Positions 1 to 64,000 of a stretch of 64,000 bases of DNA are shown here, one piece after another (position 1 is the first letter of the stretch; each line of letters begins with the position of its first letter). The notes beneath the pieces were generated by a model. That model was not told where the DNA came from. It saw only the letters and a program-made list of their open reading frames with translations, and did no database searches. Both the position numbers and the translations under genes were made by a program. Source of the stretch: Pseudobdellovibrionaceae bacterium (GTDB lineage Bacteria; Bdellovibrionota; Bdellovibrionia; Bdellovibrionales; Bdellovibrionaceae); assembly GCA_044229295.1 (NCBI GenBank), contig JBGATJ010000007.1, forward strand, positions 13,141 through 77,140. The letters run 5' to 3'.

Positions 1-450
1 GCTCACAAATCGGGATTTTGGGGTGCCTATTTGTCGCTTCCGGGAGAACCTGATTTAGTCCCTGGGCTTCGCCAGTTAACGCAAGTGAATTGGGTTTTTC
101 CTAAGCTTTCTTCAGACACTGAGATGCAGTTTGTAGAGTGGGATTTTAAATCTCCACTGACGACCAACGCGCTCGGTGGTCATGAGCCAGCCAATGACCA
201 GATCGTGGATAAGAGGCAAATCGAGGGCCTCTTGATTCCGGGTTTGGCTTTTGATCCGTGGGGCACCCGTTTGGGACGGGGTCGCGGATATTATGATCGA
301 TACTTATCTGATTACCAAGGCGAGAAGTGGGGCGTGGCCTTTTCTCCGCAAATTTCCCAAGACCGTTTGCCACGTCATGAGTTTGATCAACCGGTGACGT
401 ACATTGTTACCGAAACAGAAATCCTGCAAGCGCGCGACGGAGATTGCTGA
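1..450 (+). CDS. 5-formyltetrahydrofolate cyclo-ligase, C-terminal part (5' end probably outside window)
   Basis: The reading frame is open from nt 1. The C-terminal motif GTRLGRGRGYYDRYL is typical of the 5-FTHF cyclo-ligase family. Confidence 0.7.
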   Translation, partial: AHKSGFWGAYLSLPGEPDLVPGLRQLTQVNWVFPKLSSDTEMQFVEWDFKSPLTTNALGGHEPANDQIVDKRQIEGLLIPGLAFDPWGTRLGRGRGYYDRYLSDYQGEKWGVAFSPQISQDRLPRHEFDQPVTYIVTETEILQARDGDC

Positions 451-505
451 GATGAACTCATTTTTTTTCATTAACCGATTCGCGAGCGCTTAAGTAAGGA
501 GAGCC

Positions 506-2089
506 ATGGACTCATGGGCATTAATCAGTGTTATTTTATTTATGGTTGGGGCAGGTTTAGGTGCGGGGATTTTCTTTGTTATTAAACGCTATCAAGACGA
601 GGAAAAAAAGAAATCCGCTCGTCACGAAGCTGAAAGGATCCTCAACAAAGCAAAATCGGATGCCGCCAAAATTGACCGCGACTCTAAAAATAAGGCTAAG
701 GATTTTGAAACCCGCGCTCGAAAAAATGTCGAAAGCGACATTCAAAAACAAAAAAATCAGCTCAAATCTCAAGAGACCAGAAACGATCGTCGTCTGAAAG
801 AGATCGAAGATCAATTTAAACTTAAAAACGAGGACTTTGAAAAAAGTGCCGCCGAGCTTCGATCGCGTGACGAAAAACTCAATATCGCTGAGAACCGCCA
901 CCGCGAGATCGAAAAAAAATTAGAATCGCAGCTCGAAGAAGTCCGTAATAAACTCGCCTCTGTTGGCTCTCTCACCTTAGAAGAAGCCAAGAAAGAGCTT
1001 TTCAGATCCATGGAAGATGAAGCTCGCGCAAAATCTCTTTCTAAAATTTTGCAAATTGAAGAAGAGGCAAAGCAAGAGGCGGAAAAAAAGGTCAAGCGCT
1101 TGATTTCAACCGCGCTCTCTAGATACGCGGCTGAATACACGGCAGAGCGTACGGTCAGCGTGCTAGCTCTGCCTAGCGATGAGATGAAGGGCAAAATCAT
1201 CGGTCGTGAGGGAAGAAATATCAGAACTCTGGAAGCCCTCTGCGGAGTGGACGTGATCGTTGATGACACTCCCGAATCCGTTGTTATCTCTGGATTTGAT
1301 CCTGTTCGCCGCGAAGTTGCCAAACGCACTCTAGAGAAACTCATGGAAGACGGGCGTGTGCATCCAGCTCGCATCGAAGAAGTCGTCGACAAAGTCCGAA
1401 GTGATCTTCTTAAACTCATGAAAGAGGATGGAGAAAAAGCCTGTTTAGATCTTGGAATTCCAACAGTGCACCCTGAGCTTTTAAAACTTCTGGGCTCGCT
1501 CAAATATCGAAGCACTCACACACAAAACTGCTACAACCACTCCCTTGAAGTCGGACATCTTGCGGGATTAATGGCAGCAGAGCTCGGCGCTAACGTGAAA
1601 GTGGCTAAACGTGCAGGCCTCCTCCATGATATTGGTAAGGCTGTTGATCATCAGGCCGAGGGCAATCACGCTCAAGCGGGCAGTGAAATCGCAAAAAAAT
1701 ACGGCGAAAACGAAGTCGTCTGTTTGGCCATTCGTTATCATGAAGACGGAGGAGATCGGCACAACTCACTCATCAGCTACGTCGTTGAAGCCGCGAATTT
1801 GATCGCCAATGCAAGGCCTGGTTCGCGTCGACCCAATATGGACAGTTTCATCCAGCGGCTTGAAGATCTCGAGTCTATCGGAAACAGTTTTGATGGCGTG
1901 ATTCGTACTTTTGCTGTTCAAGCAGGGAGAGAAGTTCGTGTGATTGTTGAAAGCAGCAAAGTGACTGACGAACAATCCATCATGCTAGGCCGAGATATTG
2001 CTCGTAAGATTGAGCGAGAGCTTTCGTTTTCTAGTCCGATTAAGGTGAATGTAGTCAGAGAAACCCGAGCTGTAGAAATGGCGAGGTAG
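506..2089 (+). CDS. rny: Ribonuclease Y
   Basis: N-terminal TM helix, then a long Lys/Glu-rich coiled region. KH motif [17 protein letters not shown] domain ([10 protein letters not shown]...LLHDIGK). AGGAG-type RBS upstream. Confidence 0.93.
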
Positions 2090-2091
2090 TC

Positions 2092-3315
2092 ATGGGGTTT
2101 CTCGACCCAAAAGAGCAGCTACGACTTTTGAAAAAAGGAGTTGTTGATCTCATCTCTGAAGAAGAGCTTTTAAAGAAGCTAGAAAAAAGCCGTAAAGAAA
2201 ATCGGCCCTTAAAAGTGAAGTGGGGAGCAGATCCCTCGCGACCTGACATTCACATTGGCCATACGGTCGTCATCAATAATCTCAAGGTTTGGCAAGATCT
2301 CGGGCACCACGTGATTTTTATCATCGGTGATTTTACGGCTATGATTGGCGATCCTACAGGCCGTAATGAAACTAGGCCTGCCCTCAGCCGCGAAGAAGTT
2401 TCTGAAAACGCTAAATCTTACGCCGCGCAAATTTTTAAAATTCTCGACGAGAAAAAGACCGAAGTTGTTTACAACTCCTCCTGGCTAGATCAGCTCAAGC
2501 CCCAGGACATGATCAAGCTTACGGCACAATATACTGTCGCGCGCATGCTCGAGCGCGATGATTTTACAAAGCGCTTTAAGAGCAACACCCCTATTTCGCT
2601 CCACGAATTTTTATACCCGCTCTGCCAAGGCTATGATTCCGTTGCCTTAAAATCCGATGTTGAGCTTGGGGGGACAGAACAAAAATTCAATCTGCTCGTG
2701 GGACGAGAGCTTCAAAAAAGTTATGGACAGGAGCCTCAGTCAGTTCTTACAACGCCGCTTCTTGTAGGTCTGGATGGCGTTCAGAAAATGTCGAAAAGCT
2801 ACGGCAACTATATTTCCGTGGTAGATTCTCCGACTGAGATGTTCGGTAAAACCATGCGCGTTTCTGACGAATTGATGTTTCAATACTACGAACTTCTCAC
2901 GGATATGACTGTCGAAGATGTCAAATCCCTTAAAATGCGTGTAGAAAAAGGTGAAGAGCATCCTCGTCAGGTCAAGGTGAATCTTGCAAAGACTTTTATC
3001 TCACGCTTTCATTCTCCAGAAGCTGCCAGTAAAGCCGAAGAAGAGTTCAATCGTATTTTTAAAGAAAAAGGTTTGCCTGATGAAGTGCCTGCGTTTGACA
3101 TGCCTTCCTCTGAGCCGCAATGGATTTGCGCGCTTATGGTCAAGCTTGGTCTTGCGCCAAGTAACAGCGAAGCTAGGCGCTTGATCGTAGCTAATGCCGT
3201 TGAACTTGATTCCGTCAAAGTCCAGGATCCAAATCTTAAGCTCGAGATGTCTTCAGGTAAAAATTATGTTCTTAAAGCCGGCAAAAAGAAATTTGCTAAA
3301 GTGAAGGTTCTATGA
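2092..3315 (+). CDS. tyrS: Tyrosine--tRNA ligase
   Basis: HIGH-type motif (DIHIGHTV), KMSKS present, S4-like C-terminal domain. Begins 2 nt after rny. Confidence 0.92.
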
Positions 3316-3785
3316 AAATTCGTTTTGAACCTCATAATGTCGAAGTCGATTTAGATCCAGCAAAAACTCTGCTCCAAATCGCTCAAGAAAACAAAATTCC
3401 CGTCAAATCACTCTGCAAAGGGACTCTGACGTGCGGGGAGTGCCGAATTAAAATTTTAGAGGGCGAAAATAATATTTTACCCCCCTCCAAGGCTGAGATG
3501 ACCTTGCTTGGAACCAACTATTTTATCGATCACCGCAGATTTGCTTGTCAGGTCCGATGTTTTGGAAAGGTTGTGATCGACGCCTCTGAACAGGTTCAGC
3601 GGCAAGAAACTCAGAGCAAAAAGCTGCGTGGGTTTCGCTCAGCTCGCGGGGATGCTGATTCAAAAGCGGTGCAGGGAACTTTGGTTCTTGATGAAAAGCC
3701 ACCCCTGGACGCGCCCCCTAAGGAGCCACGTCAGCAGCAAAGGCCACAGCAGCAGCGCCGTGAACCCAACAACCGGCAAAAATAA
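3312..3785 (+). CDS. 2Fe-2S ferredoxin-like protein with Pro/Gln/Arg-rich tail
   Basis: Cys pattern C-x5-C-x2-C...C ([10 protein letters not shown] ... FAC). ATGA overlap with tyrS. Low-complexity basic C-terminus. Confidence 0.6.
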
Positions 3786-3786
3786 A

Positions 3787-4728
3787 CTATTGAGGAGCCG
3801 CATCTCCTGATGCAATGAGGGATGGCAACATATCCATCTTACAGGCAACGCTGCAGACCGCGCCTGATGAGGCCGCGTCTTGAGCGTAGATGCAGGTGAC
3901 AGAAGGGTCATGGACGTCACAAATGTAATTTTTAGGAGGTTTCGCGTAGAGATAAGATCCATCGCCATAGAACCTCTGTTCCGGCCGATGATCTTCGGGC
4001 GCGATGGAGGATCTGCAAGCTCCCTTGCCCGGATAAATCCCAGCCGTCGTTGAAGGACAGCTTGCTGCCGTGCGAGTGCCGTCATAGTAAACCTTAGAAT
4101 ATCGATCTGCACACTCATGAGTTTTTAGGTTGTAGTAAAGCATCCCATCGCTTGTCACATGGCAAGCAAGGTCTTGAAGGTTTGCTGGTGGGCTGTTCTG
4201 AATCGAATAGCAAAAGAGAATTTGGTTAGTGTCATTCGTAGCCACATAAAGAGAGATGTCTTGAGCGACCTGCTGTGCTCCCATGTTAGCCTGGGATTTA
4301 GTAGCCCTTACGGAAAAGTTCGCAATATGTCGATTTTGCCCGAGAGATTTTTTAAGCTTTAACTGAAAGGGCATAATCCTGAGGGTGTCGCCCGAAGCTC
4401 CGTTGGTTGCAGCCAAAGTGACAGGCGGAGCCAGTGGATCATCCACATTCATCACACTGATCGAGTTCAAATCTAAGGGATTCACGCCAAGAGTTTTGAA
4501 GCCCAGATTGAGCGCACTACTGCAGATTTTTGTATCGTCTAATGCCATCGACACTCGCTGAACCAAATCGTGAAACTCCTGCATGCTCCGCAAACTGTCT
4601 TCAGTCTGGCGTGTGGTGCTGATGTAAGACATCACTCCTAAGCCAACCACGAGCGCAAGGCTTGAGCCAATCATGACTTCTAGGAGCGAGAATCCTTTGT
4701 TCGTAAGGCCATTTTCTGAGTTTTTCAT
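3787..4728 (-). CDS. Prepilin-type N-terminal cleavage/methylation domain protein (pseudopilin) with Cys-rich C-terminal domain
   Basis: Class III signal KG|FSLLEVMIG with Glu5. Start chosen at the internal Met with an AAGGA RBS (the ORF track extends to 4776). About 10 Cys in the C-terminal 150 aa. Paralogous to the next gene. Confidence 0.7.
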   Translation of the reverse strand: MKNSENGLTNKGFSLLEVMIGSSLALVVGLGVMSYISTTRQTEDSLRSMQEFHDLVQRVSMALDDTKICSSALNLGFKTLGVNPLDLNSISVMNVDDPLAPPVTLAATNGASGDTLRIMPFQLKLKKSLGQNRHIANFSVRATKSQANMGAQQVAQDISLYVATNDTNQILFCYSIQNSPPANLQDLACHVTSDGMLYYNLKTHECADRYSKVYYDGTRTAASCPSTTAGIYPGKGACRSSIAPEDHRPEQRFYGDGSYLYAKPPKNYICDVHDPSVTCIYAQDAASSGAVCSVACKMDMLPSLIASGDAAPQ

Positions 4729-4744
4729 CGGACGTCCTTTTCTA

Positions 4745-5722
4745 TTAGTCATCTTGCCAGGCTTGAGCATCGGCAAGATCGTCGACAGAATACCCTAAGA
4801 GTAAGTCAACATTACAACACGCAGAACAAGTTGCGCTGGCCGACGGTAAATCATTGGCATACGCGCACGAGACCTCCATTGTATCATTGGGATTTGGATT
4901 GCAAACGTAAGGTCGAGGCATCGCAGAAAAGCGATTGATTCCATTTTCGTAAGTTCGAGAAAAAACCTCTCTGTTAGGATCTACTAAGTCAGAAGAACAA
5001 GAGTAAAAGTCTTTATCGATGAGGCCAATACCGCCCTGACCACATCTTGCCGTGGTGTGGTTTCCAGGAAAGCACTTCTTTGCATAACGACTTTTGCATT
5101 GCCTGGTTGCTGTATCAAAATAGTATTCACCTTGGCTTGTCGTCGCACACACCGACTGCATGAGGTCTTCACCGCTAGAGGGAACTTTTCCAAAACACGA
5201 GGTGATTGAAGAGAGCTGATCGGTGTTTGCAAAAATCGGGATGGACTCAAACATGTGGGCAGAGCCTCGCGAAGGATACATGAGGTCTGCTGTTATTTCT
5301 AAGCTTGCCATCCAACGATTTTTACTGATGGGCTGGGTAGGTTTTAACAATACACTTTTGACTGTAATGAGATTATTGATATTCTTCCCAGACTTTGCAA
5401 CTTCTTCGATCTTGTTGTTTGACTTGTCGTACTCGAAAATAGGGATGTCTGTGCTTCCACCGGTAGTTAAAGGGAGACTCGAAAAATTCAGCCGGCAGTT
5501 GTTTTCGCTTTTCAAAACGGTGAAGGTGCGGTCCACGAGATTGTTAAACTCTCTCTTGGCCCGCAAGTTCGCCTCACTCACATACATCCCTTGGATAAAA
5601 CTCACAAAGGATGTGAGAACCACCCCCGAAATGGCAACAGCAACCATGATTTCAATCAGGGTCAGACCTTTTTGGTCAAGACCCGACACTTTCTTATTTG
5701 CAAAGGCCGACGATAAAATCAT
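4745..5722 (-). CDS. Prepilin-type N-terminal cleavage/methylation domain protein (pseudopilin) with Cys-rich C-terminal domain
   Basis: Class III signal KG|LTLIEIMVAVAISG with Glu5. The C-terminal Cys-rich region aligns with that of 3787..4728 (SVCATTSQGEYYFDTATRQC vs LACHVTSDGMLYYNLKTHEC). Confidence 0.7.
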   Translation of the reverse strand: MILSSAFANKKVSGLDQKGLTLIEIMVAVAISGVVLTSFVSFIQGMYVSEANLRAKREFNNLVDRTFTVLKSENNCRLNFSSLPLTTGGSTDIPIFEYDKSNNKIEEVAKSGKNINNLITVKSVLLKPTQPISKNRWMASLEITADLMYPSRGSAHMFESIPIFANTDQLSSITSCFGKVPSSGEDLMQSVCATTSQGEYYFDTATRQCKSRYAKKCFPGNHTTARCGQGGIGLIDKDFYSCSSDLVDPNREVFSRTYENGINRFSAMPRPYVCNPNPNDTMEVSCAYANDLPSASATCSACCNVDLLLGYSVDDLADAQAWQDD

Positions 5723-6308
5723 AAATCCTCACTACGCCGTTGAGCGTACACATTTGATCTTGTAAGACCGTTACCCCATCGTATGAATAAGCAGAAGACT
5801 GACAAGCAACGATGTCCCCTGCTGGTTTGAGTTGTAAGTAGATTGGGATTTTCTTAATGAACGAATGCACTCCCGAAGTATTCATACCACTGGCAGTGAC
5901 GGTGATCTCACCTAGATGTTGGTCTGTTTGAATGAGCTTTTTGTAACTGAGGGAGATGTCCTTAACGGTGAGACGTCCACCAAACTGGGAGTTGGGCCGT
6001 GCTAAAAGAGTTCCGGTATCCACGACGCCAGCGTAGTTTAATGATAAACCAGTCAAAGGTGTGACTTTAGAAAGCACTCGATTTTTGAGGTTCGCAAAAC
6101 AGCCCTCTTTCGTGCTTAAAACAATGCTGATTTCGCCCATAAGGTTTTGGAATTCAATTTCTTCACGCTGTTTGACTTTGTAGGTGTCCATGGCGCTTCG
6201 ACTTTGTATGATGAGGCCAGTGCAAAGGAGCGCAAAGATGAGCCCCGTGACAACGCACATCAAAACTAAGGAAAAACCACGCTGATTGCGAAAAATTGAA
6301 AGTTTCAT
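5694..6308 (-). CDS. Pilin-like minor pseudopilin lacking Glu5
   Basis: N-terminus QRG|FSLVLMCVVTGLIF is a prepilin-like hydrophobic segment with Leu instead of Glu at +5. First gene of the three-gene minus-strand operon. Confidence 0.5.
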   Translation of the reverse strand: MKLSIFRNQRGFSLVLMCVVTGLIFALLCTGLIIQSRSAMDTYKVKQREEIEFQNLMGEISIVLSTKEGCFANLKNRVLSKVTPLTGLSLNYAGVVDTGTLLARPNSQFGGRLTVKDISLSYKKLIQTDQHLGEITVTASGMNTSGVHSFIKKIPIYLQLKPAGDIVACQSSAYSYDGVTVLQDQMCTLNGVVRIYDFIVGLCK

Positions 6309-6536
6309 TACGTCCTTCTTAAACGTGCCAACACCTTATATCTTACTTGAAATTTCGAATTGTTAAAGTCTCGTGTTGAGAATGGCCGTGCCTTGGGCCT
6401 GAGGGCTTATGAATCAATTTTCTGCAAATTTTGAATATCAAACTGAGACGGATGTACTTTTTCGGTCGTCATAATAACACAAAATCTACAGGCTTTTGGC
6501 CTACTCTCTGGGTTATCCATGATTGTGGAGGTCTAT

Positions 6537-7085
6537 ATGTCATCAACCATTTACCACTCAAAAAACCAGTCCAAACCCGGCAATCTCATGAGCATTGTTC
6601 ACACTGAGCTAGTTACGATCGGCGCAGAAGACCCTGTCGAAGAGGCTTACGAGATGATGGTTCAAAAAAAACTTCGTCATCTTCCAGTTGTAGATCGCGA
6701 TGATCAAGTGGTGGGAATTATCTCATCCCACGATATCGAAAGGGCAAAGTGGCCATACCCCAACAGCCAAGGTCGATTCATCCCAGATACAGGATTTCCC
6801 ATACACGCTGAAGTCCGGGATTACATGACAGCTCCCGTAATTTCGCTATCTGTCCTCAGCGACATTTCCTGGGTCGTAGATCTGATGTTAGATAAAAAAG
6901 TGTCGTCTTGCTTGATTGAAAAAGACGGGGAGGTTATCGGAATTATTACCGCACATGATCTGCTGGTTCTGCTCAAAGAGCTTTTGCATAAAACAAACAA
7001 CAGTCCGACGATGACTCTGGAGCAATGGCTGTCAGAATCTCCAATCGGGCCTCTTGCGACCATGCTTTCAAACAGTGGAATTTAG
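6537..7085 (+). CDS. CBS domain pair protein
   Basis: Two CBS-like repeats (LRHLPVVD..VVGIISSHDI and KVSSCLIEKDGEVIGIITAHDL). Start placed at the ATG 7 nt after GGAGG. Confidence 0.7.
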   Translation: MSSTIYHSKNQSKPGNLMSIVHTELVTIGAEDPVEEAYEMMVQKKLRHLPVVDRDDQVVGIISSHDIERAKWPYPNSQGRFIPDTGFPIHAEVRDYMTAPVISLSVLSDISWVVDLMLDKKVSSCLIEKDGEVIGIITAHDLLVLLKELLHKTNNSPTMTLEQWLSESPIGPLATMLSNSGI

Positions 7086-7411
7086 ACGTTGAAGGAGGCG
7101 CCGCAGCCGCAGTTTTTACTCGCGTTAGGATTTGAAAATATAAAACCCTTACCGTTGAGGCCTCCTGAAAAGTCCAGCGTCATCCCAATGAGATAAAGAA
7201 AGCTCTGTGAGTCCACAACAACTTTCTCGCCAAAATTTTCGAAAACCTTATCGTCGCTTTTAAGTTCTGAATCGAAATCCATCTTATAAGAAAGACCTGA
7301 GCAGCCGCCTTTTTTAACCTGCACTCGCAAAAACGTCTGGTCGTTGTCTTTGCCCTCTTCGGCTTTTAGAGATTTTAATTTCTTTGCTGCAGCCTCAGAA
7401 ACTTGAATCAT
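7082..7411 (-). CDS. Iron-sulfur cluster insertion/assembly protein, HesB/IscA family
   Basis: C-terminal CGCGASFNV and internal GGCSG motifs. Start at the internal Met preceded by AGGAG. Confidence 0.85.
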   Translation of the reverse strand: MIQVSEAAAKKLKSLKAEEGKDNDQTFLRVQVKKGGCSGLSYKMDFDSELKSDDKVFENFGEKVVVDSQSFLYLIGMTLDFSGGLNGKGFIFSNPNASKNCGCGASFNV

Positions 7412-7503
7412 AATTGGTCTCCTGATTTCCATCTTAGCACAAATCAAGCGCTGGATAAACCTCTCCCTTGAGATCCACTAAACATATAATTTTACTTGCT
7501 TTT

Positions 7504-8667
7504 TTAAGCCTGCGGACGCAAGGTCTCAGTGCTCATCGAAAGGCGTTTGGCGGCTTCCCTAACCTCATCCTCAGTCGTGAATCGGCCTAAACTCACTCGT
7601 ACTGTCGAGTGCGCGTCCTGCTCACTCATTCCAATGGACGCTAAGATATGGCTGGATTGCACGTTTCCAGATTGGCAGGCAGATCCCTGGCTCATGCAAA
7701 GTGAGACAGTTCTTGCGATGAGAGCATCTGAAGAAACTCCTGGCAGGGTGAGGCTGAGAGTGTTGCAAGAGCGCTCAGTGGGATGGCCGTTAAATCGGGC
7801 TGACGGCTGGTTCTGCTGAACAAGGTTAAAGAGTAAATCCCTCAGAGCGGCAATGCGTGGAACCTCTGTCGCCATTTCTTTTTGCGCAAGCTCTGCCGCT
7901 ACTCCAAAGCCGACGATTCCAGCCACATTCAGTGTCGTGCTTCGCAGGCCTTTTTCTTGGCCGCCGCCAAGGAGAAGCGGCGTGAGTTGCACTTTGGGAT
8001 TTTGACTACGAATATAGAGAGCGCCGACACCTTGAGGTCCATAAAACTTGTGAGACGAAAGTGACAAAAGATCAACGCCGAGTTCATTCACGCTTAGAGG
8101 AATTTTTCCAGCACCTTGAGTGGCATCACAATGAAAGTAAACTTTTGCCGACTTCGCGAGAGCTCCCAACTCAGCGATAGGATTGATAGTGCCAAGTTCG
8201 TTGTTAATGGCAACAGTCGTGAGAAGGCGAGTTGTTGGTCGTAGCGCCTTTTGTACCGTCTTAACTTCAAGCTGACCATAAGAGTTGACAGGAAGAAGGT
8301 CGACCTTGGCGCCCCATTTTTCAAGATGTTCTAGAGTTTTTAAAACTGATTTGTGTTCGGCCCTCGAGGAAAGAACATGAAAATCCTCTTGAGGACTAGT
8401 CTCTTTGAATTTTTCAAACAGACCCGTGAGGGCCCAATTGTTACTTTCCGTAGCGCCCGAGGTAAAAATAATTTCCGAAGGCTTACAACTGAGAAGATGA
8501 GCGACCTGCTCCCTAGCCCGAGTCACAGCCTCACTAGCCTTCCACCCATGAGGATGTTGGCTAGCGGGATTTCCAAAGTTCTCCTTATAATAGGGAAGCA
8601 TGGCTTCAAGAGCCCGAGGATCAAGAGGCGTTGTAGAATTGTAATCAAGATAGATGATCTTCTGCAT
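7504..8667 (-). CDS. iscS: Cysteine desulfurase (IscS/NifS class)
   Basis: PLP lysine motif SSHKFYGPQGVGALY. Active-site loop GSACQSG. Adjacent to the IscA-family gene. Confidence 0.87.
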   Translation of the reverse strand: MQKIIYLDYNSTTPLDPRALEAMLPYYKENFGNPASQHPHGWKASEAVTRAREQVAHLLSCKPSEIIFTSGATESNNWALTGLFEKFKETSPQEDFHVLSSRAEHKSVLKTLEHLEKWGAKVDLLPVNSYGQLEVKTVQKALRPTTRLLTTVAINNELGTINPIAELGALAKSAKVYFHCDATQGAGKIPLSVNELGVDLLSLSSHKFYGPQGVGALYIRSQNPKVQLTPLLLGGGQEKGLRSTTLNVAGIVGFGVAAELAQKEMATEVPRIAALRDLLFNLVQQNQPSARFNGHPTERSCNTLSLTLPGVSSDALIARTVSLCMSQGSACQSGNVQSSHILASIGMSEQDAHSTVRVSLGRFTTEDEVREAAKRLSMSTETLRPQA

Positions 8668-8690
8668 AGAATGGATTTAGCATACTTAAA

Positions 8691-8803
8691 CGGCAACAGC
8701 AACACTGGCAAACTGACAGCACCAGAAACAGCACCCGAAACAGCATCAGCACCAGCATCAGAGACAGCGCCCGAAACAGCATCAGAGACAGTGCAGAATC
8801 CAG
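8691..8803. repeat. Degenerate NNNCAG-periodic tract (left arm of intergenic element, copy 1)
   Basis: Read directly: gaaacagcaccc/gaaacagcatca/gagacagcgccc/gaaacagcatca units. Roughly the reverse complement of the (GCTGAT)n array 50 bp downstream. Confidence 0.6.
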
Positions 8804-8856
8804 TTTGCTGAAGTTTTTAAAAAAACTCCGAAACTAAACCTGATCTTGAAATTGAA

Positions 8857-8956
8857 GCTGACGCTGATGCTGACGCTGATGCTGATGCTGATGCTGATGC
8901 TGATGCTGGTGCTGATGCTGATGCTGATGCTGATGCTGATGCTGATGCTGATGCTG
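8857..8956. repeat. Hexanucleotide tandem array (GCTGAT)n, 16 units (13 GCTGAT, 2 GCTGAC, 1 GCTGGT)
   Basis: Counted directly in the sequence. Ends 6 nt from the stop codon of the minus-strand gene 8963..10009. Confidence 0.95.
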
Positions 8957-8962
8957 TCAGTG

Positions 8963-10009
8963 TCACCACCGCCAAAACAAATCAAAACTTGGATAGTATC
9001 CAAGTTCAGCGTTGACGTCTTTGGTGTAGCGGAGGCTATTGATATCGTTGGAGTCAAGTTCAAGGGCGAGATGCAGGTGATCCCAAATCATCATGTAGGC
9101 CAGGTAGCCACCTACGGTTTTATTTACGAAGTTGTAAGAAGGGCCAATAAGGACTCGATTCCAGTTCCAACGAATGAATTCGTAGCCGGTTTGGATCGAA
9201 CTGCTCGTGAAATAGTTCACCAGAAGATTTTTGTCATTGGAGTTGACGTTGAGAGCTGAGACGCTCAGACGGGTGTGTGAGACCATGGAGCTGTTGGAAA
9301 TAGAATCCCAATACAGCGATGCTTTGACACTGGTTTGCTTTTCGACCACATCATTATTTTTGACCTGCAGCTGAAGGGCATCAAATCCGATAGAGAGAAC
9401 CTGGGAGTCAAAGCTGTAGAATTTGTACTTTGCGCCGAAGTTATAGGTATTCGCCACCAGACCTGGGACCCAAAGATGAACGGAGGCCTGATTAGTGATC
9501 CCATATCTGTAAAAGCCGAAAATCGAAGCGAGGCTTTCGCCTTGAGCGAGGGTTTCCGCTGTTTCTCCAACAACCGTTCCCTGATACACGAGGGGTTTGA
9601 TACGCGCAGGAACTTCGGGTCGCTCTTTTACGAAAAGTTCCGTACCTCCCAGGTAGAGATCCGGAGGTGGTGCCGTGAGGTCAATTCCTAGGACTTCATC
9701 TCCAGAGAGAACAAAGCGCCCTCTCAAATGTTTTGTAATTTTAAAAGTGAGCTCGTAAGCTGTTGTTCCCAATTTTTTGATGGCAAACAGGTGAACGAAT
9801 GCCAGGATGACCTTTTCATCAGTGCGATCGACAACGGGGTACTCGGTACCTAGTGTCCATGGATGAGCCGACGCTGTTCGGCCCGTGAGTGTGTAGTGAT
9901 CGACAAAATCGACAATTTCAGCTTTTGCTAAAACAGGCTGAGAAAGCGTTTCATCGGCCTTAGAAAATTGAAAAAAAAGAAGTGCCATAAGCACCAAAAA
10001 ATACTGCAT
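8963..10009 (-). CDS. Exported hypothetical protein, possible outer-membrane beta-barrel
   Basis: Signal peptide [18 protein letters not shown]. The C-terminal half has alternating aromatic/polar strands and an aromatic terminus (FWRW). Confidence 0.5.
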
Positions 10010-10012
10010 GAT

Positions 10013-10606
10013 TTAGAAACCCCAAATTTGATTTTGAATTTGGAGAGTTTCGGCCACACCTGGGTATCCATTTTCAAACCAAATCCACCAGCTTCCTATC
10101 ATGATCATGTGGCCTACAAAAATAAAAAAATGACTCCACATTTCAACTCGGTCAGAATGCCCAGTGAGATACCGATGCCAGTGCATTGCTTCATCAATGA
10201 TGCTGTAAAGAACACTTAGAAACAGCATCACAAATGTGGGGACTCGCATGAAGACGGGGTAAGTGTAAGCAAGGCACAGCATCATGGTGCTCGTAATTCC
10301 AGCAAAAATCGTGATGTGGTGAACAAGAGCCTCAGCTTTTTTTAAAACTTCTTTGTTGATGGTCCTGTGCCCGTTGGTGTCGAAGGCAATCGCGGTAGAA
10401 AAAACAAACACGCCAAGAGGAATGTTCCAGACATAGGCTGGATAGTTAACTCCGTGAAAAGCTCCCATCATCAAAAATGTCGTAATGACGCCAAAGAGTC
10501 CATACATCAAGCCAATCCATGCAGCGTAAACCACGCAATCAGTTTTATTAAACTCACAAATTCGCCTCACATAAATCACTGAGTCTTGCCAAAAAGAAGT
10601 GCTCAT
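10013..10606 (-). CDS. Integral membrane protein, His-rich, last gene of carotenoid cluster
   Basis: About 6 predicted TM segments. Several His pairs (VHHIT, HWHRY). 4-nt overlap with crtB. Family not recognised. Confidence 0.5.
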   Translation of the reverse strand: MSTSFWQDSVIYVRRICEFNKTDCVVYAAWIGLMYGLFGVITTFLMMGAFHGVNYPAYVWNIPLGVFVFSTAIAFDTNGHRTINKEVLKKAEALVHHITIFAGITSTMMLCLAYTYPVFMRVPTFVMLFLSVLYSIIDEAMHWHRYLTGHSDRVEMWSHFFIFVGHMIMIGSWWIWFENGYPGVAETLQIQNQIWGF

Positions 10607-11505
10607 TTATATCTCCAAACGGGGAGCCTGGTGGGTTGCCAAGGACTCTTGAAGCGAGCTGGCCACTGCCAAAAGTTGAGGCCAAGCACACAACAGCGCA
10701 GTTTTCGAAAAAAAGAAACGTAGGCACGCTCGCGCACCCGCTGGTGGCCCCATCTCAACCGAGTGACACCAATTTCAAAATAAATTCTCTGCGCAAAGCC
10801 GACGGCAAGAGAGGCTCTCCACGGAAGGTACTGAAGGCCTTCAATACCGCTGTCATAGTACGGACGGCTTAGCTCTATGAGCTTGATGGCGACAGAAAAT
10901 AGCAGCTTTGTGTCTGAGAATAGCAGGGACCGGTTTTTTGATTGAATCCATTCCGTAGGAATGTAGTGGCGACCCCGCTCGTGATCTTCCTGAAGGTCAC
11001 GAGCGATATTTGTTAGCTGCATGCCAATACCAAGGTGAACTGCATGCTCAAGGGCGCATTCATCACTCACTCCCATGATATGACTCATCATCAAGCCAAC
11101 AGTTCCCGCAACACAATAGCAATAGTCGACCAGGTCAGCTGAGGACTTGTACTCAAAATGATCAAGATCCATTTGCATGCCGCGGAGAAGATCTAAAGGG
11201 TACTCCTGAGGTATTTGGTGGCGGTTCACTAAATCTCTAAAGAGGGCAAAAATCCAACGATCTTGATCGGTAAACTCGACAGTCGTGCTTTTATCTCCGT
11301 AGGCCCATTTGGTTTTTTGCATGAGATCACTGAGACGTTGAACAGCCATTTGGTGGGAAGGCTCTAAATCAATAGCATCATCACAGAATCGGCACCAAGA
11401 GTATAAAGCCCAAGCCCCTTGCCGGGCTTTGCGATCAAAAGCCAGAGAAGCTAACCAGAAGCTCTTAGAACCGTTTGAAATAACTTTTCGAGCTCGATCC
11501 TGCAT
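10603..11505 (-). CDS. crtB: Phytoene (squalene/phytoene) synthase
   Basis: Asp-rich motif CDDAID, YCYCVAGTVGLM, NIARDLQEDHERGRHYIP. Next to crtI. Confidence 0.85.
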   Translation of the reverse strand: MQDRARKVISNGSKSFWLASLAFDRKARQGAWALYSWCRFCDDAIDLEPSHQMAVQRLSDLMQKTKWAYGDKSTTVEFTDQDRWIFALFRDLVNRHQIPQEYPLDLLRGMQMDLDHFEYKSSADLVDYCYCVAGTVGLMMSHIMGVSDECALEHAVHLGIGMQLTNIARDLQEDHERGRHYIPTEWIQSKNRSLLFSDTKLLFSVAIKLIELSRPYYDSGIEGLQYLPWRASLAVGFAQRIYFEIGVTRLRWGHQRVRERAYVSFFRKLRCCVLGLNFWQWPARFKSPWQPTRLPVWRYK

Positions 11506-11508
11506 TTG

Positions 11509-13053
11509 TTAAAGCACCGATTCTGGTTGGAAGTCGACTTTGGGTCGTAGGCGTACTGGCGCAAGCCGTTTTAAATCGGCCATTACTAAAGATGCGGTAG
11601 CTTTTGCGGAGTTAATAACTCCTGGAACGCCCGCGCCCGGATGAGTTCCTGCCCCTGCAAAATAAAGTCCTTCGATCTGATCATCCCGGTTGTGACAACG
11701 GAAGTAGGCGCTTTGAAGAAGTGTCGGCGCAAGTGAAAAAGCAGCGCCCTGGTAAGAGTTGAGTTCCTTTTTGAAGTCTTGAGGCGTAAAAATTCGTTGG
11801 GTTACAATGGATGAGCTGAGCCCTGGCATGTAATGAGTTTCTAAATAACTCAGAATTTTTTCGGCGTAACGAGGACCTTCCTTTTTCCAATCCAGACTGA
11901 GTTTGCCTAAGTTGGCCACAGGTGCAAGCACATAAAAACTGTGATGTCCTGGAGGAGCCAGAGACGGATCGGTGAGAGTTGGCGCGTGGAGATAAAGAGA
12001 AAAGTCTTCGGGGAGCTCTCCATGAGTAAAAATATCATCTAAAAGCTCGCGGTAGCGTGGTCCAAAAATGACGTTATGGTGGGCGAGCCGTGGAAATGAT
12101 TTTGACGTGCCAAAGTAGATCAAAAACAGAGACATGCTAAAGTCTTTTTTCTCAAGCGCGCGAGTTTGGGTCTGAGCGAGAGGTTCGCGCCGGAGTAAAT
12201 CTTTATAGGTGTGCATGATATCACCATTTGAAACAACAGCATCACTTGCAAAAATTTGCCCTGTCTTTAGACGAACGCCAGTGACTTTGGATTTTTTAGT
12301 CAAGATCTCATCGATCTCAGCATTGAGATAAAGCTCGCCTCCCAAATCCTCGAAATAGTCGACAAGTCCTCTGACAAGCTGACCTGTCCCGCCCATTGCA
12401 AAATAAACACCCCAATTTTTTTCTAAGAAGTGAATAAGCGTATAGATCGAAGAGGTTGTAAACGGATTTCCGCCGACAAGAAGAGAGTGAAAGCTAAATG
12501 CCTGTCTAAGCTTTTCATCTTTGATGAATTTAGAGACCATGGAGTAAACACTTCGATGCGCCTGGAGAGTCACTAGTTGAGGTGCAACTTTGATCATGTC
12601 CCAAAATCGTAAAAATGGAACCGCCGCAAGTTTGGTATAGCCTTCGTGGAAAACTTTTTTGGAATATTTTAAAAACCTCAAGTATCCCGAGTAATCTTCT
12701 GGATTGTACTTTTCGATCTCGGCACGAAGAGATTCCTCGTTGTTGCTGTAGTCGAAGACGGAACCGTCTTCCCAGTGAAGGCGATAAAAAGGGGTCACTT
12801 TTTTTAAAGTGACATAGTCTTCAAGACGGGCGCCGCCAAGAGCAAAAAGTTCATGCAGGCAATCTGGCGCGGTGAGAACTGTTGGACCCGCATCAAAAGT
12901 AAAGCCTTTGTCTTTGTAAACGTAAGCGCGACCTCCCGGTAAATCCCGTTTTTCAAAAAGCCTCACTTGATAACCTGCTGCTTGAAGGCGAATTGCGATA
13001 CTGAGTCCGCCGAACCCACTTCCGATAACAGAGACACGGGGCCTGGAAGTCAT
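11509..13053 (-). CDS. crtI: Phytoene desaturase
   Basis: N-terminal FAD fold VIGSGFGGLSIAIRL..FEKRDLPGGRA. C-terminal FAGAGTHPGAGVPGV. Confidence 0.88.
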   Translation of the reverse strand: MTSRPRVSVIGSGFGGLSIAIRLQAAGYQVRLFEKRDLPGGRAYVYKDKGFTFDAGPTVLTAPDCLHELFALGGARLEDYVTLKKVTPFYRLHWEDGSVFDYSNNEESLRAEIEKYNPEDYSGYLRFLKYSKKVFHEGYTKLAAVPFLRFWDMIKVAPQLVTLQAHRSVYSMVSKFIKDEKLRQAFSFHSLLVGGNPFTTSSIYTLIHFLEKNWGVYFAMGGTGQLVRGLVDYFEDLGGELYLNAEIDEILTKKSKVTGVRLKTGQIFASDAVVSNGDIMHTYKDLLRREPLAQTQTRALEKKDFSMSLFLIYFGTSKSFPRLAHHNVIFGPRYRELLDDIFTHGELPEDFSLYLHAPTLTDPSLAPPGHHSFYVLAPVANLGKLSLDWKKEGPRYAEKILSYLETHYMPGLSSSIVTQRIFTPQDFKKELNSYQGAAFSLAPTLLQSAYFRCHNRDDQIEGLYFAGAGTHPGAGVPGVINSAKATASLVMADLKRLAPVRLRPKVDFQPESVL

Positions 13054-13107
13054 GTCGAAACCTCACAAGCAGGAGGAGGAAGCAACGAAGGGTTTTTGAA
13101 ATGACCT

Positions 13108-14133
13108 CTAGAGATAGACATTGAAGATCCTTTCGGAGTGACTTTGTAAACTGAAAAATACTTCCTTTTGCCCCGGTGAAATAGGATTTAACTCTCGAAG
13201 ACCGAGATCCATAAATTTTCGAGATTCTTTTTTTGCGGTTTCGCAAATCGGATAAGTGGACAAACACTTCTCCAGAGAGCGAGTGTCTGGCAACAAATCA
13301 ACGGCCGCTGAGAACTCTCTGAAGATTGCAGGCGTAAACTTTTCGGCGACGGTCCACCAAATCCAAGTAGGACGTTTGAGCATGAGGTCTTCTAGGTTTT
13401 TTGGGTTGTTGCGGTTCAATTTCAGATTTCCTAAGTCGTCGCACATTTGTAGGAACATCCCAAACTTAAATCCAAAAGAGTTGAGTGCGCTTTGGCTTTC
13501 CTCATCACAGTCTCCCAAAATCGCTCCCAGCGAAAGAGCCAGAGACATGAGTGAGCCGCTTTTAAGTTCGAGGCTTTTTTTACAGAGCTGAGGAATCGCC
13601 TCTTGCGGAGCTTTATCAATCTCAAGCCCAACGTCGATGGCCTGGCCGAAATGAGCGCGTACCAAATTTTTTTGAACGGATTGATAGAGCCGAAGTTTGA
13701 TCACATCAGGAACCTGCATGTATTCCAGTAATTCTGTCGCCCAGAAATAAAGCCAGTTTCCTGCATTCAGCGCAATTGGCAATCCATACTTGAGGTGAAG
13801 TGTTGGCGCCCCTCTTCGCAAAACGCTGTTGTCTTCGATGTCATCAACAATGAGCGAACCAGCATGTAAAATTTCGATCAGCGATGTGGCGTACCGACAG
13901 TTTTCTAAATCGTTGAGCCCTGGAGTTTTTCCGCCCCAGAGAAACCCCAGTTTCACCAGCTCGCCACGAATTTCTTTTCGAGGCCTTTCGAGAAAATCTT
14001 TGACGGGAGCAAAAAGAGTGTCATTGAGAACAGGGTTCAATGTATGGCAGTCACTACCGAGCAGGGTTTCAAGGTGCGCCTGCAGCCCACTAATTCCTAG
14101 GTGTGAAATGTCCAACGTCCCCCCAAAAAACAC
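13108..14133 (-). CDS. crtE: Polyprenyl (geranylgeranyl) diphosphate synthase
   Basis: First Asp-rich motif LIVDDIEDNSVLRRG and second motif MCDDLGN. The symbol is inferred from its position upstream of crtI-crtB. Confidence 0.7.
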   Translation of the reverse strand: MFFGGTLDISHLGISGLQAHLETLLGSDCHTLNPVLNDTLFAPVKDFLERPRKEIRGELVKLGFLWGGKTPGLNDLENCRYATSLIEILHAGSLIVDDIEDNSVLRRGAPTLHLKYGLPIALNAGNWLYFWATELLEYMQVPDVIKLRLYQSVQKNLVRAHFGQAIDVGLEIDKAPQEAIPQLCKKSLELKSGSLMSLALSLGAILGDCDEESQSALNSFGFKFGMFLQMCDDLGNLKLNRNNPKNLEDLMLKRPTWIWWTVAEKFTPAIFREFSAAVDLLPDTRSLEKCLSTYPICETAKKESRKFMDLGLRELNPISPGQKEVFFSLQSHSERIFNVYL

Positions 14134-14169
14134 CTTATGATAGTATCTGCGGTCTTCTGGCAGTCAACT

Positions 14170-15288
14170 TTAAATTCCCGCGTCACTCATTGCTGACCAA
14201 AATGCAATGGCGCGCTCTACTAGCTCTTGTTCGGCTCTAAGGATCAGGTTTTTGTTTTGGTTGAGTGCAACGATTTCTGTTTTACGCAGTTGATTTTTTC
14301 TTTTCCATCCGACCTGGGCACATCCTCGGTCCATCTTGCGAAAGAACAAAGACAGGTCTTGCGCACCGCCAGAAGGAGTCTGATTTTTTAGCCAGCTCAG
14401 AGATTGACAGTTCGCAAGGCCAGGTAAAAGGCGTTGGATAAGGCTATCTCCAATTCCGTGCTCTTCGATGGTTATTCTCATTGGTCTTTGCAGGAGATCT
14501 AACAATCGCTGTTTATAAAAATCCGAATCCTCCGCGAAAAAATATTTCTTGAGAGATTCTCTAAGTTTTGAGTCTGCCGCTTGCGCCACAGTCTCCTTTG
14601 ATTTTTGATACTGAAGCTTCACCTCGACAAAAGGCGCATGAACTCGATAGCCAACCAGGAGCGAGCTGGAATTGTTCACCGACGATAAAGCCTGTTCTGT
14701 GAGATGTGCAATTTCTGATTCACCAGCCCCTAGGCAATTGTATTTCAGCAAAAACCAGGGGTCCTCGGTCTTGAACCAACGGTTGCGGTTGGGCGCTATC
14801 TGATGATCCCAAATCCAAGCGATTTCGGTCGGTGGTCCGGGGAGAGCAAACACTCCAATGCCCCGCACTTGGAGGTAAAAGCCAAGAGCTGTGCCTTTTG
14901 CATTTTCAAGCAGCTCGGAGTCTTCCGGAAAGTAGCACTGCTGCTTTTGCATGTCGCGAATGACTTGACCTCTCTGCAAAAGAGTCTTTTGGACGTACTC
15001 CCAGACAGGCTCTTGGAAGATCAATTTCTTTTGCGCCCACTCTGCAATTTGATCCCTTGTAAAGTCATCAGAAGTCGGGCCAAGTCCACCAGTGACAAAA
15101 ATCACATCCACACGAGAGCTCAGCTGCTCAAGCGCCTCAAGGATTAAGGCGCGGTCGTCTGGCAAAGTGATGTGGTGAGTGGTTTCAATCCCCCAATTGA
15201 GAAGACGTGCAGAAATATCAGACGCATTTCGATTGATGATTTGCCCGAGGGTCAGCTCAGTGCCAACCGCTAAAATTCCAGCTTTCAT
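14170..15288 (-). CDS. CinA-like competence/damage-inducible protein (MoCF-type N-domain, divergent C-domain)
   Basis: N-terminal GGLGPTSDDFTR motif. Start at MKAGILAV behind GGAGG. The C-terminal region lacks the ESCTGG deamidase motif. Confidence 0.72.
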   Translation of the reverse strand: MKAGILAVGTELTLGQIINRNASDISARLLNWGIETTHHITLPDDRALILEALEQLSSRVDVIFVTGGLGPTSDDFTRDQIAEWAQKKLIFQEPVWEYVQKTLLQRGQVIRDMQKQQCYFPEDSELLENAKGTALGFYLQVRGIGVFALPGPPTEIAWIWDHQIAPNRNRWFKTEDPWFLLKYNCLGAGESEIAHLTEQALSSVNNSSSLLVGYRVHAPFVEVKLQYQKSKETVAQAADSKLRESLKKYFFAEDSDFYKQRLLDLLQRPMRITIEEHGIGDSLIQRLLPGLANCQSLSWLKNQTPSGGAQDLSLFFRKMDRGCAQVGWKRKNQLRKTEIVALNQNKNLILRAEQELVERAIAFWSAMSDAGI

Positions 15289-15556
15289 GGGGCCTCCGGT
15301 GCGAGAAAGTCTTGGGCCCATTTCTGCACATCCAACCGGGCTTGTCCATAAACTGGTGCAAAATAATGTTGGTGGATTTCGCCTTGGCCATATAGAGAAT
15401 TAGACATAGTCACAAAGTGAAAAACCCTTGATTTTCGGCTTAGGATTGCTCCCCAATAACCCTTCTGATTGAGCGGCGAGTCCGGAAATCCGGCCAACAG
15501 TGTTTTGTACCAGTTTAGATTGCGTTTTTAGCTCCCAGACGCTAGAACTCCGCCTC

Positions 15557-16069
15557 ATGGGACAGGAAAATGCGACGCATCCACAATTGGAAAAACTGGC
15601 TGAGCTGATCGGCGAGTTCATTCAGTATTGGGGATTCAAACGTGTTCACGGTCGTATTTGGACCCATCTTTTTCTCGCTCACGAGCCGCTTGACGCAGGC
15701 GATTTGATTCGGCGGCTAAAAATCTCCAAGGCGCTCGTCAGCATGTCGCTCGCGGATTTGCTCGAATTTAACGTGATTGTTGAATCGGGAAAAAGCTCTC
15801 GGGGAACCCTTTTGTACCGGGCTAATCCCGCCATCACTGATGTCATTACCCAGGTCCTTGTGCAAAGGGAACGAAAACTTTTGGAACGCATCAAAATGGC
15901 CTCTGAAGACTTGCGAAAACTTGAGGAGGCCGACCTTTTGGTCCACAATATCAATGGCCCCCGCATTCAAAAAATTGTACAAATGTCAGACGAGGCGAAC
16001 ACCTGTCTCACCGCCATCGTGGCGCTTTACCAAATCGATTTTGGTGGATGGAAACAGTTCAACTCATGA
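15557..16069 (+). CDS. GbsR/MarR-like winged-helix transcriptional regulator
   Basis: WGFKRVHGRIWTHLFL..PLDAGDLIRRLKISKALVSMSLADLLEFNVI matches the wHTH pattern. The start is uncertain (the ORF track begins at 15500). Confidence 0.6.
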   Translation: MGQENATHPQLEKLAELIGEFIQYWGFKRVHGRIWTHLFLAHEPLDAGDLIRRLKISKALVSMSLADLLEFNVIVESGKSSRGTLLYRANPAITDVITQVLVQRERKLLERIKMASEDLRKLEEADLLVHNINGPRIQKIVQMSDEANTCLTAIVALYQIDFGGWKQFNS

Positions 16070-16093
16070 ATCAATTACGAACAGAGGCAATCC

Positions 16094-17296
16094 ATGGACT
16101 ATAAAAATTTTGATCTTTTTAACCCTACTCCAGAACATAAAATGCTCAGAGACACGCTTCGTGGTTTCGTTCAAGACGAAGTGGAGCCTCAAGCCGCTCG
16201 TTTTGACCGCGAGGAAAAATTCAACCTCCCACTATTTAGAAAACTTGGTGAACTCGGTTTGCTAGGTTTGACCGTTGATCCGGATTTTGGGGGTTCTGGA
16301 ATGGATGCTTCAGCCAGTGTGATTGTGCACGAAGAGCTTTCCTCTTCGGACCCGGGTTTTTGTTTGGCGTATCTGGCTCATAGCATGCTCTGTGTGAATA
16401 ACGTGGCGATCAATGCCAACGAGGCACAAAAAAAACGAGTTCTCCCTTCTCTCTGCTCTGGCGAGTCCGTGGGATGTATGGCCATGTCTGAGCCCGGTGT
16501 TGGAACGGACGTGCTAGGTATGAGCACAACGGCGGAAAAAAAATCAGATCACTACTTGATCAATGGCCGAAAGATGTGGATCACTAATGGCGTGATCGAT
16601 GATCAAGGAACCAAGGCTGATGGTGTTTTGCTCTATGCAAAGACCGGCGAAAAAAATGGAAGACCTCAAATCTCAACTTTTTGGGTGGAAAAATCTCATC
16701 CTGGGTTTTCTGCGGGACAAAAAATTCATGACAAAACCGGGATGCGAGCCTCAAATACCGCTGAGCTTGTTTTTGCTGACTGCAAAGTTCCATTAGATTG
16801 TCTTATCGGGCATGAGGGCGAATCCATGCTCCATATGATGCGGAATTTGGAGCTGGAGCGTCTCACTTTAGCTGCCATGAGTTTGGGAATCGCTCGGCGA
16901 TCTCTTGAGATCATGAATCGGTATGCTCATGAGCGACATGCTTTCGGCAAATCCCTCAACCAATTCGGGCAAATTCAAAGACACATCGCCGAGAGCTACG
17001 CCGAATTTAAGGCTTGCAGAACTTACGTCTACGATGTTGCTAGAAAGATGGACCTTCACCGCGAAGGCAACCGCATCGATTCTGATGGTGTTAAGCTTGT
17101 CACTACAACCATGGCAAAAAATGTAGCGGACCGTGGGATCCAGGTTCTGGGTGGCTATGGCTATGTCGGTGAGTATGTGGTGGAGCGTCTGTGGCGAGAT
17201 GCTAAGCTTTTGGAAATTGGCGGTGGCACGCTCGAAGCCCATCAAAAGAACATCACTCGTGATCTCGCGAAATCCCCTGAGTCTATCTCTCACTAA
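16094..17296 (+). CDS. Acyl-CoA dehydrogenase (isovaleryl-CoA dehydrogenase-like)
   Basis: Full-length ACAD pattern: GCMAMSEPGVGTDV, KMWITNG, QVLGGYGYVGEYVVERLWRDAKLLEIGGGT. Confidence 0.87.
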   Translation: MDYKNFDLFNPTPEHKMLRDTLRGFVQDEVEPQAARFDREEKFNLPLFRKLGELGLLGLTVDPDFGGSGMDASASVIVHEELSSSDPGFCLAYLAHSMLCVNNVAINANEAQKKRVLPSLCSGESVGCMAMSEPGVGTDVLGMSTTAEKKSDHYLINGRKMWITNGVIDDQGTKADGVLLYAKTGEKNGRPQISTFWVEKSHPGFSAGQKIHDKTGMRASNTAELVFADCKVPLDCLIGHEGESMLHMMRNLELERLTLAAMSLGIARRSLEIMNRYAHERHAFGKSLNQFGQIQRHIAESYAEFKACRTYVYDVARKMDLHREGNRIDSDGVKLVTTTMAKNVADRGIQVLGGYGYVGEYVVERLWRDAKLLEIGGGTLEAHQKNITRDLAKSPESISH

Positions 17297-18012
17297 TGCT
17301 GAGTGATTCCCTCTTTCCGCTTTCTGCTCGCATGGTTTTACCGACGGGCTTACAAGTTGACGGACTTGAAGCTGCTGAGTTTTTGCAAAGTCAGATGACT
17401 CTTGAAAGACGTAAGAAAATTGAATCTGTGCTTCAGCAGCGCAACTTCTATCACACCATGGTTTTAGAGAATATCTATGACCGTGGGAATTCCAGCGCCG
17501 TCATGCGATCTGCAGAGGCCCTTGGTTTTGGACAAATTCATCTCATCGAAACCCAGGAAAAATTCAAGGCCGCCAATCGTGTCACTCAAGGTGCTGACAA
17601 ATGGCTTTCCGTTGAAAAGTGGAAAACGACCTCAGAAGGCGTGACTGAGCTCAAACGGCGCGGCTTTCAAATTTGCGTAACAACGTTGGAAGACGCGACT
17701 GCAATTGGTGATGTGGATTTCAATCGGCCGAGCGCCTTGGTTCTTGGCAACGAGCACGCAGGAGCTTCTGCAGAAATGCATGCGCTTGCTGACGTTCGAG
17801 TGAAAATTCCTATGTCTGGATTTGTTCAGAGCTTTAATATCTCAGTGGCAGGAGCTCTTTGCCTTTATCATCTTTTTCAAACTTGCGAAAAACTACCTGT
17901 AGAGACCTGGCAGTTAAGTGAAAGGCAGAAAGACATTCTTAGAGCTCACTATTATTATCGCTCGGTCGACGCGGCAGCAGAAAAGCTCGGTTATCATTTT
18001 AAAAGACCTTAA
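17296..18012 (+). CDS. trmH: SpoU/TrmH-family RNA 2'-O-methyltransferase
   Basis: Motifs VLENIYDRGNSSAVMRSAEALG, LVLGNEHAG, IPMSGFVQSFNISVA. Confidence 0.8.
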   Translation: MLSDSLFPLSARMVLPTGLQVDGLEAAEFLQSQMTLERRKKIESVLQQRNFYHTMVLENIYDRGNSSAVMRSAEALGFGQIHLIETQEKFKAANRVTQGADKWLSVEKWKTTSEGVTELKRRGFQICVTTLEDATAIGDVDFNRPSALVLGNEHAGASAEMHALADVRVKIPMSGFVQSFNISVAGALCLYHLFQTCEKLPVETWQLSERQKDILRAHYYYRSVDAAAEKLGYHFKRP

Positions 18013-19586
18013 CTCATAAGCCTTTTGAGGGTCGAGAGCAGCTCACCTCTATGAACCGGTTTGGTAAGGACCGTGTTGCATCCTGATTTTCGGCACTTTT
18101 CTTTTTCATCTTTCATGGCGTGAGCTGTAAGAGCGATGATTGGTTTTGTAAATCCTCGTTCGCGTAAGAGTTCTGTGCTCTCGTAGCCATCTTGGCCAGG
18201 CATTTGAATGTCCATCAGGATTAAATCAGGATTTTCTTTTTCAAAAACGCTCAGGGCTTCGACACCACTTGACGCTGATGAAACGTGAACCCCTCTGGGG
18301 CCGAGGATGCGTTCGATAAGGTTGCGATTGTCTTTAACATCGTCCACGACCAGAATTCTTCGCCCGTGCAAAGTTGAAAAATCCGTATCTCCAGAAGACT
18401 CTGTTTTGACGAGGACCTCTTCTCTTTCTTGCCGGCGTATACGAAGGCTGATTTCAAACACAGTTCCTTTGCCCGGTTGAGAGCTTTTTAGGATCAGATC
18501 TCCATTCATCGATTTTGCAAGTTGCTTAGAGATGACAAGACCAAGACCTGTCCCGCCAAAATGTCGCCGAGTGGAGGCATCGGCCTGACTAAAAGGTTGA
18601 AAAAGTTTATCTATCTGTTCTCGAGTCATTCCAGTTCCTGAATCAGCGACAGTAATTTTAAGAGCCTCATAGGACTCGCCATCAAGATCCAATGGCGTAC
18701 CCTCAAGGGTCACTTTCACAAATCCCTTTTGTGTGAACTTTATCGCGTTCCCGATAATGTTCAAAAGCACTTGCTTGATCCTAAGAGCATCTCCGATGCA
18801 TCCGCCAGTTCGAGTTTGCGAACTATCGATTTCAAGACTGATTCCTCTCTCGGCGGCTTTGAACGAAAGGGTGGATTCCACGTCCGCTAAAAGGTCTCTA
18901 AGATTAAATTCGCTATTTTCTAGTTCCAATCTTTCCGCCTCAATTTTTGAAAAGTCCAAAATATCGTCGATCAACCGCAGGAGAAGATGCCCATTTCGGC
19001 GAATGGTTGAAAGACATTCCTGGCGCTCTTTTTCTGTCAACTGATCTTGCGCGAGCACGTCCACGAAACCAAGGACGGCGCCCAGCGGGGTTCTGATTTC
19101 GTGAGACATATTTGCCAAAAAGCGACTTTTAGCTACGTTTGCCATTTCAGCTTCGTGTCTTAAAATTTCAAGATCGTGCATCTGAGTTTGCAAAAGGCGA
19201 TTTTGTTGATCGATAGTGACAAAGACTTGAACTTTGCTTTTTACAACTGCGGGCTCAAGCGGCTTAAAAAGTAAGTCGACCGCCCCTGCTTCGTAACTTT
19301 CTAGAATTACTTTGGGCTCCCTTGATTGGGCGGTGACAAAAATAATGGGGAGGTTTTTTGATTTTTTGATTCCTCTTATCAGGCGGGCTAAGTCAAATCC
19401 GCTTGTCTCAGGCATCTGCACATCTAAGAGTGCCAGCGCAAAGTCGTGATCCAAAATCAGGTTTAGCGCTTTTTCGGAATTACTGGCGGAGTGAATTTCC
19501 AGATTAGGGTTTGAAATCAGCGCCGATAGGGCCATGATATTTTCACTACGATCGTCGACAATAAGGATTTTTGTTTTATTCATCAA
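18009..19586 (-). CDS. Hybrid sensor histidine kinase/response regulator (REC-HisKA-HATPase-REC)
   Basis: REC (ILIVDDRSEN...DVQMP), H-box SHEIRTPL, GGTGLGLVISKQL, second REC (ILVVDDVKDN...DIQMP). Confidence 0.88.
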   Translation of the reverse strand: MMNKTKILIVDDRSENIMALSALISNPNLEIHSASNSEKALNLILDHDFALALLDVQMPETSGFDLARLIRGIKKSKNLPIIFVTAQSREPKVILESYEAGAVDLLFKPLEPAVVKSKVQVFVTIDQQNRLLQTQMHDLEILRHEAEMANVAKSRFLANMSHEIRTPLGAVLGFVDVLAQDQLTEKERQECLSTIRRNGHLLLRLIDDILDFSKIEAERLELENSEFNLRDLLADVESTLSFKAAERGISLEIDSSQTRTGGCIGDALRIKQVLLNIIGNAIKFTQKGFVKVTLEGTPLDLDGESYEALKITVADSGTGMTREQIDKLFQPFSQADASTRRHFGGTGLGLVISKQLAKSMNGDLILKSSQPGKGTVFEISLRIRRQEREEVLVKTESSGDTDFSTLHGRRILVVDDVKDNRNLIERILGPRGVHVSSASSGVEALSVFEKENPDLILMDIQMPGQDGYESTELLRERGFTKPIIALTAHAMKDEKEKCRKSGCNTVLTKPVHRGELLSTLKRLMS

Positions 19587-20160
19587 TCCCTCCTAAGGCT
19601 AAGGCAGAGATGCATAGGCTGATGTCTTCAAGATGCAAGACATACTGAGGTGTAAAAATCTTAAGTGCGGCCTCAGGCATGATTCTTACTTCGGCTGAAT
19701 CTGGATTCTGCACAATAGTAAATCCACCCAGGTCTTTAACAGCACTGAGTCCCTGAGCGCCGTCTGAATTAGCTCCCGTCAGGAGCACTCCTAAAAGTTC
19801 ACTTTTGTACACTCGGGCCGCCGATTCAAAAAAGACGTCAATAGAAGGACGGCAGTAATGAACGGGATCTTCAACACTGAGGGCAAGGGTCTGATCTTTT
19901 TCAACGAGAACATGATAGGCCGGTGGGCAAAAATAAATTTTTCCCTCTTCTATTGGCATTTTGTCTTCGACTTCAAAAATTCCATAGTGAGTGCAATTCC
20001 CGTAGACGATGCGAACATCGACGTTGGCTTCCTTGGGGATATGTTGAACAACAACGATAGGGGTTTTTACTTTACGTGATAAAGATGTCAGCAAGTTTTT
20101 GACGGCGACGACGCCTCCTGCCGAAGCCCCTATGGCAATCAGTTTGATCGGCGTTTTCAT
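19576..20160 (-). CDS. cheB: CheB-type protein-glutamate methylesterase, catalytic domain only
   Basis: IAIGASAGG nucleophile motif and VVQHIP. 194 aa, with no N-terminal receiver domain. Confidence 0.8.
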   Translation of the reverse strand: MKTPIKLIAIGASAGGVVAVKNLLTSLSRKVKTPIVVVQHIPKEANVDVRIVYGNCTHYGIFEVEDKMPIEEGKIYFCPPAYHVLVEKDQTLALSVEDPVHYCRPSIDVFFESAARVYKSELLGVLLTGANSDGAQGLSAVKDLGGFTIVQNPDSAEVRIMPEAALKIFTPQYVLHLEDISLCISALALGGIDE

Positions 20161-21011
20161 AGGGGGTGTCCCTGGCTTGAAGGAGCCACGATGCGCGTGG
20201 CCTTTTGATAAATCTTCCAGTTCTTTTCTAAAACTTCAAAGTCGGCCGCCGCTCGAGAGAAGCGTAGATTTTCTTTACTTCCAAGTGCTAAAAACCCACG
20301 GTGTACGAGAGACTGCGTGAAAAGATCAAACACTCTCTCCTGCAGAGGTTTGCTAAAATAGATCAGGACATTCCTACATAAAATGAGATTGGCTTCTGTG
20401 AAAACGGAATCAGTCACTAAGTTATGTTCTGAAAAAACAACGTTGTCGCGTAGAGAGCTATCAAAGCAAGCTTTCCCATACTCTGCTGTGTAGTAGTCTG
20501 AGGGACTAAAAAGGCCTCCGGACTCAGCATAATTCTTTGCAAATGTCTGCATGGAATCAAACCCATAGATCCCATCTCTTGCCATCTTCAAGGCGATAGG
20601 ATCAATGTCGGTTGCGTAGATCGTGGATCGCTCATAAATTCCTTCCTCTTTCAAAAGGATAGCGACGCTGTACACTTCTTCGCCGGTGCTACAGCCAGCC
20701 AGCCAAATTTTTAAAGACGGGTAGGTCCTAAGAACTGGAATCACCTTGAGCCTGAGGGCCTTGAAGAACGGCGGATCTCTAAATGGCTCAGTTGTAGAGA
20801 CTGTTAGGCGCGGAAGTATGCTAGAAAAAAAACTTGGATCCCGTAAAATATACTGGAGCAGAACCAGTGGGTCTTGAATATTGAACTTAGAGAGCAGCGA
20901 CTCAAGCCGTCTTGAAAGCGAAGCTTCCGCATACTGGCGAAAATCGTATCCGTGCTTAAGAAAAATCGCTTCGAGCAGGATCTTTTGCTCAACTGGGTCA
21001 ATTTCGATCAT
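20157..21011 (-). CDS. cheR: CheR-type protein-glutamate O-methyltransferase
   Basis: FFRDPPFF, SAM-binding IWLAGCSTGEEVYSVAILL, LCRNVLIYF. Start taken at the Met giving a 4-nt overlap with the upstream kinase. Confidence 0.85.
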   Translation of the reverse strand: MIEIDPVEQKILLEAIFLKHGYDFRQYAEASLSRRLESLLSKFNIQDPLVLLQYILRDPSFFSSILPRLTVSTTEPFRDPPFFKALRLKVIPVLRTYPSLKIWLAGCSTGEEVYSVAILLKEEGIYERSTIYATDIDPIALKMARDGIYGFDSMQTFAKNYAESGGLFSPSDYYTAEYGKACFDSSLRDNVVFSEHNLVTDSVFTEANLILCRNVLIYFSKPLQERVFDLFTQSLVHRGFLALGSKENLRFSRAAADFEVLEKNWKIYQKATRIVAPSSQGHPL

Positions 21012-24000
21012 AAAAACAATCCTGGAGGATTGAGCCAAACTTTCATAACAGAAATGAGGTTAATTAGGTTGATCGGTTTTGGCAGATAGTCGTTGGCTCC
21101 GGCTTCGATACATTTTTCATAATCACCTTTCATCGCCTTTGCTGTCAGAGCGATGATGGGAGTTTTGTCATAAAAATCCATCTTACGAATGTGGCGCATG
21201 CACTCCAGACCGTCCATTTTTGGCATCATTAAATCCATGAGGATGATGTCGATGTCAGAAAATTCTTTGAGCGCATCGAGAGCTTCTATTCCGTTACGGG
21301 CCACTCTAACGGCAAAACCTTTTCCCTCAAGGGCACTTGTTAACGCAAAAACATTACGGAGGTCATCATCAACAAGAAGGGCTGTTTTTCCATCAAAGAC
21401 TTTTTCTTTGGTGCGCATCTCAAGCAACATGTGCTTTTTTTCATCTGGCAAAAGCGATTCAACCCGATGTAAAAACAAATTTACTTCATCAAGGAGACGA
21501 TCGGGAGATTTTGCGCCCTTGATGATGATGCTATCCGAGTAGTGACGAAGCTTTTCTTCTTCGTGGGGGCTCAGTTCCTTGCCTGTGTAGATCACAACCG
21601 GAGGTAGAGAAATGGAAACCGAGTTCAAACGGTCTAAGAGCTCAATGCCCGTAACGTCAGGCAAACTCAAATCCAGAATGATGCAATCAAACGTCTGTTT
21701 TTGGATCATTTCAAAAGCATTTTGCCCAGTTTTCGCAAGATGAATTTCAAGGTCAGGACCACTCACCAAATGTTTGAGAGCCTCTTGCTGGCGCTGATCA
21801 TCTTCGACGATGAGAAGTTTTTTGACCTTTTGCGAGATCATCGTCTCAATTCTTGCTAAGACAGAGCGAACTTCACCGATATTGACGGGCTTCGCGAGAT
21901 AACCAATGGCACCCATCTTGAGCGCATTGTGCTGGTAATCTAGCCCCGAAATAATATGCACCGGAATATGCCGAAGGTGCGGAATATTTTTAATGCTTTC
22001 GAGAAGGCCCATGCCGCTAAGCCCAGGCAGTTTTACATCAAGAAGTATGGCAGATGGGGAGTGGCGTTTGAGAATTTCTAGGGCCACTTCACCGTCTCCC
22101 GCCTCAAGCGCTCTAAACCCATAACTTCTCGCGGCCTCAGCGACAGAAATTCGGAAGGCATCATCGTCCTCAACTATCAAAATGGTTTTCTCGCCAGTTG
22201 AGACATCTTTGAGAACGTTTTCAGCAAGACGCAGATTTGGGGCAAATGATTCGACGTCAGTTTTTTGCTGGGTATGGATATCCGGAATTCTCGCAGGAGG
22301 CAGATTCTCTAGGGGTGCCTGTTGAAGTTGCGTTGGAACCTCTAAAATAAATTTGCTCCCTTGGCCAGGCTCACTCTCCACACGAATGCTGCCGCCAAAA
22401 AGTTGAGCGAGTTCTCTAGAGATGGTAAGTCCAAGCCCGGTACCGCCAAATCTGCGGCTGATGGAGCCATCGGCTTGTTCAAAGGCATTGAAAATCAGAT
22501 CTCGTTTTTCAAGAGGGATTCCGATACCGGTATCGGTCACAATAAATTGGATATAAGCTGGATCTGTAGCTGGCCGCGCTTCCAGTTTCACTTCGCCGCT
22601 TTCGGTAAACTTCAACGCGTTGGAAACAAAGTTTCGCAAGATCTGTTCCAAACGCATTCTGTCGGAGGTCATTTTGAAATCCGCCGGATAAGACTCCTGG
22701 AGAGTTGTCAGCTTTAGCTTTTTCTCAGTGGCCTGAGGCTCAAAAGTAGATCTAAGGTGACTTAAAACCGAAGAAAGATTGAAGGTCTCAATACGTAAAC
22801 TCAGTTTGCGTGCTTCAATTTTTGAAAGATCCAGAATGTCGTTGATAAGGTTGAGAAGATCGTTGCCGGAATCTTGAATGGACTTCGCAAAGGTTCTCTG
22901 CTGGTCGGTCAGATTTCCTTCTTTGTTTTCAAAAAGCAGTGACGACAAGATCAAAAGACTATTGAGCGGAGTGCGCAGTTCGTGAGACATCTTTGCAAGG
23001 AACTCAGATTTATACTGACTTGCCTTTTCGAGGTCAGAAGCCTTCATCTCAACATCTCTGCGGGTTTGTTCTAACTGCTGGTTGCGCTGCTCAAGAGTGT
23101 GTTGTTGGCTCTCAAGAGCCCGAGTCTGTTCTTCGAGCTCCTCGTTGTTCACACGAAGTTCTTCTTGCTGAGCTTGAAGCTCCTCGGCCTGCTGCTGTGT
23201 TTTTTCAAGCAAACCCTGCTGCCGCTCGCGGAATTGAGCAGAGCTAATTCCAATGCCGATCGCATCAGAGAGATCTTTGAGGAAATCAAGCATGTTCTCC
23301 GTAGGATCTTCGAAACAGGCAAGCTCAATAATCGCAATATTTTTTTTCTGGAACGAAATCGGCAAGAAAAGCAAAAATCGCGGCTGCGAAGACCCAAGAC
23401 TTGAAGAAATAGGAACATAGTCAGCAGGGACGGCTCTGATTTGAACAGGGGCCACTGCGCGGAAAGCTTCGCCTAAAAGACCTCGATCAAGAGAGAGAAA
23501 CTCTGGAATCTGGTTTTCGCCTTCGATGAAGGTTAAAGCCATAGAGGCGTAGGTTGCGCTACGACGAAGACGGCCCTCTTCTTTGACATACAAACTTCCA
23601 GCAGGGACATGAGTTGTTTCTCCGATAAAGCTCAGGACTTTTTCAGAAATAACGTCAACAGACCGCTGTTCGGCCAGCATCTGGCTCATTTCAGCAATGC
23701 GAGAATTCTTCCAAGCTTCGTGAGTTTTTATCTTCGTTTCTTCAAGCGTGGAGAGATAATTTTTTCGAAACATCGAAAATGCGTAGCTCACAAGCAGGAG
23801 AGTCAAAAGCGCGGTGGACAGGAGGGCTAGGTAGAAATAGAGTTCATTGGATTTAACGGAGGAAATTCTTTCCTCGAGGAGGCGCTTCTCGTTAGCCTTC
23901 ATGACGTCCACTTGATTTTTTAGAAGGTCCATCGATGCTTTCCCGATGGCAACATCAAGCTCTGGTTTTTTTCCAGATTTTAAGACCCTTTGATATTTAT

Positions 24001-24394
24001 CGATTCCATCATTCAGCAGAACCAATCTTTTTTTGAGCTGATCCTCGAGAATGCTAATGGACATTTGTTGCGCGGGGTTGTCTATCGTCAAAAGTTTGAC
24101 TTGATTGAGGTGAAGCCAAGCCTCGTTCACTCCGTCGCGGAAAGAGACAAGATGGTCGTCTGATCCTGAAAGATAATAGCCACGCACCGAAGATTCGGCA
24201 TCTTTAACGCCGGAAATGATTTGATCCACTTCAAGCATCACTTTGAAAGTGTGCTGAACCCAATCTTGCTGATGAGAGAACTTGTCAAAGTTGTAAAAGA
24301 GAAACCAGGTGTTGAAGGTAAAAAATGCCAGAGCGCCAAAGAAAAATGCGTTTAGCCCTTTGAGTTTTGAAGATGGCGTGGATAGTTCCATCAT
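21008..24394 (-). CDS. Large hybrid sensor kinase (CHASE3-like, TM, GAF-like, Glu/Gln coiled coil, HisKA, HATPase, three REC domains)
   Basis: VQHTFKV..RGYYLSG (CHASE3-like), H-box SHELRTPLN, GGTGLGLTISREL. Three receivers (ILIVEDDDAF, LLIVEDDQRQ, ALLVDDDLRN). Confidence 0.88.
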   Translation of the reverse strand: MMELSTPSSKLKGLNAFFFGALAFFTFNTWFLFYNFDKFSHQQDWVQHTFKVMLEVDQIISGVKDAESSVRGYYLSGSDDHLVSFRDGVNEAWLHLNQVKLLTIDNPAQQMSISILEDQLKKRLVLLNDGIDKYQRVLKSGKKPELDVAIGKASMDLLKNQVDVMKANEKRLLEERISSVKSNELYFYLALLSTALLTLLLVSYAFSMFRKNYLSTLEETKIKTHEAWKNSRIAEMSQMLAEQRSVDVISEKVLSFIGETTHVPAGSLYVKEEGRLRRSATYASMALTFIEGENQIPEFLSLDRGLLGEAFRAVAPVQIRAVPADYVPISSSLGSSQPRFLLFLPISFQKKNIAIIELACFEDPTENMLDFLKDLSDAIGIGISSAQFRERQQGLLEKTQQQAEELQAQQEELRVNNEELEEQTRALESQQHTLEQRNQQLEQTRRDVEMKASDLEKASQYKSEFLAKMSHELRTPLNSLLILSSLLFENKEGNLTDQQRTFAKSIQDSGNDLLNLINDILDLSKIEARKLSLRIETFNLSSVLSHLRSTFEPQATEKKLKLTTLQESYPADFKMTSDRMRLEQILRNFVSNALKFTESGEVKLEARPATDPAYIQFIVTDTGIGIPLEKRDLIFNAFEQADGSISRRFGGTGLGLTISRELAQLFGGSIRVESEPGQGSKFILEVPTQLQQAPLENLPPARIPDIHTQQKTDVESFAPNLRLAENVLKDVSTGEKTILIVEDDDAFRISVAEAARSYGFRALEAGDGEVALEILKRHSPSAILLDVKLPGLSGMGLLESIKNIPHLRHIPVHIISGLDYQHNALKMGAIGYLAKPVNIGEVRSVLARIETMISQKVKKLLIVEDDQRQQEALKHLVSGPDLEIHLAKTGQNAFEMIQKQTFDCIILDLSLPDVTGIELLDRLNSVSISLPPVVIYTGKELSPHEEEKLRHYSDSIIIKGAKSPDRLLDEVNLFLHRVESLLPDEKKHMLLEMRTKEKVFDGKTALLVDDDLRNVFALTSALEGKGFAVRVARNGIEALDALKEFSDIDIILMDLMMPKMDGLECMRHIRKMDFYDKTPIIALTAKAMKGDYEKCIEAGANDYLPKPINLINLISVMKVWLNPPGLFL

Positions 24395-24495
24395 GGAAGT
24401 AGGTCCCTGGTCACGGTGGACTCCTCATGGAATGTTAAAACGCGACTTTACCCCTCCCGTGGTCACAACTCAATGTGGGAGTGGTGTAGAAAACT

Positions 24496-24527
24496 AAACG
24501 ACTGTGCGATGGAAAGGGGAGTCGTTT
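24496..24527 (-). terminator. Possible terminator hairpin after the lipoprotein gene
   Basis: 8-bp stem AAACGACT/AGTCGTTT with a 16-nt loop, followed on the minus strand by AGTTTTC. Overlaps the stop codon. Confidence 0.3.
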
Positions 24528-25080
24528 ACTGCGCCGACTCGGGAGTCCGCCCTTGGCTTTCAAGACGCGAAATTTGCTTAGAATTTTTGAGGCGCTGACC
24601 TTCGAGGGTGTCAAGTCTGAGAGCAAGGACCTGCCGCGAGGGTTTTGGAGTGTTGGGATCAGAAAGGGCCCGGCGCACCCCAGAAATCTCAGCAGCTAAG
24701 CGTTCATTTTTTTTAGCCAATTCAAAGATCTCAAGACCCCGGTTATAAGTTTCAAGAAATGATTTTGAAGACCCATCGGGGCAGACTTGGCCGTAGGGAG
24801 TCCCTGCACGACCTAGCATTAATGCATTTTTAACATTACAGAAATCAAGCAGTCCCATCTCTCGTCCAAGGCGGTAGGCCTCGGGATCAGGCTCGCTGGC
24901 AGCACAGTTCAGGTTTGGGTTGACCAGCTTTTGTGGAGTAAGGCCAGAAATACCATCCCGACGGCCAATTTCAAACCAATCGACACTGTTGCAGGTGGGC
25001 TTTGTGACGGTTTTGAGTTCTCCAGACGAGCATCCAGTCAGCGCCATCGCCAGGGATAATTTCAGCCATTTTCTTCGCAT
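24526..25080 (-). CDS. DUF2799-like lipoprotein
   Basis: Lipobox LTGC. Repeated C..DW/Y..G..DG..G pattern (CNSVDWFEIGRRDGISG; YRLGREMGLLDFC). Confidence 0.6.
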   Translation of the reverse strand: MRRKWLKLSLAMALTGCSSGELKTVTKPTCNSVDWFEIGRRDGISGLTPQKLVNPNLNCAASEPDPEAYRLGREMGLLDFCNVKNALMLGRAGTPYGQVCPDGSSKSFLETYNRGLEIFELAKKNERLAAEISGVRRALSDPNTPKPSRQVLALRLDTLEGQRLKNSKQISRLESQGRTPESAQ

Positions 25081-25151
25081 GATTCTATTTAACTTTACTG
25101 CCTGGGCAAAGTCCAGTCTTCGAGAGGTAGATTTGTAAATTTGGCATTGCT

Positions 25152-25195
25152 CTCAGGTCCTAAATTTCGTAATAGACCAACAACAAAGAGGTCAC
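25152..25195 (+). promoter_or_regulatory. Candidate preQ1-I-like leader upstream of queF
   Basis: GGTC(25156-59)/GACC(25175-78) stem followed by the A-rich tail AACAACAAAGAGG containing the SD. An alternative GACC/GGTC(25190-93) pairing is possible. The stems are only 4 bp. Confidence 0.25.
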
Positions 25196-25576
25196 ATGGA
25201 ACCCAAAAAATACGGACAAATCGCCATCGAAGAAAATAGGCTTGAGCGCTTTGAAAATCGCACGCTCGTAAGGCGCTATAAAATTGAGTTCACGTGTCCA
25301 GAGTTTACCTGCCTGTGCCCTCGAAGCGGCTTCCCAGATTTTGCGACCATCCGAATTCGCTACGTTCCTGCCGAGTACTGTGTCGAGCTCAAATCCCTGA
25401 AGCTATACCTCAACGGCTTCCGCAACAAGAACGTCTTTCATGAGGACGTTACGAACAACATCCTCCAAGATCTGGTCGATTTGTTAAATCCCTGGGAGAT
25501 TGAAGTTGTAGGGGATTTTACAGTCAGGGGAAATATTCACACTGTGGTGACGGCGACGCACGCTCGGGAGGTATAG
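25196..25576 (+). CDS. queF: NADPH-dependent 7-cyano-7-deazaguanine reductase (type I QueF)
   Basis: CPEFTCLCPRSGFPDFATIRIRYVP and SLKLYLNGFRN motifs. 126 aa. Confidence 0.9.
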   Translation: MEPKKYGQIAIEENRLERFENRTLVRRYKIEFTCPEFTCLCPRSGFPDFATIRIRYVPAEYCVELKSLKLYLNGFRNKNVFHEDVTNNILQDLVDLLNPWEIEVVGDFTVRGNIHTVVTATHAREV

Positions 25577-25582
25577 TTACGG

Positions 25583-25670
25583 CACCAGCTTCAGCTTCAG
25601 TCCCAACTTCAGCCTCAGCCACAGCCTCAGCCTCAGTATTAGTATCAGTTCAGTAACAGACTCAGTACAG
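25583..25670. repeat. Degenerate NNNCAG-periodic tract (left arm of intergenic element, copy 2)
   Basis: caccag cttcag cttcag ... cctcag ccacag cctcag cctcag ... read directly. Approximate reverse complement of the array at 25810-25903. Confidence 0.6.
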
Positions 25671-25837
25671 TTTACGGTTGGTAACCTGGTTTAAAAAACT
25701 GTTGTCCTGATTCTCAGCGACTATCGGCTCAGAACAAAAAACGGAATCAGGTGGTTTAACGCCGCCTTTAGTATCCAGTTTTTAAGTTTCAGGGGAAGAT
25801 CAACCCAAACTGAGACTTGTGCTGAAGCTGCTACTGT

Positions 25838-25903
25838 GCTGATGCTGATGCTGGTGCTGGTGCTGATGCTGATGCTGATGCTGATGCTGATGCTGATGCT
25901 GAT
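25838..25903. repeat. Hexanucleotide tandem array (GCTGAT)n, 11 units (9 GCTGAT, 2 GCTGGT)
   Basis: Counted directly. Separated by 1 nt from the stop codon (25905-25907) of the minus-strand gene. Confidence 0.95.
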
Positions 25904-25904
25904 G

Positions 25905-27467
25905 CTACATCACCCTCACAGTCTTCATCACAGCCTCCCTCCCCGGAAGTTCAAAATCGTAACTCCAATTTTGGTGAAGAGTGCATCTGTGTTTTAGGGG
26001 AACCGCTTTCTCGCACGCCCTGAGAAACTCGGCTGGGGTCCATGACTCGTAGTTTGTTGAAAATAGAATTTCACCTTCGGGTGCCAGGATCTCGAGCAAG
26101 CTTCCGATAAGCCGACTGAGGTCTTTTTCGATGCGAAAGACCCCTTCGGGACTTCTTGAAAATGAGGGTGGGTCGCAAATGATGAGGTCAAAAAATCGAT
26201 TCTTCTTTTTTGCGCCACGTACGAAAAATAGAGCATCGGATTGGTAAAATTCGTAGGCAGCGGGATTAAGTCCGTTGAGTTTAAAATTTTCTTTGGACCA
26301 GGTTAAAAAAGTTTTGCTGAGGTCTACGGTCACAACCTCTTTGGCTCCACCTAAGGCCGCCGCAAGACTAAATCCGCCGGTGTAAGAAAATAAATTCAAA
26401 ACACGTTTGCCACTTGAAACTTTTTGGATCCAGTTTCGGTTCTCGCGCTGATCCAGAAAAAGACCTGGCGATACGCCGCTCTGCGTGCGGAATTGAAATT
26501 TTCGATCTTCCTCATTCGCTGTCCATACAAAGGGCTCGGGTTGGCTGGTGTAGAGAACCGTGGGCTTAGAGTCTTTTATTTTGCGTAGGTGATTGATCAC
26601 GAGATCGTTTTTAGAAAGCCGCTGACCGAGGTCTTTGAAAAAATCAATCTGCGTGAGCGTGGGCTCCTCGTCATTAAACCAATGGATCCAAAGCACCGGG
26701 CCTAGCAGGTCCGCTCTCCACCCAAGGAAATGATCATGCAAAAGTCGCAAGGTCTGCTCTTGGTTTTGTTGGATTTGATAGAGGTGCTGGCGCCTTCTGA
26801 TTTGCTCTTCAAGATAGCAGGTCTCTGGGTTTTTGAGTTTCTCAAGATCCTCAAAGTAGTTGGGGATGGAAAAAGTAAATTCGTAGCGCTCGCCATTCCA
26901 AAAAAATTCCAGCCGATGTGCGATAAGCGCAAGAACTGGAAAGTCGGCTCCCTCGTAAATCTCGTCCCCCAAAAGGGCTTGTCCTAAACTCTTTGCATGC
27001 AAACGAATTTGGTGAGTCTTGCCGGTCAGTGGACTTGCCTTCCATAGGCTGTGTCGCCCCTGCCTATCAGAACGCAGATATTCAAAGTCGGTGATGGCAT
27101 CGGGCGAGTCGCTGGGGCGGCTCTGAAAAGTTTTTCCGTTCTTTGAAATGGTGCTTTTGACTTGCAACCGAGTTTCCGAAGGCGGCGCTGAGCGTGTGAT
27201 AAAAAGATACTCTTTTTTGATCTTTCCATTTGCGAAAAGTTCGGTGAGTTGAGCCGCCGCGGTTTTGGAGCGCGCGAAGATCATGACTCCACTGGTTTCT
27301 TTATCGAGGCGATGCACAACATAAAGGTTCTCCCCACGCATGATTTCAAGAAACTCGACAAAACCTGGCGTTACCGGGTCGCTTTGGTGGGTGGTGAGCC
27401 CTTTAGGTTTAAAGGCCACCACGAAGTCGTCAAAGACTTGAATTTGGGGAGAAAGCTGCCGTGCCAT
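25905..27467 (-). CDS. Fusion protein: RluA-family pseudouridine synthase + class I SAM-dependent (RlmI-like) methyltransferase
   Basis: N-half has HRLDKETSGVMIFA (catalytic Asp motif). C-half has VLNLFSYTGGFSLAAALGGA and DLIICDPPSFSRS. Confidence 0.8.
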   Translation of the reverse strand: MARQLSPQIQVFDDFVVAFKPKGLTTHQSDPVTPGFVEFLEIMRGENLYVVHRLDKETSGVMIFARSKTAAAQLTELFANGKIKKEYLFITRSAPPSETRLQVKSTISKNGKTFQSRPSDSPDAITDFEYLRSDRQGRHSLWKASPLTGKTHQIRLHAKSLGQALLGDEIYEGADFPVLALIAHRLEFFWNGERYEFTFSIPNYFEDLEKLKNPETCYLEEQIRRRQHLYQIQQNQEQTLRLLHDHFLGWRADLLGPVLWIHWFNDEEPTLTQIDFFKDLGQRLSKNDLVINHLRKIKDSKPTVLYTSQPEPFVWTANEEDRKFQFRTQSGVSPGLFLDQRENRNWIQKVSSGKRVLNLFSYTGGFSLAAALGGAKEVVTVDLSKTFLTWSKENFKLNGLNPAAYEFYQSDALFFVRGAKKKNRFFDLIICDPPSFSRSPEGVFRIEKDLSRLIGSLLEILAPEGEILFSTNYESWTPAEFLRACEKAVPLKHRCTLHQNWSYDFELPGREAVMKTVRVM

Positions 27468-27586
27468 GGGAGCGTTTTAACATCATTTATCTACTTGCGG
27501 CATGAACTTTTGCATTATTCTGCCTTCGACCTTGATTTTTTACCCTGAACCTCCAAATTGTTAGGAAACCAACGGAGGTTGTAAAA

Positions 27587-28177
27587 ATGAAAGCTTTGAA
27601 TTTATTGGCCATTGGACTTTTGGGCGCGATGCTTTCGGCGTGCGGAGTGCAGTCCATTCCTACGTCCAAAAACAATGTTGAAGCCAAACTTGCTGAAATT
27701 ACCAATCAGTACAAGAGACGTGCCGACTTGATTCCCAATCTTGTGCAAACGGTAAAGGGTTACGCCAGTCACGAAAAAGACACTCTTGAAGGTGTGATGA
27801 GCGCGCGAAGCCGTGCCACGCTAATTACGATCGATCCTTCAAAGGCTTCGCCAGAAGACATCAAAAAGTTTCAGAATGCGCAGGGAGATCTTTCGCAGGC
27901 GCTTGGCAAACTTATGGTGCTTTCGGAAAACTATCCCCAGCTCAAGGCCGACCAAAACTTTAGAGATCTTCAGGCTCAACTTGAAGGGACTGAGAACCGA
28001 ATCACGGTGGCTCGAAATCGGTACATTGAATCCATCAACGAGTTTAACAATTTGGTGACAGTGTTTCCAACAAGCATTTCAAACTCGCTTTTTTTCCATT
28101 ACGAAAAAATGCCTCAATGGGATTTGACAGAAGCAGAAAAAGCCACCGTTGAAAAACCACCGCAGGTGAACTTCTAG
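27587..28177 (+). CDS. lemA: LemA family protein
   Basis: NQYKRRADLIPNLVQTVKGYASHEKDTL and RNRYIESINEFNNLV motifs. N-terminal lipoprotein-like signal. Confidence 0.88.
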   Translation: MKALNLLAIGLLGAMLSACGVQSIPTSKNNVEAKLAEITNQYKRRADLIPNLVQTVKGYASHEKDTLEGVMSARSRATLITIDPSKASPEDIKKFQNAQGDLSQALGKLMVLSENYPQLKADQNFRDLQAQLEGTENRITVARNRYIESINEFNNLVTVFPTSISNSLFFHYEKMPQWDLTEAEKATVEKPPQVNF

Positions 28178-28926
28178 TGCGCCTAAGTCTGATCGTCCCA
28201 CTGCCATGTGTTTTCTTGTTTGCGCTTGCAGGCCAGGCGCAGAATTTTCAGGTTCCGCCTTTGACGGCGCCGGTGATCGATCAGACTCATATTTTCGATG
28301 AGCCTGTCCGGGAGCGCTTAGACCAAGCTCTGGGGCAGCTTTATCAAACCAAGAAAACCCAAATTCAAGTTCTGGTGGTGCCGACTCTTAATGGTGTTCC
28401 TATTGAACAAGCATCGATTCAAGTGACAGATGCGTGGAAGCTTGGCGGTAAGGAAGGCGATCGTGGACTTTTGATTTTGATGTCCATGCAAGATCGAAGA
28501 GTTCGCATCGAAGTTGGGCAGGGTCTAGAAGGGGATATCCCCGATGCCCGCGCCAAACAGATCATTTCAAATCGTATCATTCCCCTTTTTAAACAGGGGC
28601 AGTTTCAAGCAGGTCTACTCGCTGGAGTTTTCTCAGTAGCGCAAATCACAGACCCTGATTTTGATTTTAAGTCTTATTTCGCCGAGGACTTCATTCCTGA
28701 TATTCAACCTAAAAACACCGGCAAGAAACTCCCAGGGGTTTTCTTTATCATTATTATTTTGGTTATTCTTTTTATAAATCGCTTTGGTGGCGGTGGTGGT
28801 GGATTTCGCAGACGTGGTTGGTATTTAGGTGGCCCTGGTTTTGGCGGTGGAGGCTTCGGTGGCGGAAGCAGCTGGGGCGGTGGCGGCGGTGGATTTAGTG
28901 GCGGCGGCGCCTCGGGGGATTGGTGA
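28177..28926 (+). CDS. TPM-domain protein (YgcG-like) with Gly-rich C-terminus
   Basis: GTG start overlapping the lemA stop. VIDQTHIF..., a TM segment, then a GGGGGFRRRG..GGGGFGGG tail. Confidence 0.8.
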   Translation: MRLSLIVPLPCVFLFALAGQAQNFQVPPLTAPVIDQTHIFDEPVRERLDQALGQLYQTKKTQIQVLVVPTLNGVPIEQASIQVTDAWKLGGKEGDRGLLILMSMQDRRVRIEVGQGLEGDIPDARAKQIISNRIIPLFKQGQFQAGLLAGVFSVAQITDPDFDFKSYFAEDFIPDIQPKNTGKKLPGVFFIIIILVILFINRFGGGGGGFRRRGWYLGGPGFGGGGFGGGSSWGGGGGGFSGGGASGDW

Positions 28927-29579
28927 TGAAAAATCGATGGATCAACTCCTATTTGTCTCAAGACGAAATTTCTCGCGTCGGTCAAACTGTCAAAGAGGCT
29001 GAGGCCAATAGTACCGGCGAGATTGTGCCTATGATTGTACGAAGTTCTTCGACAGTGGGGCACTTGCCACTCATCATCACTTTACTCCTCACGAGCATCA
29101 CTTTGGCCATCGATGTTCCGCTAGAACACTCGCTTAAAGAGTTTCACGTCCTGAGTTGGCTTTGGCCTATTGTCATTTTATTTTATTATGGTTTTTCGCT
29201 GGTTTTGTCCCGCGCCCTTTGTGTGCAAAGGTGGCTGAGCTTGAAAGGCGATCTCAGTCATCAGGTACACGCGAGAGCGCAGCTTGAGTTTTTTTTAAAC
29301 CAGGTTCATAAGACAGAAAAAGCGACAGCTATTTTGATTTTTATCTCGGTGATGGAAAGGCGCGCTGTTGTGTTGGCGGATCGAGCGATTGCCGAAAAAG
29401 TTCCTTCTACAGCTTGGCAAGAAGCCGTGGACTATATCCTTAATGGAATAAAACAGGGGAAACTCGCCGAGGGTCTTACTAAAGCCATCGAAAGCGGTGG
29501 CTCACTTTTAAAAACTCACTTCCCAGCCCATGGGGCTGGTGTCAACGAACTCTCCAATCAACTTGTCATCAAGGAATGA
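28926..29579 (+). CDS. TPM-domain membrane protein
   Basis: EAEANSTGEIVPMIVRSS followed by TM helices and ILIFISVMERRAVVLAD. Third gene of the LemA operon. Confidence 0.7.
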   Translation: MKNRWINSYLSQDEISRVGQTVKEAEANSTGEIVPMIVRSSSTVGHLPLIITLLLTSITLAIDVPLEHSLKEFHVLSWLWPIVILFYYGFSLVLSRALCVQRWLSLKGDLSHQVHARAQLEFFLNQVHKTEKATAILIFISVMERRAVVLADRAIAEKVPSTAWQEAVDYILNGIKQGKLAEGLTKAIESGGSLLKTHFPAHGAGVNELSNQLVIKE

Positions 29580-29583
29580 TCTC

Positions 29584-30147
29584 ATGAAAAATAAACGACC
29601 TCAAAATTCTCCACAAAATCCACCGGCAAAAGAAACCGTCCATGAATCTGATCGTCAAACCAACCTGCTGTTTCAGAAAGTCGGAATTTTTGTCGATGCT
29701 GAAAATATCGAGCTTTCAGGTCTCAAGCACCATGAAGGACGTACAGACTATAAAAAAATCATCGACCAAGTGGGCGATCGAGAGATCATTCGGCTTTTGT
29801 ATTACAAGCCGATTTTTAAGGAGATCAGTGCTCAATTCATCAGCTTTTGGGCTAAGCTCGGCGGCGAGGTCAAGCGGCCCAGTAAAAATGCGGATAGCTT
29901 CCTTATTATCGATGCTGTCACAATGGCAGAAAAGCTGGATGTTGTGATCATTCTTGGGGGCGACAAAGATTTTCTCCCACTCATTTGGTTTTTAAAATCG
30001 CGAGGATGCCGGGTTGAAATCTGGTCTTGGCCCGAAGCAACAAGCCCCGAAGTCCAAACCGCCGCCGACTTTTACTTTCCTTTGACAAAAGACTACGTTA
30101 TGGGCGATTCTGCCGGTCCAAAACGCACTCGTAGCTCAATTGGATAG
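29584..30147 (+). CDS. NYN (LabA-like) domain protein
   Basis: VGIFVDAENIE ... VIILGGDKDFLPLIWFLKSRG motifs. The last 7 codons plus the stop lie inside the tRNA gene. Confidence 0.7.
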   Translation: MKNKRPQNSPQNPPAKETVHESDRQTNLLFQKVGIFVDAENIELSGLKHHEGRTDYKKIIDQVGDREIIRLLYYKPIFKEISAQFISFWAKLGGEVKRPSKNADSFLIIDAVTMAEKLDVVIILGGDKDFLPLIWFLKSRGCRVEIWSWPEATSPEVQTAADFYFPLTKDYVMGDSAGPKRTRSSIG

Positions 30148-30201
30148 AGTATCTGACTTCGGATCAGAGGGTTCCAGGTTCAAGTCCTGGCGGGTGCACC
30201 A
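30125..30201 (+). tRNA. tRNA-Arg (anticodon UCG), CCA encoded
   Basis: Hand-folded cloverleaf. Acceptor GCACTCG/CGGGTGC, D arm GCTC/GAGT, anticodon stem TCTGA/TCAGA with loop CTTCGGA, T arm CCAGG-TTCAAGT-CCTGG, then A-CCA. Confidence 0.9.
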
Positions 30202-30211
30202 CGCAACGTCG

Positions 30212-30234
30212 TCAAAATGGCAAAGCCATTTTGA
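30212..30234 (+). terminator. Hairpin immediately after the tRNA (possible terminator, no U-tract)
   Basis: Perfect 10-bp stem TCAAAATGGC/GCCATTTTGA with a 3-nt loop. Confidence 0.35.
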
Positions 30235-30361
30235 TCGCCGTGCGTATCCGAGGATGAGGTGAGGAGTCTTGCGACGAACCCATCCGCAGGATTGACGGGC
30301 GCAAGGCCCTCGAGGGGCCGGCGACCGGCTTATCCACCGGGCGTAGTGGCTGGGAAAAAAT

Positions 30362-31423
30362 CTAGTAGCCCTCGAGCACTTTTTGCGCAGCCTCGAAAAA
30401 TCGACATTCCGCGGAAGCTCTGCAAAATGCCTCGGTATAGGCAGAACTCCACGCAATCCTATTTAGGCGCAGAGTTTCGGTGACCTGCGATTTTGAAAAG
30501 AACGGTTTCAAGGTGCTAGCATCAAGGTTTTGGTTTTGTTGATAAAAGGCAGAAGGTAAGATTTCTATTCCGTAGACTCTTTCAGTAGATTGCTGATCCG
30601 AGCGACGAGCCAATTCCGAAACGACATCCTTCATGTAAGATCCTAATTCAAATCCATGAAACACCAAAAGTCGCTGTAACTGGAGTGTTGAAAACGATGA
30701 CCAATGAGTCACATTCTCAGGATGAAATGCACCTAAATCTTTTGGCGGCAAACTTAATATTTCAGGCCAAGGAGCCAAAAATGAGTTTCTAAAGTGAAGT
30801 TTTGCCGATGTGGGAATAAAAGGGATAGGTATTGGTAACTGGCGAAATCCCGAAGACTCGAGAACCCACGATAAGTAAGAAGCACAATTCTCTGTAAAAA
30901 AATAATATCGGTCACTTCCAAAGCGAACTTCGTTGATCTTGGCTAGTGTCGTTAATAACGAGCTTCGTAGTCTCTCGCTAGAGGGAAGTATGGTACGGCT
31001 GTAGCCTCTGGTTTCACGGAAATAATAGTCTTTTATCAGGTTGCCTAGTGGTCCAAATGATAGGCCGATGAGGTAGCCACCAAAAACACCCTTGCCAGCT
31101 ATTTTGACAGGCCCGTCTTCGGGAGCCCCAACAGCCAAGGCCTCTACGACAATATCATCGAGCGGGGTTGAGCCACTGCCGACAAATCTCAAAGCAAGAT
31201 GACCCCATCGACTTTGTGCCTTTGCAGAACTAGGTCCGGCAGAAACAACCTCGATACCCCCAGTTTTTACCCAGTTGATTCTAAGATTTTCTATGGAATG
31301 CCGAACACTTTTTCTGAAATCTTCAAGATTTGAAGGTCCGGTGTTGCCAAGGCAAAGCGGCGAGAAAAGTAGCGACGCCGCGAGAGCCACAAAAAATGTT
31401 TTATTTGCTTGATTCAACAACAT
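30362..31423 (-). CDS. DUF4105 (Lnb N-terminal-like) exported protein
   Basis: Signal peptide. WGHLALRF and YYFFTENCASYL resemble the DUF4105 signature. Confidence 0.55.
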   Translation of the reverse strand: MLLNQANKTFFVALAASLLFSPLCLGNTGPSNLEDFRKSVRHSIENLRINWVKTGGIEVVSAGPSSAKAQSRWGHLALRFVGSGSTPLDDIVVEALAVGAPEDGPVKIAGKGVFGGYLIGLSFGPLGNLIKDYYFRETRGYSRTILPSSERLRSSLLTTLAKINEVRFGSDRYYFFTENCASYLSWVLESSGFRQLPIPIPFIPTSAKLHFRNSFLAPWPEILSLPPKDLGAFHPENVTHWSSFSTLQLQRLLVFHGFELGSYMKDVVSELARRSDQQSTERVYGIEILPSAFYQQNQNLDASTLKPFFSKSQVTETLRLNRIAWSSAYTEAFCRASAECRFFEAAQKVLEGY

Positions 31424-32024
31424 AATAAACGATCAGACGCGCCCACTCTTCTTGCGTGAGAACTCCACCTGTAATTGGACATAAGCTTCCACTATCAAGC
31501 ATCGCTTTAGTCGCTTGAATCAATTTACCAGATGGAATCTCCTGACCATTTAAACTTGTTTTCAGCTCTATTTTCAAATCGTCGTTAAGAGGTGAACTGA
31601 ACTCGAGGTGCTCATTTTCCATTTTCGGCACAAAGCTACCAGTGTCATAAATGGCGCCATTTAGATCCGCTACAAGCTGACTCGTATAAGGCCCCAAAAC
31701 CCCTGCACTGATTTCTAAAAGCGATTGAGCTAAATTTGAAGCAAATACCGCTTCCGCTACCTTTTCATCGCCTATTTTTCCTAAGGTCGATCCACCTAAT
31801 ACTCCAATAGTACTAACACCACCGCCAACAACTCCAAGGCTACCTGCGGTCGTCATGCCAAGAACCAGGGCCGATCCTCCCATCTGCATGGGCTTCCCCA
31901 CTAGTTTCTTAGCCACAGAAAAAGAAGCGTATTTATTGATGCAAGCCTGAGCGTCTAGCTTAGCCATAGCCGAAGTGGTCGCTGCGAACACAAAAGAAAA
32001 TGCAAGAATCGTTTTGGTAGTCAT
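31401..32024 (-). CDS. Exported hypothetical protein with Gly-rich segment
   Basis: Signal peptide MTTKTILAFSFVFAATTSAMA. No recognised family. Confidence 0.45.
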   Translation of the reverse strand: MTTKTILAFSFVFAATTSAMAKLDAQACINKYASFSVAKKLVGKPMQMGGSALVLGMTTAGSLGVVGGGVSTIGVLGGSTLGKIGDEKVAEAVFASNLAQSLLEISAGVLGPYTSQLVADLNGAIYDTGSFVPKMENEHLEFSSPLNDDLKIELKTSLNGQEIPSGKLIQATKAMLDSGSLCPITGGVLTQEEWARLIVYYVVESSK

Positions 32025-32274
32025 AATCCAGTCCTTTAAAAGGGTTTCAGGGCAAGACCTTGCAAAGCCGGGTCCAAATCTAAACGCGATAAAAATAAAT
32101 TGAGCACTTTTTCTTCAAAATAAGATGTCTAAAGCTTTTACACCTATCAAGAGCCAATCTTAGTATAAAACGCATCTGGAGATAAAATCCTCATAATTAT
32201 AGATAGATCCAAAGGTGTAGAAAACGTCATTGAGATTGCCCAATGTCGGACTCTTTTAACTCTTAAAATTCGGC

Positions 32275-33180
32275 TTAGAGACCACCAAGTCCCTTAATTC
32301 TTTTGAGGCGATCGTCGTACTTCTCATCCCCCAATTGATCTTTGAGTAGAGGATAGGCTTTAGCAAAATACTCTCTTGCGCTAGCTTCATCCTTTTTAAG
32401 CAAATAAAGCTCTCCAAGCTCTAAATTTTCTTTTTCGAGCTGTTCCTGTTCGGCGAAGGCCTCGTCGATTTTTCCCACCAGACGTTTCATCTGTGCGACG
32501 GTTCGGCGGTCATCAAGCAAAATCCAGTCGGGTGAACTATTTGCTTTATCCAATTCCGCCGCTTTTATAAATGTATCCAGAGCTTCTTTGTAGAGTTTGA
32601 GCCCGTGATAGGACCATCCTGCATTGAAGTAAAGTGAGCCGAGCCATTTCTTGGCATTTGTGGAGTCTTTGCTTTCTGCATAACTAATGGCTTTGGCTTC
32701 CCATTGCAATTTCTCTTGGGCTGATTCTAAAGCTCCATAGCTATAGGTGATGGCAATCATATGGAGGGCGTCAACAGCATATCCCCATTCCTTCGTTTTA
32801 TCCGCGATTGAAAAAGCTTCATAGAATGTCTTATTCGCAAGTTCCCCACGTTTCTCAGCATTTTGAGTTCGGCCGAGTTCGAGCAAATAACGAACTTTCG
32901 CAACATGCATATCATCTGTTAGTTGGGAGGATACATCCGCCAGGATTTTATAAGCCTCTTGATAATTGGCTTGTAAGGAGAGAGTTCGTGCGATTTGAGT
33001 GAGGAGCTGAAGGTAATACGATTTTCCTTTTTTCTTCGCCTGAGGGAGGAGATCTCTGAATTTCAGTTCAGTTTCAGCGGGCTTTTGATAATTCCATAAC
33101 TTGTCAAAATTCAGCCGCGGCTCTTCCGCTAACGCGTTCAAGCTCATAAAAATCCCCAGAGTAAGAAGCACTTTAAACAT
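32275..33180 (-). CDS. Exported TPR-repeat protein
   Basis: Signal peptide. Repeated A..Y/F..A helical hairpin pattern throughout. Confidence 0.65.
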   Translation of the reverse strand: MFKVLLTLGIFMSLNALAEEPRLNFDKLWNYQKPAETELKFRDLLPQAKKKGKSYYLQLLTQIARTLSLQANYQEAYKILADVSSQLTDDMHVAKVRYLLELGRTQNAEKRGELANKTFYEAFSIADKTKEWGYAVDALHMIAITYSYGALESAQEKLQWEAKAISYAESKDSTNAKKWLGSLYFNAGWSYHGLKLYKEALDTFIKAAELDKANSSPDWILLDDRRTVAQMKRLVGKIDEAFAEQEQLEKENLELGELYLLKKDEASAREYFAKAYPLLKDQLGDEKYDDRLKRIKGLGGL

Positions 33181-33261
33181 AAGGTGTATTACTCAATTTA
33201 GAAAAGGATGTCAGCAGGAGAATTTATCGCATTCTGTGGTTGAATGTGCTATGGGACCCTT

Positions 33262-33834
33262 ATGAAATTGTTGTTGATCGTTGTAAGTTTAGTCCTGTTT
33301 GGCCGTTTTGCTAGAGCTACTGATTTGTCCCAAATGTTTGTAGTGCCTATCCCCTTGGCTGATCCCAGTGGCGAGCTAGCGAAGGGAACTATAAGTTTTG
33401 TCTGCCAAACTCCCGGTCCCGATGAGGATATTTTTAATGGCCCGGCATTAGGATATAAAGTTCTTAAATTCAGTATTAAGCTGAAGCCAAACTCGTCGGA
33501 CTCTATAGTTATGGAAAATGCGCAACTTGGCTATGTGGACCAAGACCAAGTAACTTGGTCCCCGGTCTCCGTTAGTAATGGAAGCGGGATATTGGTGGCT
33601 TGGCCCGGGAGCAAAGAAAACCAGTACATTAAATACACTTCAGCGTACGAGGTTCCGACTCAGAAAGGATCAAAAAAAGTTTCGTTGTCGATTCTACTTG
33701 ATTACAAATCTGGGCTTATGTTTGCAAGGTATAGCGAGAAATTTCCAGCGGCCAGCGCCCGCAGCAATCAAGGTAAGCCCTTCATTGATAATTTCTACCT
33801 GTGCAGCTGGGTTCAGTCGCCGAATCCTCGATAG
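33262..33834 (+). CDS. Exported hypothetical protein
   Basis: Signal peptide MKLLLIVVSLVLFGRFARA. No recognised family. Confidence 0.45.
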   Translation: MKLLLIVVSLVLFGRFARATDLSQMFVVPIPLADPSGELAKGTISFVCQTPGPDEDIFNGPALGYKVLKFSIKLKPNSSDSIVMENAQLGYVDQDQVTWSPVSVSNGSGILVAWPGSKENQYIKYTSAYEVPTQKGSKKVSLSILLDYKSGLMFARYSEKFPAASARSNQGKPFIDNFYLCSWVQSPNPR

Positions 33835-34171
33835 CTAGTTTGTTGTTGCTATAGCGTGAATATCGAGGCGGTAAATGAGGCCCCAGTAAGAAAAATTCCA
33901 TTGAGCAGAAGAAATATGGATCGTTCTGAAAATTGGACTCCCAACGCATCACGCTTATTTTTAAAATCCTGCGGAGATACCTAATGCTCCTACCGAAACT
34001 TAGGTGATCCAACTGGTGGCTGAGATCTGGCTTTCAGGATGTCATTCGCAAAATGGTCTGCGATCTCAGGCTCCTCTGCTAAGCTCATGATTTGCTTTGG
34101 GCTCGGGAGAGGCTTGGCTGAGCGCTAAGAAGAGCCCCCCCTCCCGGAGGCTTCGCTTTGCTACCGATCTT

Positions 34172-35716
34172 CTAGTGCGCGCCCTCGCGAGGTTCTTGAT
34201 TATTCGCAGGCAGAGATTCCACCAATAAACCACGTAAAGCCCCTATAGCTTGACAATTTTTTTGTAAGCCTTTTAGCTGCATGGACATTGCAACAATCAT
34301 TCGAATATTCGCACGTTGGAATGCGCCCACCGCAGACTGGGAGCTTAAATCGGTCATCATCGATTCGACATCTGTGAAAGTTTTCTTTTCGCCTTTCATG
34401 CGCAGGATGTTTTGAGGACGGTTGTACACGGCTTGTTCGAAGGAATTGGATCTGGTTGAAATCGTAAAGATATCTCCGTTGAGAGGATTTTTTGTCACTA
34501 GATCGGTGGTTCCGTCGTCTCTTTTGATTAAATTGGCCTTAATTTTATATCCCTGTTGATCCGTGACCGCTATCTCAGCATTTCCATCTTTACATGAGGT
34601 GATATCAAAAGATGCTGATTCCCAAAGACCTTGGAGATATTCATTTTTATATTTTTCAAAAGGGCCGCCCTCTGTTGCATCTAGAGCTAGTATTTCAGTT
34701 TGTTTTTCGGGCGAAAGCTTCATGAATTTGATAATTCCTTGAGGGCTCATATAGCTGCCGGAAAGCGTCGTTGCGTTTGCGGTTCCTGGAGTTCCAACTT
34801 TGTAGAGTGCGCTCCAAGCCAGAGATTCTGGTCCTGCGATCTTGGCGATTTGTAAAATCCTTGGAAGAGCAAACACATTCCGTAAACCGGCGAGGCTAAA
34901 AGAAAGTTCAGAAAAGAGGCCGTTGGTCACAGCGCTGTAGCCAAAATTTTTTGCAAAAATGACCGTCTCAGCTCCAGCTTTGAAGGAGTTCCCGCTAGAG
35001 TCTACAGACATACCATTGTCAAATATGTATGCCGTTTCTCGCGCGACTCCCCTGACGTCTTTGATAAACGTTCCACCGCCAACAGCATGTGCGGTTGGTT
35101 TAAACACGTTGCCATTTTCATCAGCGACTCTTCCATCATTGAAAACTCTCGTGACGGTTCTCACTTTGTTCGCATCATCGAGAACTACCGCTCCAGATCG
35201 GTTTTTGCCTTGGAACAAGACCTCATTGACCATGGGTCTGAAAGCCTCTTTATTTTCATCGACGGCAGTTCCATTAATGAAAAGATGCTGAATTTTTCGC
35301 ATCTTTCCGCCTTCAGTGAGGGTGTATCCATTTCTTAGGTGCTTATGGTAGTTTTCCACTTCGTGCACTCTTGGGACGTAGGTGTTTCCTGAAGAGTCAA
35401 CAATCGTTCCCTTTTCGAAAACGTGAAGCACCGTTTGCATTCTATTTTGGGCGTTTAAAACGTTGATGTTAGGTTTTATGGGGCCGACATTGGTGACCTC
35501 ATACTGCGAAACTTTATACCTAATCCCATCGGTTGCAAGTGCATAGCCACTGCCAGTGTCTTGTTCCAGCGTGTGAACCACACCTTTGTCATCAATGAAG
35601 CTGGCGCCGGGCTTGCGTAAAAGATAGCTTTTGCCCTCATCCTCGGCGGCTCCGACCTTCAGACAGGAAAAGTTAAAAAAAATAAAGATGCTTAATATCC
35701 ATTTCATTGATTTCAC
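34172..35716 (-). CDS. Exported hypothetical protein with four ~45-aa internal repeats
   Basis: Signal peptide. Repeats of the form VFxxGxxVDxxGNxFxPxxxxV (for example LHVFEKGTIVDSSGNTYVPRVHEV). Confidence 0.55.
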   Translation of the reverse strand: MKSMKWILSIFIFFNFSCLKVGAAEDEGKSYLLRKPGASFIDDKGVVHTLEQDTGSGYALATDGIRYKVSQYEVTNVGPIKPNINVLNAQNRMQTVLHVFEKGTIVDSSGNTYVPRVHEVENYHKHLRNGYTLTEGGKMRKIQHLFINGTAVDENKEAFRPMVNEVLFQGKNRSGAVVLDDANKVRTVTRVFNDGRVADENGNVFKPTAHAVGGGTFIKDVRGVARETAYIFDNGMSVDSSGNSFKAGAETVIFAKNFGYSAVTNGLFSELSFSLAGLRNVFALPRILQIAKIAGPESLAWSALYKVGTPGTANATTLSGSYMSPQGIIKFMKLSPEKQTEILALDATEGGPFEKYKNEYLQGLWESASFDITSCKDGNAEIAVTDQQGYKIKANLIKRDDGTTDLVTKNPLNGDIFTISTRSNSFEQAVYNRPQNILRMKGEKKTFTDVESMMTDLSSQSAVGAFQRANIRMIVAMSMQLKGLQKNCQAIGALRGLLVESLPANNQEPREGAH

Positions 35717-35839
35717 TTATTTATCGGTAGAAAAATCAGAATATCCAATAAGTTCATAACTATTATTCTTAGGACCTTCAGAAAAGTTTAAAATCCCTTA
35801 TGCCTACCGGGATCTGTTGATTTCTCAAAATGAGACTGT

Positions 35840-36685
35840 TTAGAGGCGACTTTTTTCTAAGAAATTTAGAATTGCGGGACCTACCGTGCCCAAGTGTGTA
35901 AGGGGTGAGTTGTGAGATGAGCCCTTGACCGTAAGCACTCTTGATCGTCGAAATGTTTGAGCAAGAATTTGAGAAATTTTTTGATATGGTGTTCTGCTAT
36001 GGGAGCCATGGATCGTAAGAACTGGTACATTGAGTTTTCCGTAGGCCTCTAAATCGCATTGTAAAGCGAGCGAGGCTCGGCTGTGGGCCGTCAATGTTTC
36101 GATGTTTTCTACCATCCATTTTCTAACTTTTTCTGGTAGCTTATTCCACTCGCCATCGCCGAGGATGTATTCAAAAAGGTCGTGAGCTGCAACAGCTGTA
36201 TTACCTTTATCTAGTTCTGAGTGACAATGTTTATACGTGGATGAAATTTCCTCCCATTCATTGGGAGCTTTATCTCTCAAAATAGTAGGAAGCATTGGCT
36301 CAATTAGCACTAGTCCACTGATAAACTCAGGTTTTTTAATTGCCAATTCGATACATACCGACCCTCCAGAGGAGTGTCCAACGAGATGCACAGGTTGACC
36401 GTGCAATTTTATCAACGCCTCTAGAAGATCTACATCACTGGAATAAAAATAAGGTGTATTGTTCTTTGATGCCCAAATGGGAGTGTCACCATGACCATAT
36501 AGATCTGGTGCCAGCACACGATACGATCTCAAATGTTCTGTAAGACCTTTCCAATAGTTTCTATTCGCTCCAGCTCCGTGGACCAATACCACAGTGTTGG
36601 GGGCGGAACCTATTTCTTCGTAAGTGATCACAAAACTTCGGAAAACAAACGTACGCTTCACTTGGCACCTGTCAATCCGCGGCAT
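35840..36685 (-). CDS. Alpha/beta hydrolase
   Basis: VVLVHGAG, nucleophile elbow GHSSGG, C-terminal GSSHNSP. Confidence 0.8.
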   Translation of the reverse strand: MPRIDRCQVKRTFVFRSFVITYEEIGSAPNTVVLVHGAGANRNYWKGLTEHLRSYRVLAPDLYGHGDTPIWASKNNTPYFYSSDVDLLEALIKLHGQPVHLVGHSSGGSVCIELAIKKPEFISGLVLIEPMLPTILRDKAPNEWEEISSTYKHCHSELDKGNTAVAAHDLFEYILGDGEWNKLPEKVRKWMVENIETLTAHSRASLALQCDLEAYGKLNVPVLTIHGSHSRTPYQKISQILAQTFRRSRVLTVKGSSHNSPLTHLGTVGPAILNFLEKSRL

Positions 36686-37091
36686 CTGGCGTTCGCTCGT
36701 CTTTGGGCAGCATCAATTTCATTGCTGCCCACTCTTCGTCAATCGCACAAGATGCCACAGAGTCTAGTCCAACATTTTCGCCAAGTTCCCATATGACCTC
36801 GCGGCTGAGATCAGTGACCTTCCCCTTTTTCCAGCAAATCCAAATTTTTCCTTTTGGTTGAATCGCTTTTCTGATTTTTCGAAGGTCAGCTTTCAGAGAC
36901 CGCTGATTTAAATAAAATCCTTGGATAACGTCAAATGGCTCCCCAGCAAGCCGAGTTGTCAGCTTCGTGTCTGAGGGAAGATCCGCCAATATCGAGGTAT
37001 AGCCTCGAGGTGGATTTAATATGGCCATGCGATATCCAGCTCTAATACCAAGTTTTTCTTTTAAAGGGCGCTTTGAAGCAGTCGTCTTCAT
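36672..37091 (-). CDS. DUF3052-like protein
   Basis: LGIRAGYRMAILNPP ... FDVIQGFY ... IWICWKKG ... AIDEEWAAMKL resembles the DUF3052 pattern as recalled. Confidence 0.45.
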   Translation of the reverse strand: MKTTASKRPLKEKLGIRAGYRMAILNPPRGYTSILADLPSDTKLTTRLAGEPFDVIQGFYLNQRSLKADLRKIRKAIQPKGKIWICWKKGKVTDLSREVIWELGENVGLDSVASCAIDEEWAAMKLMLPKDERTPDAAD

Positions 37092-37098
37092 GCTATGC

Positions 37099-37392
37099 TC
37101 ACGACTGAGAAACACAGATAGTGTTGCCTTCAGAATCTTTCATTATAGCAAATGAACCCCAATCTTCTTTTTTGACTGGGCCTAAAAACTCAACCCCTTT
37201 TTCTGCGAGCTGCTGATAAGTCTTGCTTAGGTTATCCACTTCAAATGCGGTGTTTAGAAAGGTTCCGACGCGGTTTTCGTGGCCGTCAGGTGTGAAGAGC
37301 GCAACTCCTGTATCTGCACCGGGAACCTTGAGTTCGATCCAGCGTTGCTTCTCGTTGAAATCCTGCTCAGTTAATAAAGAAAACCCAAGCAT
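37099..37392 (-). pseudogene. VOC/glyoxalase-family protein, N-terminally truncated
   Basis: Only 97 aa matching the C-terminal beta-alpha-beta-beta-beta module (GVEFLGPVKKEDWGSFAIMKDSEGNTI). Unrelated fragment DNA lies upstream. Confidence 0.5.
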
Positions 37393-37400
37393 GTTTGTGT

Positions 37401-37565
37401 AAAAAACTCAGTCATCTAAAGATTGCCGACGCCACCGGACTTTCCAAAAGTTCGGTTCAGTCAGCTCTCAAAATGCTCACTCGGCGCAAATTAGTCCGAT
37501 CTTCCAGGTCAACGTCGACCGCAGTTCCTGACCACATGGTTCTTAAACCTTGGATTAAGAACTAG
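37401..37565 (+). pseudogene. Start-less fragment of a winged-helix regulator
   Basis: Frame reads KKLSHLKIADATGLSKSSVQSALKMLTRRKLV...* with no in-frame start codon. Confidence 0.3.
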
Positions 37566-37586
37566 AGTTTCCAAAAAATCGGAAGG

Positions 37587-37777
37587 CTAGCCGGTTATTT
37601 CCTTATATTGATAGAGGACGAGGTTGTCATCGGCCGTCACCACCTGCTTGTCCTCCGCATATCCCGTGTTTGTTCAGAGAAATAATCCTCATACAGCGAG
37701 CGAGGTTTGCTCCCACCCAAAACCCGAAATGCCTCAAAGATAAAATCAATATCATCAACCAAAAGAGAACGAATCAA
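37587..37777 (-). pseudogene. GNAT acetyltransferase N-terminal fragment with frameshift
   Basis: Minus strand reads (TTG)IRSLLVDDIDFIFEAFRVLGGSKPRSLYEDYFSEQTR. It then shifts frame (..GYAEDKQVVTADDNLVLYQYKEITG*). Far shorter than a complete GNAT. Confidence 0.3.
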
Positions 37778-37822
37778 AACCGTAATCGTTTTATGATTCT
37801 ATCAATGAATGAAAAGACAAGT

Positions 37823-37947
37823 CCATAGGGAAAGAGGAGTAAAACTCGGGATCAAAATTGGGAAGCCCAAAGGGCCGCTGCCAGGAAGGCAGCGCCAATT
37901 TTGCAAGGCACGAGCCGATCCCGAGTTTTACTCCTCTTTCCCTATGG
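37823..37947. repeat. Long palindrome: perfect 31-bp inverted arms (37823-37853 / 37917-37947) around a partly self-complementary 63-bp centre
   Basis: Arms CCATAGGGAAAGAGGAGTAAAACTCGGGATC and its exact reverse complement were verified base by base. The right arm contains the last codons and stop of the protease gene. Confidence 0.9.
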
Positions 37948-38986
37948 CGCAATCGAAGGCCTTTGTTGCGAGCTCTTCCCCTAAACTTTGAGCGAGCGAC
38001 TCGGCGATAAAATCAGAGCGAAGGCCGAGAACAGTAGAGCCGTTGTAGTTTTCAAAAGAGGCCTTAACAGATGCGAAGAGCAAAGCGAGCATTTCACCAT
38101 TTTCATTCACAATAGCTCCTCCTGAACTTCCAAAGTAAGCGTCCAAGTTTGTGAGCAAAAATCTGGATTGATTATAAATTTCACGGTTGCGGTCAAAAGT
38201 CTTTTGCCGATCTTCCTTTGGAATCTGCGCTATCAGCGATTGTAAAAAAGAATCTTCGCTGATGTCTTCTCGCGGGTGTCCTAGAGAAATTCTCTGTTGA
38301 GATCCAGGTGAGTCCAAACCTTGAGGTCGATGGGTCCATCCGGGAAATGAAGCTAACCACAAAGGTTGAGATTTTTTTGCCGCAAATTTTACAGGAACAC
38401 TCACGCAGGCCTGAGGCTCGTGGACTTCGTATTTCAACAGTGCAAAGTCTTGGTATTCGTTTTTTAACAAATTCAATTCTTCTTCAGACAAGAGCATCGC
38501 CCGTTTTTCATCAAAAGAAAAAAAGCCTTTACCAACAGCCACTAGCTTTGGATTAGAGAGCGGATGACCTGCATCCTCAGAGCCCCATAAAATTGCGTGA
38601 AAACTTGGGGGACACTGAAGTTTGCCAGAACCTTTCTTGACCGTCTTTAGGCCATGAAAATAGTCTTTCGAAAATTGGTTTCCAGTCACTTCAGGGTGAA
38701 AGTCCCATGTGTCTACGAAACAATCTTTTAAGCAATGCAAATTCGTCAGAAAATAACCATCCCTCGAAACCATGACTCCGCTACAATGATTTCCATCGGG
38801 AGTTTGGAGTTGGTGAACGGCACGCGAAACAGTCTCTAGGTTTGTAAAGGGCACTGGAAGATTGGCGGGGGTGTAAAAGCCACCAGATTCAAAAACGTCA
38901 GAATTGGAGGCCCGCGAAAAACTCGCAGATGCAACTGCACATCCCAAAAGTATCACCAATAACCGGCTTTGGATTTTCAAAGACAT
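37928..38986 (-). CDS. Secreted trypsin-like serine protease
   Basis: Signal peptide. His motif FLTNLHC, Asp QDFALLKY, Ser GSSGGAIVNENGEMLAL. The ORF track extends to 39022. Confidence 0.8.
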   Translation of the reverse strand: MSLKIQSRLLVILLGCAVASASFSRASNSDVFESGGFYTPANLPVPFTNLETVSRAVHQLQTPDGNHCSGVMVSRDGYFLTNLHCLKDCFVDTWDFHPEVTGNQFSKDYFHGLKTVKKGSGKLQCPPSFHAILWGSEDAGHPLSNPKLVAVGKGFFSFDEKRAMLLSEEELNLLKNEYQDFALLKYEVHEPQACVSVPVKFAAKKSQPLWLASFPGWTHRPQGLDSPGSQQRISLGHPREDISEDSFLQSLIAQIPKEDRQKTFDRNREIYNQSRFLLTNLDAYFGSSGGAIVNENGEMLALLFASVKASFENYNGSTVLGLRSDFIAESLAQSLGEELATKAFDCAIGKEE

Positions 38987-39218
38987 AGAATCCCTCCTCC
39001 GGGCGGTGTACAATAGATACAAGGCTCTTGGGTAGGGATTTTCTTGCCGTGGAATTTTCTACTGGCCAAAACTTAAATATAGGCTCACCGTACTTGAAAT
39101 CCAAAACAGTAATGACGAAGTCTGTACCTCCGTTGTTAGCAAACCGCGAATTTGCACTCTTCTTTGGCTTGAGTGAAACGAAAACAGAATAAAAGTAGGT
39201 TTTGGGCGTAAGGCGGTT

Positions 39219-39888
39219 TTAACGACTCACTCCAAATTCCTCTCGAGCTCGCATCAAATTGTGAGCTTGGCAGAGGAGCCTGAGGTTCTCCGGCGTGTGT
39301 TTTCCACCCGTAGCAAGCGGAATGATGATCTATCTGTACAAAGTGGTGAGAACCGCAGCCAGGGTGAGTGCAACGCCCTCCATCGCGCTTCCAAACCTCT
39401 CGCGAGATCTTTGCAGGAATATGTCGAGGGGACTTCGGCGTTGGCGTTGCCTTGTGTCGTGGATTTTGCAAAAGAGGATCCTCACGCTTTCTGCAGACTT
39501 TCGCCATTTTGCGAATCACATCTTGAAAGCTAGCTCCCGGCATGTCGTGAGACCAGATCTCTTGCAGACGCTCTAGGTCTTCTATGAGCTCACTATCAGC
39601 AAGAAGTTTAATCTCGGTAAGCTCATCGGCAACAGGTCTTACTTTCTCTTTGGACCTTGCAGGATTTGTGGACTTGGAGATAAGGATTTCGACTGGCTTC
39701 AGGCTCGCTATTACGCAGAACTTTTATGCAGTAAGCAAATAAGCTGTTAACACCGACTGAGGCAAAGAGCCTTCGGCGCTGAACTTCGCAGAGATGATGA
39801 AGCACCACAAGGGTAGCGGCCTTTTCATCGGAATCGGCTTTGAGAGTGTTTTGCAAAAGCTCTTGATCTGAGAGGTGTTTAAATCCAT
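39219..39888 (-). pseudogene. HNH endonuclease gene disrupted by at least three frameshifts
   Basis: Pieces in three frames: MDL|KHLSDQELLQNTLKADSDEKAATLVVLHHLCEVQRRRLF.., ..LERLQEIWSHDMPGAS..CTHPGCGSHHFVQIDH, and IIPLATGGKHTPENLRLLCQAHNLMRAREEFGVSR*. Confidence 0.75.
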
Positions 39889-40209
39889 AGGTAGAACTCC
39901 TTTTTTCAAGAGTTGTACCTATGGTTTTTAAAAGCGAAGATTTTGCGATTTTCCAAGAGCTAAATATAATCGAAGATCTCTAGAAAACACGTCATACAAA
40001 GCAAGCAAAGCCTCACCAGCAAAAGAAAAATCCCAACACGTTCCCGACCGAACCCACAAGAAAAAAACTCAAAGCGCGCCCGAATAGAAACACGAAAAGT
40101 CAGTCAAGCAAATTCCACTTCCTAAAAAATAAAAAAACTCGTAGTAGCTGACCTCGGCTGTGGGTTGTCCACGCCATCCACGCCTTCGATCAACGCCGTG
40201 AAAGCTGCC

Positions 40210-40244
40210 GGAAATTTGTGGACAATATATTGTCCACAATTTCC
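40210..40244. promoter_or_regulatory. Perfect 24-bp palindrome TTGTGGACAATATATTGTCCACAA (40216-40239) with flanking GGAAA/TTTCC extension; candidate operator
   Basis: Read directly. An extra TTGTCCAC half-site lies at 40165-40172. About 130 bp upstream of the small exported-protein gene. Confidence 0.5.
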
Positions 40245-40368
40245 TTGGATAATTTTTTATAAAAGGGCGGAGGAGCGCTTATGGCCAAAGTGACAATATT
40301 TGCCTCATCCAAACAGATGCATGGCGAGGATCTTGCTTAAGATGAATTTAACCAAAAAGGAGAGACTC

Positions 40369-40686
40369 ATGCTTAAAAAACTCGTAATTACTGGAATCCT
40401 GTTTTCTGTCGTCCAATCCAATGCCTACACAGTGAACTGCACTTCACGGGGTGGAAAGAAAATAACCCTCGATGTCAGCGATACTGTCAACGAAATCAAC
40501 AGTGTTAGCGTCGACGGCACCAAAGCAACTGCGACTGTCGAAAAATCCGATAGAAGTGATATTTTCTTCACCATTAGCGGCGCTGCTTTTCGTCTACGCC
40601 ACGGAAATTTAGCCCAAGCAGATTCTACCGGTATGTATCAGTCGGTTCCCTGCATTTTATCTGCTGAACCGAAATCTGAGTTTTAA
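40369..40686 (+). CDS. Small exported hypothetical protein
   Basis: Start at MLKKLVITGILFSVVQSNA (signal peptide) behind AAGGAGAG. No recognised family. Confidence 0.45.
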   Translation: MLKKLVITGILFSVVQSNAYTVNCTSRGGKKITLDVSDTVNEINSVSVDGTKATATVEKSDRSDIFFTISGAAFRLRHGNLAQADSTGMYQSVPCILSAEPKSEF

Positions 40687-40736
40687 ATCGGCCCCCGTCC
40701 CGTAGACATCCTCCCGATTTTAGTGCAGATTGAGGC

Positions 40737-42659
40737 GTGATTTTTAGAAAGCGCCTCCAAATCCTTAAAAAGCTTTTTTCTAAGCCGCCCAACCCCGTTG
40801 GGCTTAATGCTGTTCTCATTCAGTTTTCTCGAAATGCCGAATTGCCTGAGCGGATGGATCTTTTTCGCCAGCTTCTCGTTTGGCTTATGGAAAATGGCAG
40901 TGACCAGGTTGAGACAAGATTTCGGTATTTTTTTAAAGCTCTTGAAAATCAACCGGAATGGGAAAAGGGTTTGTCGACCTCGCTTAATCAAGTTCTTAGG
41001 GACTGTAGATCCTTTCGGCTCTTCACAGAAGTGGGAGTTAAGATTGAACATGGCCTTTGGGGGGACATTGCAGGACGACTGCTTGCAAAAATCCTGACTC
41101 CAGCAAGTCGGCACGACTCTGCTCAGATTTTTTCGGAGAGTTTCGTCACTCCAGATGCCCGTGAGGCGCTGGACTCCTTGTCGCCGGCCGCAGTTGAAAA
41201 AATCTGCGAGTGGTTTCAAAAAAATCTGGGCCATGAAAATAAAGAAAAGCTCGTTGTTGAAAGAAAAGAGGCGATGTACCTGCTGGCTGCGCACGTGGCG
41301 CACTACGGTCTTAGCGCACCAGTGCAGCGTCGAGTGGCTCGGCCTAACGAAGTCTCAACGTCTCCGTATTTTTTGCTGGTAGAATCCATTCGTGAGTTGG
41401 ATTCGGTTCGCGGTCTTGAAGTCCTCGACCTCTGCCAAAAAGAAATCGAATCTGTCTACGATCACTTAGATCAAAGTGGTGTAAGCGTTGACGTCGTCAA
41501 TCGCCTAGAGACTATCGAGGCTTTGCTACAAAGGCTGAAGATCTTGCTCGAGTTACAGACTCCGCAACCTGATGTTGTCCATCGATTTTTGCGCGAAGTA
41601 GTCAAGGCTCAAGAAAGCAGTCGTTCGGTTTTTAATTATTTGGCCAGGCATTTTTATCTTTTGTCGCGCAAGGTAGTTGAACGTAACGGTCACTCGGGGG
41701 AGCATTACATCGCCCATACAAAAGCAGAGTTACGGTCGATGTTCTGGTCTGCCTTGGGCGGTGGATGTATCGTTGTTTTGATGACGATATTTAAAGTGCT
41801 TTTCATTCACACGCATCCAGCTCCGGTGTTTTTAGGTTTAGGAGTTTGGATTATCTACTCTGCGGGCTTCCTTGCAATGCAGTTTAGTGGGACAACTCTG
41901 GCCACTAAGATCCCGTCTTTTACAGCATCTCGGTTAGCTGGTTTTTTAAAGTCTCGTCACTTTGATCAATCCGGTTTCACTAACGAAGTTAAATCCACTC
42001 TCAAATCTCAAGTTTTAGCGCTTATTGGAAACCTCTGTGGAGTTATTCCTTTCGCTCTCGTGATTGACCAAGCTTTACGATATGGTTTTGGCGGAGGATT
42101 GATGGATGTTGCCTACGCCGATCACGTCATCGATAATTTGCATCCTATTTTTAGCCTCGCGGTTCTTTTAGGAGCACTTACGGGATTTCAGCTTTGGCTT
42201 TCGTCCTTAGTTGGTGGGTGGTTTGAAAATTGGGTTGTGTACAACCGGATTCCAGAAACCGTGGCCGAGCACTATCGTTTGCGCCAAGTTCTTGGAGAAG
42301 CTTCGGCGGTCAAATTTTCAAATTGGATTTTGGATCAGTCGTCGGGGCTTGCCACCAACGTGTCGTTGGGATTTCTCTTTGGATTCTGTCCCGTGATAGG
42401 GGACCTATTTGGTCTTAATTTTAATGGCAATCACGTGACAATATCGACAGCCTCATCGCTTTTTGCTTTTTCGGCTCTGAACTTTCAGGTTGATGGATGG
42501 ACCGTCGCTGCCACGAGCACAGGACTTTTGCTTATTGGCCTTATGAATTTTGTGGTGAGCTTTTTATTAGCTCTATTTGTCGCAGCCAGAGCCCGTCGAA
42601 TGCAGTTCTGGCGAATGCTTCATTATTTGCGACAGAGTTTTGGCAGGCGAGGGGCTTAG
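40737..42659 (+). CDS. Large membrane protein, possibly of the PF10136 'site-specific recombinase' family
   Basis: Soluble helical N-half (about 330 aa) plus a multi-TM C-half. The overall architecture and N-terminal RMDLFRQLLVWL.. resemble the recalled family. Not verifiable here. Confidence 0.35.
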   Translation: MIFRKRLQILKKLFSKPPNPVGLNAVLIQFSRNAELPERMDLFRQLLVWLMENGSDQVETRFRYFFKALENQPEWEKGLSTSLNQVLRDCRSFRLFTEVGVKIEHGLWGDIAGRLLAKILTPASRHDSAQIFSESFVTPDAREALDSLSPAAVEKICEWFQKNLGHENKEKLVVERKEAMYLLAAHVAHYGLSAPVQRRVARPNEVSTSPYFLLVESIRELDSVRGLEVLDLCQKEIESVYDHLDQSGVSVDVVNRLETIEALLQRLKILLELQTPQPDVVHRFLREVVKAQESSRSVFNYLARHFYLLSRKVVERNGHSGEHYIAHTKAELRSMFWSALGGGCIVVLMTIFKVLFIHTHPAPVFLGLGVWIIYSAGFLAMQFSGTTLATKIPSFTASRLAGFLKSRHFDQSGFTNEVKSTLKSQVLALIGNLCGVIPFALVIDQALRYGFGGGLMDVAYADHVIDNLHPIFSLAVLLGALTGFQLWLSSLVGGWFENWVVYNRIPETVAEHYRLRQVLGEASAVKFSNWILDQSSGLATNVSLGFLFGFCPVIGDLFGLNFNGNHVTISTASSLFAFSALNFQVDGWTVAATSTGLLLIGLMNFVVSFLLALFVAARARRMQFWRMLHYLRQSFGRRGA

Positions 42660-42662
42660 ATT

Positions 42663-42911
42663 TTACTCCCAGCCCATAACAGTCGCACAATCATTATTAT
42701 ACGCGGCTAAAGCCTGCTTTGCAGACGTGAAATTCTTCACAGTGCCTTGCATATCTACGGCGTAAGTCGTGCGACCATAGTCTTCAACTTTAATAAGATC
42801 GACGTAGTATTCGGGGCGGTAACCTTCGCAGTGCTTAACAACTTTGGTTGCAGCTAAAGAGGTAGAAGCTGTTGCGAAACAGAGTGCCAGTATCATTTTT
42901 TTCATTCTCAT
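42663..42911 (-). CDS. Small exported hypothetical protein
   Basis: Start at MRMKKMILALCFATASTSLAA (signal peptide). Two Cys. Confidence 0.45.
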   Translation of the reverse strand: MRMKKMILALCFATASTSLAATKVVKHCEGYRPEYYVDLIKVEDYGRTTYAVDMQGTVKNFTSAKQALAAYNNDCATVMGWE

Positions 42912-43073
42912 AGTCCTTTCAAAAGTTTTTTTGAAACTATGACGGTTTGCGTTCTGGAACAAGAGGGCAAGAATTATTTTCTGTAGATGTTGTGCCTGCT
43001 TGAAACAATTTTTCAACAGGACCATTGCCTTTTATCAACTTGTCGGTTAGCAAATGCGCCTTGGGGGGGCTTC

Positions 43074-44570
43074 ATGAAAAACATTTTTTGTTTTCTTTTA
43101 TTTGCGACATGGGTTTCGATTTCCGCCCAGGCAAGAGTTCTAGATGTCATCGAACCTTATCTTGCGAATCCTGAGATCGACGTTCTTCATTACAATGTTC
43201 GTGCTAAAGTGGCGCAAATGCCACCTCAGCAGATTGATTTTGAAACCGACCTCACTCTCAAAACACTCACCAACAATCAAACCATCGAGTTGCATGTCGA
43301 ATCCAGCGTGCTAACCGTCGCGAGAGTTCAAAGTTTTGGCAGTGATCTTGCTTTTAATATTCTACCAGGTAAAAGCAATAAATATGGCTTGTCAGGATCC
43401 GTTCTTGAAATTGCACTTCCTCAAAAAAGATCCGCCGGGCAAACGCTCACTCTTAAGATTTTCTATACTGTAAAGAAGAATTTCGAGGCTGACGACAAAG
43501 GCCTTTTTTACACGGCAGGTGGTGGACTCATCACTCGCAACTGGCCCTACTATGGCCGATTCTGGCTCCCTAGCAATGATTCTCCTGATGATGTCGCCAA
43601 TGTGGAATACCACCTTGAAGTTCCAGACGGCTACATGGCCCTGGGTAATGGCTCGTTACTCAAGGGCGATGAGCATTCAGGTTCAGGATTGCAACCGAGT
43701 GGATTGCGACTGTTTGAGTGGGAGCAGAAGGCGACAACCACCGTCTACAATTTTATTTTTGGCGTCGGGAAATTCGATCTTTTTAAGAGCGAAGTTTGTT
43801 TTAATAATGACGGTGAAATCAACGACAAGACTGTCGATTGTGCGCGGGCGGATCGCAAAATCCCTCTGATTGTTTATTATCACAAAACTGATCCAGAAGG
43901 GCCGGCGATAATTAAGAGCGTTCAAGAAGCGGCGTTGTCTGCGGTGTATTTCTCAAAACTCCTTGGGCCATTTATCTTTGATAAACTGGGGTTTGTTATA
44001 AGCCCTTATCCATTTGCCATGGAGTCTACGTCGATGATTGTGCTTACGGGTTCTAAAAATGCCGTCCATGAAGTGGCCCATCATTGGTGGGGGAATAACG
44101 TGCATTTCGCGCATTGGGGTGATTTTTGGATCAGTGAGGGATTTACAACCTACTTCAATGGGCTTTACGACGAATACAAGACAGGAACCAATAGTTCCTG
44201 CCTTGCAAATCCAGCAGAAGACTTGAACCATCCGGCAAATACAGATGCCAATGACATTTTCAATTCAACTCCCTATTGCAAAGGAGCTCTTGCTCTAAAT
44301 ACGCTCAGACAGGAGATTCGGGAGTTGGTTGGTAAAGATGTTTTTCTGGATTTGATGTCGGCACTCTACAAACAGTACAAGGGTGGAAGACTCTCATCGC
44401 TAGATATCGTCAATTTTGTTGATAAGAATCTTGTCGGGATTTTGGCAGCTCAGGGACTTAAGGCTGAGCAAGAGCAAGTGAGTGCTCTTGCCGAGAAGTG
44501 GAGAAGGGAGTTTATCGTAATAGAACTGGCCCCTCAGATTGTTAATAGGAACTGTTATTTCTGTATTTAG
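43074..44570 (+). CDS. Secreted M1-family zinc aminopeptidase
   Basis: Signal peptide. FAMES exopeptidase-motif variant, HEVAHHWWGN (HEXXH) and WISEGFTTY (downstream Glu). Confidence 0.87.
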   Translation: MKNIFCFLLFATWVSISAQARVLDVIEPYLANPEIDVLHYNVRAKVAQMPPQQIDFETDLTLKTLTNNQTIELHVESSVLTVARVQSFGSDLAFNILPGKSNKYGLSGSVLEIALPQKRSAGQTLTLKIFYTVKKNFEADDKGLFYTAGGGLITRNWPYYGRFWLPSNDSPDDVANVEYHLEVPDGYMALGNGSLLKGDEHSGSGLQPSGLRLFEWEQKATTTVYNFIFGVGKFDLFKSEVCFNNDGEINDKTVDCARADRKIPLIVYYHKTDPEGPAIIKSVQEAALSAVYFSKLLGPFIFDKLGFVISPYPFAMESTSMIVLTGSKNAVHEVAHHWWGNNVHFAHWGDFWISEGFTTYFNGLYDEYKTGTNSSCLANPAEDLNHPANTDANDIFNSTPYCKGALALNTLRQEIRELVGKDVFLDLMSALYKQYKGGRLSSLDIVNFVDKNLVGILAAQGLKAEQEQVSALAEKWRREFIVIELAPQIVNRNCYFCI

Positions 44571-44663
44571 CCGGCGATTCTTCTGTTTTCGGGACCCTGC
44601 TCTCTAAGGACTCGGCTCTCTGGCCCAGTTGGTGAGAGCATGTAACGCGCAAACTGGTTCTTC

Positions 44664-44923
44664 ATGCTTAATAAATTCAGCGCTTATAACCTGGCCATCC
44701 AATTCTATAAGCGTTGTGCAAAAGTAATGGAGCTCTCTTCACGACTCACAAGCCATTTTGCATTTGCTCACCGAATCCGAATCTGCATTACAAGCCAGAA
44801 AATGAGGCGAACACCTTGGAGATTGTATTTTCAAATTTGTGTCGTGCCTTAGACAAAAAAGTGAACCCAACTGGGTCAGAGAGCTGGGTCCTTATCGTAA
44901 TCCCTTCTCAGGTCACAAACTAG
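44664..44923 (+). pseudogene. Possible degenerate four-helix-bundle (23S rRNA IVS-type) protein gene
   Basis: N-terminus MLNKFSAYNLAIQFYKRC resembles that family. The ORF stops at 62 aa and a second frame continues. Confidence 0.25.
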
Positions 44924-45295
44924 TTATTCCCAATCGGCGGCAGCATCTCTTGTGCCGTTCCAGGTGTGTTCGTCATTCCAAAGTCCATCAAAGCCCTTAC
45001 AATCAGTCGCGAAGGTAAAATCTATATCGCCTTCGCCATATTTGTCAGACCATTTTCCAGTGAGGCGGTTGTCAGCGAGTTTTAGTTCGGACAAAGTTCC
45101 AGGAGAGTTATCATCGCTCATAATGTAAGTTCCGCCAAGACTTCCATTGTCTGCCATCTTAAAGTTAGTTTGGGAGTTTTTTCCACCGCCTTCGATGTAG
45201 CCGTGATAATTTCCAGCGATATCTTCGATTTTGCAGGTTCCGGCTAAGGCATTTAAGCTAAATACCAATACGGCAGCGGTCTTTAATAAAAACAT
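44924..45295 (-). CDS. Small exported hypothetical protein
   Basis: Signal peptide MFLLKTAAVLVFSLNALA. No recognised family. Confidence 0.5.
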   Translation of the reverse strand: MFLLKTAAVLVFSLNALAGTCKIEDIAGNYHGYIEGGGKNSQTNFKMADNGSLGGTYIMSDDNSPGTLSELKLADNRLTGKWSDKYGEGDIDFTFATDCKGFDGLWNDEHTWNGTRDAAADWE

Positions 45296-45443
45296 AGGAT
45301 CTCCTTTTTTATTTGGACGTCAAATGGAACATGCTGAGTTTTAACAGGCAAACTTTTTCTGGATGTGATTTGCTCAACCTGTTGCAAAATTCTGTAGAAG
45401 AAGTGATTTGACAGTTTCAAAATACTGCGATCTCCTTGAAAAT

Positions 45444-46880
45444 ATGCGTGTTTTATCTCTCGTTGTCGCACTTGGTTTTTCGATTTTGGCTCATGCCGAA
45501 CCTTGGCTGGCAAATCGCTTTGCGCAGAACTGCACAGCGTGCCATTCGCCGGGGCGCCCCGATGTCAGTTTCTCGCAGAAGCGTTGCACGGCAACTTGCC
45601 AAGGTTGTCATATCAGTCCCAATGGTGGTGGGCTACGAGGAGCCCATGGGAAGTGGAATGAGTCGAAATGGCTTCGCTCTTTTTATTTAGAAACCTGGCG
45701 GCCTAATTCCAAAACTCCAGCGCCGTTAGCGGAGCAAAAATTCAACGAAGAAAATTTGAAACGTTTCATCGGAAACCCCAATCAAGAAAAAGAAATGATT
45801 GAGCGTGGAATACCGATGAAAGGGAGTGACAGTCAGACTGAAGATCCCAAATATATCGCGCCGATGATGACGGAAAATGATCCGCAGAAATTCATGTATC
45901 GAGTTCCAGCGGGAGATCCCCTTCGCCAAAAACAAGAGCAATGGTTTACTGCTGGTGCAGACCTTCGCTACTTTCTGTTAAATACAAGTGGAAAGACCGA
46001 GGTCAATGGGGAGAGCACTCCCGCTGAATCCAAACAGTACAGCGCGTTTATGGGGCTTGATATTGGAGTTGAGGTTTCGCCAGTTCAGCCAGTGCACTTC
46101 GTGTTTGAGCACCGCTATGGCAATCCACCATCGCACGACCATTGGGATCAGCTCTTCACTGGGCAGAGTGCGGTTAAATCAGCTTACGTGTTAGTCGATG
46201 ATCTTCCGTACAACTCTTGGATTCAATCCGGTCTCTATCGTCCTTTGTTTGGTCACTCAAATCCTGATCACAACACTCTCCTCAACCAGCTCACTGGATT
46301 CACACAATTTGTAACCTACAACACGACCTCGATTGGGACCGCGCCGGGGGCACCTTTTTTCAATTTGCATCTCATCAGCAAAAAGTCTGGGATTGAAGAT
46401 GAGCCCGGAAAAGCTGCGGGCACCGCCTTTAACCTTGGGGCTAGGTTTGTGTCCTATGGTCTCTCTTTGATGATTTCAAATTGGAACACGACAGCTGATA
46501 CTGCCACTCAAAGCATCACTAGAAAAATGACGGCTTTTGATCTTGGTACGGCGTTAGGAAGGTATGTTGGAAATATCAATCTTACGCGGGTTGAGCTGCG
46601 CGTGCCCGATCAGTCTCAGGACAAGGGCACGATCGTTACGCTTGAGAATAAGTACCGTTTCTGGCGAGAAAGTTACATGGTTTTAAATTACGCCTTTGCA
46701 AATACAACCCGTCTTCTGAAAGAGGGGACATCAAACCAACTAGGTTATGGGATAAGAACGTTTTGGCTCTCTGGCCTTGAAACAGAAGTTCTTATGACGA
46801 CAACCAAAGAAAAAGTTGAGGCGACCCAAACGACGGTCACCGACAACTATGCTCAGCTCCAGGCGCATTTCTTTTTTTAG
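45444..46880 (+). CDS. Exported protein with two N-terminal CxxCH motifs fused to a predicted outer-membrane beta-barrel (Cyc2-like architecture)
   Basis: Signal peptide MRVLSLVVALGFSILAHA. CTACH (45531-45545) and CQGCH (45597-45611). Long strand-like region ending ...AQLQAHFFF. Confidence 0.6.
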   Translation: MRVLSLVVALGFSILAHAEPWLANRFAQNCTACHSPGRPDVSFSQKRCTATCQGCHISPNGGGLRGAHGKWNESKWLRSFYLETWRPNSKTPAPLAEQKFNEENLKRFIGNPNQEKEMIERGIPMKGSDSQTEDPKYIAPMMTENDPQKFMYRVPAGDPLRQKQEQWFTAGADLRYFLLNTSGKTEVNGESTPAESKQYSAFMGLDIGVEVSPVQPVHFVFEHRYGNPPSHDHWDQLFTGQSAVKSAYVLVDDLPYNSWIQSGLYRPLFGHSNPDHNTLLNQLTGFTQFVTYNTTSIGTAPGAPFFNLHLISKKSGIEDEPGKAAGTAFNLGARFVSYGLSLMISNWNTTADTATQSITRKMTAFDLGTALGRYVGNINLTRVELRVPDQSQDKGTIVTLENKYRFWRESYMVLNYAFANTTRLLKEGTSNQLGYGIRTFWLSGLETEVLMTTTKEKVEATQTTVTDNYAQLQAHFFF

Positions 46881-47755
46881 TGGACGTCCGCAAAACCAAC
46901 CGTAATCACATCGGCTTCTGATTGAGCCTCGATGCCAAGAACAATCGGCGAGAGCGAAGTTCCCGGAGCTGACACTGGAGCTACTGTGGCGGAGATGCCT
47001 GACCACTGATCCCCTTGGATGACGTCTTCAACGCCAAGACCGCTACCACTTGCCGGCCGCACATAAATATGAAGGCCTCTGAGAGAGATCGGTCTGATGT
47101 TACCGTAAATTCGGGGATTGAAGACTTTGTACTCATTTTGAACTGAATTAAACGACTGGATGCTAATCTCAAGGGTTGCGCCTGCAAGGCTTGCAACCGC
47201 AGGTGCAACCTCAGAAAGGTTGAATTTGAGAGTTGCAACTTGCGTGGTTGTGATGAGTGGTAGAGGGTTTACAATAGCAACAGGGGAGCTGACATAGGGA
47301 GGATTCGGGAGCGTGGCTCCTGCAATAGAGCCCCCAGTTGAGCCACCTTGCTGAACTTCGATCAATGCCCACTGGGTAAGGAGATTTTGCATGACAGCTT
47401 CGTTGCTAGGATCTGCGCAGATGGGATCTCCGCAGTGATTGTTACTCACGTACGACGCATAAATCGATGCTACTGGATTTGCAAAGTCAACAAATGGGCG
47501 TGCAAAATCATAGGCCACTTTGACATCTTCGTTAGCCCATTTAGGGCTCACTCGGTTGGCGTGACATTTTACGCAGCCGTGGGTTTGTCCGAAGGCGTAG
47601 ACAGTTGTAGCAAAACCTTCGATCGACGACTCTGATGTTTCAGTAGCTGTGATCGTGGAGCTTTCCTTAGATTCAACGACATGCCCTTTTTCGCAGGCTG
47701 CAAGTCCCAGGGCGATCATCGACAGTAATAAAATTCGATTCAATGATTTCATCAT
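46877..47755 (-). CDS. Lipoprotein with single CxxCH motif
   Basis: Lipobox LGLAAC. CVKCH at nt 47561-47575. ATGA overlap with the upstream gene. Confidence 0.55.
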   Translation of the reverse strand: MMKSLNRILLLSMIALGLAACEKGHVVESKESSTITATETSESSIEGFATTVYAFGQTHGCVKCHANRVSPKWANEDVKVAYDFARPFVDFANPVASIYASYVSNNHCGDPICADPSNEAVMQNLLTQWALIEVQQGGSTGGSIAGATLPNPPYVSSPVAIVNPLPLITTTQVATLKFNLSEVAPAVASLAGATLEISIQSFNSVQNEYKVFNPRIYGNIRPISLRGLHIYVRPASGSGLGVEDVIQGDQWSGISATVAPVSAPGTSLSPIVLGIEAQSEADVITVGFADVH

Positions 47756-49221
47756 ATCACCAACACATCTGCGAGGTTTTGAATGTTCATCGCGGTCACG
47801 GCCGCTGGAGGTACTGTGCCAGCATTAATCCATTTGAGAGCCGAAAGATAAAGACCAGAGACCGCTTCAGCTGAAGACTTGATATTAGATGCTGTTTTTG
47901 CATTTCCATTGTTAGAAGTGATCGTGCCCGTCATTAGTGCTGTAGGCCCAACTCCAGCTGGGTTAAAAAATACAATCAATCCTGCGTTGTAAGAACCACC
48001 GGCATCACCGCGAGCAACTGGCGCGTTCACTGTGGTTGCGACGCCTCCGATGGTTGCGGCCACCGACTGAACTCCCGAAGCAATAGCTTGACCATTTGAA
48101 AAGTAAAGGAAGGCACCAGGCGCGTTGGCTGCGTAACAGGCCGCCAAGAACATAACGATGGCGCGAGCCTCCTCGATATCCGCAGGCGCGATGACAGTTT
48201 GTGGATTTTGTCCATGATAGTCTCTGCCGCCAAGTTGAAGAACAACACCACCGATCACACCCATGGCTGATTGGTAGTAAGAGGCAAGCAGCGATTGCTC
48301 AGCAGGTGTTAGACTTGCTACAGTAAATAAAGATGTCAGTGGAGCAAGCCCTGTGGCTGTAAATAGAGAGCTACCAAAAGTAGGATCAACAAGCGCAGAG
48401 TTCCCGTAAAGCGCGCATCCCGCAGATGTTGTTAAATTAGCAGCCCCGTTTCGAGAGGCATTGCCAAATGTGTTGGTCATTGCTGCGGCAATATCGATAG
48501 CGGCGTTAGATGCATCCGTCATAGACTGTGCAGTGACAAGTCCAGTGGCACTTGGCGAAACTGAGAATAATGTTGAAAGCGTTGCAGGCGTGAGTCCATT
48601 TTTGGAGATGGAGCTAGCAGCCATCCCTGTGGCCCAACTTGCCATTTTGTTAGAGACAGAAATACGAAGGTCTTTACCGAGTTGAGTGTTTTTAAAAGCT
48701 GCCGCTCCTCCAAGGAGACCCGTGTTGGAGCCAGCCCCGTCGTCAGAATTAAAAGGACCGCGATGCCCGCCGCCGCTGATTTTGCTTAAAACTTTAGTCT
48801 GCCAATCGGCAGATCCGCCCACCCAACCTGGAGGTCCTTGCATGATCGTTGCGCCAAAAGGACTCGTTGTATCGATCACAAGATTGGGCCCTAGTTTTAA
48901 AAGATTGGTTCCAGAAATTCCATAGTTTGCGGCAATCGTCGGGTTCATCATGGCAGCTTGATCTTCGCCAATAAAACGAGCTCCCATGGTGGGGCCGCCT
49001 TCTGCAAAGATTTGAGCGATGGCGCCTGTCGCCCTCACGGTAGGAGGGCAGGTGAGCGCGGCTTGAGCCTCTCTTGTTAAAAATGGCAACAGTGCGGTTG
49101 GAAGAGTCGTAGATATAAATCCAGTTGCAAGCCCACGAGCCAATAAATCCCGGCGAGACAGGCCTACATGATCTGCCTTATCAATAAGATCTTTCCAATT
49201 TTGTTTTGACTTGTATGTCAT
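47752..49221 (-). CDS. Tat-signal exported protein, Gly/Ala/Thr-rich, family not recognised
   Basis: Twin-arginine motif SRRDLLARGLATG followed by an h-region and AQA. GGRDYHGQN is faintly reminiscent of DUF1501-type proteins. Confidence 0.6.
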   Translation of the reverse strand: MTYKSKQNWKDLIDKADHVGLSRRDLLARGLATGFISTTLPTALLPFLTREAQAALTCPPTVRATGAIAQIFAEGGPTMGARFIGEDQAAMMNPTIAANYGISGTNLLKLGPNLVIDTTSPFGATIMQGPPGWVGGSADWQTKVLSKISGGGHRGPFNSDDGAGSNTGLLGGAAAFKNTQLGKDLRISVSNKMASWATGMAASSISKNGLTPATLSTLFSVSPSATGLVTAQSMTDASNAAIDIAAAMTNTFGNASRNGAANLTTSAGCALYGNSALVDPTFGSSLFTATGLAPLTSLFTVASLTPAEQSLLASYYQSAMGVIGGVVLQLGGRDYHGQNPQTVIAPADIEEARAIVMFLAACYAANAPGAFLYFSNGQAIASGVQSVAATIGGVATTVNAPVARGDAGGSYNAGLIVFFNPAGVGPTALMTGTITSNNGNAKTASNIKSSAEAVSGLYLSALKWINAGTVPPAAVTAMNIQNLADVLVI

Positions 49222-49230
49222 ACCTCTCCC

Positions 49231-49881
49231 CTAAAGACCCAACATGCTTGCACCTGCCGTGTTGGCGGCAATGCAAACTGCCATAAATGCCATTTTACTT
49301 GTGTTTGTTCCTACCGCGGCCTGTGCTTGAACTAAGTTTGTGAGTACGGTGCTGACAGCGGCACTGTCAGGTCCTTGTGAAGCTAAGCCGGCTGTGTGTT
49401 TGTCTAGCATCCGTAGGCCTGCAACAACCAGCCGAACCTGATTTGCCGAAATGGTTGCAGCTGAATCAATGCCGTAAACGGTTTGCATGATGGGTGTCTT
49501 TCCGGTTGTTAAGTCTGAGCAGGCGGCGTAAGCAAGTAACTCCACCTGATCAAAACCTGCGGCATTAAGAATGTTGGTTCTTGCTGGTAAGTTAGTTTTT
49601 ACAAGACCTAAAGTTTTCTCAAAATTTCCTCTTGTTGCTAGCGCATTTTTTTCTAGACCATTTTCAAGACGAGCGACAATTGCAGGGCCGGTAGGAACTA
49701 AAACCCCTTGTTGGTTTGGACCACCAGTCACCGGAGTTGCTGGTCCCGCTTGTGAAATGTTATTTCCGGGAATGGAGCTTGCCGCAACAGCGACTCCAAT
49801 TTCGCCGTGAGGCGGAGCTTCAATTTGATGTTCTGAACAGGCGCAAAGAGCGAGGCTCGTCACAAATAAGACATATTTCAT
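49231..49881 (-). CDS. Putative lipoprotein
   Basis: MKYVLFVTSLALCAC N-terminus. ATGA overlap with the upstream gene. Confidence 0.5.
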   Translation of the reverse strand: MKYVLFVTSLALCACSEHQIEAPPHGEIGVAVAASSIPGNNISQAGPATPVTGGPNQQGVLVPTGPAIVARLENGLEKNALATRGNFEKTLGLVKTNLPARTNILNAAGFDQVELLAYAACSDLTTGKTPIMQTVYGIDSAATISANQVRLVVAGLRMLDKHTAGLASQGPDSAAVSTVLTNLVQAQAAVGTNTSKMAFMAVCIAANTAGASMLGL

Positions 49882-51164
49882 AGGCACCCCGGACTCGCAG
49901 CAACAGCTGCTACGATCGTTCTTAGATCATCGGTGCCAGCAGGCTCAGCCCACGGATTAGCGCTGGCTGCGATGGCCGTGATCTCAGCGGCAGAGAAATT
50001 TCCAAGAGGGCAAAGTTCTCCAATCACACGTTGAGTAAAAAACTGATAGACGATCCAAGACTGGGTGATGGCGTAGCCGAGCTGTTGAAGACCTTGACCT
50101 TGAGTTGGACCTTTCCAACCCATGGCTGAGAGAACGCCCGTTTCGCTCCAAGTTCGCGAGACATCCCAACTTTGAGCCGCGTCCACATCAACGCTACTGG
50201 GATTGCATACAGGAGTTGGAGTTCTAGTAAGGTTGCATGTGAGGTTACGATTGCGTTGACCTGGATCTGATCCCAAAGATTTCATCGTGTTCACAGTAGG
50301 GTTTGCAATGTACACAAGACCCTTGCCAGTGAAATCAAAAACGTTTGCGACTGTGGCATATCCATGTCCCACCGAAGTCATCCCACCACCGTGACATGCG
50401 ATACAAGCTGTTTGGTTTTGCCCATGGAAAAAATTAGGGTCATACTGAGGAACAAATTTGGGGACCTGATCAACAGATGCGGCGGGTGATGCCACGTCAA
50501 TGATTGCAAACCCCGTTGAAATTTGCCAAATGCCTTCGATCATGCGCAGATTGGTTCCTGCGGTGGCCCCATACATCGCAAATGAATTGTCTCCAGGCCT
50601 ATCACTTAATGTTGCATATCCGCCAACCACCGAAACTGGTAAGTAGATGCCGTTGCTGTCGAGCTGACCGCCAAGGCGAACGAGTTGAGTCCAATCGACA
50701 TTCGCAAGTTCATCTCCAGAAAGATCAGCTGCGTGAACTTGAGCTCCCGTCGAAGGGGAAATCACCATGTAAGTTGCATTTTCTGACCAGATATTGCTGA
50801 TTCGAGCAGGGGCGCCTGCGCCCACAAAGTGCGCGATTAAAAAGGCTGTGGCATCGTTGTCTTTCATCCCACTGGCATCTAGACCTGGATTTTGCATTTG
50901 AAGAGCCAGCCTGCGCGCCGTAGAGTTTGCAAAATATTTGCTGTTGGCAGCAACGAGAGCCGCGCCTCTGATATCTCCTGAAGCCACAAGGTTGACCATT
51001 TGAGTAAATAGTGGATCTGACGAGGGCATTAAGCCCCCAGTGATTGCATTTTTAAGACGAAGCGCTTTGACGGTTGAAGCAACATCTATGGCTTGAGCAA
51101 GGGGTGTGGCCACCATTGTCCAAACCAAAGCGAGCATAGCTCCGTAGTTCATATTCTTTGACAT
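49878..51164 (-). CDS. Exported protein with single CxxCH motif
   Basis: Signal peptide ..VATPLAQA. CIACH at nt 50391-50405. First gene of the four-gene operon. Confidence 0.55.
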   Translation of the reverse strand: MSKNMNYGAMLALVWTMVATPLAQAIDVASTVKALRLKNAITGGLMPSSDPLFTQMVNLVASGDIRGAALVAANSKYFANSTARRLALQMQNPGLDASGMKDNDATAFLIAHFVGAGAPARISNIWSENATYMVISPSTGAQVHAADLSGDELANVDWTQLVRLGGQLDSNGIYLPVSVVGGYATLSDRPGDNSFAMYGATAGTNLRMIEGIWQISTGFAIIDVASPAASVDQVPKFVPQYDPNFFHGQNQTACIACHGGGMTSVGHGYATVANVFDFTGKGLVYIANPTVNTMKSLGSDPGQRNRNLTCNLTRTPTPVCNPSSVDVDAAQSWDVSRTWSETGVLSAMGWKGPTQGQGLQQLGYAITQSWIVYQFFTQRVIGELCPLGNFSAAEITAIAASANPWAEPAGTDDLRTIVAAVAASPGCL

Positions 51165-51358
51165 TAATCTCCCCCGACGCTTTAATTTTATCGGCTATTT
51201 GAGGTGAATTCGAGGGTCATGATCAAATTAATAGCAAAGTTCTTGTTTTGAGTTACTTCTTGGCGAGAAAATGGTTTTTTTTCTGGCGAACTTTAAATCA
51301 CCTGTCAAAAACTTAGTCACTGTTTGTGACCTCTCCAGTGACGGAAATGAGAAGGGAA

Positions 51359-51892
51359 ATGAAGAAAAATCTGAATCTTTTGATAGCGAGCTTATTGGTA
51401 TTTTCCTCTCCGTCGTTTGGAGCTTCACCAAAAGTTCGAGCTGGGACTTTTGCACCTGGAATTAGTCTTGGTTTTAAAGGTGCAGGATCGATCAGTTTAA
51501 AGTATTGGCTTCAGGAAAAGATCGCTTTTGATATCAACGTTGAGTACTTCAAGGGACCTTTTTCTGTGATCTATGCCGATGCCTATTATCACTTCCCTGA
51601 GGTTTTCGCGAAAAGCTCAGGGCACTTGCGAGAAACTGCGCTTTACGTTGGCGCTGGACTTGGCGCGGGCGCCTGGCATCGCGAAGACAATTGCGCAAGG
51701 TTTGGTTGCTCATGGAATGAGGGCACCAAGGGTTCTGGAGATGGGTACTTTCTAAGAACCGTCGGAGGAGCTGAGTGGTATCCGCCAAGAACAGAACTTG
51801 GTATATTTATGGAGCTTGCGCCATCGTACCTGCTCTACCCGAATACAAAAATCATTTATGATCTTTTAGCGGGCGCTCGCCTTTACTGGTAG
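51359..51892 (+). CDS. Small outer-membrane beta-barrel-like protein
   Basis: Signal peptide MKKNLNLLIASLLVFSSPSFGA. Alternating strands. Aromatic C-terminus (ARLYW). Confidence 0.5.
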   Translation: MKKNLNLLIASLLVFSSPSFGASPKVRAGTFAPGISLGFKGAGSISLKYWLQEKIAFDINVEYFKGPFSVIYADAYYHFPEVFAKSSGHLRETALYVGAGLGAGAWHREDNCARFGCSWNEGTKGSGDGYFLRTVGGAEWYPPRTELGIFMELAPSYLLYPNTKIIYDLLAGARLYW

Positions 51893-53458
51893 GTGCTTCA
51901 GCGAAGATTCGGGATGAGTGAGCGCGCGGTAAACGCCGTTGGTCCAGCCGAAGCCGTCTTGCGTGGGATACTCGCCGCCGCCAGACTTTAGTTTGGTATC
52001 GATGACGTTGTATTTTTCCATCATCTTGCCTGTGGACTTGTAGACTTGAAGATTAATAGCAAGCCACTGATCACGTATTTTTTTAGCAAGTGGCTCTATG
52101 TGATATTGCTTGAGACCAGCGTAAGCCATCCACTGATGTGGAGCCCAGCCATTAGGGGCATCCCATTGTTGACCTGAGGTTCGAAGAGTCGTTACAAGGC
52201 CGCCGGGTTTTAGAAGCTTTTCTTGAATCACGGAGCTAGCCCTGCGAGCTTGATTGTCTGTGGCGAGTCCGACAAAAAGAGGCACCACCGTTGCGATCGT
52301 GAGTTCTGGAGTGCGGGTTTTATTTTTCCAATGATAGTCGTAAAAAGCCCCGGCCTTTTCATCCCAGAGATAGCGGTGAATCAGATTTTTTCTCACGTCA
52401 GCCTGCTTTTGAAAACTCTCAGCCTGGCTCTTGTTGCCAGCGATCAGAGAGAGCTCAGAAATTTTCATCTCCAGATAGTAAAGAAGAGAATTTAAATCTA
52501 CGGGCAGAAGCCTTGTCACTTGAATAGAGGCAAGCTCGGTTGGATCTTTGAACCAGCGCGTGCTGTAATCCCAGCCAGACTCAGCGCCGGCTCTGAGTTC
52601 GCGGTAAGTTTCGGCGCGACTTCTCCCGTAGAGTTTTTCCGCCTTCTCTGCAATGCGAACATCTTCTTTATAAGCTTCGGGCCTCGGATCGTTGCGATCA
52701 TCCCAATATCGATTTAGAACTCCGCCATCCACGCTCACAGCGCGCTCGCCTTTCATCCAAAACTCATGCTCTATGAGAAGAGCTGGGAGAAATTTCACGG
52801 CCGATGGAGCTCCAAAACGAGATTGCCAAAGTGCAACCATCAAAGCAAAAAATGGAGGCTGGGAGCGGGACCTGTAGTAATCGCGGTTGCCGTTAGGAAT
52901 GTGATGAAGAGTGGTAAGAAGGTGCGAAAAGTTTTCGAGCATGTTTTTAAAAAGGTCATCTTTTTGATCCTCTAGTAATCCAAGCTCTGTGAAATAAGAA
53001 TCCCAGTAATAAATCTCACGAAAACGGCCCCCAGGAACTATATAAGAAAATGGCAGGGGAATCAGCGAAGAGTAAGGACTTACGTTTTTATCAGGTGGTC
53101 TTGTGAGATGGTCCCAAAGTGTAGTGAAGTGCCGGTCTAGATCCTCAGAGGTGTTTGTTTGGTAATTGTCCTGAGGGCTCGCAGGGGCTTCAAAATTTTG
53201 AGACACAAACTGCCGTAGGTCTGCTGGCTTTTCTTTTTGAAACGAAGCCATAATTTCCACGGGACTGCGTTTAGGCGTCATATCAACGAAATATTTGGAA
53301 TCAGGAAAAACAGGTGCAAGCTGCACAGCCGTGAAAAGTTCTCCGTAGAGCTGTGAGGGATCTTGATCATCACGAGGGGACTCAAGACGGTGCGAAGGCG
53401 GAGCGGTGCAGCTGACAATCGAAAAACAGACAAACGGAATTAAAAGGAAACTTCGCAA
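51866..53458 (-). CDS. treA: Periplasmic trehalase (GH37)
   Basis: PGGRFREIYYWDSYF, SGWDYSTRW, QWDAPNGWAPHQW signature blocks. N-terminal signal. Confidence 0.9.
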   Translation of the reverse strand: MRSFLLIPFVCFSIVSCTAPPSHRLESPRDDQDPSQLYGELFTAVQLAPVFPDSKYFVDMTPKRSPVEIMASFQKEKPADLRQFVSQNFEAPASPQDNYQTNTSEDLDRHFTTLWDHLTRPPDKNVSPYSSLIPLPFSYIVPGGRFREIYYWDSYFTELGLLEDQKDDLFKNMLENFSHLLTTLHHIPNGNRDYYRSRSQPPFFALMVALWQSRFGAPSAVKFLPALLIEHEFWMKGERAVSVDGGVLNRYWDDRNDPRPEAYKEDVRIAEKAEKLYGRSRAETYRELRAGAESGWDYSTRWFKDPTELASIQVTRLLPVDLNSLLYYLEMKISELSLIAGNKSQAESFQKQADVRKNLIHRYLWDEKAGAFYDYHWKNKTRTPELTIATVVPLFVGLATDNQARRASSVIQEKLLKPGGLVTTLRTSGQQWDAPNGWAPHQWMAYAGLKQYHIEPLAKKIRDQWLAINLQVYKSTGKMMEKYNVIDTKLKSGGGEYPTQDGFGWTNGVYRALTHPESSLKHLPVKASAR

Positions 53459-53479
53459 GGGCGGTCCTTTAAATAAAAA

Positions 53480-55201
53480 TTAACTTGCAGGTTTGGCTGG
53501 AGCTGGTTCTTCGTATCCTTTCTCGTCACTTGGAGTCGTTGGACCTTTGTTTTCCGAAGGTTTGCAAGCCATTTTTCCAACGAGGGGTTTAAGAAAATCC
53601 ATGGAGCGTTCACACTTTGCCCGATCATCATCGGTTATGGTCGTTGAGGTCGTAAAATCAGTGCAGCTGGTCCTATCTATCCAGGTGACGGGAGCGGCAT
53701 ACGTGGATTGGTGGAGTGAAAGAGTTGAACTTGGTAGCGTTCCTGGAAGATTGGACGGGCTAGTTTCATTGTCTTTAAGATCTTTCACCAGATCGAGATT
53801 TTCTTGGCTGAAAGAAAAAACCTCAAAAGATTTCGGTCCTGCCCAAAGCCAAATTCTTGCGGACATTTCATTTTTGTCCTTGTCCCTTTTAATTTCAGTA
53901 ATCCTTGCAATAGACATGTTATTTGGATTGTCATGGTCTGGAAGATATTCCACGTGCAAAACGCTACTTGATTTTTCGATGATTCGGTTTTGGTCAATGT
54001 CAACGCCCTTAGGGTCAACGGCCGCAATAATGAACTCACGAACAAATCCGCCACCAACTTTTTCACATTTTTGCGCATAGTCGGGAGTCGGGCTTCCAAT
54101 GTAGGTATCAGGTTGCTCGGCTGGCGTTTGAGATAGGTCTTCGACACAGCCTTCAGGCATTTTGCCCGTGTTGATCTTCGGCCATGCTTTACATTTGATC
54201 CACTTTTTAACTCCTCCAAAAACTGCAGCACAACGAAAGCCGTCGGTTGAACCCATTTTGCCAGTAAAAGCGCAGGCTCCTACAAAGGTGCCGAGAGCAA
54301 GAGCTTTGATATCTTTGGCCTCGGCGATAAGAAACCTTTTAAGTCGAGGGAGAAGTTTGGTTGCTTCTGCCTCTGCTGCTTTCGCAACAGAAAGAGACTC
54401 CTTCATAGAAGCCTGGAAGGCAGCTTCGACGCCGTCGATAACCTGGGGAGCGCGCTCAATCGCTTGCTGGACGCTGACTCTTGTAAGTGCCCCGGAGGCA
54501 AAAAGTTCTTCTAGGGCAACAGCCCCCTTAACTCCAGCGCCGAAGGGGCCTGTCACAAGCATCCCGATCGCTTTTTCAATATCTGCGTCCGACGGCATTT
54601 TAGGAGGGCCCGCAACTTCGCGGACCGTCGCTCCCCAAGCTGGTGAGGATATGGCATTTGCGACTACCGAAAAAACCGGAGACTCCTGCTTTTTCACGGT
54701 AACGAGTTTTTTCTGGAGAACACTAAGGGGAGTGTCTTTGAGAATAGTCACATTTTTTCTGTTAATACGAAACTGTCCAGAGAACACATCAATGGCTTCT
54801 AAAGTCGTAAAACCGCCTGGGAAAAAGATAACGAGTGCGTTGTTCTGCACGATGACTTTGGTGTATTTGGAAAGGGTCTTGAAGCTCTGCGAAATAGCAT
54901 CGCGGTCTGCTGGATCCCAATTTTTCGCGAGGTCCTGTATCGCCTTTGGATCTTTTTTCTGGTTGGCTTTATCTAGCGTGGTTTTGATCATGTTAAGTAC
55001 CAGAAATGTGATCGCGCTTTTAGCTTTTTGCCGATCCTTGCTCGTTACTTCGGGCGGCCTTTCTGAAATTTTGATAAAGTCCACCGATTTGGAGTCAAAC
55101 ACCGCCGATGGCTTGACGGGTTTTTTTCCGGCGCCGAAAGCGAAGTTACAGGTGAGAATTAAAGCTAATAAATTTACGATGTTACGTGCGACTGGAGTCA
55201 T
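53480..55201 (-). CDS. Exported hypothetical protein (573 aa)
   Basis: Signal peptide ..LILTCNFAFGA. No recognised family. The opposite-strand ORFs are compositional shadows. Confidence 0.5.
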   Translation of the reverse strand: MTPVARNIVNLLALILTCNFAFGAGKKPVKPSAVFDSKSVDFIKISERPPEVTSKDRQKAKSAITFLVLNMIKTTLDKANQKKDPKAIQDLAKNWDPADRDAISQSFKTLSKYTKVIVQNNALVIFFPGGFTTLEAIDVFSGQFRINRKNVTILKDTPLSVLQKKLVTVKKQESPVFSVVANAISSPAWGATVREVAGPPKMPSDADIEKAIGMLVTGPFGAGVKGAVALEELFASGALTRVSVQQAIERAPQVIDGVEAAFQASMKESLSVAKAAEAEATKLLPRLKRFLIAEAKDIKALALGTFVGACAFTGKMGSTDGFRCAAVFGGVKKWIKCKAWPKINTGKMPEGCVEDLSQTPAEQPDTYIGSPTPDYAQKCEKVGGGFVREFIIAAVDPKGVDIDQNRIIEKSSSVLHVEYLPDHDNPNNMSIARITEIKRDKDKNEMSARIWLWAGPKSFEVFSFSQENLDLVKDLKDNETSPSNLPGTLPSSTLSLHQSTYAAPVTWIDRTSCTDFTTSTTITDDDRAKCERSMDFLKPLVGKMACKPSENKGPTTPSDEKGYEEPAPAKPAS

Positions 55202-55386
55202 ACCTTATTGTATTGAATAGAAATCGAAATTTAAAGACTAATTTCAATTGCTCGACAAGGGGCTCGACCTTGGGTGAGGCTAGGAGACAATTTTTGTCAG
55301 TGGCTTTGTCAGAGGCAGTTAGTGGTAAGAGACGCCTCGTCTGCTGTAGGATGCGCACACCCACACTTTAACTCAAGGAATCGATC

Positions 55387-56181
55387 ATGCTAAAAAACAT
55401 TAAACCTATATTAACTTTGCTTTGCACGGCTTTGCTCGCGCCTCAGGTCCAGGCCTACGCACTCTCTACCCCAGAAACCAATGCCATGGCCATCTTATTT
55501 GATGAGTATACCCAGATGGGCCAGGTCATGTTCACAGAAGATGACGTGCGAAAAGTTGCGGCAGATGTTCAATCCATCAAAAATGCATTTCCTGAAGTCG
55601 ATGGTATTTCTGACTATTTTTCTTACGCACCACTTTATCGAACGGCAGAATTTAATTTTGATAAACCAACGGCAATGGCCATTCTCAAAAATCATGGCGT
55701 TAAAATTCCTAAGAAAACAAGGTTTATGCCTGAGGGGATTATTGACGTGACCAAAGATGTTCAATCCATTTCAGACTTTCAGCAGATCGCAAAGCTGGCG
55801 CCCTTTTCTAAGGTCACTCTCAAATACCATTTTGTTCGCTCGTCAAGAAAGCTCTATTCTTATTTAGAGGGTAAGATTGAATTTGATAAAGATGTCCACG
55901 TTCCGAATTTAGAAAAGGCATTGGGGGCAGGACTTTCAATGCGGCTCTATCGTGGAGGGTCGATCATTGGAGACGGAGACCATATTTTGCGCGGCCACCA
56001 AGTGAGTGATGGAAGTTTAGTTTATGTTTTTTCTGTGGGAGATGGCGACTGCATCGCAGGTTGTATGAACCATAAAAACTACCGTTTTAAATTCGACTCG
56101 GCGACCGGACAACCTGTTAAGATTGGTGAAGACAGCGAGCGCCCCGAGTTTGGGCTAAATGTTTTAAACTGGCCCCCTTAA
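55387..56181 (+). CDS. Exported hypothetical protein (264 aa)
   Basis: Signal peptide ..LLAPQVQA. The last three codons and the stop overlap the IS1-like left terminal repeat. Confidence 0.5.
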   Translation: MLKNIKPILTLLCTALLAPQVQAYALSTPETNAMAILFDEYTQMGQVMFTEDDVRKVAADVQSIKNAFPEVDGISDYFSYAPLYRTAEFNFDKPTAMAILKNHGVKIPKKTRFMPEGIIDVTKDVQSISDFQQIAKLAPFSKVTLKYHFVRSSRKLYSYLEGKIEFDKDVHVPNLEKALGAGLSMRLYRGGSIIGDGDHILRGHQVSDGSLVYVFSVGDGDCIAGCMNHKNYRFKFDSATGQPVKIGEDSERPEFGLNVLNWPP

Positions 56182-56239
56182 TTGTTGATGGAGTGGGGGA
56201 CTTCGGTAAGGTCCCAATCCTAAAATTTCACATCACGTT

Positions 56240-56397
56240 TTAAATGAGTATCTCGTTATGAAAATGCGCGTACATGATCAGATGGGCCTGGAGTCGCTCT
56301 GCTTTTTTCGTCGTTGCCCAGGTCTTTCTCTTTAATCGATTCACATTGTCTCGAATCATCGCGCAGGTGTGATTTAAACTAAATAGGGGATCAAACC
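56240..56397 (-). pseudogene. 3' portion of the IS1-like transposase (displaced by the nested IS)
   Basis: Continuing the frame across one copy of the 9-bp duplication gives ..GFDPLFSLNHTCAMIRDNVNRLKRKTWATTKKAERLQAHLIMYAHFHNEILI*. Confidence 0.65.
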
Positions 56398-57932
56398 CTT
56401 ACTATTACCCACATCTTTTCTGAAGTGTGGGTTTTCATTTCCTAACGTACGTTCTAAAGTCGTTATTTCCAAGGAGGAACGATGGCGAACGTATCAGGGA
56501 ATGATGGGTGCTGGATTGCGGAGGAAATGGCCAACGCTGATTTTGGCGACATTCGGCTCAATAAGCGATTCCACATACTGGCTTCAGAGCTTGCCAATAA
56601 GCCTTCGCAGTCTATAAATCAAGCCAGTTCAGATTGGGCGGCCACCAAAGCCGCATATCGATTTTTTGATAATCCAAAAGTTGAAGCAACACAAATTCTT
56701 GAGCCTCATTTTTAAAATACGCAGTTGCGCTCAAAAGGACAACAGCGGCTAATTGTCGTGCAGGATACAAGCGTCATTGATTTCACAAAACACATAAAAA
56801 CTGAAGGCCTTGAACGGACCTCTAAGAATTCAAATGGATATGAAGCCAAAGGACTTCTTTGCATGTTCGTTAGCCCTATCGGAAAAAGGACTTCCTCTAG
56901 GTCTCTTATCTCATAAGTGTGGCTGCGGCCTCGCAGGGAAGTCATCGACGCCAATGCTATAAGTCGATTGCCCAGAGAAGAAAAGAGAGTTTTAAGTGGT
57001 TTGAGGGGATGAGAAAACCTTACTGAATACACCCGATCATGAGGTGATATTAGTCTGTGATCGGGAAGCAGATATTTATGAGTTGCTTGAGGAAAGTATG
57101 ACTTGCGGAATGGACTTGTGGTTCGCGTTCGTTTACCTAGAATGCTTGATGATGAGGAGTTTGGTGACATCAATGTTTTTGATCGAATTGCCTTAGCGCC
57201 AGTTCAATCTTCCATAACTATTGATATTCCAGGGCTGGGTGGCAACAGACCGGCAAGATCTGCAAATTTGCAGGCAAAGTTTTTCCCTGTTACGTATGCA
57301 GCTCACCCAAGAGGAATTAAAACAAAGCAGGTAGCAAATCGTTCCCACTTAGAACTGAACATTGTACATTTATTTGAAAACAATCCTCCACAGGAAGAAA
57401 CCGCCGTTCACTGGACACTAGTTACAACATTGGAGTCGAAAAATATCAGTCAGCTCTCGAAGTGGTGAGGTATTACAAGATGCGTTGGCAAATCGAACTT
57501 TATTTTAAGAGTTTAAAAACGGGTTGCGGGGTGGAAAACTGTCGATTGGGAAGTGTCGAAAATTAATCCGATACATTTCGCTTCAGTCCGTAATTGCTTG
57601 AGAGTTCTATGGATGACGTTTCTAAACAGAACTGAGCCTGAACTTACTTGTGAGGCCTTCTTGACTCAAGATGAGTGGAAAACATTATGGCTCAAGAAGC
57701 ATCGACGCCAAATTAAATCTGGTCAAATGAGCGCCGACCCGACCCCAAAAGCCACCGTCTACAAAAGAAGCCATTCGATGGATCGCCATGCAGGGTGGAT
57801 TTTTAGGGACGTAAAGGAGATGGAGAGCTCCGGCCAAATTACTCTTGGCGAGGGCGGGCTTGAACTCGCCTGCTTTCGTTGAAATTTATGAATTAATGAA
57901 ATGAAACATCAAAAGATGTGGGTAATAGTAAG
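56398..57932 (+). mobile_element. IS4-family (IS50/Tn5-like) insertion sequence, non-autonomous
   Basis: Perfect 22-bp terminal inverted repeats CTTACTATTACCCACATCTTTT (56398-56419 / 57911-57932). Flanked by the 9-bp direct repeat GATCAAACC (56389-56397 / 57933-57941). Confidence 0.87.
56482..57882 (+). pseudogene. Tn5-like (IS4 family) transposase with multiple nonsense and frameshift lesions
   Basis: N-terminal W..EE..NADFGDIRLNKR...ATKAAYRFFDN. In-frame TAA at 56713. VVQDTSVIDF (DDE). YYKMRWQIELYFKSLKTG (YREK) is in another frame. The C-terminus is again shifted. Confidence 0.8.
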
Positions 57933-58668
57933 GATCAAACCCTGTCTTTTTTAACTCCCCTTGGCCGACAATCGCACCCCTTTTCCCCTTGAACGTCTCA
58001 TGCTGTGCCTCTGGGAAGTGGGCTTTGACATCTATCGGATAGTGCGGATTCTGATCGGACTGAATCAAAGCCTGAGAGTGAATAAAGGCTTTCATTCCCT
58101 CAAAGAGTTTTTTACGAGCCTTGGGCCTTTCATCTGGCCGCTTTCCGTACTTTTTGTGTGAAATTGCGGCAAGCTTCCCTTTGGCCGGCATCACCGACAC
58201 CTCAATGCCCAGAATCCGACGCTTTTCCTTGTCAACCGCAAGGGTGATTGACAGCGGCTTACACTTGGTGTGCTCATGAGTGTCCATCTCATCAAACTGG
58301 AACTGAGTGACGGCGGTGTCCGGAGGTGAGGTTACAAATCTCAGTGCGGCCTGGGCCGAGAGGAATAGAAACTTTCTCACCACGGTCTTTCGATTGAGCT
58401 TTAAGATAAGCGCAGTTCTTCGAAGGGACACGCAGGAGCACAGAAGGTTTCTGACATGGGAGTTAAGATGTCTTTTTTTCTGTCTGTAGCAGGGCTGCCA
58501 GGTGGCGTGTGAAAAGCCTTTTGAACATCGCTGACAGTGAAATCGTTGAATCCATTGAGAGTCAGACTTTCGGTAAAAGCGTCCGGTGCGAACGACGGTC
58601 GGACGCTGTGGTCGGGATTCGGATGTGATCTTGCAGTGAGGGCAAATAGGAGTCATGCTCAGGGGCAC
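57933..58668 (-). pseudogene. 5' portion of the IS1-like transposase
   Basis: Zinc-finger CPHC...CQRC, HTH-like region, FDEMDTHEH (DDE). The ORF-track tail YYYPHLLMFHFINS* is read-through into the nested IS. Confidence 0.7.
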
Positions 58669-58808
58669 AGAGCAATTACCGGGCCCTGTTTCCCATCAAC
58701 AATCAGGGGGGTCGGTTCCTAAATGTTTACGAATAGCGACGATAACTAAAAAACTTCTGGTGGATTTGCTCTTTCTGTCTCGCCTAAGGTGGCTCAAAAG
58801 GAGGCCTC

Positions 58809-59702
58809 TTGGCACTACAAAAGCAAACACCAGATCGCAATCGCAAACCCCGACCACCTTTTCCAAAACAACATCAATCCAAGCCGGGGCTTGAGTCTAA
58901 AATCAGACCTCGGCCGAAGTTTGAAGCTCCCCTTTACAAAGCTGCTGGAAAACTGAAGGGCCAGGTGGCACTGATTACCGGAGGAGATTCTGGAATTGGC
59001 CGGGCCGTTGCTGTTCTTTACGCGCGGGAAGGCTGTGACGTTGTGATCACTTGTTTGCCGAAAGAAATGTCGGACGCAAAAGAGACAAGTCGATTCGTTG
59101 AAAAAGAAAATCAACGCTGCTTGATCATTAAAGGCGATCTCACCAATGAGAGGTTTTGCAAACGCGCCGTCAATGAGACGGTCCGAAAATTTGGCCAATT
59201 GAATATTCTCGTGAGCAATGCGGCTCATCAAAATCGCAAGGAGTCGTTGGATGAAATCACAACCCATGAGTTTGACGTTACATTTAAGACGAATGTCTAC
59301 GCTTATTTTCATCTTGTAAAAGCCGCCGTCCCCCATATGAAACCCGGCTCGGCTATCATCGTTACAAGCTCAGAAACCGCATTTTTAGGACCTAAGGAGC
59401 TTGCCGACTATTCTGCAACTAAAGGTGCTATCAACACTCTCACTAAATCGTTATCGCAGATGTTAGTTGACCAGGGCATTCGAGTTAATGCTGTTGCACC
59501 GGGCCCTGTGTGGACACCTTTAAATCCCTCTGATCAAGGCACAACAAGAGCGCGAGTTTCGAAATTTGGATCAAAAACTCCAATGCACAGGCCTGGTCAG
59601 CCCGAAGAAATTGCACCGGCATATGTGTTTCTTGCCAGCGAGGCGGACTCGAGCTTTATTACAGGAATTGTGCTTCCCGCAATGGGTGGGACGCCAGTTT
59701 GA
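58809..59702 (+). CDS. SDR-family oxidoreductase (YhdF/general-stress-protein-39-like)
   Basis: TTG start 5 nt after AGGAGG. TGGDSGIGRA, NAA, YSATKGA motifs. Confidence 0.85.
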   Translation: MALQKQTPDRNRKPRPPFPKQHQSKPGLESKIRPRPKFEAPLYKAAGKLKGQVALITGGDSGIGRAVAVLYAREGCDVVITCLPKEMSDAKETSRFVEKENQRCLIIKGDLTNERFCKRAVNETVRKFGQLNILVSNAAHQNRKESLDEITTHEFDVTFKTNVYAYFHLVKAAVPHMKPGSAIIVTSSETAFLGPKELADYSATKGAINTLTKSLSQMLVDQGIRVNAVAPGPVWTPLNPSDQGTTRARVSKFGSKTPMHRPGQPEEIAPAYVFLASEADSSFITGIVLPAMGGTPV

Positions 59703-59720
59703 TCCTGGCATGGCCCATGC

Positions 59721-60638
59721 ATGTTAGAGAGCATGCAGATGCTATTGAAAATACTCAGTTTTTTTGTAGTATATGGGGTCGTTCAAGGGGCCCCAAAGCT
59801 GAGGGAGCCAGCCTTTTTTGCCCAGGCCATTCGGCGTGACCCCATCGCCATAGAAAAAAAGCGATTTGTTCAGTTGAAAACTCATTATGATGAAAGCGCC
59901 GTTGAAAACTGTACGGCGTTTCCTGTAGCCAATCGTGGGGGCCATTTTTACTTCGCCTCGGCAAGGCATTGTGCTTCCTATGCGTTTACGAGTTTGTGTC
60001 GTGAGCAAAAAATTGAGCTCACGACTTTAGCTCATGGTTACCGCGGAATTTGTATCCAAACCATCTTTGATCCCGAGGACCACGATTTTGTTATTTTCGA
60101 AGCCCAGTTCCCTTCGGTTCCAGCGAATTCTATTCGCGAAGAACTCCTTCCTGCGCGGTTGAGCGGCCGATGGATGTTTGAAGATCCCCTTGTCATGTAT
60201 GGCTTTCCGAGTGACCCAGAAAGAAATAGGCAAGCCACGACAACGAACAACTGTTGGGTTTTAGATCCTGCAAAAACCCGTGGAAGAGACGTTCAGTTCT
60301 TAGATTCTAAAGAGCGTAGCGAGATAACTCGGTTCTTTCAGGACAGAGATGATACCAAAGACGCCTACCTTCGCGGGATTTTTCAGAGAGCTGCTGCGCT
60401 CTCTCAGTTTCTGACTGACACCTATGGAGAGTACAACTGCTCAGTTTATTCTGGTAATAGTGGCGGTCCGATTTTTAAAGAGCGTACCGATGAAGTGATT
60501 GGTCTTCCCGCGAAATATCTCCCAAATGTGTATCGGTATTTCCCGCAGACCTTGTACACGACCTTTGTTTCCTTAAGCCCCATTCTTCTTCAATACCACG
60601 AGGTTTTTGAAACCTTGGGAATTATTACCGTTCTTTAA
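59721..60638 (+). CDS. Secreted trypsin-like serine protease
   Basis: Signal peptide. His SARHC, Asp HDFVIFEA, Ser SGNSGGPIF. Confidence 0.75.
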   Translation: MLESMQMLLKILSFFVVYGVVQGAPKLREPAFFAQAIRRDPIAIEKKRFVQLKTHYDESAVENCTAFPVANRGGHFYFASARHCASYAFTSLCREQKIELTTLAHGYRGICIQTIFDPEDHDFVIFEAQFPSVPANSIREELLPARLSGRWMFEDPLVMYGFPSDPERNRQATTTNNCWVLDPAKTRGRDVQFLDSKERSEITRFFQDRDDTKDAYLRGIFQRAAALSQFLTDTYGEYNCSVYSGNSGGPIFKERTDEVIGLPAKYLPNVYRYFPQTLYTTFVSLSPILLQYHEVFETLGIITVL

Positions 60639-61441
60639 ATCCAAAACCAATCGATGTTAAGGCAGGCGATTTCTTCTGGAGGAGAGTCCTTTACTGTTTT
60701 GTTCGCGCTTTTTAAAAAGTCGGCGAGGACCTCTCGAAGGGTTTCAAAATCCTTTCGCGAGATTGAGAACTGTCCCGAATACATCAATTCTTGTTGGGTC
60801 ACTGTTTCGGTTTTTTGCATGGCCTTGAGGCGCCAGTTCGTGTGGTGTTTGATAGAGTGTGGAGACTCCTGAGACACCCAAGTGCTTTGGGTTCCCATGA
60901 GGTAACGCGATTTTTTTTCAACAACGAGTTTAGATTGGATGAGAAATTGGATGATTTCTACAGCTCTCGCTCTGGAGATCGAAAAGCGGGTGGAGATATC
61001 CTCTAGGCTCACACCTTCTTTTTTTATCGATGAAAAAAGGTGAATCGCGGAATAAATCCAGCTTGAATAAAAAACCGCGCGGTCCTCATCGGAAAGAACA
61101 CGATCGTGGGAAACTCTATGAGCAAGTTTGAGAGCCTCAGATTTCAGACGAGCTAGCTTTTTCTCCAAGTGGCCTCTGAGGTTTTCGCTGCCGGCGCGCT
61201 CTTTTCTGACGAGAAGGTCGAAATACTCAGTTTCAAGAAGACCATGTCCTAAATAGGTGCTCAGCTCGAAAGTCTGCTCTTCGCTGGGGTTTCTTAATCC
61301 CGCTAGCACCTGGCTCAGCATTGTGCTATTCACCCTCAAGTGTGTCGCTATGCGGGTGAGTTCTCCACGGCCTCCGTTTGGCAGGTGTTGGATGTAGTGG
61401 CGCAGGTATTTGCGGTAGTCCGAAAACTGAAAAAGGCTCAT
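60635..61441 (-). CDS. TIGR02147-like HTH protein (paralog 1)
   Basis: N-terminal YRKYLRHYIQHLPNGGRGELTRIATHLRVNSTMLSQVL, FYSSWIYSA, HHTNWRLKA, C-terminal NIDWF. About 40 percent identical by eye to 63112..63915. Confidence 0.65.
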   Translation of the reverse strand: MSLFQFSDYRKYLRHYIQHLPNGGRGELTRIATHLRVNSTMLSQVLAGLRNPSEEQTFELSTYLGHGLLETEYFDLLVRKERAGSENLRGHLEKKLARLKSEALKLAHRVSHDRVLSDEDRAVFYSSWIYSAIHLFSSIKKEGVSLEDISTRFSISRARAVEIIQFLIQSKLVVEKKSRYLMGTQSTWVSQESPHSIKHHTNWRLKAMQKTETVTQQELMYSGQFSISRKDFETLREVLADFLKSANKTVKDSPPEEIACLNIDWFWI

Positions 61442-61556
61442 GGGAGCTTATAGTTTGTTGTTTACAAAAATGTAAGAGAAAAGCCGCCTTTTTTATAAAC
61501 AAAACCTGGACCGGCGATTTTTGGTCTTTTATAGCTAGGACCGCAAGGAGAAACCG

Positions 61557-62546
61557 ATGTTATCAAGGTTGAGATCCCTACTGACGAGCTTTCTCGTAAC
61601 AATTCCGATGACGGCTTTTGCTGGCGGTGCCAACGGCGGAGGTGGAGACGCTCTTCGTTGCGTGAATCCGTCTTCGCTCAGTCCTTTTTCTGGTTACTAC
61701 AGCCTTGATTATTTAGCGACCTATAAAAAAGCCAATGCGAACAGCGATATCATTAACATTTCAAGTTGGGCTGATTCTGCAGACAGGATCAGAAAAAATC
61801 TGCGACGGCTCAACCAGTTTACTTTTTTAGCCTCCTTTGAACGTTTTTATAGAAACATACTCAATGATTCAGATTTTTCATCTGGGATTTTGTGGAAAGA
61901 ATCGGGGTATGGACTTCACCTCATCGATGATCAGGAACTTCTTAATAAGATTCCTGCAAACTGCCTGAATGGTGCTAAAAATGAGCTTCTCCAAGCCGTT
62001 TACTGGCAAGACTATAACGGCCTTCGCGTTTACTCTTACGATTTTGATATTCTTGGCGAGCTTGAAAAGACGTCGGCGCTGCAAATTTCATTTCTGTATA
62101 TTCACGAGTGGTTGTGGATTCACTTCTCGGAGCCTGAACAGATTCGCATTTTAAATCGGCTCATTCACTCTGCTAAGTTCGACTCGATCTCTGAAGTCGA
62201 GTTCAATTCGTTAGTTAATGCTTTTGATCCGACTTATCCTGCATTTTTACAGCAGGGGATTTACGAGTCGTCAGACGGCATGCGAATCAATTTTAGTTTG
62301 AATCTTGGAACTCTCAAGCGGCTCGAAAATCTCTTTAGTATCTACAAAGTGAATGTTTCCTATCAATTTCGTTGTGAGTTTAACTCGGATCTTGTCCAAA
62401 TCTGCAGATCTCCATATCTTCCGGGCACGTATCAGGGCCTTGAGAACTCTCCTGATTCGGTGGTGATTCGAATTCTTGACTTTAACAGTTTGAGTGTTGA
62501 AGGTAATAACTCCGTTGGAAAAGTATTTAGATTTATCAGAGATTAA
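61557..62546 (+). CDS. Exported hypothetical protein (329 aa)
   Basis: Signal peptide ..IPMTAFAGGANGGGG. No recognised family. Divergent from TIGR02147 paralog 1. Confidence 0.45.
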   Translation: MLSRLRSLLTSFLVTIPMTAFAGGANGGGGDALRCVNPSSLSPFSGYYSLDYLATYKKANANSDIINISSWADSADRIRKNLRRLNQFTFLASFERFYRNILNDSDFSSGILWKESGYGLHLIDDQELLNKIPANCLNGAKNELLQAVYWQDYNGLRVYSYDFDILGELEKTSALQISFLYIHEWLWIHFSEPEQIRILNRLIHSAKFDSISEVEFNSLVNAFDPTYPAFLQQGIYESSDGMRINFSLNLGTLKRLENLFSIYKVNVSYQFRCEFNSDLVQICRSPYLPGTYQGLENSPDSVVIRILDFNSLSVEGNNSVGKVFRFIRD

Positions 62547-62559
62547 TAAGGAGAAAACC

Positions 62560-63123
62560 ATGTCGTCTTTCAGAATATTTCTTGGAGTTTTAGTTTCTAT
62601 TTTAGCTGGCTGTGCATCTCCAACGTACAAGGATTTTAAGACTGAGAAAGTGAAACCTACCGAAGGCATAGCTATTGGCACAGTTAAAATCCGCTACAAT
62701 GGTAAAGACATGAGCAAAGGCTGCGCCGTTTGCTTGACTTCAGTGAATGGCCCTTGCCAGAGTCTTGCTGAAAACGGCCTCGTATTTTTGAGTGCGCCAA
62801 AAGGCGAATCTTCTTTACGCAGGATTGTTTGCAGCGATGTCTCGGCTCAACATTACAACATACAAAATGTGAATTTCACGATCCACGACGGAGTTACCTA
62901 TTTTGGGAACGTTGATATCGACTGGGCTAACGCTGGGGGGTTTAAGTCCTCTGACATGTTCGGAGCTATTGGCGCCATTGTCTCAGAGTCCAAAAATGAC
63001 GGAACCATCAAAGTGCGTGTCAGCGATCGGAATATGAAGGACGTCGTAGAGGCCTACGAACAACAGACGGGTCAAAAAACAAAACCGGTAAAAAACCTTC
63101 TTGTGGTGCCTTCAAAGCTCTAG
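62560..63123 (+). CDS. Putative lipoprotein
   Basis: MSSFRIFLGVLVSILAGC lipobox behind GGAGAA. No recognised family. Confidence 0.5.
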   Translation: MSSFRIFLGVLVSILAGCASPTYKDFKTEKVKPTEGIAIGTVKIRYNGKDMSKGCAVCLTSVNGPCQSLAENGLVFLSAPKGESSLRRIVCSDVSAQHYNIQNVNFTIHDGVTYFGNVDIDWANAGGFKSSDMFGAIGAIVSESKNDGTIKVRVSDRNMKDVVEAYEQQTGQKTKPVKNLLVVPSKL

Positions 63124-63915
63124 CCAATCGATATTGAAGCAATAAAAACTCTCAGGATCTGTGTCTTTGACCGTGCCCCCGAGTTCGCTAATAAGTTTAA
63201 CAAGCTTTTGGCGGAAGGCCGCCGCGTCCTTTTGAGAAATCGACAGCGGCGCCGTATAGACAAGTTCATGGCTTGAAATCACATCAAAGTTTTCTATAGC
63301 CTTGAGTCTCCAGTTGGTGTGATGGCGGGCAATCAACGGAGATGTTGATTCCAGATGTGTGCGTTGGTGACCAGGTTTGAATTTTCCGCGCTCACTGATG
63401 CAGAGATTTCGAGACACAAGAAATTCCATGGCATTGCTGACCATGGCCTTGGGCAAGTCTAAGTGCTTTGCAAGGTCCTCAATGTTCTGATGGGAGTTGA
63501 GCGACGTGAGCACGCGAAGAGCGCTGTAAATCCAAGAAGAGTAAAAAATGCTTTTATCTACATCACTGAGTTGGGTGTCTTTCGCGAGATGGTGAGAAAG
63601 CTCGAGGCCTTCCTCGCGTTTCCGTTTGAGTTGCTTTTTCAAGTGAGACTTAAGTTTGTCTGTGGCCGCACGGTCAAGCTGAACCAGAAGCAAAAAGTAT
63701 TCGGTTTCGAGCTCTGAGAGGCCAAGGTAATCAGCTAAAGCCATAGCTTGATCCATACTCAGCGATTTATTTCCTCGAAAGATCTGACTGACAAGGGTGG
63801 TATGAACGTTCAAAGCAACCGCCATGCGCCTGTACTCGCCGCGTCCTCCATTGGGCCTATGTTCAAGGTGGGCTGCTATAAATGATCTGAAGTCGCGAAA
63901 CTCATAAATTTTCAT
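63112..63915 (-). CDS. TIGR02147-like HTH protein (paralog 2)
   Basis: FRSFIAAHLEHRPNGGRGEYRRMAVALNVHTTLVSQIF, FYSSWIYSA, HHTNWRLKA, NIDWL. Confidence 0.65.
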   Translation of the reverse strand: MKIYEFRDFRSFIAAHLEHRPNGGRGEYRRMAVALNVHTTLVSQIFRGNKSLSMDQAMALADYLGLSELETEYFLLLVQLDRAATDKLKSHLKKQLKRKREEGLELSHHLAKDTQLSDVDKSIFYSSWIYSALRVLTSLNSHQNIEDLAKHLDLPKAMVSNAMEFLVSRNLCISERGKFKPGHQRTHLESTSPLIARHHTNWRLKAIENFDVISSHELVYTAPLSISQKDAAAFRQKLVKLISELGGTVKDTDPESFYCFNIDWLEL

Positions 63916-64000
63916 GGACCTCTATCGGTGCGTATTCCCGAAAAGTTGACAAAAAGTCTTCAAACTCAAAGAACAAAGACCTCAATGTCCTATCTAGGTT

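Follow-up and report, generated by a model that had tools for sequence, protein, structure and literature searches.

A genome-specific family of hairpin-forming hexamer repeats behind stop codons in a Bdellovibrionota bacterium

An intergenic element in a 64,000-nt stretch of DNA (the window) from a Bdellovibrionota bacterium belongs to a genome-specific, hairpin-forming repeat of about 23 copies with tandem CAGCNY units in its arms, and is probably related to small intervening-sequence gene cassettes, although it lacks a gene. The explanation that accounts best for the whole, with a probability of roughly 0.6, is a dispersed, gene-less foldback family that derives from PF05635 cassettes and forms an RNase III-type stem behind stop codons. 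To our knowledge, reports of inverted tandem-unit arrays behind bacterial genes, as STRRs, as Xanthomonas heptamers and as Geobacter paired sites, go back decades and have established neither their origin nor their function. What is new here is a hexamer-unit family of inverted tandem arrays in a new phylum, a positional rule by which a stop codon is followed at once by (CAGCNY)n on whichever strand the gene lies, arms that overlap gene ends so that the stop codon and a short C-terminal tail lie within the arm, and one arm type that accompanies a PF05635 gene in one genus and stands without the gene, in 23 copies, in another.

The two copies in the window

All features that an earlier note had described for two copies of the element were present at the coordinates given there; the copies as delimited here span 8691-8962 and 25583-25904 (Table 1). 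Copy 1 is located between an iscS-like gene (7504..8667, minus strand) and a gene for a 348-aa protein (8963..10009, minus strand). The outer end of its left arm is 23 nt from the iscS-like start codon (8667), and on the other side the first base of the element stands directly after the TGA of the 348-aa gene. This TGA was identified as the native stop because all 11 orthologues, which come from other genera, terminate with ...YWR[F/W/Y] at the same position as the ...FWRW of the 348-aa protein. The junction on the minus strand reads TGA CAC TGA CAG CAT, which places the array in the Gln-His frame (CAG-CAT) behind two in-frame stops, as had been claimed.

By Tandem Repeats Finder, the left arm of copy 1 was resolved at 8716-8791 into a period of 12 (6.3 copies) and a period of 36 (1.9 copies, 90%), and the right array at 8853-8956 into a period of 6 with 17.3 copies, 93% matches and a score of 180. 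Counted by eye from 8857, the array consists of 16 units (13 GCTGAT, 2 GCTGAC and 1 GCTGGT), with GCTGTC next. The inner end of the left arm reads CAGTGC AGAATC CAGTTT, and GTTTTTAAAAAAACT, found at 8814-8828 in the centre, is itself a small palindrome.

Searches with nhmmer and a model made from the arms of this genome gave E-values of 3e-9 to 8e-9 for the right arm of copy 1 and a weak match for its left arm (E 0.003). The putative family membership of the left arm rests on its unit grammar, on the terminal motif CTGACAGCAC, which is common to the copy at C41, and on a centre that matches those at C68 and C102. Within this centre, CCAGTTTGCTGAAGTTTT matches the centre of the C68:33060 copy with 92% identity over 24 nt.

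Copy 2 has the same layout (25585-25671 and 25820-25906) and lies between queF and an RluA-methyltransferase gene. Its left arm begins 6 nt past the queF stop codon (25574-25576), and the last base of its right arm directly precedes the TAG stop (25905-25907) of the RluA-methyltransferase gene. In both window copies, the array stands behind the stop in the Gln-His frame.

Table 1. Coordinates of the two copies in the window and of open frames that enter an arm at other loci of the genome
Feature	Position	Strand	Content or evidence
Copy 1, left arm	8691..8806		Degenerate CAGCNY units (CAGCAC, CAGCAT, CAGAAA, CAGAGA and others) with a 12/36-nt higher-order repeat
Copy 1, centre (hairpin loop region)	8807..8834		Contains GTTTTTAAAAAAACT
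Copy 1, right arm	8835..8962		Degenerate inner units, then 16 GCTGAY/GCTGGT (8857-8952), then GCTGTCAGTG
Native TGA stop of the 348-aa gene 8963..10009	8963..8965	-	Orthologue C-termini
Copy 2, left arm	25583..25675		CAGCTT CAGCTT ... CAGCCT CAGTAT TAGTAT ... CAGTACAGTTT; nhmmer E 1e-7
Copy 2, centre (about 130 nt)	25676..25804		Without coding signal and without PF05635 remnant
Copy 2, right arm	25805..25904		AAACTGAGACTTGTGCTGAAGCTG, then 11 GCTGAT/GCTGGT units; nhmmer E 2e-10
Frame entering arm at C1	78658..79668 of C1	-	Tail ...QNQQQQQRQH*
Frame entering arm at C114			Tail ...MEQH*
Frame entering arm at C65			Tail ...AKHQ*
Frame entering arm at C54	7942..8541 of C54	-	

A dispersed family and its position behind stop codons

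A scan of the 4.64-Mb genome, which has no close sequenced relative, identified about 23 loci with CAGCNY arms, among them 15 full copies with centres of 2 to about 350 nt. The loci share a consensus, and the two window copies are not a pair of chance microsatellites. When all arms were parsed unit by unit, the consensus from outside to inside was (CAGCAC/CAGCAT)n CAGCAT TAGCCT CAGCCT CAGCTT CAGTAC AGTTTC AGT. Each arm is one copy of a sequence of about 45 nt, itself 6-nt periodic, and every arm can be divided into hexamers. Between the two arms, which stand in inverted orientation, is a centre whose length varies. Arm length ranges from 50 to 230 nt. The conserved portion is the inner one, and the outermost bases vary in sequence and length. 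The outer CAGCAY units are microsatellite-like and number 4 to 36, and this outer part of the arm grows by slippage. In both arms of all copies, the set of units is restricted to CAGC followed by AC, AT, CT or TT. The centre of the C25:16632 copy is a nested, unrelated 172-bp MITE and was placed outside the family.

Five consecutive CAGCNY units were found 29 times in the genome vs 0 times for a reversed control pattern, and the 21-mer core ACTGTACTGAAGCTGAGGCTG (up to 3 mismatches) was found 19 times, whereas 100 other genomes from this taxonomic family had 0-2 occurrences each. With the exception of one genus, the CAGCNY family is absent from the 100-150 genomes of this taxonomic family that were covered. 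Exact-pattern scans of 185,579 genomes, one per bacterial or archaeal species, and of JGI metagenomes returned single, chance-level matches only, and in Rfam there were only sub-threshold chance matches (isrG, 27 bits vs a gathering score of 100). CAG-periodic arrays in the relatives G003, G033, G036:C65, G064 and G110 were set aside as coding Pro-Ala or Gly-Ala linkers that do not represent the CAGCNY element. The protein neighbouring the element has no record in other assemblies, and its closest relative among 5.8 billion proteins is 31% identical. With about 23 loci, a shared arm consensus and near-absence from genomes of the same family, the first option of the earlier note, a repeat family particular to this genome that serves as a 3' structure, was supported.

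The position of the elements follows the ends of genes. At 21 of the 23 loci, the outer end of an arm is 0-17 nt from a stop codon or overlaps the stop, and the 11 elements that separate genes of the same strand are all on the stop side. The two other loci (C14 and C91:107773) lie between the starts of divergent genes and not behind a stop codon. Where the outer end of an arm is directly behind a stop codon, the 3' region of the adjoining gene begins with (CAGCNY)n. At four loci, an open frame runs a few codons into the arm (Table 1); the arm there overlaps the gene end, contains the stop codon and encodes a short C-terminal tail. For genome annotation, the elements account for several unusually long intergenic regions and for several unusual C-termini.

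Two functions that had been proposed for the array, a slippage-prone contingency (phase-variable) tract and a cryptic His-Gln tail made by stop-codon read-through, deserve hardly any credence. Perfect runs of 5-7 units indicate that slippage has been recent, the Gln-His frame is present behind the stop in both window copies, and the four open frames mentioned (C1, C114, C65 and C54) enter their arms in this same frame. However, a 6-nt unit is unable to shift the reading frame, and the tract follows a native stop, lies in no promoter spacer and has no promoter predicted in it. In copy 1, a second in-frame stop stands two codons on. Over 20 junctions, the CAG frame relative to the upstream stop was distributed 11/3/6, which is not significant; terminal TAA-CAG motifs account for the surplus in frame 0. 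As to the short tails, they seem to arise incidentally where an element overlaps the end of a gene.

Another proposal would regard the arms as arrays to which a protein binds as DNA, for instance a nucleoid-associated protein or a global regulator, with the hairpin potential being incidental. It is rather unlikely. The unit set has stayed restricted though the arms evolve independently, which fits recognition of the unit rather than of the stem, and one intergenic region can contain arms from different families. For Geobacter, PMC2700814 gives 24, 21 and 8 such pairs, some of them class-mixed, and suggests binding of IHF or HU. However, the position is tied to stops and not to promoters, with only 2 of the 23 loci between divergent genes, and a number of units that varies from 4 to 36 would be unusual in a regulatory site. 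There is no known candidate for the protein that would bind, and if a PF05635 protein were to sit on the arms, this proposal would merge with the main explanation, that of a family derived from PF05635 cassettes.

Folding, transcript role and relation to PF05635 cassettes

The long mismatched hairpin that had been predicted for the element was recovered in both window copies, which fold end to end with z about -10. For the whole of copy 1, the fold was -132 kcal/mol (z -10.1, with 0 of 200 shuffles as good) and for copy 2 it was -150 kcal/mol (z -9.5). Across all 15 full copies, z ranged from -2.5 to -15.6 and was -6.2 or lower in 14. The left tract is complementary to the array, as the earlier note had stated, and only its figure of about five in six positions per unit needs refinement: the invariant part amounts to four in six (CAGC:GCTG), and the remaining two positions pair only where units happen to match. 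Left arms paired with the right arm of their own element no better than with the right arms of other elements (permutation p 0.54), so that covariation gives no evidence of selection on the stem.

The elements probably function as an RNase III-type hairpin in the transcript. When a neighbouring gene is transcribed, the RNA of the element would form a long, imperfectly paired double-stranded stem in which uninterrupted helices measure 10-38 bp. RNase III, for which this genome encodes a gene, would probably cut the stem as it does with rRNA intervening sequences; otherwise, the stem might serve as a 3' barrier. Either way, it would mark the end of the transcript or separate the upstream from the downstream cistron, and at copy 1 it would part an outer-membrane-like gene from iscS. 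A terminator scan detected no intrinsic (Rho-independent) terminator in either window copy, and no sigma-70 promoters were predicted inside the elements. The 23S rRNA of this genome has no intervening sequence (a match of 2930 nt for a model of 2925 positions). The elements themselves are probably selfish or near neutral, and they may be tolerated only behind stops because the stem would there be removable or harmless.

A connection to protein-coding cassettes comes from the domain PF05635, the "23S rRNA intervening-sequence protein", an Avd-like four-helix bundle. In the related genus represented by G015, a left arm at G015:C225 (CAGCCG CAGCCA CAGCAT TAGCCG CAGCGA CAGTTT CAGT; nhmmer E 9e-8) and an inverted right arm (E 5e-7) were identified, values that may flatter the match because the arms are low in complexity. 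They enclose an intact PF05635 ORF (E 4e-14) with its stop inside the right arm, and a second, gene-less copy is present at G015:C35. At G036:C112, a PF05635 ORF lies between hexamer arms of the TAGCAT type, and its protein is 62% identical to the G015 protein vs 35-47% to the PF05635 proteins of the genome studied here. Hexamer arms of the form YAGCNN flank the gene in both G015 and G036, a hint that arm type may go with protein clade. In the genome studied here, inverted tandem-unit arms that belong to other families flank about 20 PF05635 genes, intact or decayed. One PF05635 cassette of about 500 bp is present in at least nine copies with 80-93% identity, and in two cases (C20 and C25) a CAG arm and an arm of another PF05635-cassette family share one intergenic region.

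None of the 23 CAG-type loci retains a PF05635 remnant as searched by tblastn and by an HMM from the genome's own PF05635 proteins (best E 0.88). The link to the gene therefore rests on resemblance and on one clear locus, G015:C225, which sits in a 72%-complete genome of another genus. The C68 centre resembles the flank of a PF05635 fragment at C109 over 41 nt (83%), a match too weak to use. The CAGCNY family probably derives from PF05635 cassettes, which are built like 23S rRNA intervening sequences, and has lost the gene. That the same arm type is found with and without PF05635 supports the view that unexplained repeats of this kind are decayed or non-autonomous relatives of rRNA-type intervening-sequence cassettes.

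An ordinary MITE, that is, a deletion derivative of an insertion sequence whose copies are moved in trans by a DDE transposase acting on terminal inverted repeats, would also combine inverted arms, lack of a gene and many dispersed intergenic copies, and other true MITEs and insertion sequences reside in the genome. Identical dinucleotides flank two of the four copies with definable ends (TA/TA at C65 and CA/CA at copy 1), as judged by eye at junctions that the microsatellite ends blur; at the two others the dinucleotides differ (TA/TT at C41 and TA/TC at C91:1460), and there is no consistent target duplication. The origin as a MITE is, nevertheless, quite unlikely. The conserved portion of the arm is internal, whereas the outermost bases that a transposase needs for recognition vary, and a blastn search with all elements found no longer element with these ends in the genome. 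Between such arms, PF05635 was the only gene found and there was no transposase; an IS5-family element in G015 is a nested insertion with ends of its own. No empty site, target-site duplication or mobilising enzyme was found for the CAGCNY elements. Concerning orthologous empty sites, the relatives are members of other genera (protein identity 29-43%), in which the order of genes with iscS is not conserved.

The origin from PF05635 cassettes can be extended into a fuller proposal, which we put forward tentatively as a possible but doubtful reading in all its parts together: CAGCNY elements might belong, as non-autonomous members, to a class of mobile "intervening sequences of mRNA" that is widespread. 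A PF05635 gene for an Avd-like four-helix bundle would be part of the full-length forms, which would insert at or directly behind stops and would be tolerated there because RNase III removes the stem. The tandem units that the PF05635 protein recognises would be those of its own arm family. In this genome, the gene-less family of 23 copies would have outlived its cognate gene, and elsewhere in the taxonomic family arm type and matching protein subclade (62% identity, two genera) would be co-inherited. A class of mobile "intervening sequences of mRNA" was not found described as such in the literature. The occurrence of one arm type with and without the gene also yields a model in which RNase III would cleave mRNA hairpins and the four-helix-bundle protein would bind the arm units.

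Comparison with known systems

REP/BIME elements and REPINs of enterobacteria and pseudomonads have a known role in the stabilisation of upstream mRNA. Like the CAGCNY elements, they are extragenic palindromes at 3' ends or between cistrons, and their mosaic arrangements attract further insertions. If the element were of the REP/REPIN type and mobilised by a REP-associated tyrosine transposase (RAYT), this would account for an extragenic palindromic doublet with a variable spacer at 3' ends, and seven weak matches to Y1_Tnp (PF01797) were identified in the genome. However, neither a CAG nor a CTG arm adjoins any of these seven genes, and no RAYT link was found here. REPs and REPINs are short (20-40 nt, with a GTAG or CGTC head), non-periodic, RAYT-linked and present in hundreds of copies, whereas the arms described here are tandem hexamers of 50-230 nt at about 23 loci. 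Such an origin is thus highly improbable.

The earlier note knew of no described element of this form, which did not hold, as inverted pairs of tandem short-unit arrays are in print (PMC4692102, PMC2700814 and PMC2670836). An intervening sequence with the S23p protein (PF05635) has been reported from the 23S rRNA of Coxiella burnetii, from which RNase III excises it (Warrier et al. 2016, PMC4990558); it is regarded as a selfish element with a decaying ORF. As in the full-length relatives of the CAGCNY elements, a long inverted-repeat stem encloses a PF05635 gene. The Coxiella intervening sequence is, however, located in helix 45 of 23S rRNA and not behind the stop codons of protein genes, and all CAG-type copies here are without the gene.

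Cyanobacterial STRR heptamers are intergenic and hairpin-forming, and have been described in the hupS-hupL intergenic region and at a site close to the 3' end of a gene (PMC2670836). Roles in transcript stability, termination or coupling were proposed there but not shown. STRRs share with the CAGCNY elements the intergenic tandem short units that form hairpins, whereas their unit is a heptamer, they come from another phylum, and a shared arm consensus with an inner core has not been described for them.

In Geobacter metallireducens, paired tandem-repeat "global regulator binding sites" of classes 1-3 have been reported (Aklujkar et al. 2009, PMC2700814). Each arm there has 3-5 tandem units of 7-9 nt, several arm classes exist per genome as they do here, and the pairs lie on opposite strands at variable distance. 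Two-class sites, comparable to the mixed-family intergenic regions C20 and C25, and insertion sequences alongside are further likenesses. In contrast to the CAGCNY arms, the Geobacter units are octamers or heptamers with little expansion, and are interpreted as binding sites of the IHF/HU type in passages that are silent on stop codons.

Inverted pairs of GGGAATC heptamer arrays are known from Xanthomonas campestris and X. axonopodis (Rehm et al. 2015, PMC4692102). Copies number about 185 there vs about 23 here, and the Xanthomonas paper names no associated gene (PMC4692102). The heptamer unit, G-rich and quadruplex-forming in Xanthomonas and Nostoc, was not found in this family: the Xanthomonas unit is 7 nt long and G-quadruplex-capable, whereas CAGCNY is a hexamer without G-runs or G-tracts. 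The CAGCNY family differs also in its conserved, non-repetitive inner core (CAGTACAGTTTCAG) and in variable centres that accept nested repeats. On the other hand, both are dispersed intergenic arrays of tandem short units that are often convergent and stem-loop-capable, and in both the unit number is very variable (2-26 in Xanthomonas). For the Xanthomonas arrays, of which 70-75 occur as convergent pairs, the mean distance is 28 nt to the upstream ORF and 160 nt to the following one (PMC4692102), and they share with the CAGCNY elements a location nearer to the stop of the upstream ORF than to the next ORF, with some overlapping the stop.

The CAG-type family and its hairpins

The layout that the earlier note gave for both window copies was present in the sequence: a left CAG-periodic arm, a variable centre and an inverted (GCTGAT)n-type right arm, with CAGCNY as the unit. 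Copy 1 (8691-8962) is flanked on one side by the start codon of an iscS-like gene, at a distance of 23 nt, and on the other by the stop codon of a gene for 348 aa, and Tandem Repeats Finder reported a tract of period 12/36 (8716-8791) and an array of period 6 (8853-8956; 17.3 copies, score 180). Copy 2 (25583-25904) is flanked by convergent queF and RluA-methyltransferase fusion genes. No T-tailed terminators or promoters were predicted inside either window copy.

The window corresponds to C91:13141-77140 of the genome (4.64 Mb, 46% G+C, 119 contigs). Genome-wide, periodicity scans, blastn and an nhmmer arm model agreed on about 23 CAG-type loci, and the proposal of a genome-specific repeat family or 3' structure proved right. 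Every arm was read from its outer end, right arms being reverse-complemented before comparison with left ones, and a common consensus was obtained, from outside in: (CAGCAC/CAGCAT)n CAGCAT TAGCCT CAGCCT CAGCTT CAGTAC AGTTTC AGT. Since left and reverse-complemented right arms fit this one consensus, the arms are true inverted copies of a hexamer-periodic sequence of about 45 nt. Expansion is confined to the outer units, with arm sizes from 4 to 36 units (the latter in the right arm at C91:108028) and higher-order repeats of 12, 24 or 36 nt in some arms; the window copies have the most degenerate inner core of the family and arms among the most expanded. Centres are between 2 nt (on contig C65) and about 350 nt long. 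The longest of them, in the C25:16632 element, contains a nested, unrelated 172-bp MITE (C25:16802-16975), which has terminal inverted repeats of about 26 bp (AAACTGGAACCCAATAATGTTGG) and occurs in seven copies with 81-96% identity, only this one lying in a CAG-type centre.

Over its full length, each window copy folds into a single long hairpin (copy 1, -132 kcal/mol, z -10.1; copy 2, -150 kcal/mol, z -9.5). Across all 15 two-armed copies, z ranged from -2.5 to -15.6, with 14 at or below -6.2, and the longest uninterrupted helices measured 9-38 bp. Complementarity of an arm to its own partner was not above that to foreign arms (permutation p 0.54); pairing is generic, via CAGC:GCTG, and the arms of an element drift independently by slippage. 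No SbcD or SbcC, which form a nuclease cleaving DNA hairpins and palindromes, could be detected in this genome, which is 100% complete. Of 30 related genomes only one gave an SbcD match, against 13 of 14 model genomes in the control search. The lack of a detectable SbcCD may be a permissive background that helps long palindromes to persist in the clade.

The collection searched contains no other genome of this genus, and no close relative was found in the protein or contig collections searched. A 21-mer core occurs 19 times here versus 0-2 times per genome in 100 same-family genomes, and exact-pattern scans of one genome per species (185,579 bacterial and archaeal) and of JGI metagenomes gave single chance-level matches only. 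CAG-periodic arrays in relatives were rejected as the same element, being coding Pro-Ala linkers. In the relative G036, a putative glutamate racemase gene (murI, as read from sequence alone) has a (GCTGAT)10 array (L018, G036:C39:2662-5691, at 1497-1557) at its 3' end; a gap of 96 N adjoins the array, into which the ORF appears to run. This array may be a gene-less cousin of the CAG family in another genus.

Position behind stop codons

At 21 of the 23 loci, the outer end of an arm overlaps a stop codon or has one at a distance of 0-17 nt, as tallied on a crude long-ORF map with junctions judged by eye. All 11 elements in same-strand intergenic regions are on the stop side, with 0-17 nt to the stop and 20-170 nt to the next start. 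The arm order is constant, CAG arm and then CTG arm, so each adjacent gene, on either strand, has (CAGCNY)n straight after its stop. The stop adjoining copy 1 is native as judged by protein alignment, in which the 348-aa protein end ...FWRW* aligns with the ...YWR[F/W/Y]* ends of 11 orthologues from other genera.

Several copies start as TAA-CAG (C41, C42, C65). An open frame enters an arm at four loci, at three of them in the Gln-His frame and ending where a variant unit, CATTAG, supplies a TAG. A cryptic read-through extension, as suggested in the earlier note, was not supported: the CAG frame relative to the upstream stop was distributed 11/3/6 over 20 junctions, which was not significant and was driven by the TAA-CAG ends. 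The proposed slippage-prone contingency tract was not supported either, as the unit is 6 nt long and the tract lies behind a native stop.

A further hairpin placed on a gene end is a 125-bp palindrome at window 37823-37947. Its 31-bp arms are perfect, the serine protease gene has its stop codon within it, and its sequence is not related to that of the CAG elements.

PF05635 genes between inverted arms

The Pfam model for PF05635, the "23S rRNA intervening-sequence protein" family, gave nine matches in this genome; with a genome-specific model, copies, whether intact or decayed, were found in about 20 intergenic regions. Most of the copies inspected sit between inverted tandem-unit arms of families other than CAG, namely GGCATAN (about 32 arm matches genome-wide), a GGCAA type ending in ...ATTCAGCCGAGG (about 30) and GGACCCAGSTCTCT. 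The GGACCCAGSTCTCT-family cassette of about 500 bp occurs in both orientations at no fewer than nine loci (80-93% identity), some copies being intact and others decayed, and a PF05635-type cassette has thus multiplied within this genome. On contig C75, the TAA stop of the upstream gene lies inside the first GGCATAA unit. Two regions between convergent genes (C20:21431-21815 and C25:34755-34965) have a CAG-type arm by one stop and a GGCAA-type arm by the other, so arms of different families can be combined. PF05635 remnants were seen at none of the 23 CAG-type loci.

In G015, a 72% complete genome of another genus in the same family, the arm model from this genome picked out a pair of inverted arms (E 9e-8 and 5e-7). 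The left arm, CAGCCG CAGCCA CAGCAT TAGCCG CAGCGA CAGTTT CAGT, begins 33 nt behind a stop codon. It is followed by a nested IS5-family element and then by an intact PF05635 ORF (E 4e-14), whose TGA stop is inside the right arm (...GACTGAAACTG TCGCTG CGGCTA ATGCTG TGGCTG CGGCTG). A second copy, on G015:C35, is gene-less. In G036, hexamer arms of TAGCAT type (an inverted repeat of 49 nt, 96%) enclose a PF05635 ORF. Its product shares 62% identity with the G015 protein, and both share only 35-47% with the PF05635 proteins of this genome. This is a hint that an arm type goes with a protein clade and that this genome has lost the PF05635 gene belonging to its CAG arms.

Coordinates of CAG-type loci, PF05635 cassettes and associated features
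Feature	Position	Strand	Details
iscS-like gene	window 7504..8667	-	Aminotran_5, E 2e-73
348-aa gene	window 8963..10009	-	no Pfam family matched
Two-armed CAG-type loci (n=15)	C1:78553, C25:16632, C25:21964, C41:8696, C55:21800, C65:16869, C67:128427, C68:33000, C91:1466, two window copies, C91:107773, C101:64231, C102:15076, C114:9538		
One-armed CAG-type loci (n=8)	C14, C20, C21, C25:34912, C42, C54, C65:10908, C102:2990		
Solo copies of ~172-bp MITE (n=6)	C102:2663, C114:17790, C48:9247, C16:8483, C119:88388, C26:49718		
Gln-His-frame ORF entering arm	C1 78658..79668	-	ends ...QNQQQQQRQH*
Gln-His-frame ORF entering arm	C114		ends ...MEQH*
Gln-His-frame ORF entering arm	C65 9986..10921		ends ...AKHQ*
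Fourth ORF entering arm	C54 7942..8541	-	
GGACCCAGSTCTCT-family cassettes, examples	C34:38485, C69:5740, C69:27577, C34:2085, C18, C28, C50, C92		
Decayed PF05635 cassette, GGACCCAGSTCTCT family	window 44570-44895		inverted arms ...GGGACCCTGCTCTCTAAGGACTCGGCTCTCTGGCCCAGTTGG... and complement
Other arm families around PF05635 genes	C75:21100-21620, C63:18440-18800, C34:10760-11400		
IS5-family element, G015	L104 (G015:C225:349-3570) 600-1394		DUF4096 and DDE_Tnp_1, frameshift between the two ORFs

Proposed mechanism and published analogues

The analysis shows the anatomy, the family, the position at stop codons, the hairpin potential, the co-occurrence of this arm type with PF05635 in a relative, and an RNase III gene in this genome. 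In the proposed mechanism, the element would be transcribed with the upstream gene and the stem would form in RNA. RNase III would then probably cut the stem, by analogy with the Coxiella 23S intervening sequence, which carries a PF05635-family gene and is cut by this enzyme (PMC4990558); otherwise, the stem would block 3' exonucleases. Cutting or blocking at copy 1, which has 23 nt to the iscS start and no predicted promoter, would keep the iscS-iscA message apart from the upstream one. PF05635 proteins are homologous to Avd, the accessory protein of diversity-generating retroelements (PMC10053308), which suggests nucleic-acid binding rather than catalysis. As to the spread of the elements, the analysis revealed neither an enzyme nor target duplications or empty sites.

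A MITE moved by a DDE transposase was rejected, as the conservation of the arms is internal, the ends are variable and no longer element with the same ends was found. A REPIN with a RAYT gene was rejected as well, none of the seven weak Y1_Tnp genes in the genome being adjacent to an element. Rfam yielded nothing for the CAG-type element. The earlier note knew of no described element of this form, which proved wrong, as analogues have been published from three groups. Xanthomonas GGGAATC arrays form 70-75 convergent pairs, have a mean distance of 28 nt to the upstream ORF and of 160 nt to the following one, and overlap stops in some cases (PMC4692102). Geobacter metallireducens has paired tandem-repeat sites of several classes (PMC2700814), and its mixed-class sites are resembled by the mixed CAG/GGCAA regions on C20 and C25. 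Cyanobacterial STRR repeats form hairpins (PMC2670836). The CAG-type element is a hexamer-unit, gene-less variant of this known but unexplained kind of repeat, to which the present case adds a clean rule on stop codons and an example, across genera, of the same arms with and without a PF05635 gene.

What the first reader, a model, noticed from the sequence alone, without database searches (positions are those of the whole stretch)
25583..25903. Composite intergenic element, copy 2, between convergent queF and the RluA-methyltransferase fusion gene
Seen: the architecture matches copy 1. There is a CAG-periodic arm (caccag cttcag cttcag ... cctcag ccacag cctcag; 25583-25670). The spacer begins CAGTTTACGG..GGTTTAAAAAACTG, compared with CAGTTTGCTGAAGTTTTTAAAAAAACT in copy 1, and carries about 100 extra bp. 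The inner right arm is AAACTGAGACTTGTGCTGAAGCTGCT, compared with AAACTAAACCTGATCTTGAAATTGAAGCTGA in copy 1. Eleven hexamers follow (9 GCTGAT, 2 GCTGGT; 25838-25903). The array ends 1 nt from the TAG stop of the minus-strand gene and is again in the His-Gln frame of that gene. The shared spacer landmarks argue for homology between the two copies rather than independent microsatellite growth.
Basis: seen in the sequence. Interest (0 to 1): 0.6.

Follow-up and report, generated by a model that had tools for sequence, protein, structure and literature searches.

The report
Hexamer-armed hairpin repeat at gene ends
The stretch between queF and the RluA-methyltransferase gene is one of about 22 copies of a non-coding palindromic repeat found only in this genome, with arms made of six-base microsatellites that fold into a very long hairpin starting at the stop codons of the two genes; it is a new variant of the REP/MITE-type repeats known in bacteria, not a new kind of system.

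Summary
Window 25577-25904 holds a (CAGCNN)n arm, a unique 130-nt centre and a (NNGCTG)n arm with 11 GCTGAT/GCTGGT units. The whole gap folds into one hairpin (dG -152 kcal/mol, z -9.9).

It is not a two-copy curiosity. The 4.64-Mb genome holds 14 full copies and 8 solo arms. They share a conserved apical stem, CAGTACAGTTTCAG / CTGAAACTGTACTG, and an inner arm, ..CAGCATTAGCCTCAGCTT.

Copies sit 0-19 nt from the stop codon of a gene reading into them. In 13 of 22 arms CAG is in that gene's frame. Six TAG stops occupy a CAG slot of the array, and four genes end inside an array.

I found no target duplication, no linked transposase, no T-tract, no suppressor tRNA and no copy in 400 other genomes of the phylum. 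At one equivalent site, the agmatinase 3' end, two relatives (G001, G005) have ordinary T-tract terminators.

Best reading: a selfish REPIN/MITE-like hairpin element that is tolerated at gene ends, with arms that grow by slippage. Any effect on the RNA 3' end is inferred.

This scan has already noted similar repeat-armed hairpins behind stop codons in other phyla.

The parts
25196..25576 (+). queF-like gene reading into the left arm. Its stop TAG (25574-25576) sits in a CAG slot of the hexamer register: gta TAG | tta CGG | cac CAG | ctt CAG.
   Evidence: Pfam QueF 2.3e-34; gap 9, frame 0, phase 0 mod 6; the protein is 2 residues (E V) longer than its nearest orthologues.
25577..25662 (.). Left arm: degenerate (NNNCAG)n / (CAGCNN)n hexamer array of about 14 units, including two TAG variants.
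   Evidence: It pairs with the right arm in the MFE fold.
25663..25676 (.). Left half of the family's apical stem, degenerate: CAGTACAGTTTACG against the consensus CAGTACAGTTTCAG.
   Evidence: 2 mismatches, C91:38803. (nhmmer, profile positions 5-38, E 0.06).
25677..25806 (.). Loop or spacer of about 130 nt, unique in the genome. It folds into small sub-hairpins and matches no Rfam family.
   Evidence: BLAST finds only itself; Rfam finds nothing credible.
25807..25837 (.). Right half of the apical stem plus the inner arm, degenerate: AAACTGAGACTTGTGCTGAAGCTG(CTACTGT). Compare AAACTGAGACTGTACTGATGCTG in copy C65a.
   Evidence: z 8.2 to C65a, z 5.1 to C1. (nhmmer hit E 1e-5 across inner arm and core).
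25838..25904 (.). Right arm, outer part: 11 hexamers (GCTGAT x2, GCTGGT x2, GCTGAT x7). This homogeneous block has the look of recent slippage growth and abuts the stop codon.
25905..27467 (-). RluA pseudouridine synthase - SAM methyltransferase fusion gene reading into the right arm. Its stop TAG (25905-25907) sits in a CAG slot: TAG CAT CAG CAT CAG.
   Evidence: gap 0, frame 0, phase 0 mod 6; the protein ends 2 residues before most orthologues.
8716..8956 (.). Copy 1 of the same family in this window. Left arm 8716-8803, short A/T-centred loop, right arm (GCTGAY)17 at 8853-8956. It abuts the stop (TGA CAC TGA CAG) of the minus-strand gene 8963-10009 and lies 49 nt upstream of the start of the class-V aminotransferase gene.
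   Evidence: (dG -123.8, z -10.4). (z 10.3 to copy C68)..

Best explanation
Copy 2 belongs to a dispersed family of non-coding palindromic repeats found only in this genome, with about 14 full copies and 8 solo arms.

Each full copy has the same layout: outer arm (CAGCNN)n, conserved inner arm ..CAGCATTAGCCTCAGCTT, apical stem CAGTACAGTTTCAG, a loop of 4 to about 350 nt, then the mirror image CTGAAACTGTACTG-AAGCTGAGGCTG-(NNGCTG)n.

Shown here:
- The copies share ancestry.
- Every full copy folds into one long hairpin. Because CAGC pairs with GCTG in any 6-nt register, the hairpin survives changes in array length.
- Arm length runs from 2 to about 36 units, with homogeneous outer blocks. That is the pattern slipped-strand growth leaves.
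- Copies lie against the stop codon of a gene that reads into them. In the CAG frame the array itself often supplies the stop (CAG to TAG) and the last one to nine codons.

Inferred:
- The family spread as a small non-autonomous hairpin element, of REPIN or MITE type, by a mechanism I could not identify.
- Copies survive only where they do least harm. That is the first few nucleotides after, or the last codons of, a gene, in the one frame that stops translation at once.
- When transcribed, the hairpin forms a 3'-UTR structure shared by the convergent queF and RluA-methyltransferase mRNAs. It may block 3' exonucleases, be cut by RNase III or attenuate read-through. That would be a side effect, not the reason the element exists.
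For: Family and homology:
- Genome-wide scans find paired CAG/CTG hexamer arrays at 13 loci plus solo arms.
- The 14-nt core has many exact copies.
- The 20-mer ACTGTACTGAWGCTGNGGCT has 10 hits in this genome.
- An arm-plus-core profile finds about 20 arms at E < 1e-8 and copy 2 at E = 1e-5.

Hairpin:
- Copy 2 has z -9.9 and copy 1 z -10.4.
- All 14 full copies have z between -5 and -15, with 19-122 pairs spanning the centre.

Position:
- In the nine full copies between same-strand genes, the element is -9 to 19 nt from the upstream stop and 49-170 nt from the next start.
- In 13 of 22 arms CAG is in frame with the inward-reading gene (binomial P 0.012).
- Six of the seven TAG stops in that frame sit in the CAG slot.
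- Four genes end inside arrays, for example ..LQNQQQQQRQH*.
- TAG accounts for 7 of 13 of these stops against 26% genome-wide (P 0.03).

Native gene ends:
- The RluA-methyltransferase protein is 2 residues shorter than its orthologues, QueF is 2 residues longer, and agmatinase is within the normal spread.

Selfish rather than purpose-built:
- Solo arms exist.
- One giant copy (C91d) and one solo arm (C14) lie between divergent genes.
- The loop of one copy holds an unrelated 170-bp MITE.
- Copies cluster: 4 on contig C91 against 0.59 expected, 3 on C25 against 0.28.
- There is no T-tract.
Against: - No mobilising enzyme was found. The only multi-copy HUH (Y1_Tnp) gene family has its own unrelated hairpin and is not next to any copy.
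- There are no target-site duplications.
- No empty site is available for comparison. The nearest genomes are other genera, at about 40-78% protein identity.
- The two arms of one copy are not more alike than arms of different copies (permutation p 0.07). So neither selection for pairing nor recent palindromic copying is shown.
- The closeness to stop codons could reflect a real function at the 3' end and not only tolerance.
- I have no transcription data.
Confidence: 0.6

Rival explanations
1. The hairpins are selected gene-end signals. They would act as two-way transcription terminators or attenuators, or as mRNA 3'-end stabilisers, taking the place of ordinary intrinsic terminators. With the stop codon in the base of the stem, a terminating ribosome would control folding.
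For: - 20 of 22 loci lie 3' of at least one gene, and nearly all abut its stop.
- The stems are very stable.
- At the equivalent agmatinase 3' end, relatives G001 and G005 carry classic GC-stem plus T-tract terminators, where this genome has a family arm.
- An earlier scan note on another phylum reports the same replacement (e1-2890091; not checked by me on that DNA).
Against: - No T-tract follows the stems.
- The largest copy (C91d) and solo arm C14 sit between divergent genes, where a terminator has no use.
- Eight solo arms cannot form the hairpin, yet they also abut stops.
- Stem length ranges from 19 to more than 100 pairs.
- I found no arm co-variation.
Confidence: 0.22
2. The arrays are translated. 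They would be read either as His-Gln tails through stop-codon read-through or TAG recoding, or as Ala-Ser/Pro or Ala-Asp/Gly low-complexity linkers of unrecognised genes.
For: - The CAG frame is preferred, and four genes do end 2-10 codons inside an array.
- The variable dinucleotide falls on wobble positions of the GCN-YCA frame and of the GCT-GRN frame.
- In relatives, (CCAGCA)n arrays encode Pro-Ala linkers, and a MurI-like gene in G024 reads in frame into (TCAGCA)10.
Against: - Stops precede or interrupt the arrays in every copy, and TAG recurs inside the CAG frame.
- Aragorn finds no suppressor tRNA among 34 tRNAs.
- Orthologues of QueF, RluA-methyltransferase and agmatinase end within about 2 residues of the same point.
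- In the outward GCT-GRN frame a TGA lies just upstream and there is no start codon.
- The wobble pattern is shared by two frames on opposite strands. It follows from the CAGC conservation alone, so it cannot identify a coding frame.
Confidence: 0.05
3. The arrays act at the DNA level. They could be arrays of protein-binding or recombination sites (GCTGGTG is 7 of 8 bases of the E. coli Chi site) or cruciform-forming sites that affect replication or recombination.
For: - Head-to-head arrays of an oriented 4-base word, CAGC/GCTG.
- Copies cluster on a few contigs.
Against: - Only some units read GGTG, and most read GATG, GAGG or GAAG.
- No partner protein is known.
- The 6-nt period does not match the DNA helical repeat.
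- I did not test whether GCTGGTGG is skewed in this genome.
Confidence: 0.06
4. The arrays are independent chance microsatellites, or an assembly artefact.
For: Homogeneous (GCTGAT)n blocks can arise by slippage anywhere.
Against: - The non-repeat core and the CATTAGC inner-arm signature are shared across about 20 loci.
- Every copy has unique coding flanks on both sides within its contig.
Confidence: 0.01

Closest known systems
REP / BIME elements and REPIN doublets mobilised by RAYT transposases (Bertels and Rainey 2011, PMC3116915; PMC3337134)
   Same: Both are extragenic, specific to one lineage and dispersed. The unit is an inverted doublet that folds into a hairpin, and decayed singlets exist beside the doublets. 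Both lie mostly at gene 3' ends and are co-transcribed. From my own knowledge: REPs within about 15 nt of a stop codon can stall ribosomes (Liang, Rudd and Deutscher 2015).
   Different: The arms here are variable-length hexamer microsatellites, not a fixed REP of about 25 nt. The conserved part is the apical stem, not the ends. There is no GTAG-type head. There are only about 22 loci, not hundreds. No RAYT gene is flanked by them.
Bacterial MITE-like palindromic repeats (Correia/NEMIS of Neisseria, ERIC/IRU of enterobacteria, RUP, Rickettsia RPE). Recalled from my own knowledge.
   Same: All are non-autonomous palindromes of 50-150 bp, transcribed with neighbouring genes, and some overlap or extend reading frames.
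   Different: There is no target-site duplication, no defined terminal inverted repeat with a fixed end, no related autonomous element and no sequence similarity. The arms are tandem arrays.
Long simple sequence repeats with 5-11-nt units (Mrazek et al. 2007, as summarised in PMC4679880) and the intergenic TAACTGA repeats of Beggiatoaceae and cyanobacteria (PMC4679880)
   Same: Both are short-unit tandem arrays that are much longer than expected, mostly intergenic and sporadic across lineages. Arrays that carry stop codons can only overlap the ends of reading frames, which is the argument made in PMC4679880 and applied here to the CAG/TAG frame.
   Different: Those are direct arrays without a partner. 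Here two arrays face each other around a conserved non-repeat stem and make one hairpin element.
Repeat-armed hairpins behind stop codons noted earlier in this scan (Polyangia e1-933419, Chloroflexota e1-2890091, Acidobacteriota e1-2139999, Chlorobaculum e1-5258264)
   Same: The architecture is the same: microsatellite arms, a hairpin, and a position a few bases after stop codons, with small families confined to one genome.
   Different: The unit sequences are unrelated and so are the phyla. Those are AI notes on other DNA that I did not re-check. The in-frame CAG/TAG relation and the conserved apical stem are specific to this family.
Rho-independent (intrinsic) terminators
   Same: Both are a stable stem-loop directly after a gene. 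This element occupies the place where relatives have such terminators.
   Different: No T-tract follows the stem. The stems are 5-20 times longer than a terminator stem, and some copies lie in divergent promoter gaps.

Membership tests
REP/REPIN-RAYT | Inverted doublet of a repeat that forms a hairpin, with singlets as decay products | tested here: met
   There are 14 doublets that fold as single hairpins and 8 solo arms.
REP/REPIN-RAYT | A fixed short (about 20-40 nt) imperfect palindromic REP with a conserved head tetranucleotide such as GTAG | tested here: not met
   The arms are (CAGCNN)n arrays of 2 to about 36 units. The outer ends are blurred, and there is no GTAG head.
REP/REPIN-RAYT | A cognate RAYT (Y1 HUH transposase) gene flanked by the repeats | tested here: not met
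   There are seven weak PF01797 hits (24-29 bits). Six of them belong to one multi-copy element of about 750 bp that has its own unrelated hairpin. No family arm lies on those contig regions.
MITE (DDE-transposon derived) | Target-site duplication flanking the element | tested here: not met
   The longest direct repeat between the two flanks is 3-4 nt in 13 of 14 copies, equal to the null mean of 3.9. The one 8-nt match (C67) comes from an imprecise boundary inside the arm.
MITE (DDE-transposon derived) | Terminal inverted repeats shared with an autonomous transposon in the genome | tested here: inconclusive
   The whole element is an inverted repeat. No longer element carrying these ends turned up in the genome-wide nhmmer and array scans, but I did not search transposase genes one by one.
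Intrinsic terminator | GC-rich stem followed directly by a run of T | tested here: not met
   The terminator scan of 24800-26600 finds none in the element. The flanks of the other copies show no consistent T run.
Long simple sequence repeats (Mrazek class, 5-11-nt units) | Tandem array of a 5-11-nt unit that is longer than chance allows | tested here: met
   TRF gives period 6 with 14.7 copies (score 132) in copy 2 and 17.3 copies (score 180) in copy 1.
Integron attC site | Imperfect palindrome with R''/R' core sites (RYYYAAC ... GTTRRRY) at the 3' end of promoterless cassettes arrayed beside intI | tested here: not met
   The element ends do not carry these core sites. The copies are scattered among housekeeping genes on 13 contigs, not in cassette arrays. 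I did not search for intI.
Known RNA families (Rfam 15) | A match at or above a family's gathering score | tested here: not met
   The only hit is mir-598 at 20.3 bits against a gathering score of 69, E 0.37.

The most novel reading that the evidence does not exclude
Microsatellite-armed hairpins that start at the stop codon may be a functional class of gene-end module that has evolved repeatedly. This scan has now noted them in at least five phyla. On this reading they replace intrinsic terminators. The stop codon sits in the stem, here as a TAG in a CAG slot, so the terminating ribosome decides whether the hairpin forms. That would couple translation to 3'-end formation or mRNA decay, and array-length changes would tune expression of the flanking genes.
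Probability: 0.12. Interest if true: 0.75.

Novelty: new variant of a known kind. Interest (0 to 1): 0.45.

Why it matters
Small palindromic repeats (REP, REPIN, MITE) are among the least understood parts of bacterial genomes. This family adds an unusual design. The conserved part is the tip of the hairpin. The arms are hexamer microsatellites that pair in any register, so the structure survives rapid length change.

It also shows directly how such an element can be tolerated inside the last codons of a gene: one of its frames turns into a stop codon with a single C-to-T change.

If the hairpins prove to set mRNA 3' ends, they would be a terminator substitute that evolves quickly, and a ready source of expression variation. 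Together with similar notes from other phyla in this scan, the family suggests a general class that has been under-described. As it stands, this is a well-documented local family with unknown mobility and unproven function.

Tried and rejected
1. TAG-to-Gln recoding or read-through. Aragorn finds 34 ordinary tRNAs, one tRNA-Gln(UUG) and no suppressor. TAA and TGA stops also precede arrays.
2. Coding arms. See the rival explanation. The apparent wobble pattern is shared by two frames on opposite strands, so it says nothing.
3. Relatives.
   - The core 20-mer has no hit in 40 relatives.
   - The apical-stem pattern has no hit in 400 genomes of the phylum.
   - GTDB genome contigs give 3 chance hits.
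   - Metagenome contigs give 10 chance hits with no arrays around them.
   - Records of the window's own genome may be left out of those collections.
4. (CAGCNN)6 in 120 genomes of the family. Five genomes match. Where the match can be read, it is mostly a Pro-Ala or similar coding linker. One case, G024, has (GCTGAT)10 at the end of a MurI-like gene beside a 100-N gap.
5. Arm co-variation within a copy against between copies: not significant.
6. Target-site duplications: none.
7. Link to Y1_Tnp genes: none.
8. Rfam: nothing.
9. Canonical terminator or promoter inside the element: none.
10. Other copies of the copy-2 loop: none. The long loop of copy C25a is an unrelated inserted MITE.
12. A literature search on Bdellovibrio palindromic intergenic repeats found nothing relevant.

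Full report
**Observation**

- A CAG-periodic tract starts right after the queF stop.
- A centre of about 130 nt follows.
- Then comes AAACTGAGACTTGTGCTGAAGCTG.
- Then come eleven hexamers (GCTGAT x2, GCTGGT x2, GCTGAT x7; 25838-25903), which run up to the TAG of the minus-strand gene.

Tandem Repeats Finder reports both arms here and both arms of copy 1 at 8716-8956.

As RNA the whole gap folds into a single hairpin whose base includes both stop codons: dG -152.3 kcal/mol, against -99.1 +/- 5.4 for shuffles, z -9.9. Copy 1 behaves the same way: -123.8 kcal/mol, z -10.4.

**A family, not a pair**

I laid out the window's own genome (4.64 Mb, 119 contigs, 46% G+C) and scanned it for period-6 CAG and CTG chains.
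- This found 13 loci where a (CAGCNN)n tract is followed, 30 to 350 nt later, by a (NNGCTG)n tract.
- It also found unpaired arms.

The arms are more than microsatellites. Their inner ends share a non-repeat core, CAGTACAGTTTCAG on the left and its complement CTGAAACTGTACTG on the right. Flanking the core are ..CAGCATTAGCCTCAGCTT / AAGCTGAGGCTAATGCTG...

A profile of arm plus core finds about 20 arms at E < 1e-8. It hits the inner right arm and core of copy 2 at E = 1e-5, and the left core of copy 2 at E = 0.06.

Outside the arrays, copy 1 and copy 2 resemble each other only weakly (z 3.9). Each does resemble other members clearly: copy 1 to C68 at z 10.3, copy 2 to C65a at z 8.2.

My count is 14 full copies and 8 solo arms. 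The smallest full copy (C67) has about two hexamers per arm. The largest (C91d) has about 15 and 36.

All 14 full copies fold as one hairpin, with z from -5 to -15. CAGC pairs with GCTG in every 6-nt register, so a change in the number of units on one side does not destroy the stem.

The long loops are secondary. The 325-nt loop of C25a contains an unrelated 170-bp MITE that has at least eight other copies. The loop of copy 2 is unique.

**Position and reading frame**

- In the nine full copies that lie between same-strand genes, the element is -9 to 19 nt from the upstream stop and 49 to 170 nt from the next start.
- Three full copies, copy 2 among them, fill convergent gaps.
- One full copy is at a contig end.
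- One full copy (C91d) and one solo arm (C14) lie between divergent genes.

For 22 arms with a gene reading into them, CAG is in that gene's frame in 13 (binomial P 0.012). Within that group:
- seven stops are TAG, against 26% genome-wide (P 0.03);
- six of those seven fall exactly in a CAG slot of the hexamer register, including both stops of copy 2 (gta TAG tta CGG cac CAG ...; TAG CAT CAG ...);
- four genes end inside an array..LQNQQQQQRQH*..MEQH*..MAKHQ*..RFLQ*.

In the other two frames the stop always lies 4-31 nt outside the array.

Several outer ends read TAACAGCAYCAG on both arms, so an in-frame TAA may belong to the ancestral terminus.

**Relatives**

- The RluA-methyltransferase protein ends two residues before most orthologues.
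- QueF ends two residues after its nearest orthologues.
- Agmatinase, next to solo arm C65b, ends within the normal spread.

So the elements sit at the native C-termini and have replaced, or slightly shifted, the stop.

At the agmatinase 3' end, relatives G001 and G005 have ordinary GC-stem plus T-tract terminators. In one relative the rluA-methyltransferase gene and a queF-like gene are convergent with only 4 nt between their stops.

The nearest genomes belong to other genera, at 40-78% protein identity, so I had no nucleotide-level empty site to compare.

**Distribution**

- The core 20-mer: 10 hits in this genome, none in 40 relatives.
- The apical-stem pattern: no hit in 400 other genomes of the phylum.
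- GTDB and metagenome contigs: only chance hits without arrays.
- (CAGCNN)6 tracts in family relatives: mostly coding linkers. The one exception is a (GCTGAT)10 tract at the end of a MurI-like gene beside an assembly gap.
- Within this genome the copies cluster: 4 on C91 against 0.59 expected, and 3 on C25 against 0.28.

Earlier notes place the genome among Bdellovibrio-like bacteria. I did not verify this myself.

**Mechanism**

Shown here: common ancestry of the copies; the hairpin; the register-independent pairing; the unequal, partly homogeneous arrays expected from slippage; and the stop-codon and frame relation.

Inferred: the family spread as a small hairpin element. Copies persisted only where they do little harm. 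Between same-strand genes, the promoter side of the gap is not free, which leaves the first bases after a stop. An insertion into the last codons survives mainly in the CAG frame, where the terminus (TAA CAG) or a single C-to-T change (CAG to TAG) ends translation at once. PMC4679880 makes the same argument for stop-bearing TAACTGA repeats.

Not found:
- a mobilising enzyme: the only multi-copy HUH gene family has a different hairpin and is not linked;
- target-site duplications;
- arm co-variation;
- a T-tract;
- a suppressor tRNA;
- an Rfam family.

A role for the RNA hairpin as a two-way attenuator, a 3'-end protector or an RNase III target is plausible from its position but was not tested.

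**Comparison with known elements, and verdict**

The element works most like a REPIN or BIME, or a MITE-type palindrome. It fails the defining tests of both families: no fixed REP with a head motif, no flanking RAYT gene and no target duplication. Its arrays do qualify as long simple sequence repeats of the 5-11-nt class.

This scan has already noted the same architecture (microsatellite arms, a hairpin, a position just behind stop codons) in Polyangia, Chloroflexota, Acidobacteriota and Chlorobaculum. I did not re-check those notes.

I therefore rate this a new variant of a known kind. It is well supported as a real family confined to this genome and is moderately interesting. The open questions are how it moves and whether the hairpin does anything for the flanking genes.

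Noticed in passing
Its 67-nt centre recurs at 95% identity at G000:C91:122974-123040, and partly on C78. It is therefore another dispersed repeat type sitting on a stop codon in this genome.
   Followed up: partly
G000:C25:16800-16975 (outside the window; inside the loop of family copy C25a): An element of about 170 bp with 24-bp terminal inverted repeats (CAAACTGGAACCCAATAATGTTGG...) is inserted in the hairpin loop. At least eight further copies lie on C102, C48, C114, C16, C119 and C26, at 80-96% identity. It is an unrelated MITE.
   Followed up: partly
G000:C37:182695-182991 and six other contigs, including C91:93642-94349 (outside the window): A multi-copy element of about 750 bp encodes a protein of about 210 aa with a weak Y1_Tnp (IS200/RAYT-like) match and an HIH motif. 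A strong 60-nt hairpin (GGGAGAGTTGTGGGAAATGGGGGCAACAA...) precedes the gene. At least seven copies exist at 85-92% identity.
   Followed up: partly
G000:C91:107773-108243 (outside the window): This is the largest family copy, with arms of about 15 and 36 hexamers (GCTGGT/GCTGAT/GCCGAT), dG -263 kcal/mol. It lies between divergent genes, about 100 nt from each start, so it is not at a gene's 3' end.
   Followed up: partly
L055 = G024:C39:3000-5691, positions 1158-1217: In a genome of another genus in the same family, a MurI-like gene reads in frame, with no stop, into (TCAGCA)10 = (Ser-Ala)10. The tract ends at a 100-N gap. This may be a related gene-end array or a coding tail.
   Followed up: partly
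L053, L054, L056, L057, L013, L014 (relatives G024, G021, G114, G068, G003): In relatives, (CCAGCA)n / (CCAGCT)n hexamer arrays encode Pro-Ala-type linkers of apparently secreted or lipoprotein-like proteins. They often sit at contig ends, which suggests assemblies break at them.
   Followed up: no
L026 = G001:C1, around 836789-836923: In relative G001 the rluA-methyltransferase gene and a queF-like gene are convergent with only 4 nt (CGAA) between their stop codons. The gene pair is conserved, but the gap can be almost nil.
   Followed up: no

Follow-up and report, generated by a model that had tools for sequence, protein, structure and literature searches.

A predicted dihaem cytochrome-porin family of Bdellovibrionota with a Cyc2-like layout

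Results

A predicted cytochrome-porin gene converges on a four-gene operon

We examined a 64,000-nucleotide stretch of a Pseudobdellovibrionaceae bacterium contig (JBGATJ010000007.1), referred to here as the window. One open reading frame (ORF) in it, the target, encodes a signal peptide, a short module with two CxxCH motifs, a linker and a barrel (Table 1). Gene callers start this ORF at TTG 45408, which gives a 490-aa version (P0001, 100% identical); the ATG at 45444 yields a better signal peptide than the TTG. The N-terminus, MRVLSLVVALGFSILAHA followed by EPW, is a canonical Sec signal with an AxA cleavage site. In an alignment of 48 homologues of the target protein (A1; 34-65% identity), the hydrophobic leader, present in every member, stops immediately before an invariant (E)PW. 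At the other end of the protein, ...QAHFFF is directly followed by a TAG stop (46878-46880), and C-termini across the family are similarly aromatic (HLFF, HLYF, HFFF and similar). The signal peptide and the C-terminal Phe that an initial annotation of this DNA had named were thus both found.

Table 1 Coordinates of the target, its parts and the adjoining operon in the window.
Feature	Position	Strand	Remarks
Predicted dihaem cytochrome-porin ORF	45444-46880	+	478 aa counted from ATG 45444
Sec signal peptide, aa 1-18	45444-45497	+	Predicted cleavage AHA/EPW, from reading of the sequence
Predicted haem module, aa 19-80 (62 aa)	45498-45683	+	Consensus EPWLSNRFAQNCAACHAPGR...RRCTLSCQGCHVNPNGGGLRNxYGKWNQxRWLRSF
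CxxCH motif 1, C30-T-A-C33-H34 (aa 30-34)	45531-45545	+	Invariant in A1
Extra Cys48	45585-45587	+	Four residues before motif 2 (CxxxCxxCH); only unpaired Cys of the module
CxxCH motif 2, C52-Q-G-C55-H56 (aa 52-56)	45597-45611	+	Followed by invariant P59 and G61-G62-G63
Variable linker/pre-barrel segment, aa 81-167	45684-45944	+	Ends in invariant D158-P159
16-stranded beta-barrel, aa 168-477	45945-46874	+	AlphaFold2 model
Longest loop, aa 266-291, between strands 5 and 6	46239-46316	+	Porin L3 position; consensus RPMFGxYxPDHTSL
C-terminal strand	46848-46877	+	Aromatic beta-signal Q-x-H-x-[FY]-[FY] (QAHFFF), from family C-termini
Four-gene operon	46877-51164	-	Tail-to-tail with the ORF
Neighbour 1, 292-aa lipoprotein	46877-47755	-	One CxxCH (CVKCH); last gene of the operon; no Pfam match
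Neighbour 2, 489 aa	47752-49221	-	Twin-arginine signal (SRRDLLARG); invariant D-Y-H motif; no Pfam family
Neighbour 3, 218-aa lipoprotein	49231-49887	-	No recognisable domain (Pfam)
Neighbour 4, 428-aa secreted protein	49878-51164	-	One invariant CxxCH (CIACH); distantly PSCyt3/PSD2 (DUF1588/DUF1585) type

The stop codons of the ORF and of the operon's last gene overlap at 46877-46880, so the two units are convergent and not head-to-head as originally described. The two further CxxCH proteins reported in the adjoining operon are indeed encoded there, as neighbours 1 and 4. Members of the neighbour 1 family (fam34) follow the target at three loci (L005, L019 and L026). In the neighbour 4 family, C254, C257 and H258 are invariant (alignment A4); 6 of 13 members match Pfam PSD2 (best E-value 3.2e-6) and 2 of 13 match PSCyt3, with no significant match for the window copy. 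The lipoproteins associated with the operon at locus L039 match PSCyt1 above the cut-off. Neighbour 2 was modelled by AlphaFold2 at a pLDDT of 81.8, and its Foldseek matches are weak and all fall in the alkaline-phosphatase/sulfatase superfamily (best E-value 0.022). For 14 proteins of this Tat-protein family, Pfam returned no match, the DUF1552 and DUF1501 models included.

PSCyt-type modules were first described in planctomycetes. The window operon is like these PSCyt/PSD modules in that a CxxCH protein of a family with PSD2/PSCyt3 matches is followed by a Tat-signal protein. The planctomycete modules combine DUF1588/DUF1585 with a DUF1552-like protein, whereas the window copies have no significant Pfam match and the Tat partner lacks DUF1552 and DUF1501. 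In PVC bacteria, PSCyt modules are linked by genomic context to the use of carbohydrates and sulfated polysaccharides, and their function is unknown (PMC5615132). The papers on PSCyt modules that we consulted, including PMC5615132, report no outer-membrane cytochrome-porin partner.

Two invariant CxxCH motifs define a predicted haem module

The module behind the signal peptide is the most conserved region of the protein, with a mean top-residue frequency of 0.81; the barrel reaches 0.49 and the linker 0.36. CTACH and CQGCH, the two motifs that had been noted initially, both lie where they were placed (Table 1), and the conservation among orthologues that had been proposed as a check is extensive. 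Of 188 homologues with a length of 430 aa or more, 184 carry exactly two CxxCH motifs and the other four are N-truncated or odd gene calls; a spacing of 22 residues is shared by the window protein and 180 of the 184. Because of this count and the fixed spacing, the two-CxxCH pattern is far beyond chance. Across A1 both motifs are invariant, the His as much as the Cys.

The initial annotation overlooked a fifth cysteine, Cys48. All but one of 184 homologues (183) have a Cys at this position, as does every member of A1.

Pfam Cytochrome_CBB3 is matched by 41 of the 48 A1 members (best E-value 2.7e-7), and by the window protein below threshold (0.015). Further matches of A1 members are to cytochrome c7, Paired_CXXCH and MtrC/F, the last sub-threshold and confined to the haem motifs, and a few family members weakly match CCP_MauG. 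Apart from marginal Porin_4 and DUF321 matches in two members each and scattered single-member matches, no other kind of family recurs. A profile search of the PDB gave non-significant matches, all of them to haem sites of cytochrome c6/MauG except one (Maelstrom), and a PDB search with the single sequence gave no significant match. The target thus combines export, conserved CxxCH motifs and similarity to cytochrome c profiles, the features of a c-type cytochrome, and covalent haem attachment is predicted on this basis.

It is extremely improbable that the Cys/His cluster is haem-free and plugs an ordinary porin as a metal-binding or disulfide-stabilised element. Such a plug would fit with a window protein that stays below every Pfam and NCBIfam cut-off and with haem attachment that is predicted from the sequence. 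However, the invariance of both His residues, the odd number of cysteines (five), which speaks against a purely disulfide role, and the enrichment of cytochromes among neighbour genes described below all argue for haem. So do the family profile matches, which are mostly to c-type cytochromes, the non-cytochrome ones being marginal and limited to one or two members each.

In A1, aa 19-167 contain no conserved His or Met as a potential distal haem ligand. Candidate haem ligands would be Cys48, the N-terminal amine, Tyr68, or His276 or His475 of the barrel; Cys48 may act as a distal haem ligand or in a cross-link. The stretch around the mature N-terminus (aa 12-25) was modelled at a pLDDT below 50.

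A variable linker leads into a 16-stranded porin-type barrel

The linker shows indels, length variation and low conservation in A1, and is mostly helix and coil, with helices at aa 102-165 (DSSP on the AlphaFold2 model). Behind it, AlphaFold2 and barrel topology, proposed initially as a structural check, gave a 16-stranded porin-type barrel (pLDDT 88.9, pTM 0.86). This barrel covers only ~310 aa, and not the ~420 aa of strand-like sequence first claimed, as the haem module and linker precede it. Foldseek searches against the PDB retrieved the general porins OmpT, PorB, Omp32, OprP and OmpF with E-values from 2e-13 (OmpT, the best) to 1e-9, including 1.8e-10 for OprP (2o4v), and TM scores normalised to the target of 0.6-0.73. 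Conserved polar residues of the barrel (D173, R175, D206, E222, R224, R334, W347, R405, Y411 and H475) lie on the less hydrophobic strand face, which presumably faces the lumen. H475 is kept in at least 90% of A1 members. The longest loop carries the near-invariant His276 and may constrict the pore or ligate haem.

The barrel resembles general 16-stranded porins (V. cholerae OmpT, Neisseria PorB, Omp32, OprP, OmpF) in fold, strand number, short periplasmic turns, a longest loop at the L3 position and an aromatic C-terminus. In contrast to these porins, to which it is 8-12% identical in sequence, the target has an N-terminal extension of ~150 aa with two haem sites, and its extracellular loops L5-L8 are very short. 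The window protein matches none of the Pfam porin families Porin_1, Porin_4 and Porin_O_P; Porin_4 was hit at 0.041 by 2 of the 48 A1 members, and the similarity to porins is at fold level only.

The job proposed below, with barrel-associated c-type haems that pass electrons across or at the outer membrane, is that of MtrAB, PioAB and MtoAB. In the MtrCAB structure, a decahaem cytochrome sits inside a 26-strand barrel as a two-protein complex. The target differs in having one chain, two haems and 16 rather than ~26 strands, with the haem module fused and not supplied by a separate multihaem partner, and MtrB_PioB was matched neither by the window protein nor by A1 members.

A conserved unpaired Cys near motif 2, together with the lack of a conserved distal His or Met, recalls the His/Cys-ligated catalytic haems that exist in SoxA, TsdA and DsrJ. 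The target could accordingly be read as a periplasmic dihaem enzyme of peroxidase or thiosulfate-dehydrogenase type, with His/Cys ligation through Cys48 and the barrel as its outer-membrane anchor; the weak CCP_MauG matches point the same way. We consider this distinctly improbable, since a 16-stranded barrel with a conserved, presumably lumenal face is far more than an anchor, 60 residues are very few for a catalytic dihaem site, and no significant similarity to dihaem peroxidases or TsdA was found.

The family appears restricted to Bdellovibrionota

Among 1.84 billion proteins, we found 516 family representatives, nearly all from Bdellovibrionota metagenome-assembled genomes. A word-indexed search returned 280 homologues of the target, and the best 150 matches of an exhaustive profile search were all family members or fragments. 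Another 239 matches of that search, outside the best 150, have E-values between 1e-10 and 1e-3, and a bridge to Cyc2, if there is any, would sit among them. About 200 family sequences are non-redundant, and the haem module is almost invariant among these. Pfam and NCBIfam scans of the window protein found no family above cut-off. This is a separate, unnamed family that appears restricted to Bdellovibrionota.

The habitats of family hosts are ordinary oxic ones, namely lakes, oceans and soils, and their lineage is one of aerobic predators and heterotrophs. We know of no iron oxidisers among these hosts. In the literature, we found no description of a dihaem cytochrome-porin, nor of Cyc2-like genes in Bdellovibrionota.

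The target shares the layout of Cyc2 and lacks its sequence motifs

Cyc2 is a fused monohaem cytochrome-porin Fe(II) oxidase of Acidithiobacillus, Zetaproteobacteria, Gallionellaceae and others, with a barrel modelled on OprP and a cytochrome part that is its most conserved region (PMC8406198). Keffer et al. included sequences as Cyc2 when A-x-P-x-F-A-R-[Q/K]-[T/Y] lies upstream of CxxCH (PMC8406198). We rebuilt a Cyc2 query from the mass-spectrometry peptides of Cyc2(PV-1) (Keffer et al., Table S1), retrieved zetaproteobacterial homologues and aligned 32 of them (cluster-1-type; alignment A2).

The initial annotation had called the target Cyc2-like and possibly a dihaem variant of a fused cytochrome-porin. 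The second suggestion agrees with the two conserved CxxCH motifs and the 16-stranded barrel, haem being predicted; the first is borne out for the layout, a haem motif fused to a porin barrel, and fails for family membership. Like Cyc2, the target has a signal peptide, an N-terminal haem motif ~11 residues past the mature x-Pro and an OprO/OprP- or OmpF-like barrel of 16 strands in a single chain of at least 365 aa, and its most conserved part is the cytochrome. The distance from the mature x-Pro to the first Cys is the same in the family and in Cyc2, and the first haem site aligns with that of Cyc2 without gaps (PWLANRFAQNCTACH versus PAFARQTGAACLSCH). Both end in a hydrophobic beta-signal, aromatic in the family and -E-A-L-M/F in the Cyc2 set.

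The differences lie in motifs, haem number, size and hosts. All 32 Cyc2 sequences in A2 have a single CxxCH, whereas the family has two and the extra Cys. PxFAR[Q/K][T/Y] is absent from the family consensus, which reads (A)EPW[LIM][AS][NST]R[FY]AQN-CxxCH instead and shares with the Cyc2 sequence IPAFARQTGAA-CxxCH only A, P and the spacing; the corresponding family motif is PW[LIM][AS]NR[FY]. The PxL that Cyc2 carries four residues past CxxCH is likewise absent, motif 1 being followed by the consensus H-[AS]-P-G-R-x-N, and P39 of the window protein is not conserved in the family. Family proteins are ~480 aa long with an extra linker of ~85 aa, compared to ~405 aa for Cyc2, and have no established link to iron oxidation. 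An hhalign comparison of A1 with A2, in which the Cyc2 side is zetaproteobacterial only, gave a probability of 17% over just 48 C-terminal strand columns, and the N-terminal sub-profiles of the family and of zetaproteobacterial Cyc2 gave 7.6%. We therefore rejected Cyc2 membership on the two haem sites, the absent motifs and these hhalign values. The family appears to be an architectural analogue of Cyc2 and not a member, the two being not detectably related.

A rare monohaem relative of 360 aa (P0210) lies 1 kb upstream of a coxBACD-SCO1 operon, a setting that we take to resemble the Acidithiobacillus rus operon. The profile comparison of the monohaem relative with Cyc2 gave no significant match. 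An oxidase (cox) operon was found within 10 kb of the target at 1 of 83 dihaem loci (L045), and also near the monohaem locus L092, and we rejected a link to terminal oxidases as a general feature.

We find it quite unlikely that the family is a true, divergent Cyc2, an Fe(II) oxidase that acquired a further haem and passes electrons from dissolved Fe2+ to a terminal oxidase. The overall layout and size class, OprP among the fold matches, the gapless first haem site at an equal distance from x-Pro, a cytochrome part that is most conserved in both and the position of P0210 would all suit such an origin. Set against them are the missing PxFAR[Q/K][T/Y] and PxL, the low hhalign probabilities, the rarity of oxidase operons near dihaem members and hosts of ordinary oxic habitats.

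c-type cytochrome genes are enriched next to family members

CxxCH motifs occur in 27 of 153 immediate neighbour genes of family members, compared to 4 of 364 genes at a distance of at least seven genes (~16-fold; Fisher p = 9e-12), and the CxxCH-bearing immediate neighbours belong to 16 different families. The PSCyt3/PSD2-like and Tat operon adjoins the target at 14 of 83 loci (17%) in five arrangements, and is absent within 10 kb at the other 69. The loci with the operon fall into 6 of the 14 sequence clusters, and their targets have a median identity of 37%. Where the target is the last gene of a same-strand arrangement, the gap is 51 nt (L039) or 136 nt (L051). Conversely, the target is absent within 10 kb at three of the four Tat-protein loci on long contigs.

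Two other associations were rejected. An Fe3+-type ABC transporter lies downstream at one locus (L007/L008) and did not recur in the clustering. Methionine-salvage, radical-SAM and methyltransferase neighbours (fam1, 5, 6, 8 and 13) are kept only among close loci and represent clade synteny.

The recurrence of the operon beside phylogenetically dispersed targets, same-strand cases included, could also mean that the barrel is a substrate-specific import channel for the PSCyt3/PSD2-like and Tat system, with haems that dock, sense or gate. The sole structural resemblance of the Tat protein, to alkaline-phosphatase/sulfatase-type hydrolases, the contextual tie of PSCyt modules to carbohydrate and sulfated-polysaccharide use (PMC5615132) and conserved charged residues on the presumed lumen side, as a selective channel would have, are consistent with import. 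But the operon accompanies only 17% of targets, two strictly conserved haem sites would be a costly decoration for a channel, the enrichment of cytochrome neighbours spans many other families, and the matches to the alkaline-phosphatase fold fall short of significance (E-values of 0.02 or more). We regard an import channel as rather unlikely.

Discussion

Our preferred reading, to which we assign a probability of roughly 55%, is that the target represents a Bdellovibrionota family of single-chain outer-membrane cytochrome-porins that would work in a Cyc2-like manner with a relay of two haems. Most likely, it is the point at which a short electron-transfer chain of cytochromes ends at the outer membrane, with haem binding predicted. 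Since c-type cytochrome genes are strongly enriched beside family members, the case for an electron conduit is strengthened, and Cyc2 offers an experimental precedent for redox chemistry at the outer membrane by a fused cytochrome-porin (PMC8406198).

The protein carries a Sec signal, and its mature E-P-W... end begins a module of ~60 residues with two canonical c-type haem attachment sites and the extra Cys, tethered by the variable linker to the 16-stranded barrel. The two haems would sit in the barrel or at its periplasmic mouth. Electrons could then pass between periplasmic or lipoprotein c-type cytochromes, often encoded adjacently, and a small redox-active solute, encountered either inside the pore or on the surface of the cell. 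In the window, the partners would be the PSCyt3/PSD2-like cytochrome, the Tat-exported alkaline-phosphatase-superfamily-like protein and the monohaem lipoprotein. Electrons could flow either way, and the solute could be iron or something else.

Several features of the family count against an electron-transfer reading. The Tat partner looks hydrolase-like, on weak evidence, and not like a redox enzyme. The lifestyle of the hosts gives no obvious need for extracellular electron transfer. Most loci (69 of 83) are without the operon, and a conserved distal His or Met is missing from the haem module.

A more specific proposal, which we hold to be rather unlikely, is a minimal two-haem wire in a single polypeptide that crosses the outer membrane and connects PSCyt-type modules with redox chemistry at the surface of predatory Bdellovibrionota, perhaps with unusual haem ligation by Cys48 or the N-terminal amine. 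Examples of such chemistry would be oxidative attack on prey, prey sensing and assimilatory iron reduction or oxidation.

To our knowledge, Cyc2 is the only well-studied direct fusion of a cytochrome to a porin, and its gene commonly serves as a marker of microbial iron oxidation. A second family that looks independent and has two haems would make the fused design broader than one lineage of iron oxidases, and would caution against labelling every ORF with a haem motif and a porin barrel as Cyc2. If the cytochrome-porin reading holds, a protein of ~50 kDa with two predicted haems would be a compact and tractable model for electron transfer at the outer membrane. The recurrent linkage to PSCyt3/PSD2-like and Tat operons would give a starting point for working out what those widespread modules do. 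Finally, the family occurs in a phylum of aerobic predators that are not usually credited with extracellular electron transfer.

Architecture and gene model

We show that in the predicted cytochrome-porin encoded at 45444-46880 (the target), a conserved and exported module with two haem motifs is fused to a porin barrel of 16 strands, and that periplasmic c-type cytochromes are associated with its loci. The architecture described in the initial annotation is a real feature. In the ORF listing and the raw sequence, translation from the ATG yields 478 aa. Automatic gene callers start at TTG 45408, 36 nt upstream, to give a 490-aa product (public call P0001, 100% identical); the 12 additional residues, MTVSKYCDLLEN, lie outside any plausible signal peptide and are unconserved among homologues. 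The signal peptide, both haem motifs and the C-terminal Phe that had been read from the sequence are all present: MRVLSLVVALGFSILAHA followed by EPW is a standard Sec signal, the raw sequence has both motifs where they had been placed, and the protein ends in QAHFFF. The strand-like part, put at about 420 aa, spans only about 310 aa. A fifth cysteine, Cys48, had been overlooked and makes the second site CxxxCxxCH.

Features of the window discussed in the text
Feature	Position (nt)	Strand	Remarks
SQS_PSY phytoene/squalene synthase adjoining a phytoene-desaturase-like flavin amine oxidase	10603-13053	-	1.6e-57 and 3.4e-49
Hybrid sensor kinase, 1128 aa	21008-24394	-	CHASE3-GAF-HisKA-HATPase_c and three receiver domains
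640-aa protein	40737-42659	+	full-length SpecificRecomb (PF10136) match, 3.2e-135
Target	45444-46880	+	
Motif CTACH	45531-45545	+	
Motif CQGCH	45597-45611	+	
Operon of four genes	46877-51164	-	two genes with CxxCH
Secreted or lipoprotein trehalase	51866-53458	-	just past the cytochrome operon; Pfam Trehalase 1.7e-140
Two paralogous ~268-aa proteins	60635-61441 and 63112-63915	- (both)	

The target belongs to a phylum-restricted family

Searched exhaustively with the family profile, 1.84 billion representatives yielded 516 matches at an E-value of at most 1e-3 and 159 at 1e-30 or below. When one genome per species was scanned, 103 relatives emerged. Nearly all of the 80 loci retained are from Bdellovibrionota MAGs (Bdellovibrionales, Pseudobdellovibrionaceae, Oligoflexales and Pseudobacteriovorax), whose sources are lakes, oceans, groundwater, glacier streams and sediments. 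In some genomes the family is represented by two or three paralogues. Loci L013, L048, L063 and L080 place family members in MAGs that bear the labels Streptomyces griseus, Lindowbacteria, Zetaproteobacteria and Chlamydiales, the Zetaproteobacteria-labelled contig being just 3.2 kb long. Since the distribution is otherwise strictly Bdellovibrionota, errors of binning or labelling are the probable cause. A word-indexed search found 280 homologues, all unnamed or 'hypothetical', and those with organism names are Bdellovibrionales or Oligoflexus MAGs. Our literature search found no description of the family, which is uncharacterised.

Conservation and ligation of the haem motifs

Across an alignment of 48 family members (A1; 34-65% identity), C30, C33, H34, C48, C52, C55, H56, P20, W21 and G61-G63 are invariant. 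Motifs were counted over the 188 homologues with 430 aa or more, and the conservation in orthologues proposed as a check was found: 184 have exactly two CxxCH, the other four being N-terminally truncated or odd gene calls. Of these 184, 180 place the motifs 22 aa apart and 183 have the cysteine at the Cys48 position; family proteins end in H-x-[FY]-[FY]. Conservation is much the strongest in the haem module (aa 19-80), where the mean top-residue frequency is 0.81; the barrel reaches 0.49 and the linker 0.36.

The target alone remains below threshold in Pfam (Cytochrome_CBB3, 0.015; Paired_CXXCH_1, 0.038) and had no match in an NCBIfam scan, and a non-haem Cys/His plug is one of the main rival explanations. 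Among the 48 aligned members, 41 match Cytochrome_CBB3 (best E-value 2.7e-7), 21 match MtrC/F domain II/IV, 16 cytochrome c7 and five Paired_CXXCH_1. Porin_4 and DUF321 have marginal matches in two members each, and no further kind of Pfam family recurs in this set, the rest being scattered single-member matches. A PDB profile search with the family gave cytochrome c6 and MauG haem sites with Maelstrom as the one exception, all non-significant. On the sequence side, the predicted covalent binding of haem is therefore well supported.

No His or Met is conserved within the haem module in A1 that could act as sixth ligand. This role could fall to Cys48, the N-terminal amine, Tyr68 or, in the barrel, His276 or His475. 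In cytochrome f, the haem is ligated by the N-terminal amine; the mature x-Pro N-terminus of the target resembles that of cytochrome f, which may serve as a lead. Cys48 also features in another main rival, in which the protein would be an anchored periplasmic dihaem enzyme using this residue; its near-universal presence would suit such a role.

The predicted barrel is of the 16-stranded porin type

An AlphaFold2 model built from A1 (pLDDT 88.9, pTM 0.86) consists of coil and short helices up to aa 167, followed by 16 beta strands (aa 168-477). The modelled periplasmic turns are 2-5 residues long, and the longest of the loops, which joins strands 5 and 6 (aa 266-291), occupies the position of porin loop L3 and carries a conserved PDH. 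The top Foldseek matches in the PDB are 16-stranded porins only: V. cholerae OmpT (2e-13), followed by Neisseria PorB, Omp32, OprP (1.8e-10) and OmpF, with TM(target) of 0.6-0.73 and 8-12% sequence identity. The model thus agrees with the outer-membrane barrel predicted in the initial annotation. Almost all conserved strand residues (D173, R175, D206, E222, R224, R334, W347, R405, Y411 and H475) fall on the less hydrophobic, presumed lumen-facing parity, and constraint therefore appears to act on the barrel interior. The invariant mature N-terminus is modelled at low confidence (aa 12-25, pLDDT <50), as would be expected if its fold needs a cofactor.

The target is built like Cyc2

Cyc2 is defined as a protein of 365 aa or more that combines a signal peptide and a 16-stranded OprO/OprP-like barrel with a single CxxCH, preceded by AxPxFAR[Q/K][T/Y] and followed by PxL (Keffer et al., PMC8406198). 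We retrieved Cyc2 homologues via published Cyc2(PV-1) peptides and aligned 32 zetaproteobacterial ones (A2), all of which share EAIPAFARQTGAACLSCHFQTFPAL. Comparison of A1 with A2 by hhalign gave a probability of 17%, limited to 48 C-terminal strand columns. The N-terminal sub-profiles align gap-free (PWLANRFAQNCTACHSP in the family, PAFARQTGAACLSCHFQ in Cyc2) at a probability of just 7.6%; the first Cys is equally far from the mature x-Pro in both, a further part of the layout that the two have in common. Another main rival, a genuine though divergent Cyc2 iron oxidase, would share this layout. However, the target family lacks the defining motifs, has two CxxCH and shows no detectable homology to the 32 zetaproteobacterial Cyc2 sequences, and on these grounds membership of the Cyc2 family was rejected. 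Of the initial 'Cyc2-like', the architecture stands and the family membership does not: the target is an architectural analogue, and the term is to be taken as 'built like Cyc2'.

P0210 (L092, 8001-9083) is a rare monohaem relative of 360 aa, almost without linker, whose sole haem site, AEPWFVNRFDEQCAHCHVNPNGGGIR, looks like the upstream half of motif 1 joined to the downstream half of motif 2. A same-strand coxB(+cyt c)-coxA-coxC-coxD-SCO1 operon lies 1 kb downstream; among 83 dihaem loci, an oxidase operon is near the target in only one.

Genomic association with c-type cytochromes

The adjoining operon encodes a 292-aa monohaem lipoprotein, a 489-aa Tat-signal protein, a 218-aa lipoprotein and a 428-aa CxxCH protein, none of whose window copies matched Pfam. 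It had been described as lying head-to-head with the target and encoding two further CxxCH proteins; these are present, but the orientation is convergent, with stop codons overlapping at 46877-46880. After calling and clustering ORFs in 83 target loci, we found this operon, or an expanded form with additional PSCyt1 dihaem lipoproteins and an FG-GAP protein, next to the target in 14. These loci span six of 14 sequence clusters, with a median identity of 37% between their target proteins, and show five arrangements: convergent, divergent, same-strand upstream, same-strand downstream, and separated by two genes (L087). The target is the last gene after a same-strand operon in L039 (51-nt gap) and L051 (136-nt gap). 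Starting from the Tat protein instead, four loci lie on long contigs, and the target is alongside in one of them. More broadly, CxxCH occurs in 17.6% of immediate neighbours, compared to 1.1% of genes at least seven positions away (Fisher p = 9e-12); the CxxCH-bearing neighbours fall into 16 different families, and in 31 of the 83 loci the target has a CxxCH ORF no more than two genes away.

The operon CxxCH protein appears distantly of PSCyt3/PSD2 type, with PSD2/DUF1585 matched by 6 of 13 family members and PSCyt3/DUF1588 by 2 of 13. The Tat protein matched no Pfam family and forms its own family of ~110 unnamed Bdellovibrionota proteins with an invariant D-Y-H motif; its AF2 model (pLDDT 81.8) has weak Foldseek matches, all to the alkaline-phosphatase/sulfatase superfamily. 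PSCyt modules of this kind are without known function (PMC5615132). As a further main rival, the target could be a substrate channel for this PSCyt/Tat system, its haems docking or sensing; the adjoining operon would fit, although the association with cytochromes extends to many other neighbour families.

Other neighbours were observed in single loci or small groups. The closest homologue from outside the window (64% identity) is followed, in one locus only (L007 / L008, 11644-15413), by a same-strand Fe3+-type ABC transporter whose binding protein is of the SBP_bac_1/6/8/11 type and whose permease is double-length, together with an ATPase. In L039 (11450-12784) and L087 (11587-12936), the next gene downstream of the target, likewise on its strand, encodes a 444-449-aa protein that begins with a Trm112p-like zinc ribbon, contains a CARME/class I methyltransferase domain and is weakly PqqD-like at the C-terminus. 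Oligoflexales and Pseudobacteriovorax loci have a small lipoprotein (about 130-165 aa) beside the target (L052, 4528-4965; also L063, L067, L076 and L078, gene +1); in L052 it has CAGSSCH (CxxxxCH) instead of CxxCH, which may be an atypical haem site.

The absence of respiratory genes nearby, as initially noted, extends in domain scans to the rest of the window, which holds carotenoid genes, the CHASE3 hybrid kinase, the trehalase and an M1 peptidase. The carotenoid-type pair lies in a predator-like genome, three same-strand ORFs follow the kinase, and the SpecificRecomb protein has several apparent membrane-spanning segments. The ~268-aa paralogues have near-identical N-termini (...F.DYR.YL....H.PNGGRGE..R.A), and the one scanned matches DUF4423 (2.7e-19).

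We propose that a short electron-transfer chain would end in the outer membrane with the target, whose haems would exchange electrons with the associated cytochromes and with a solute at or inside the pore. Its main interest is as a second instance of the fused cytochrome-porin design, with two haems, and it may also be an outer-membrane partner of PSCyt-type modules.
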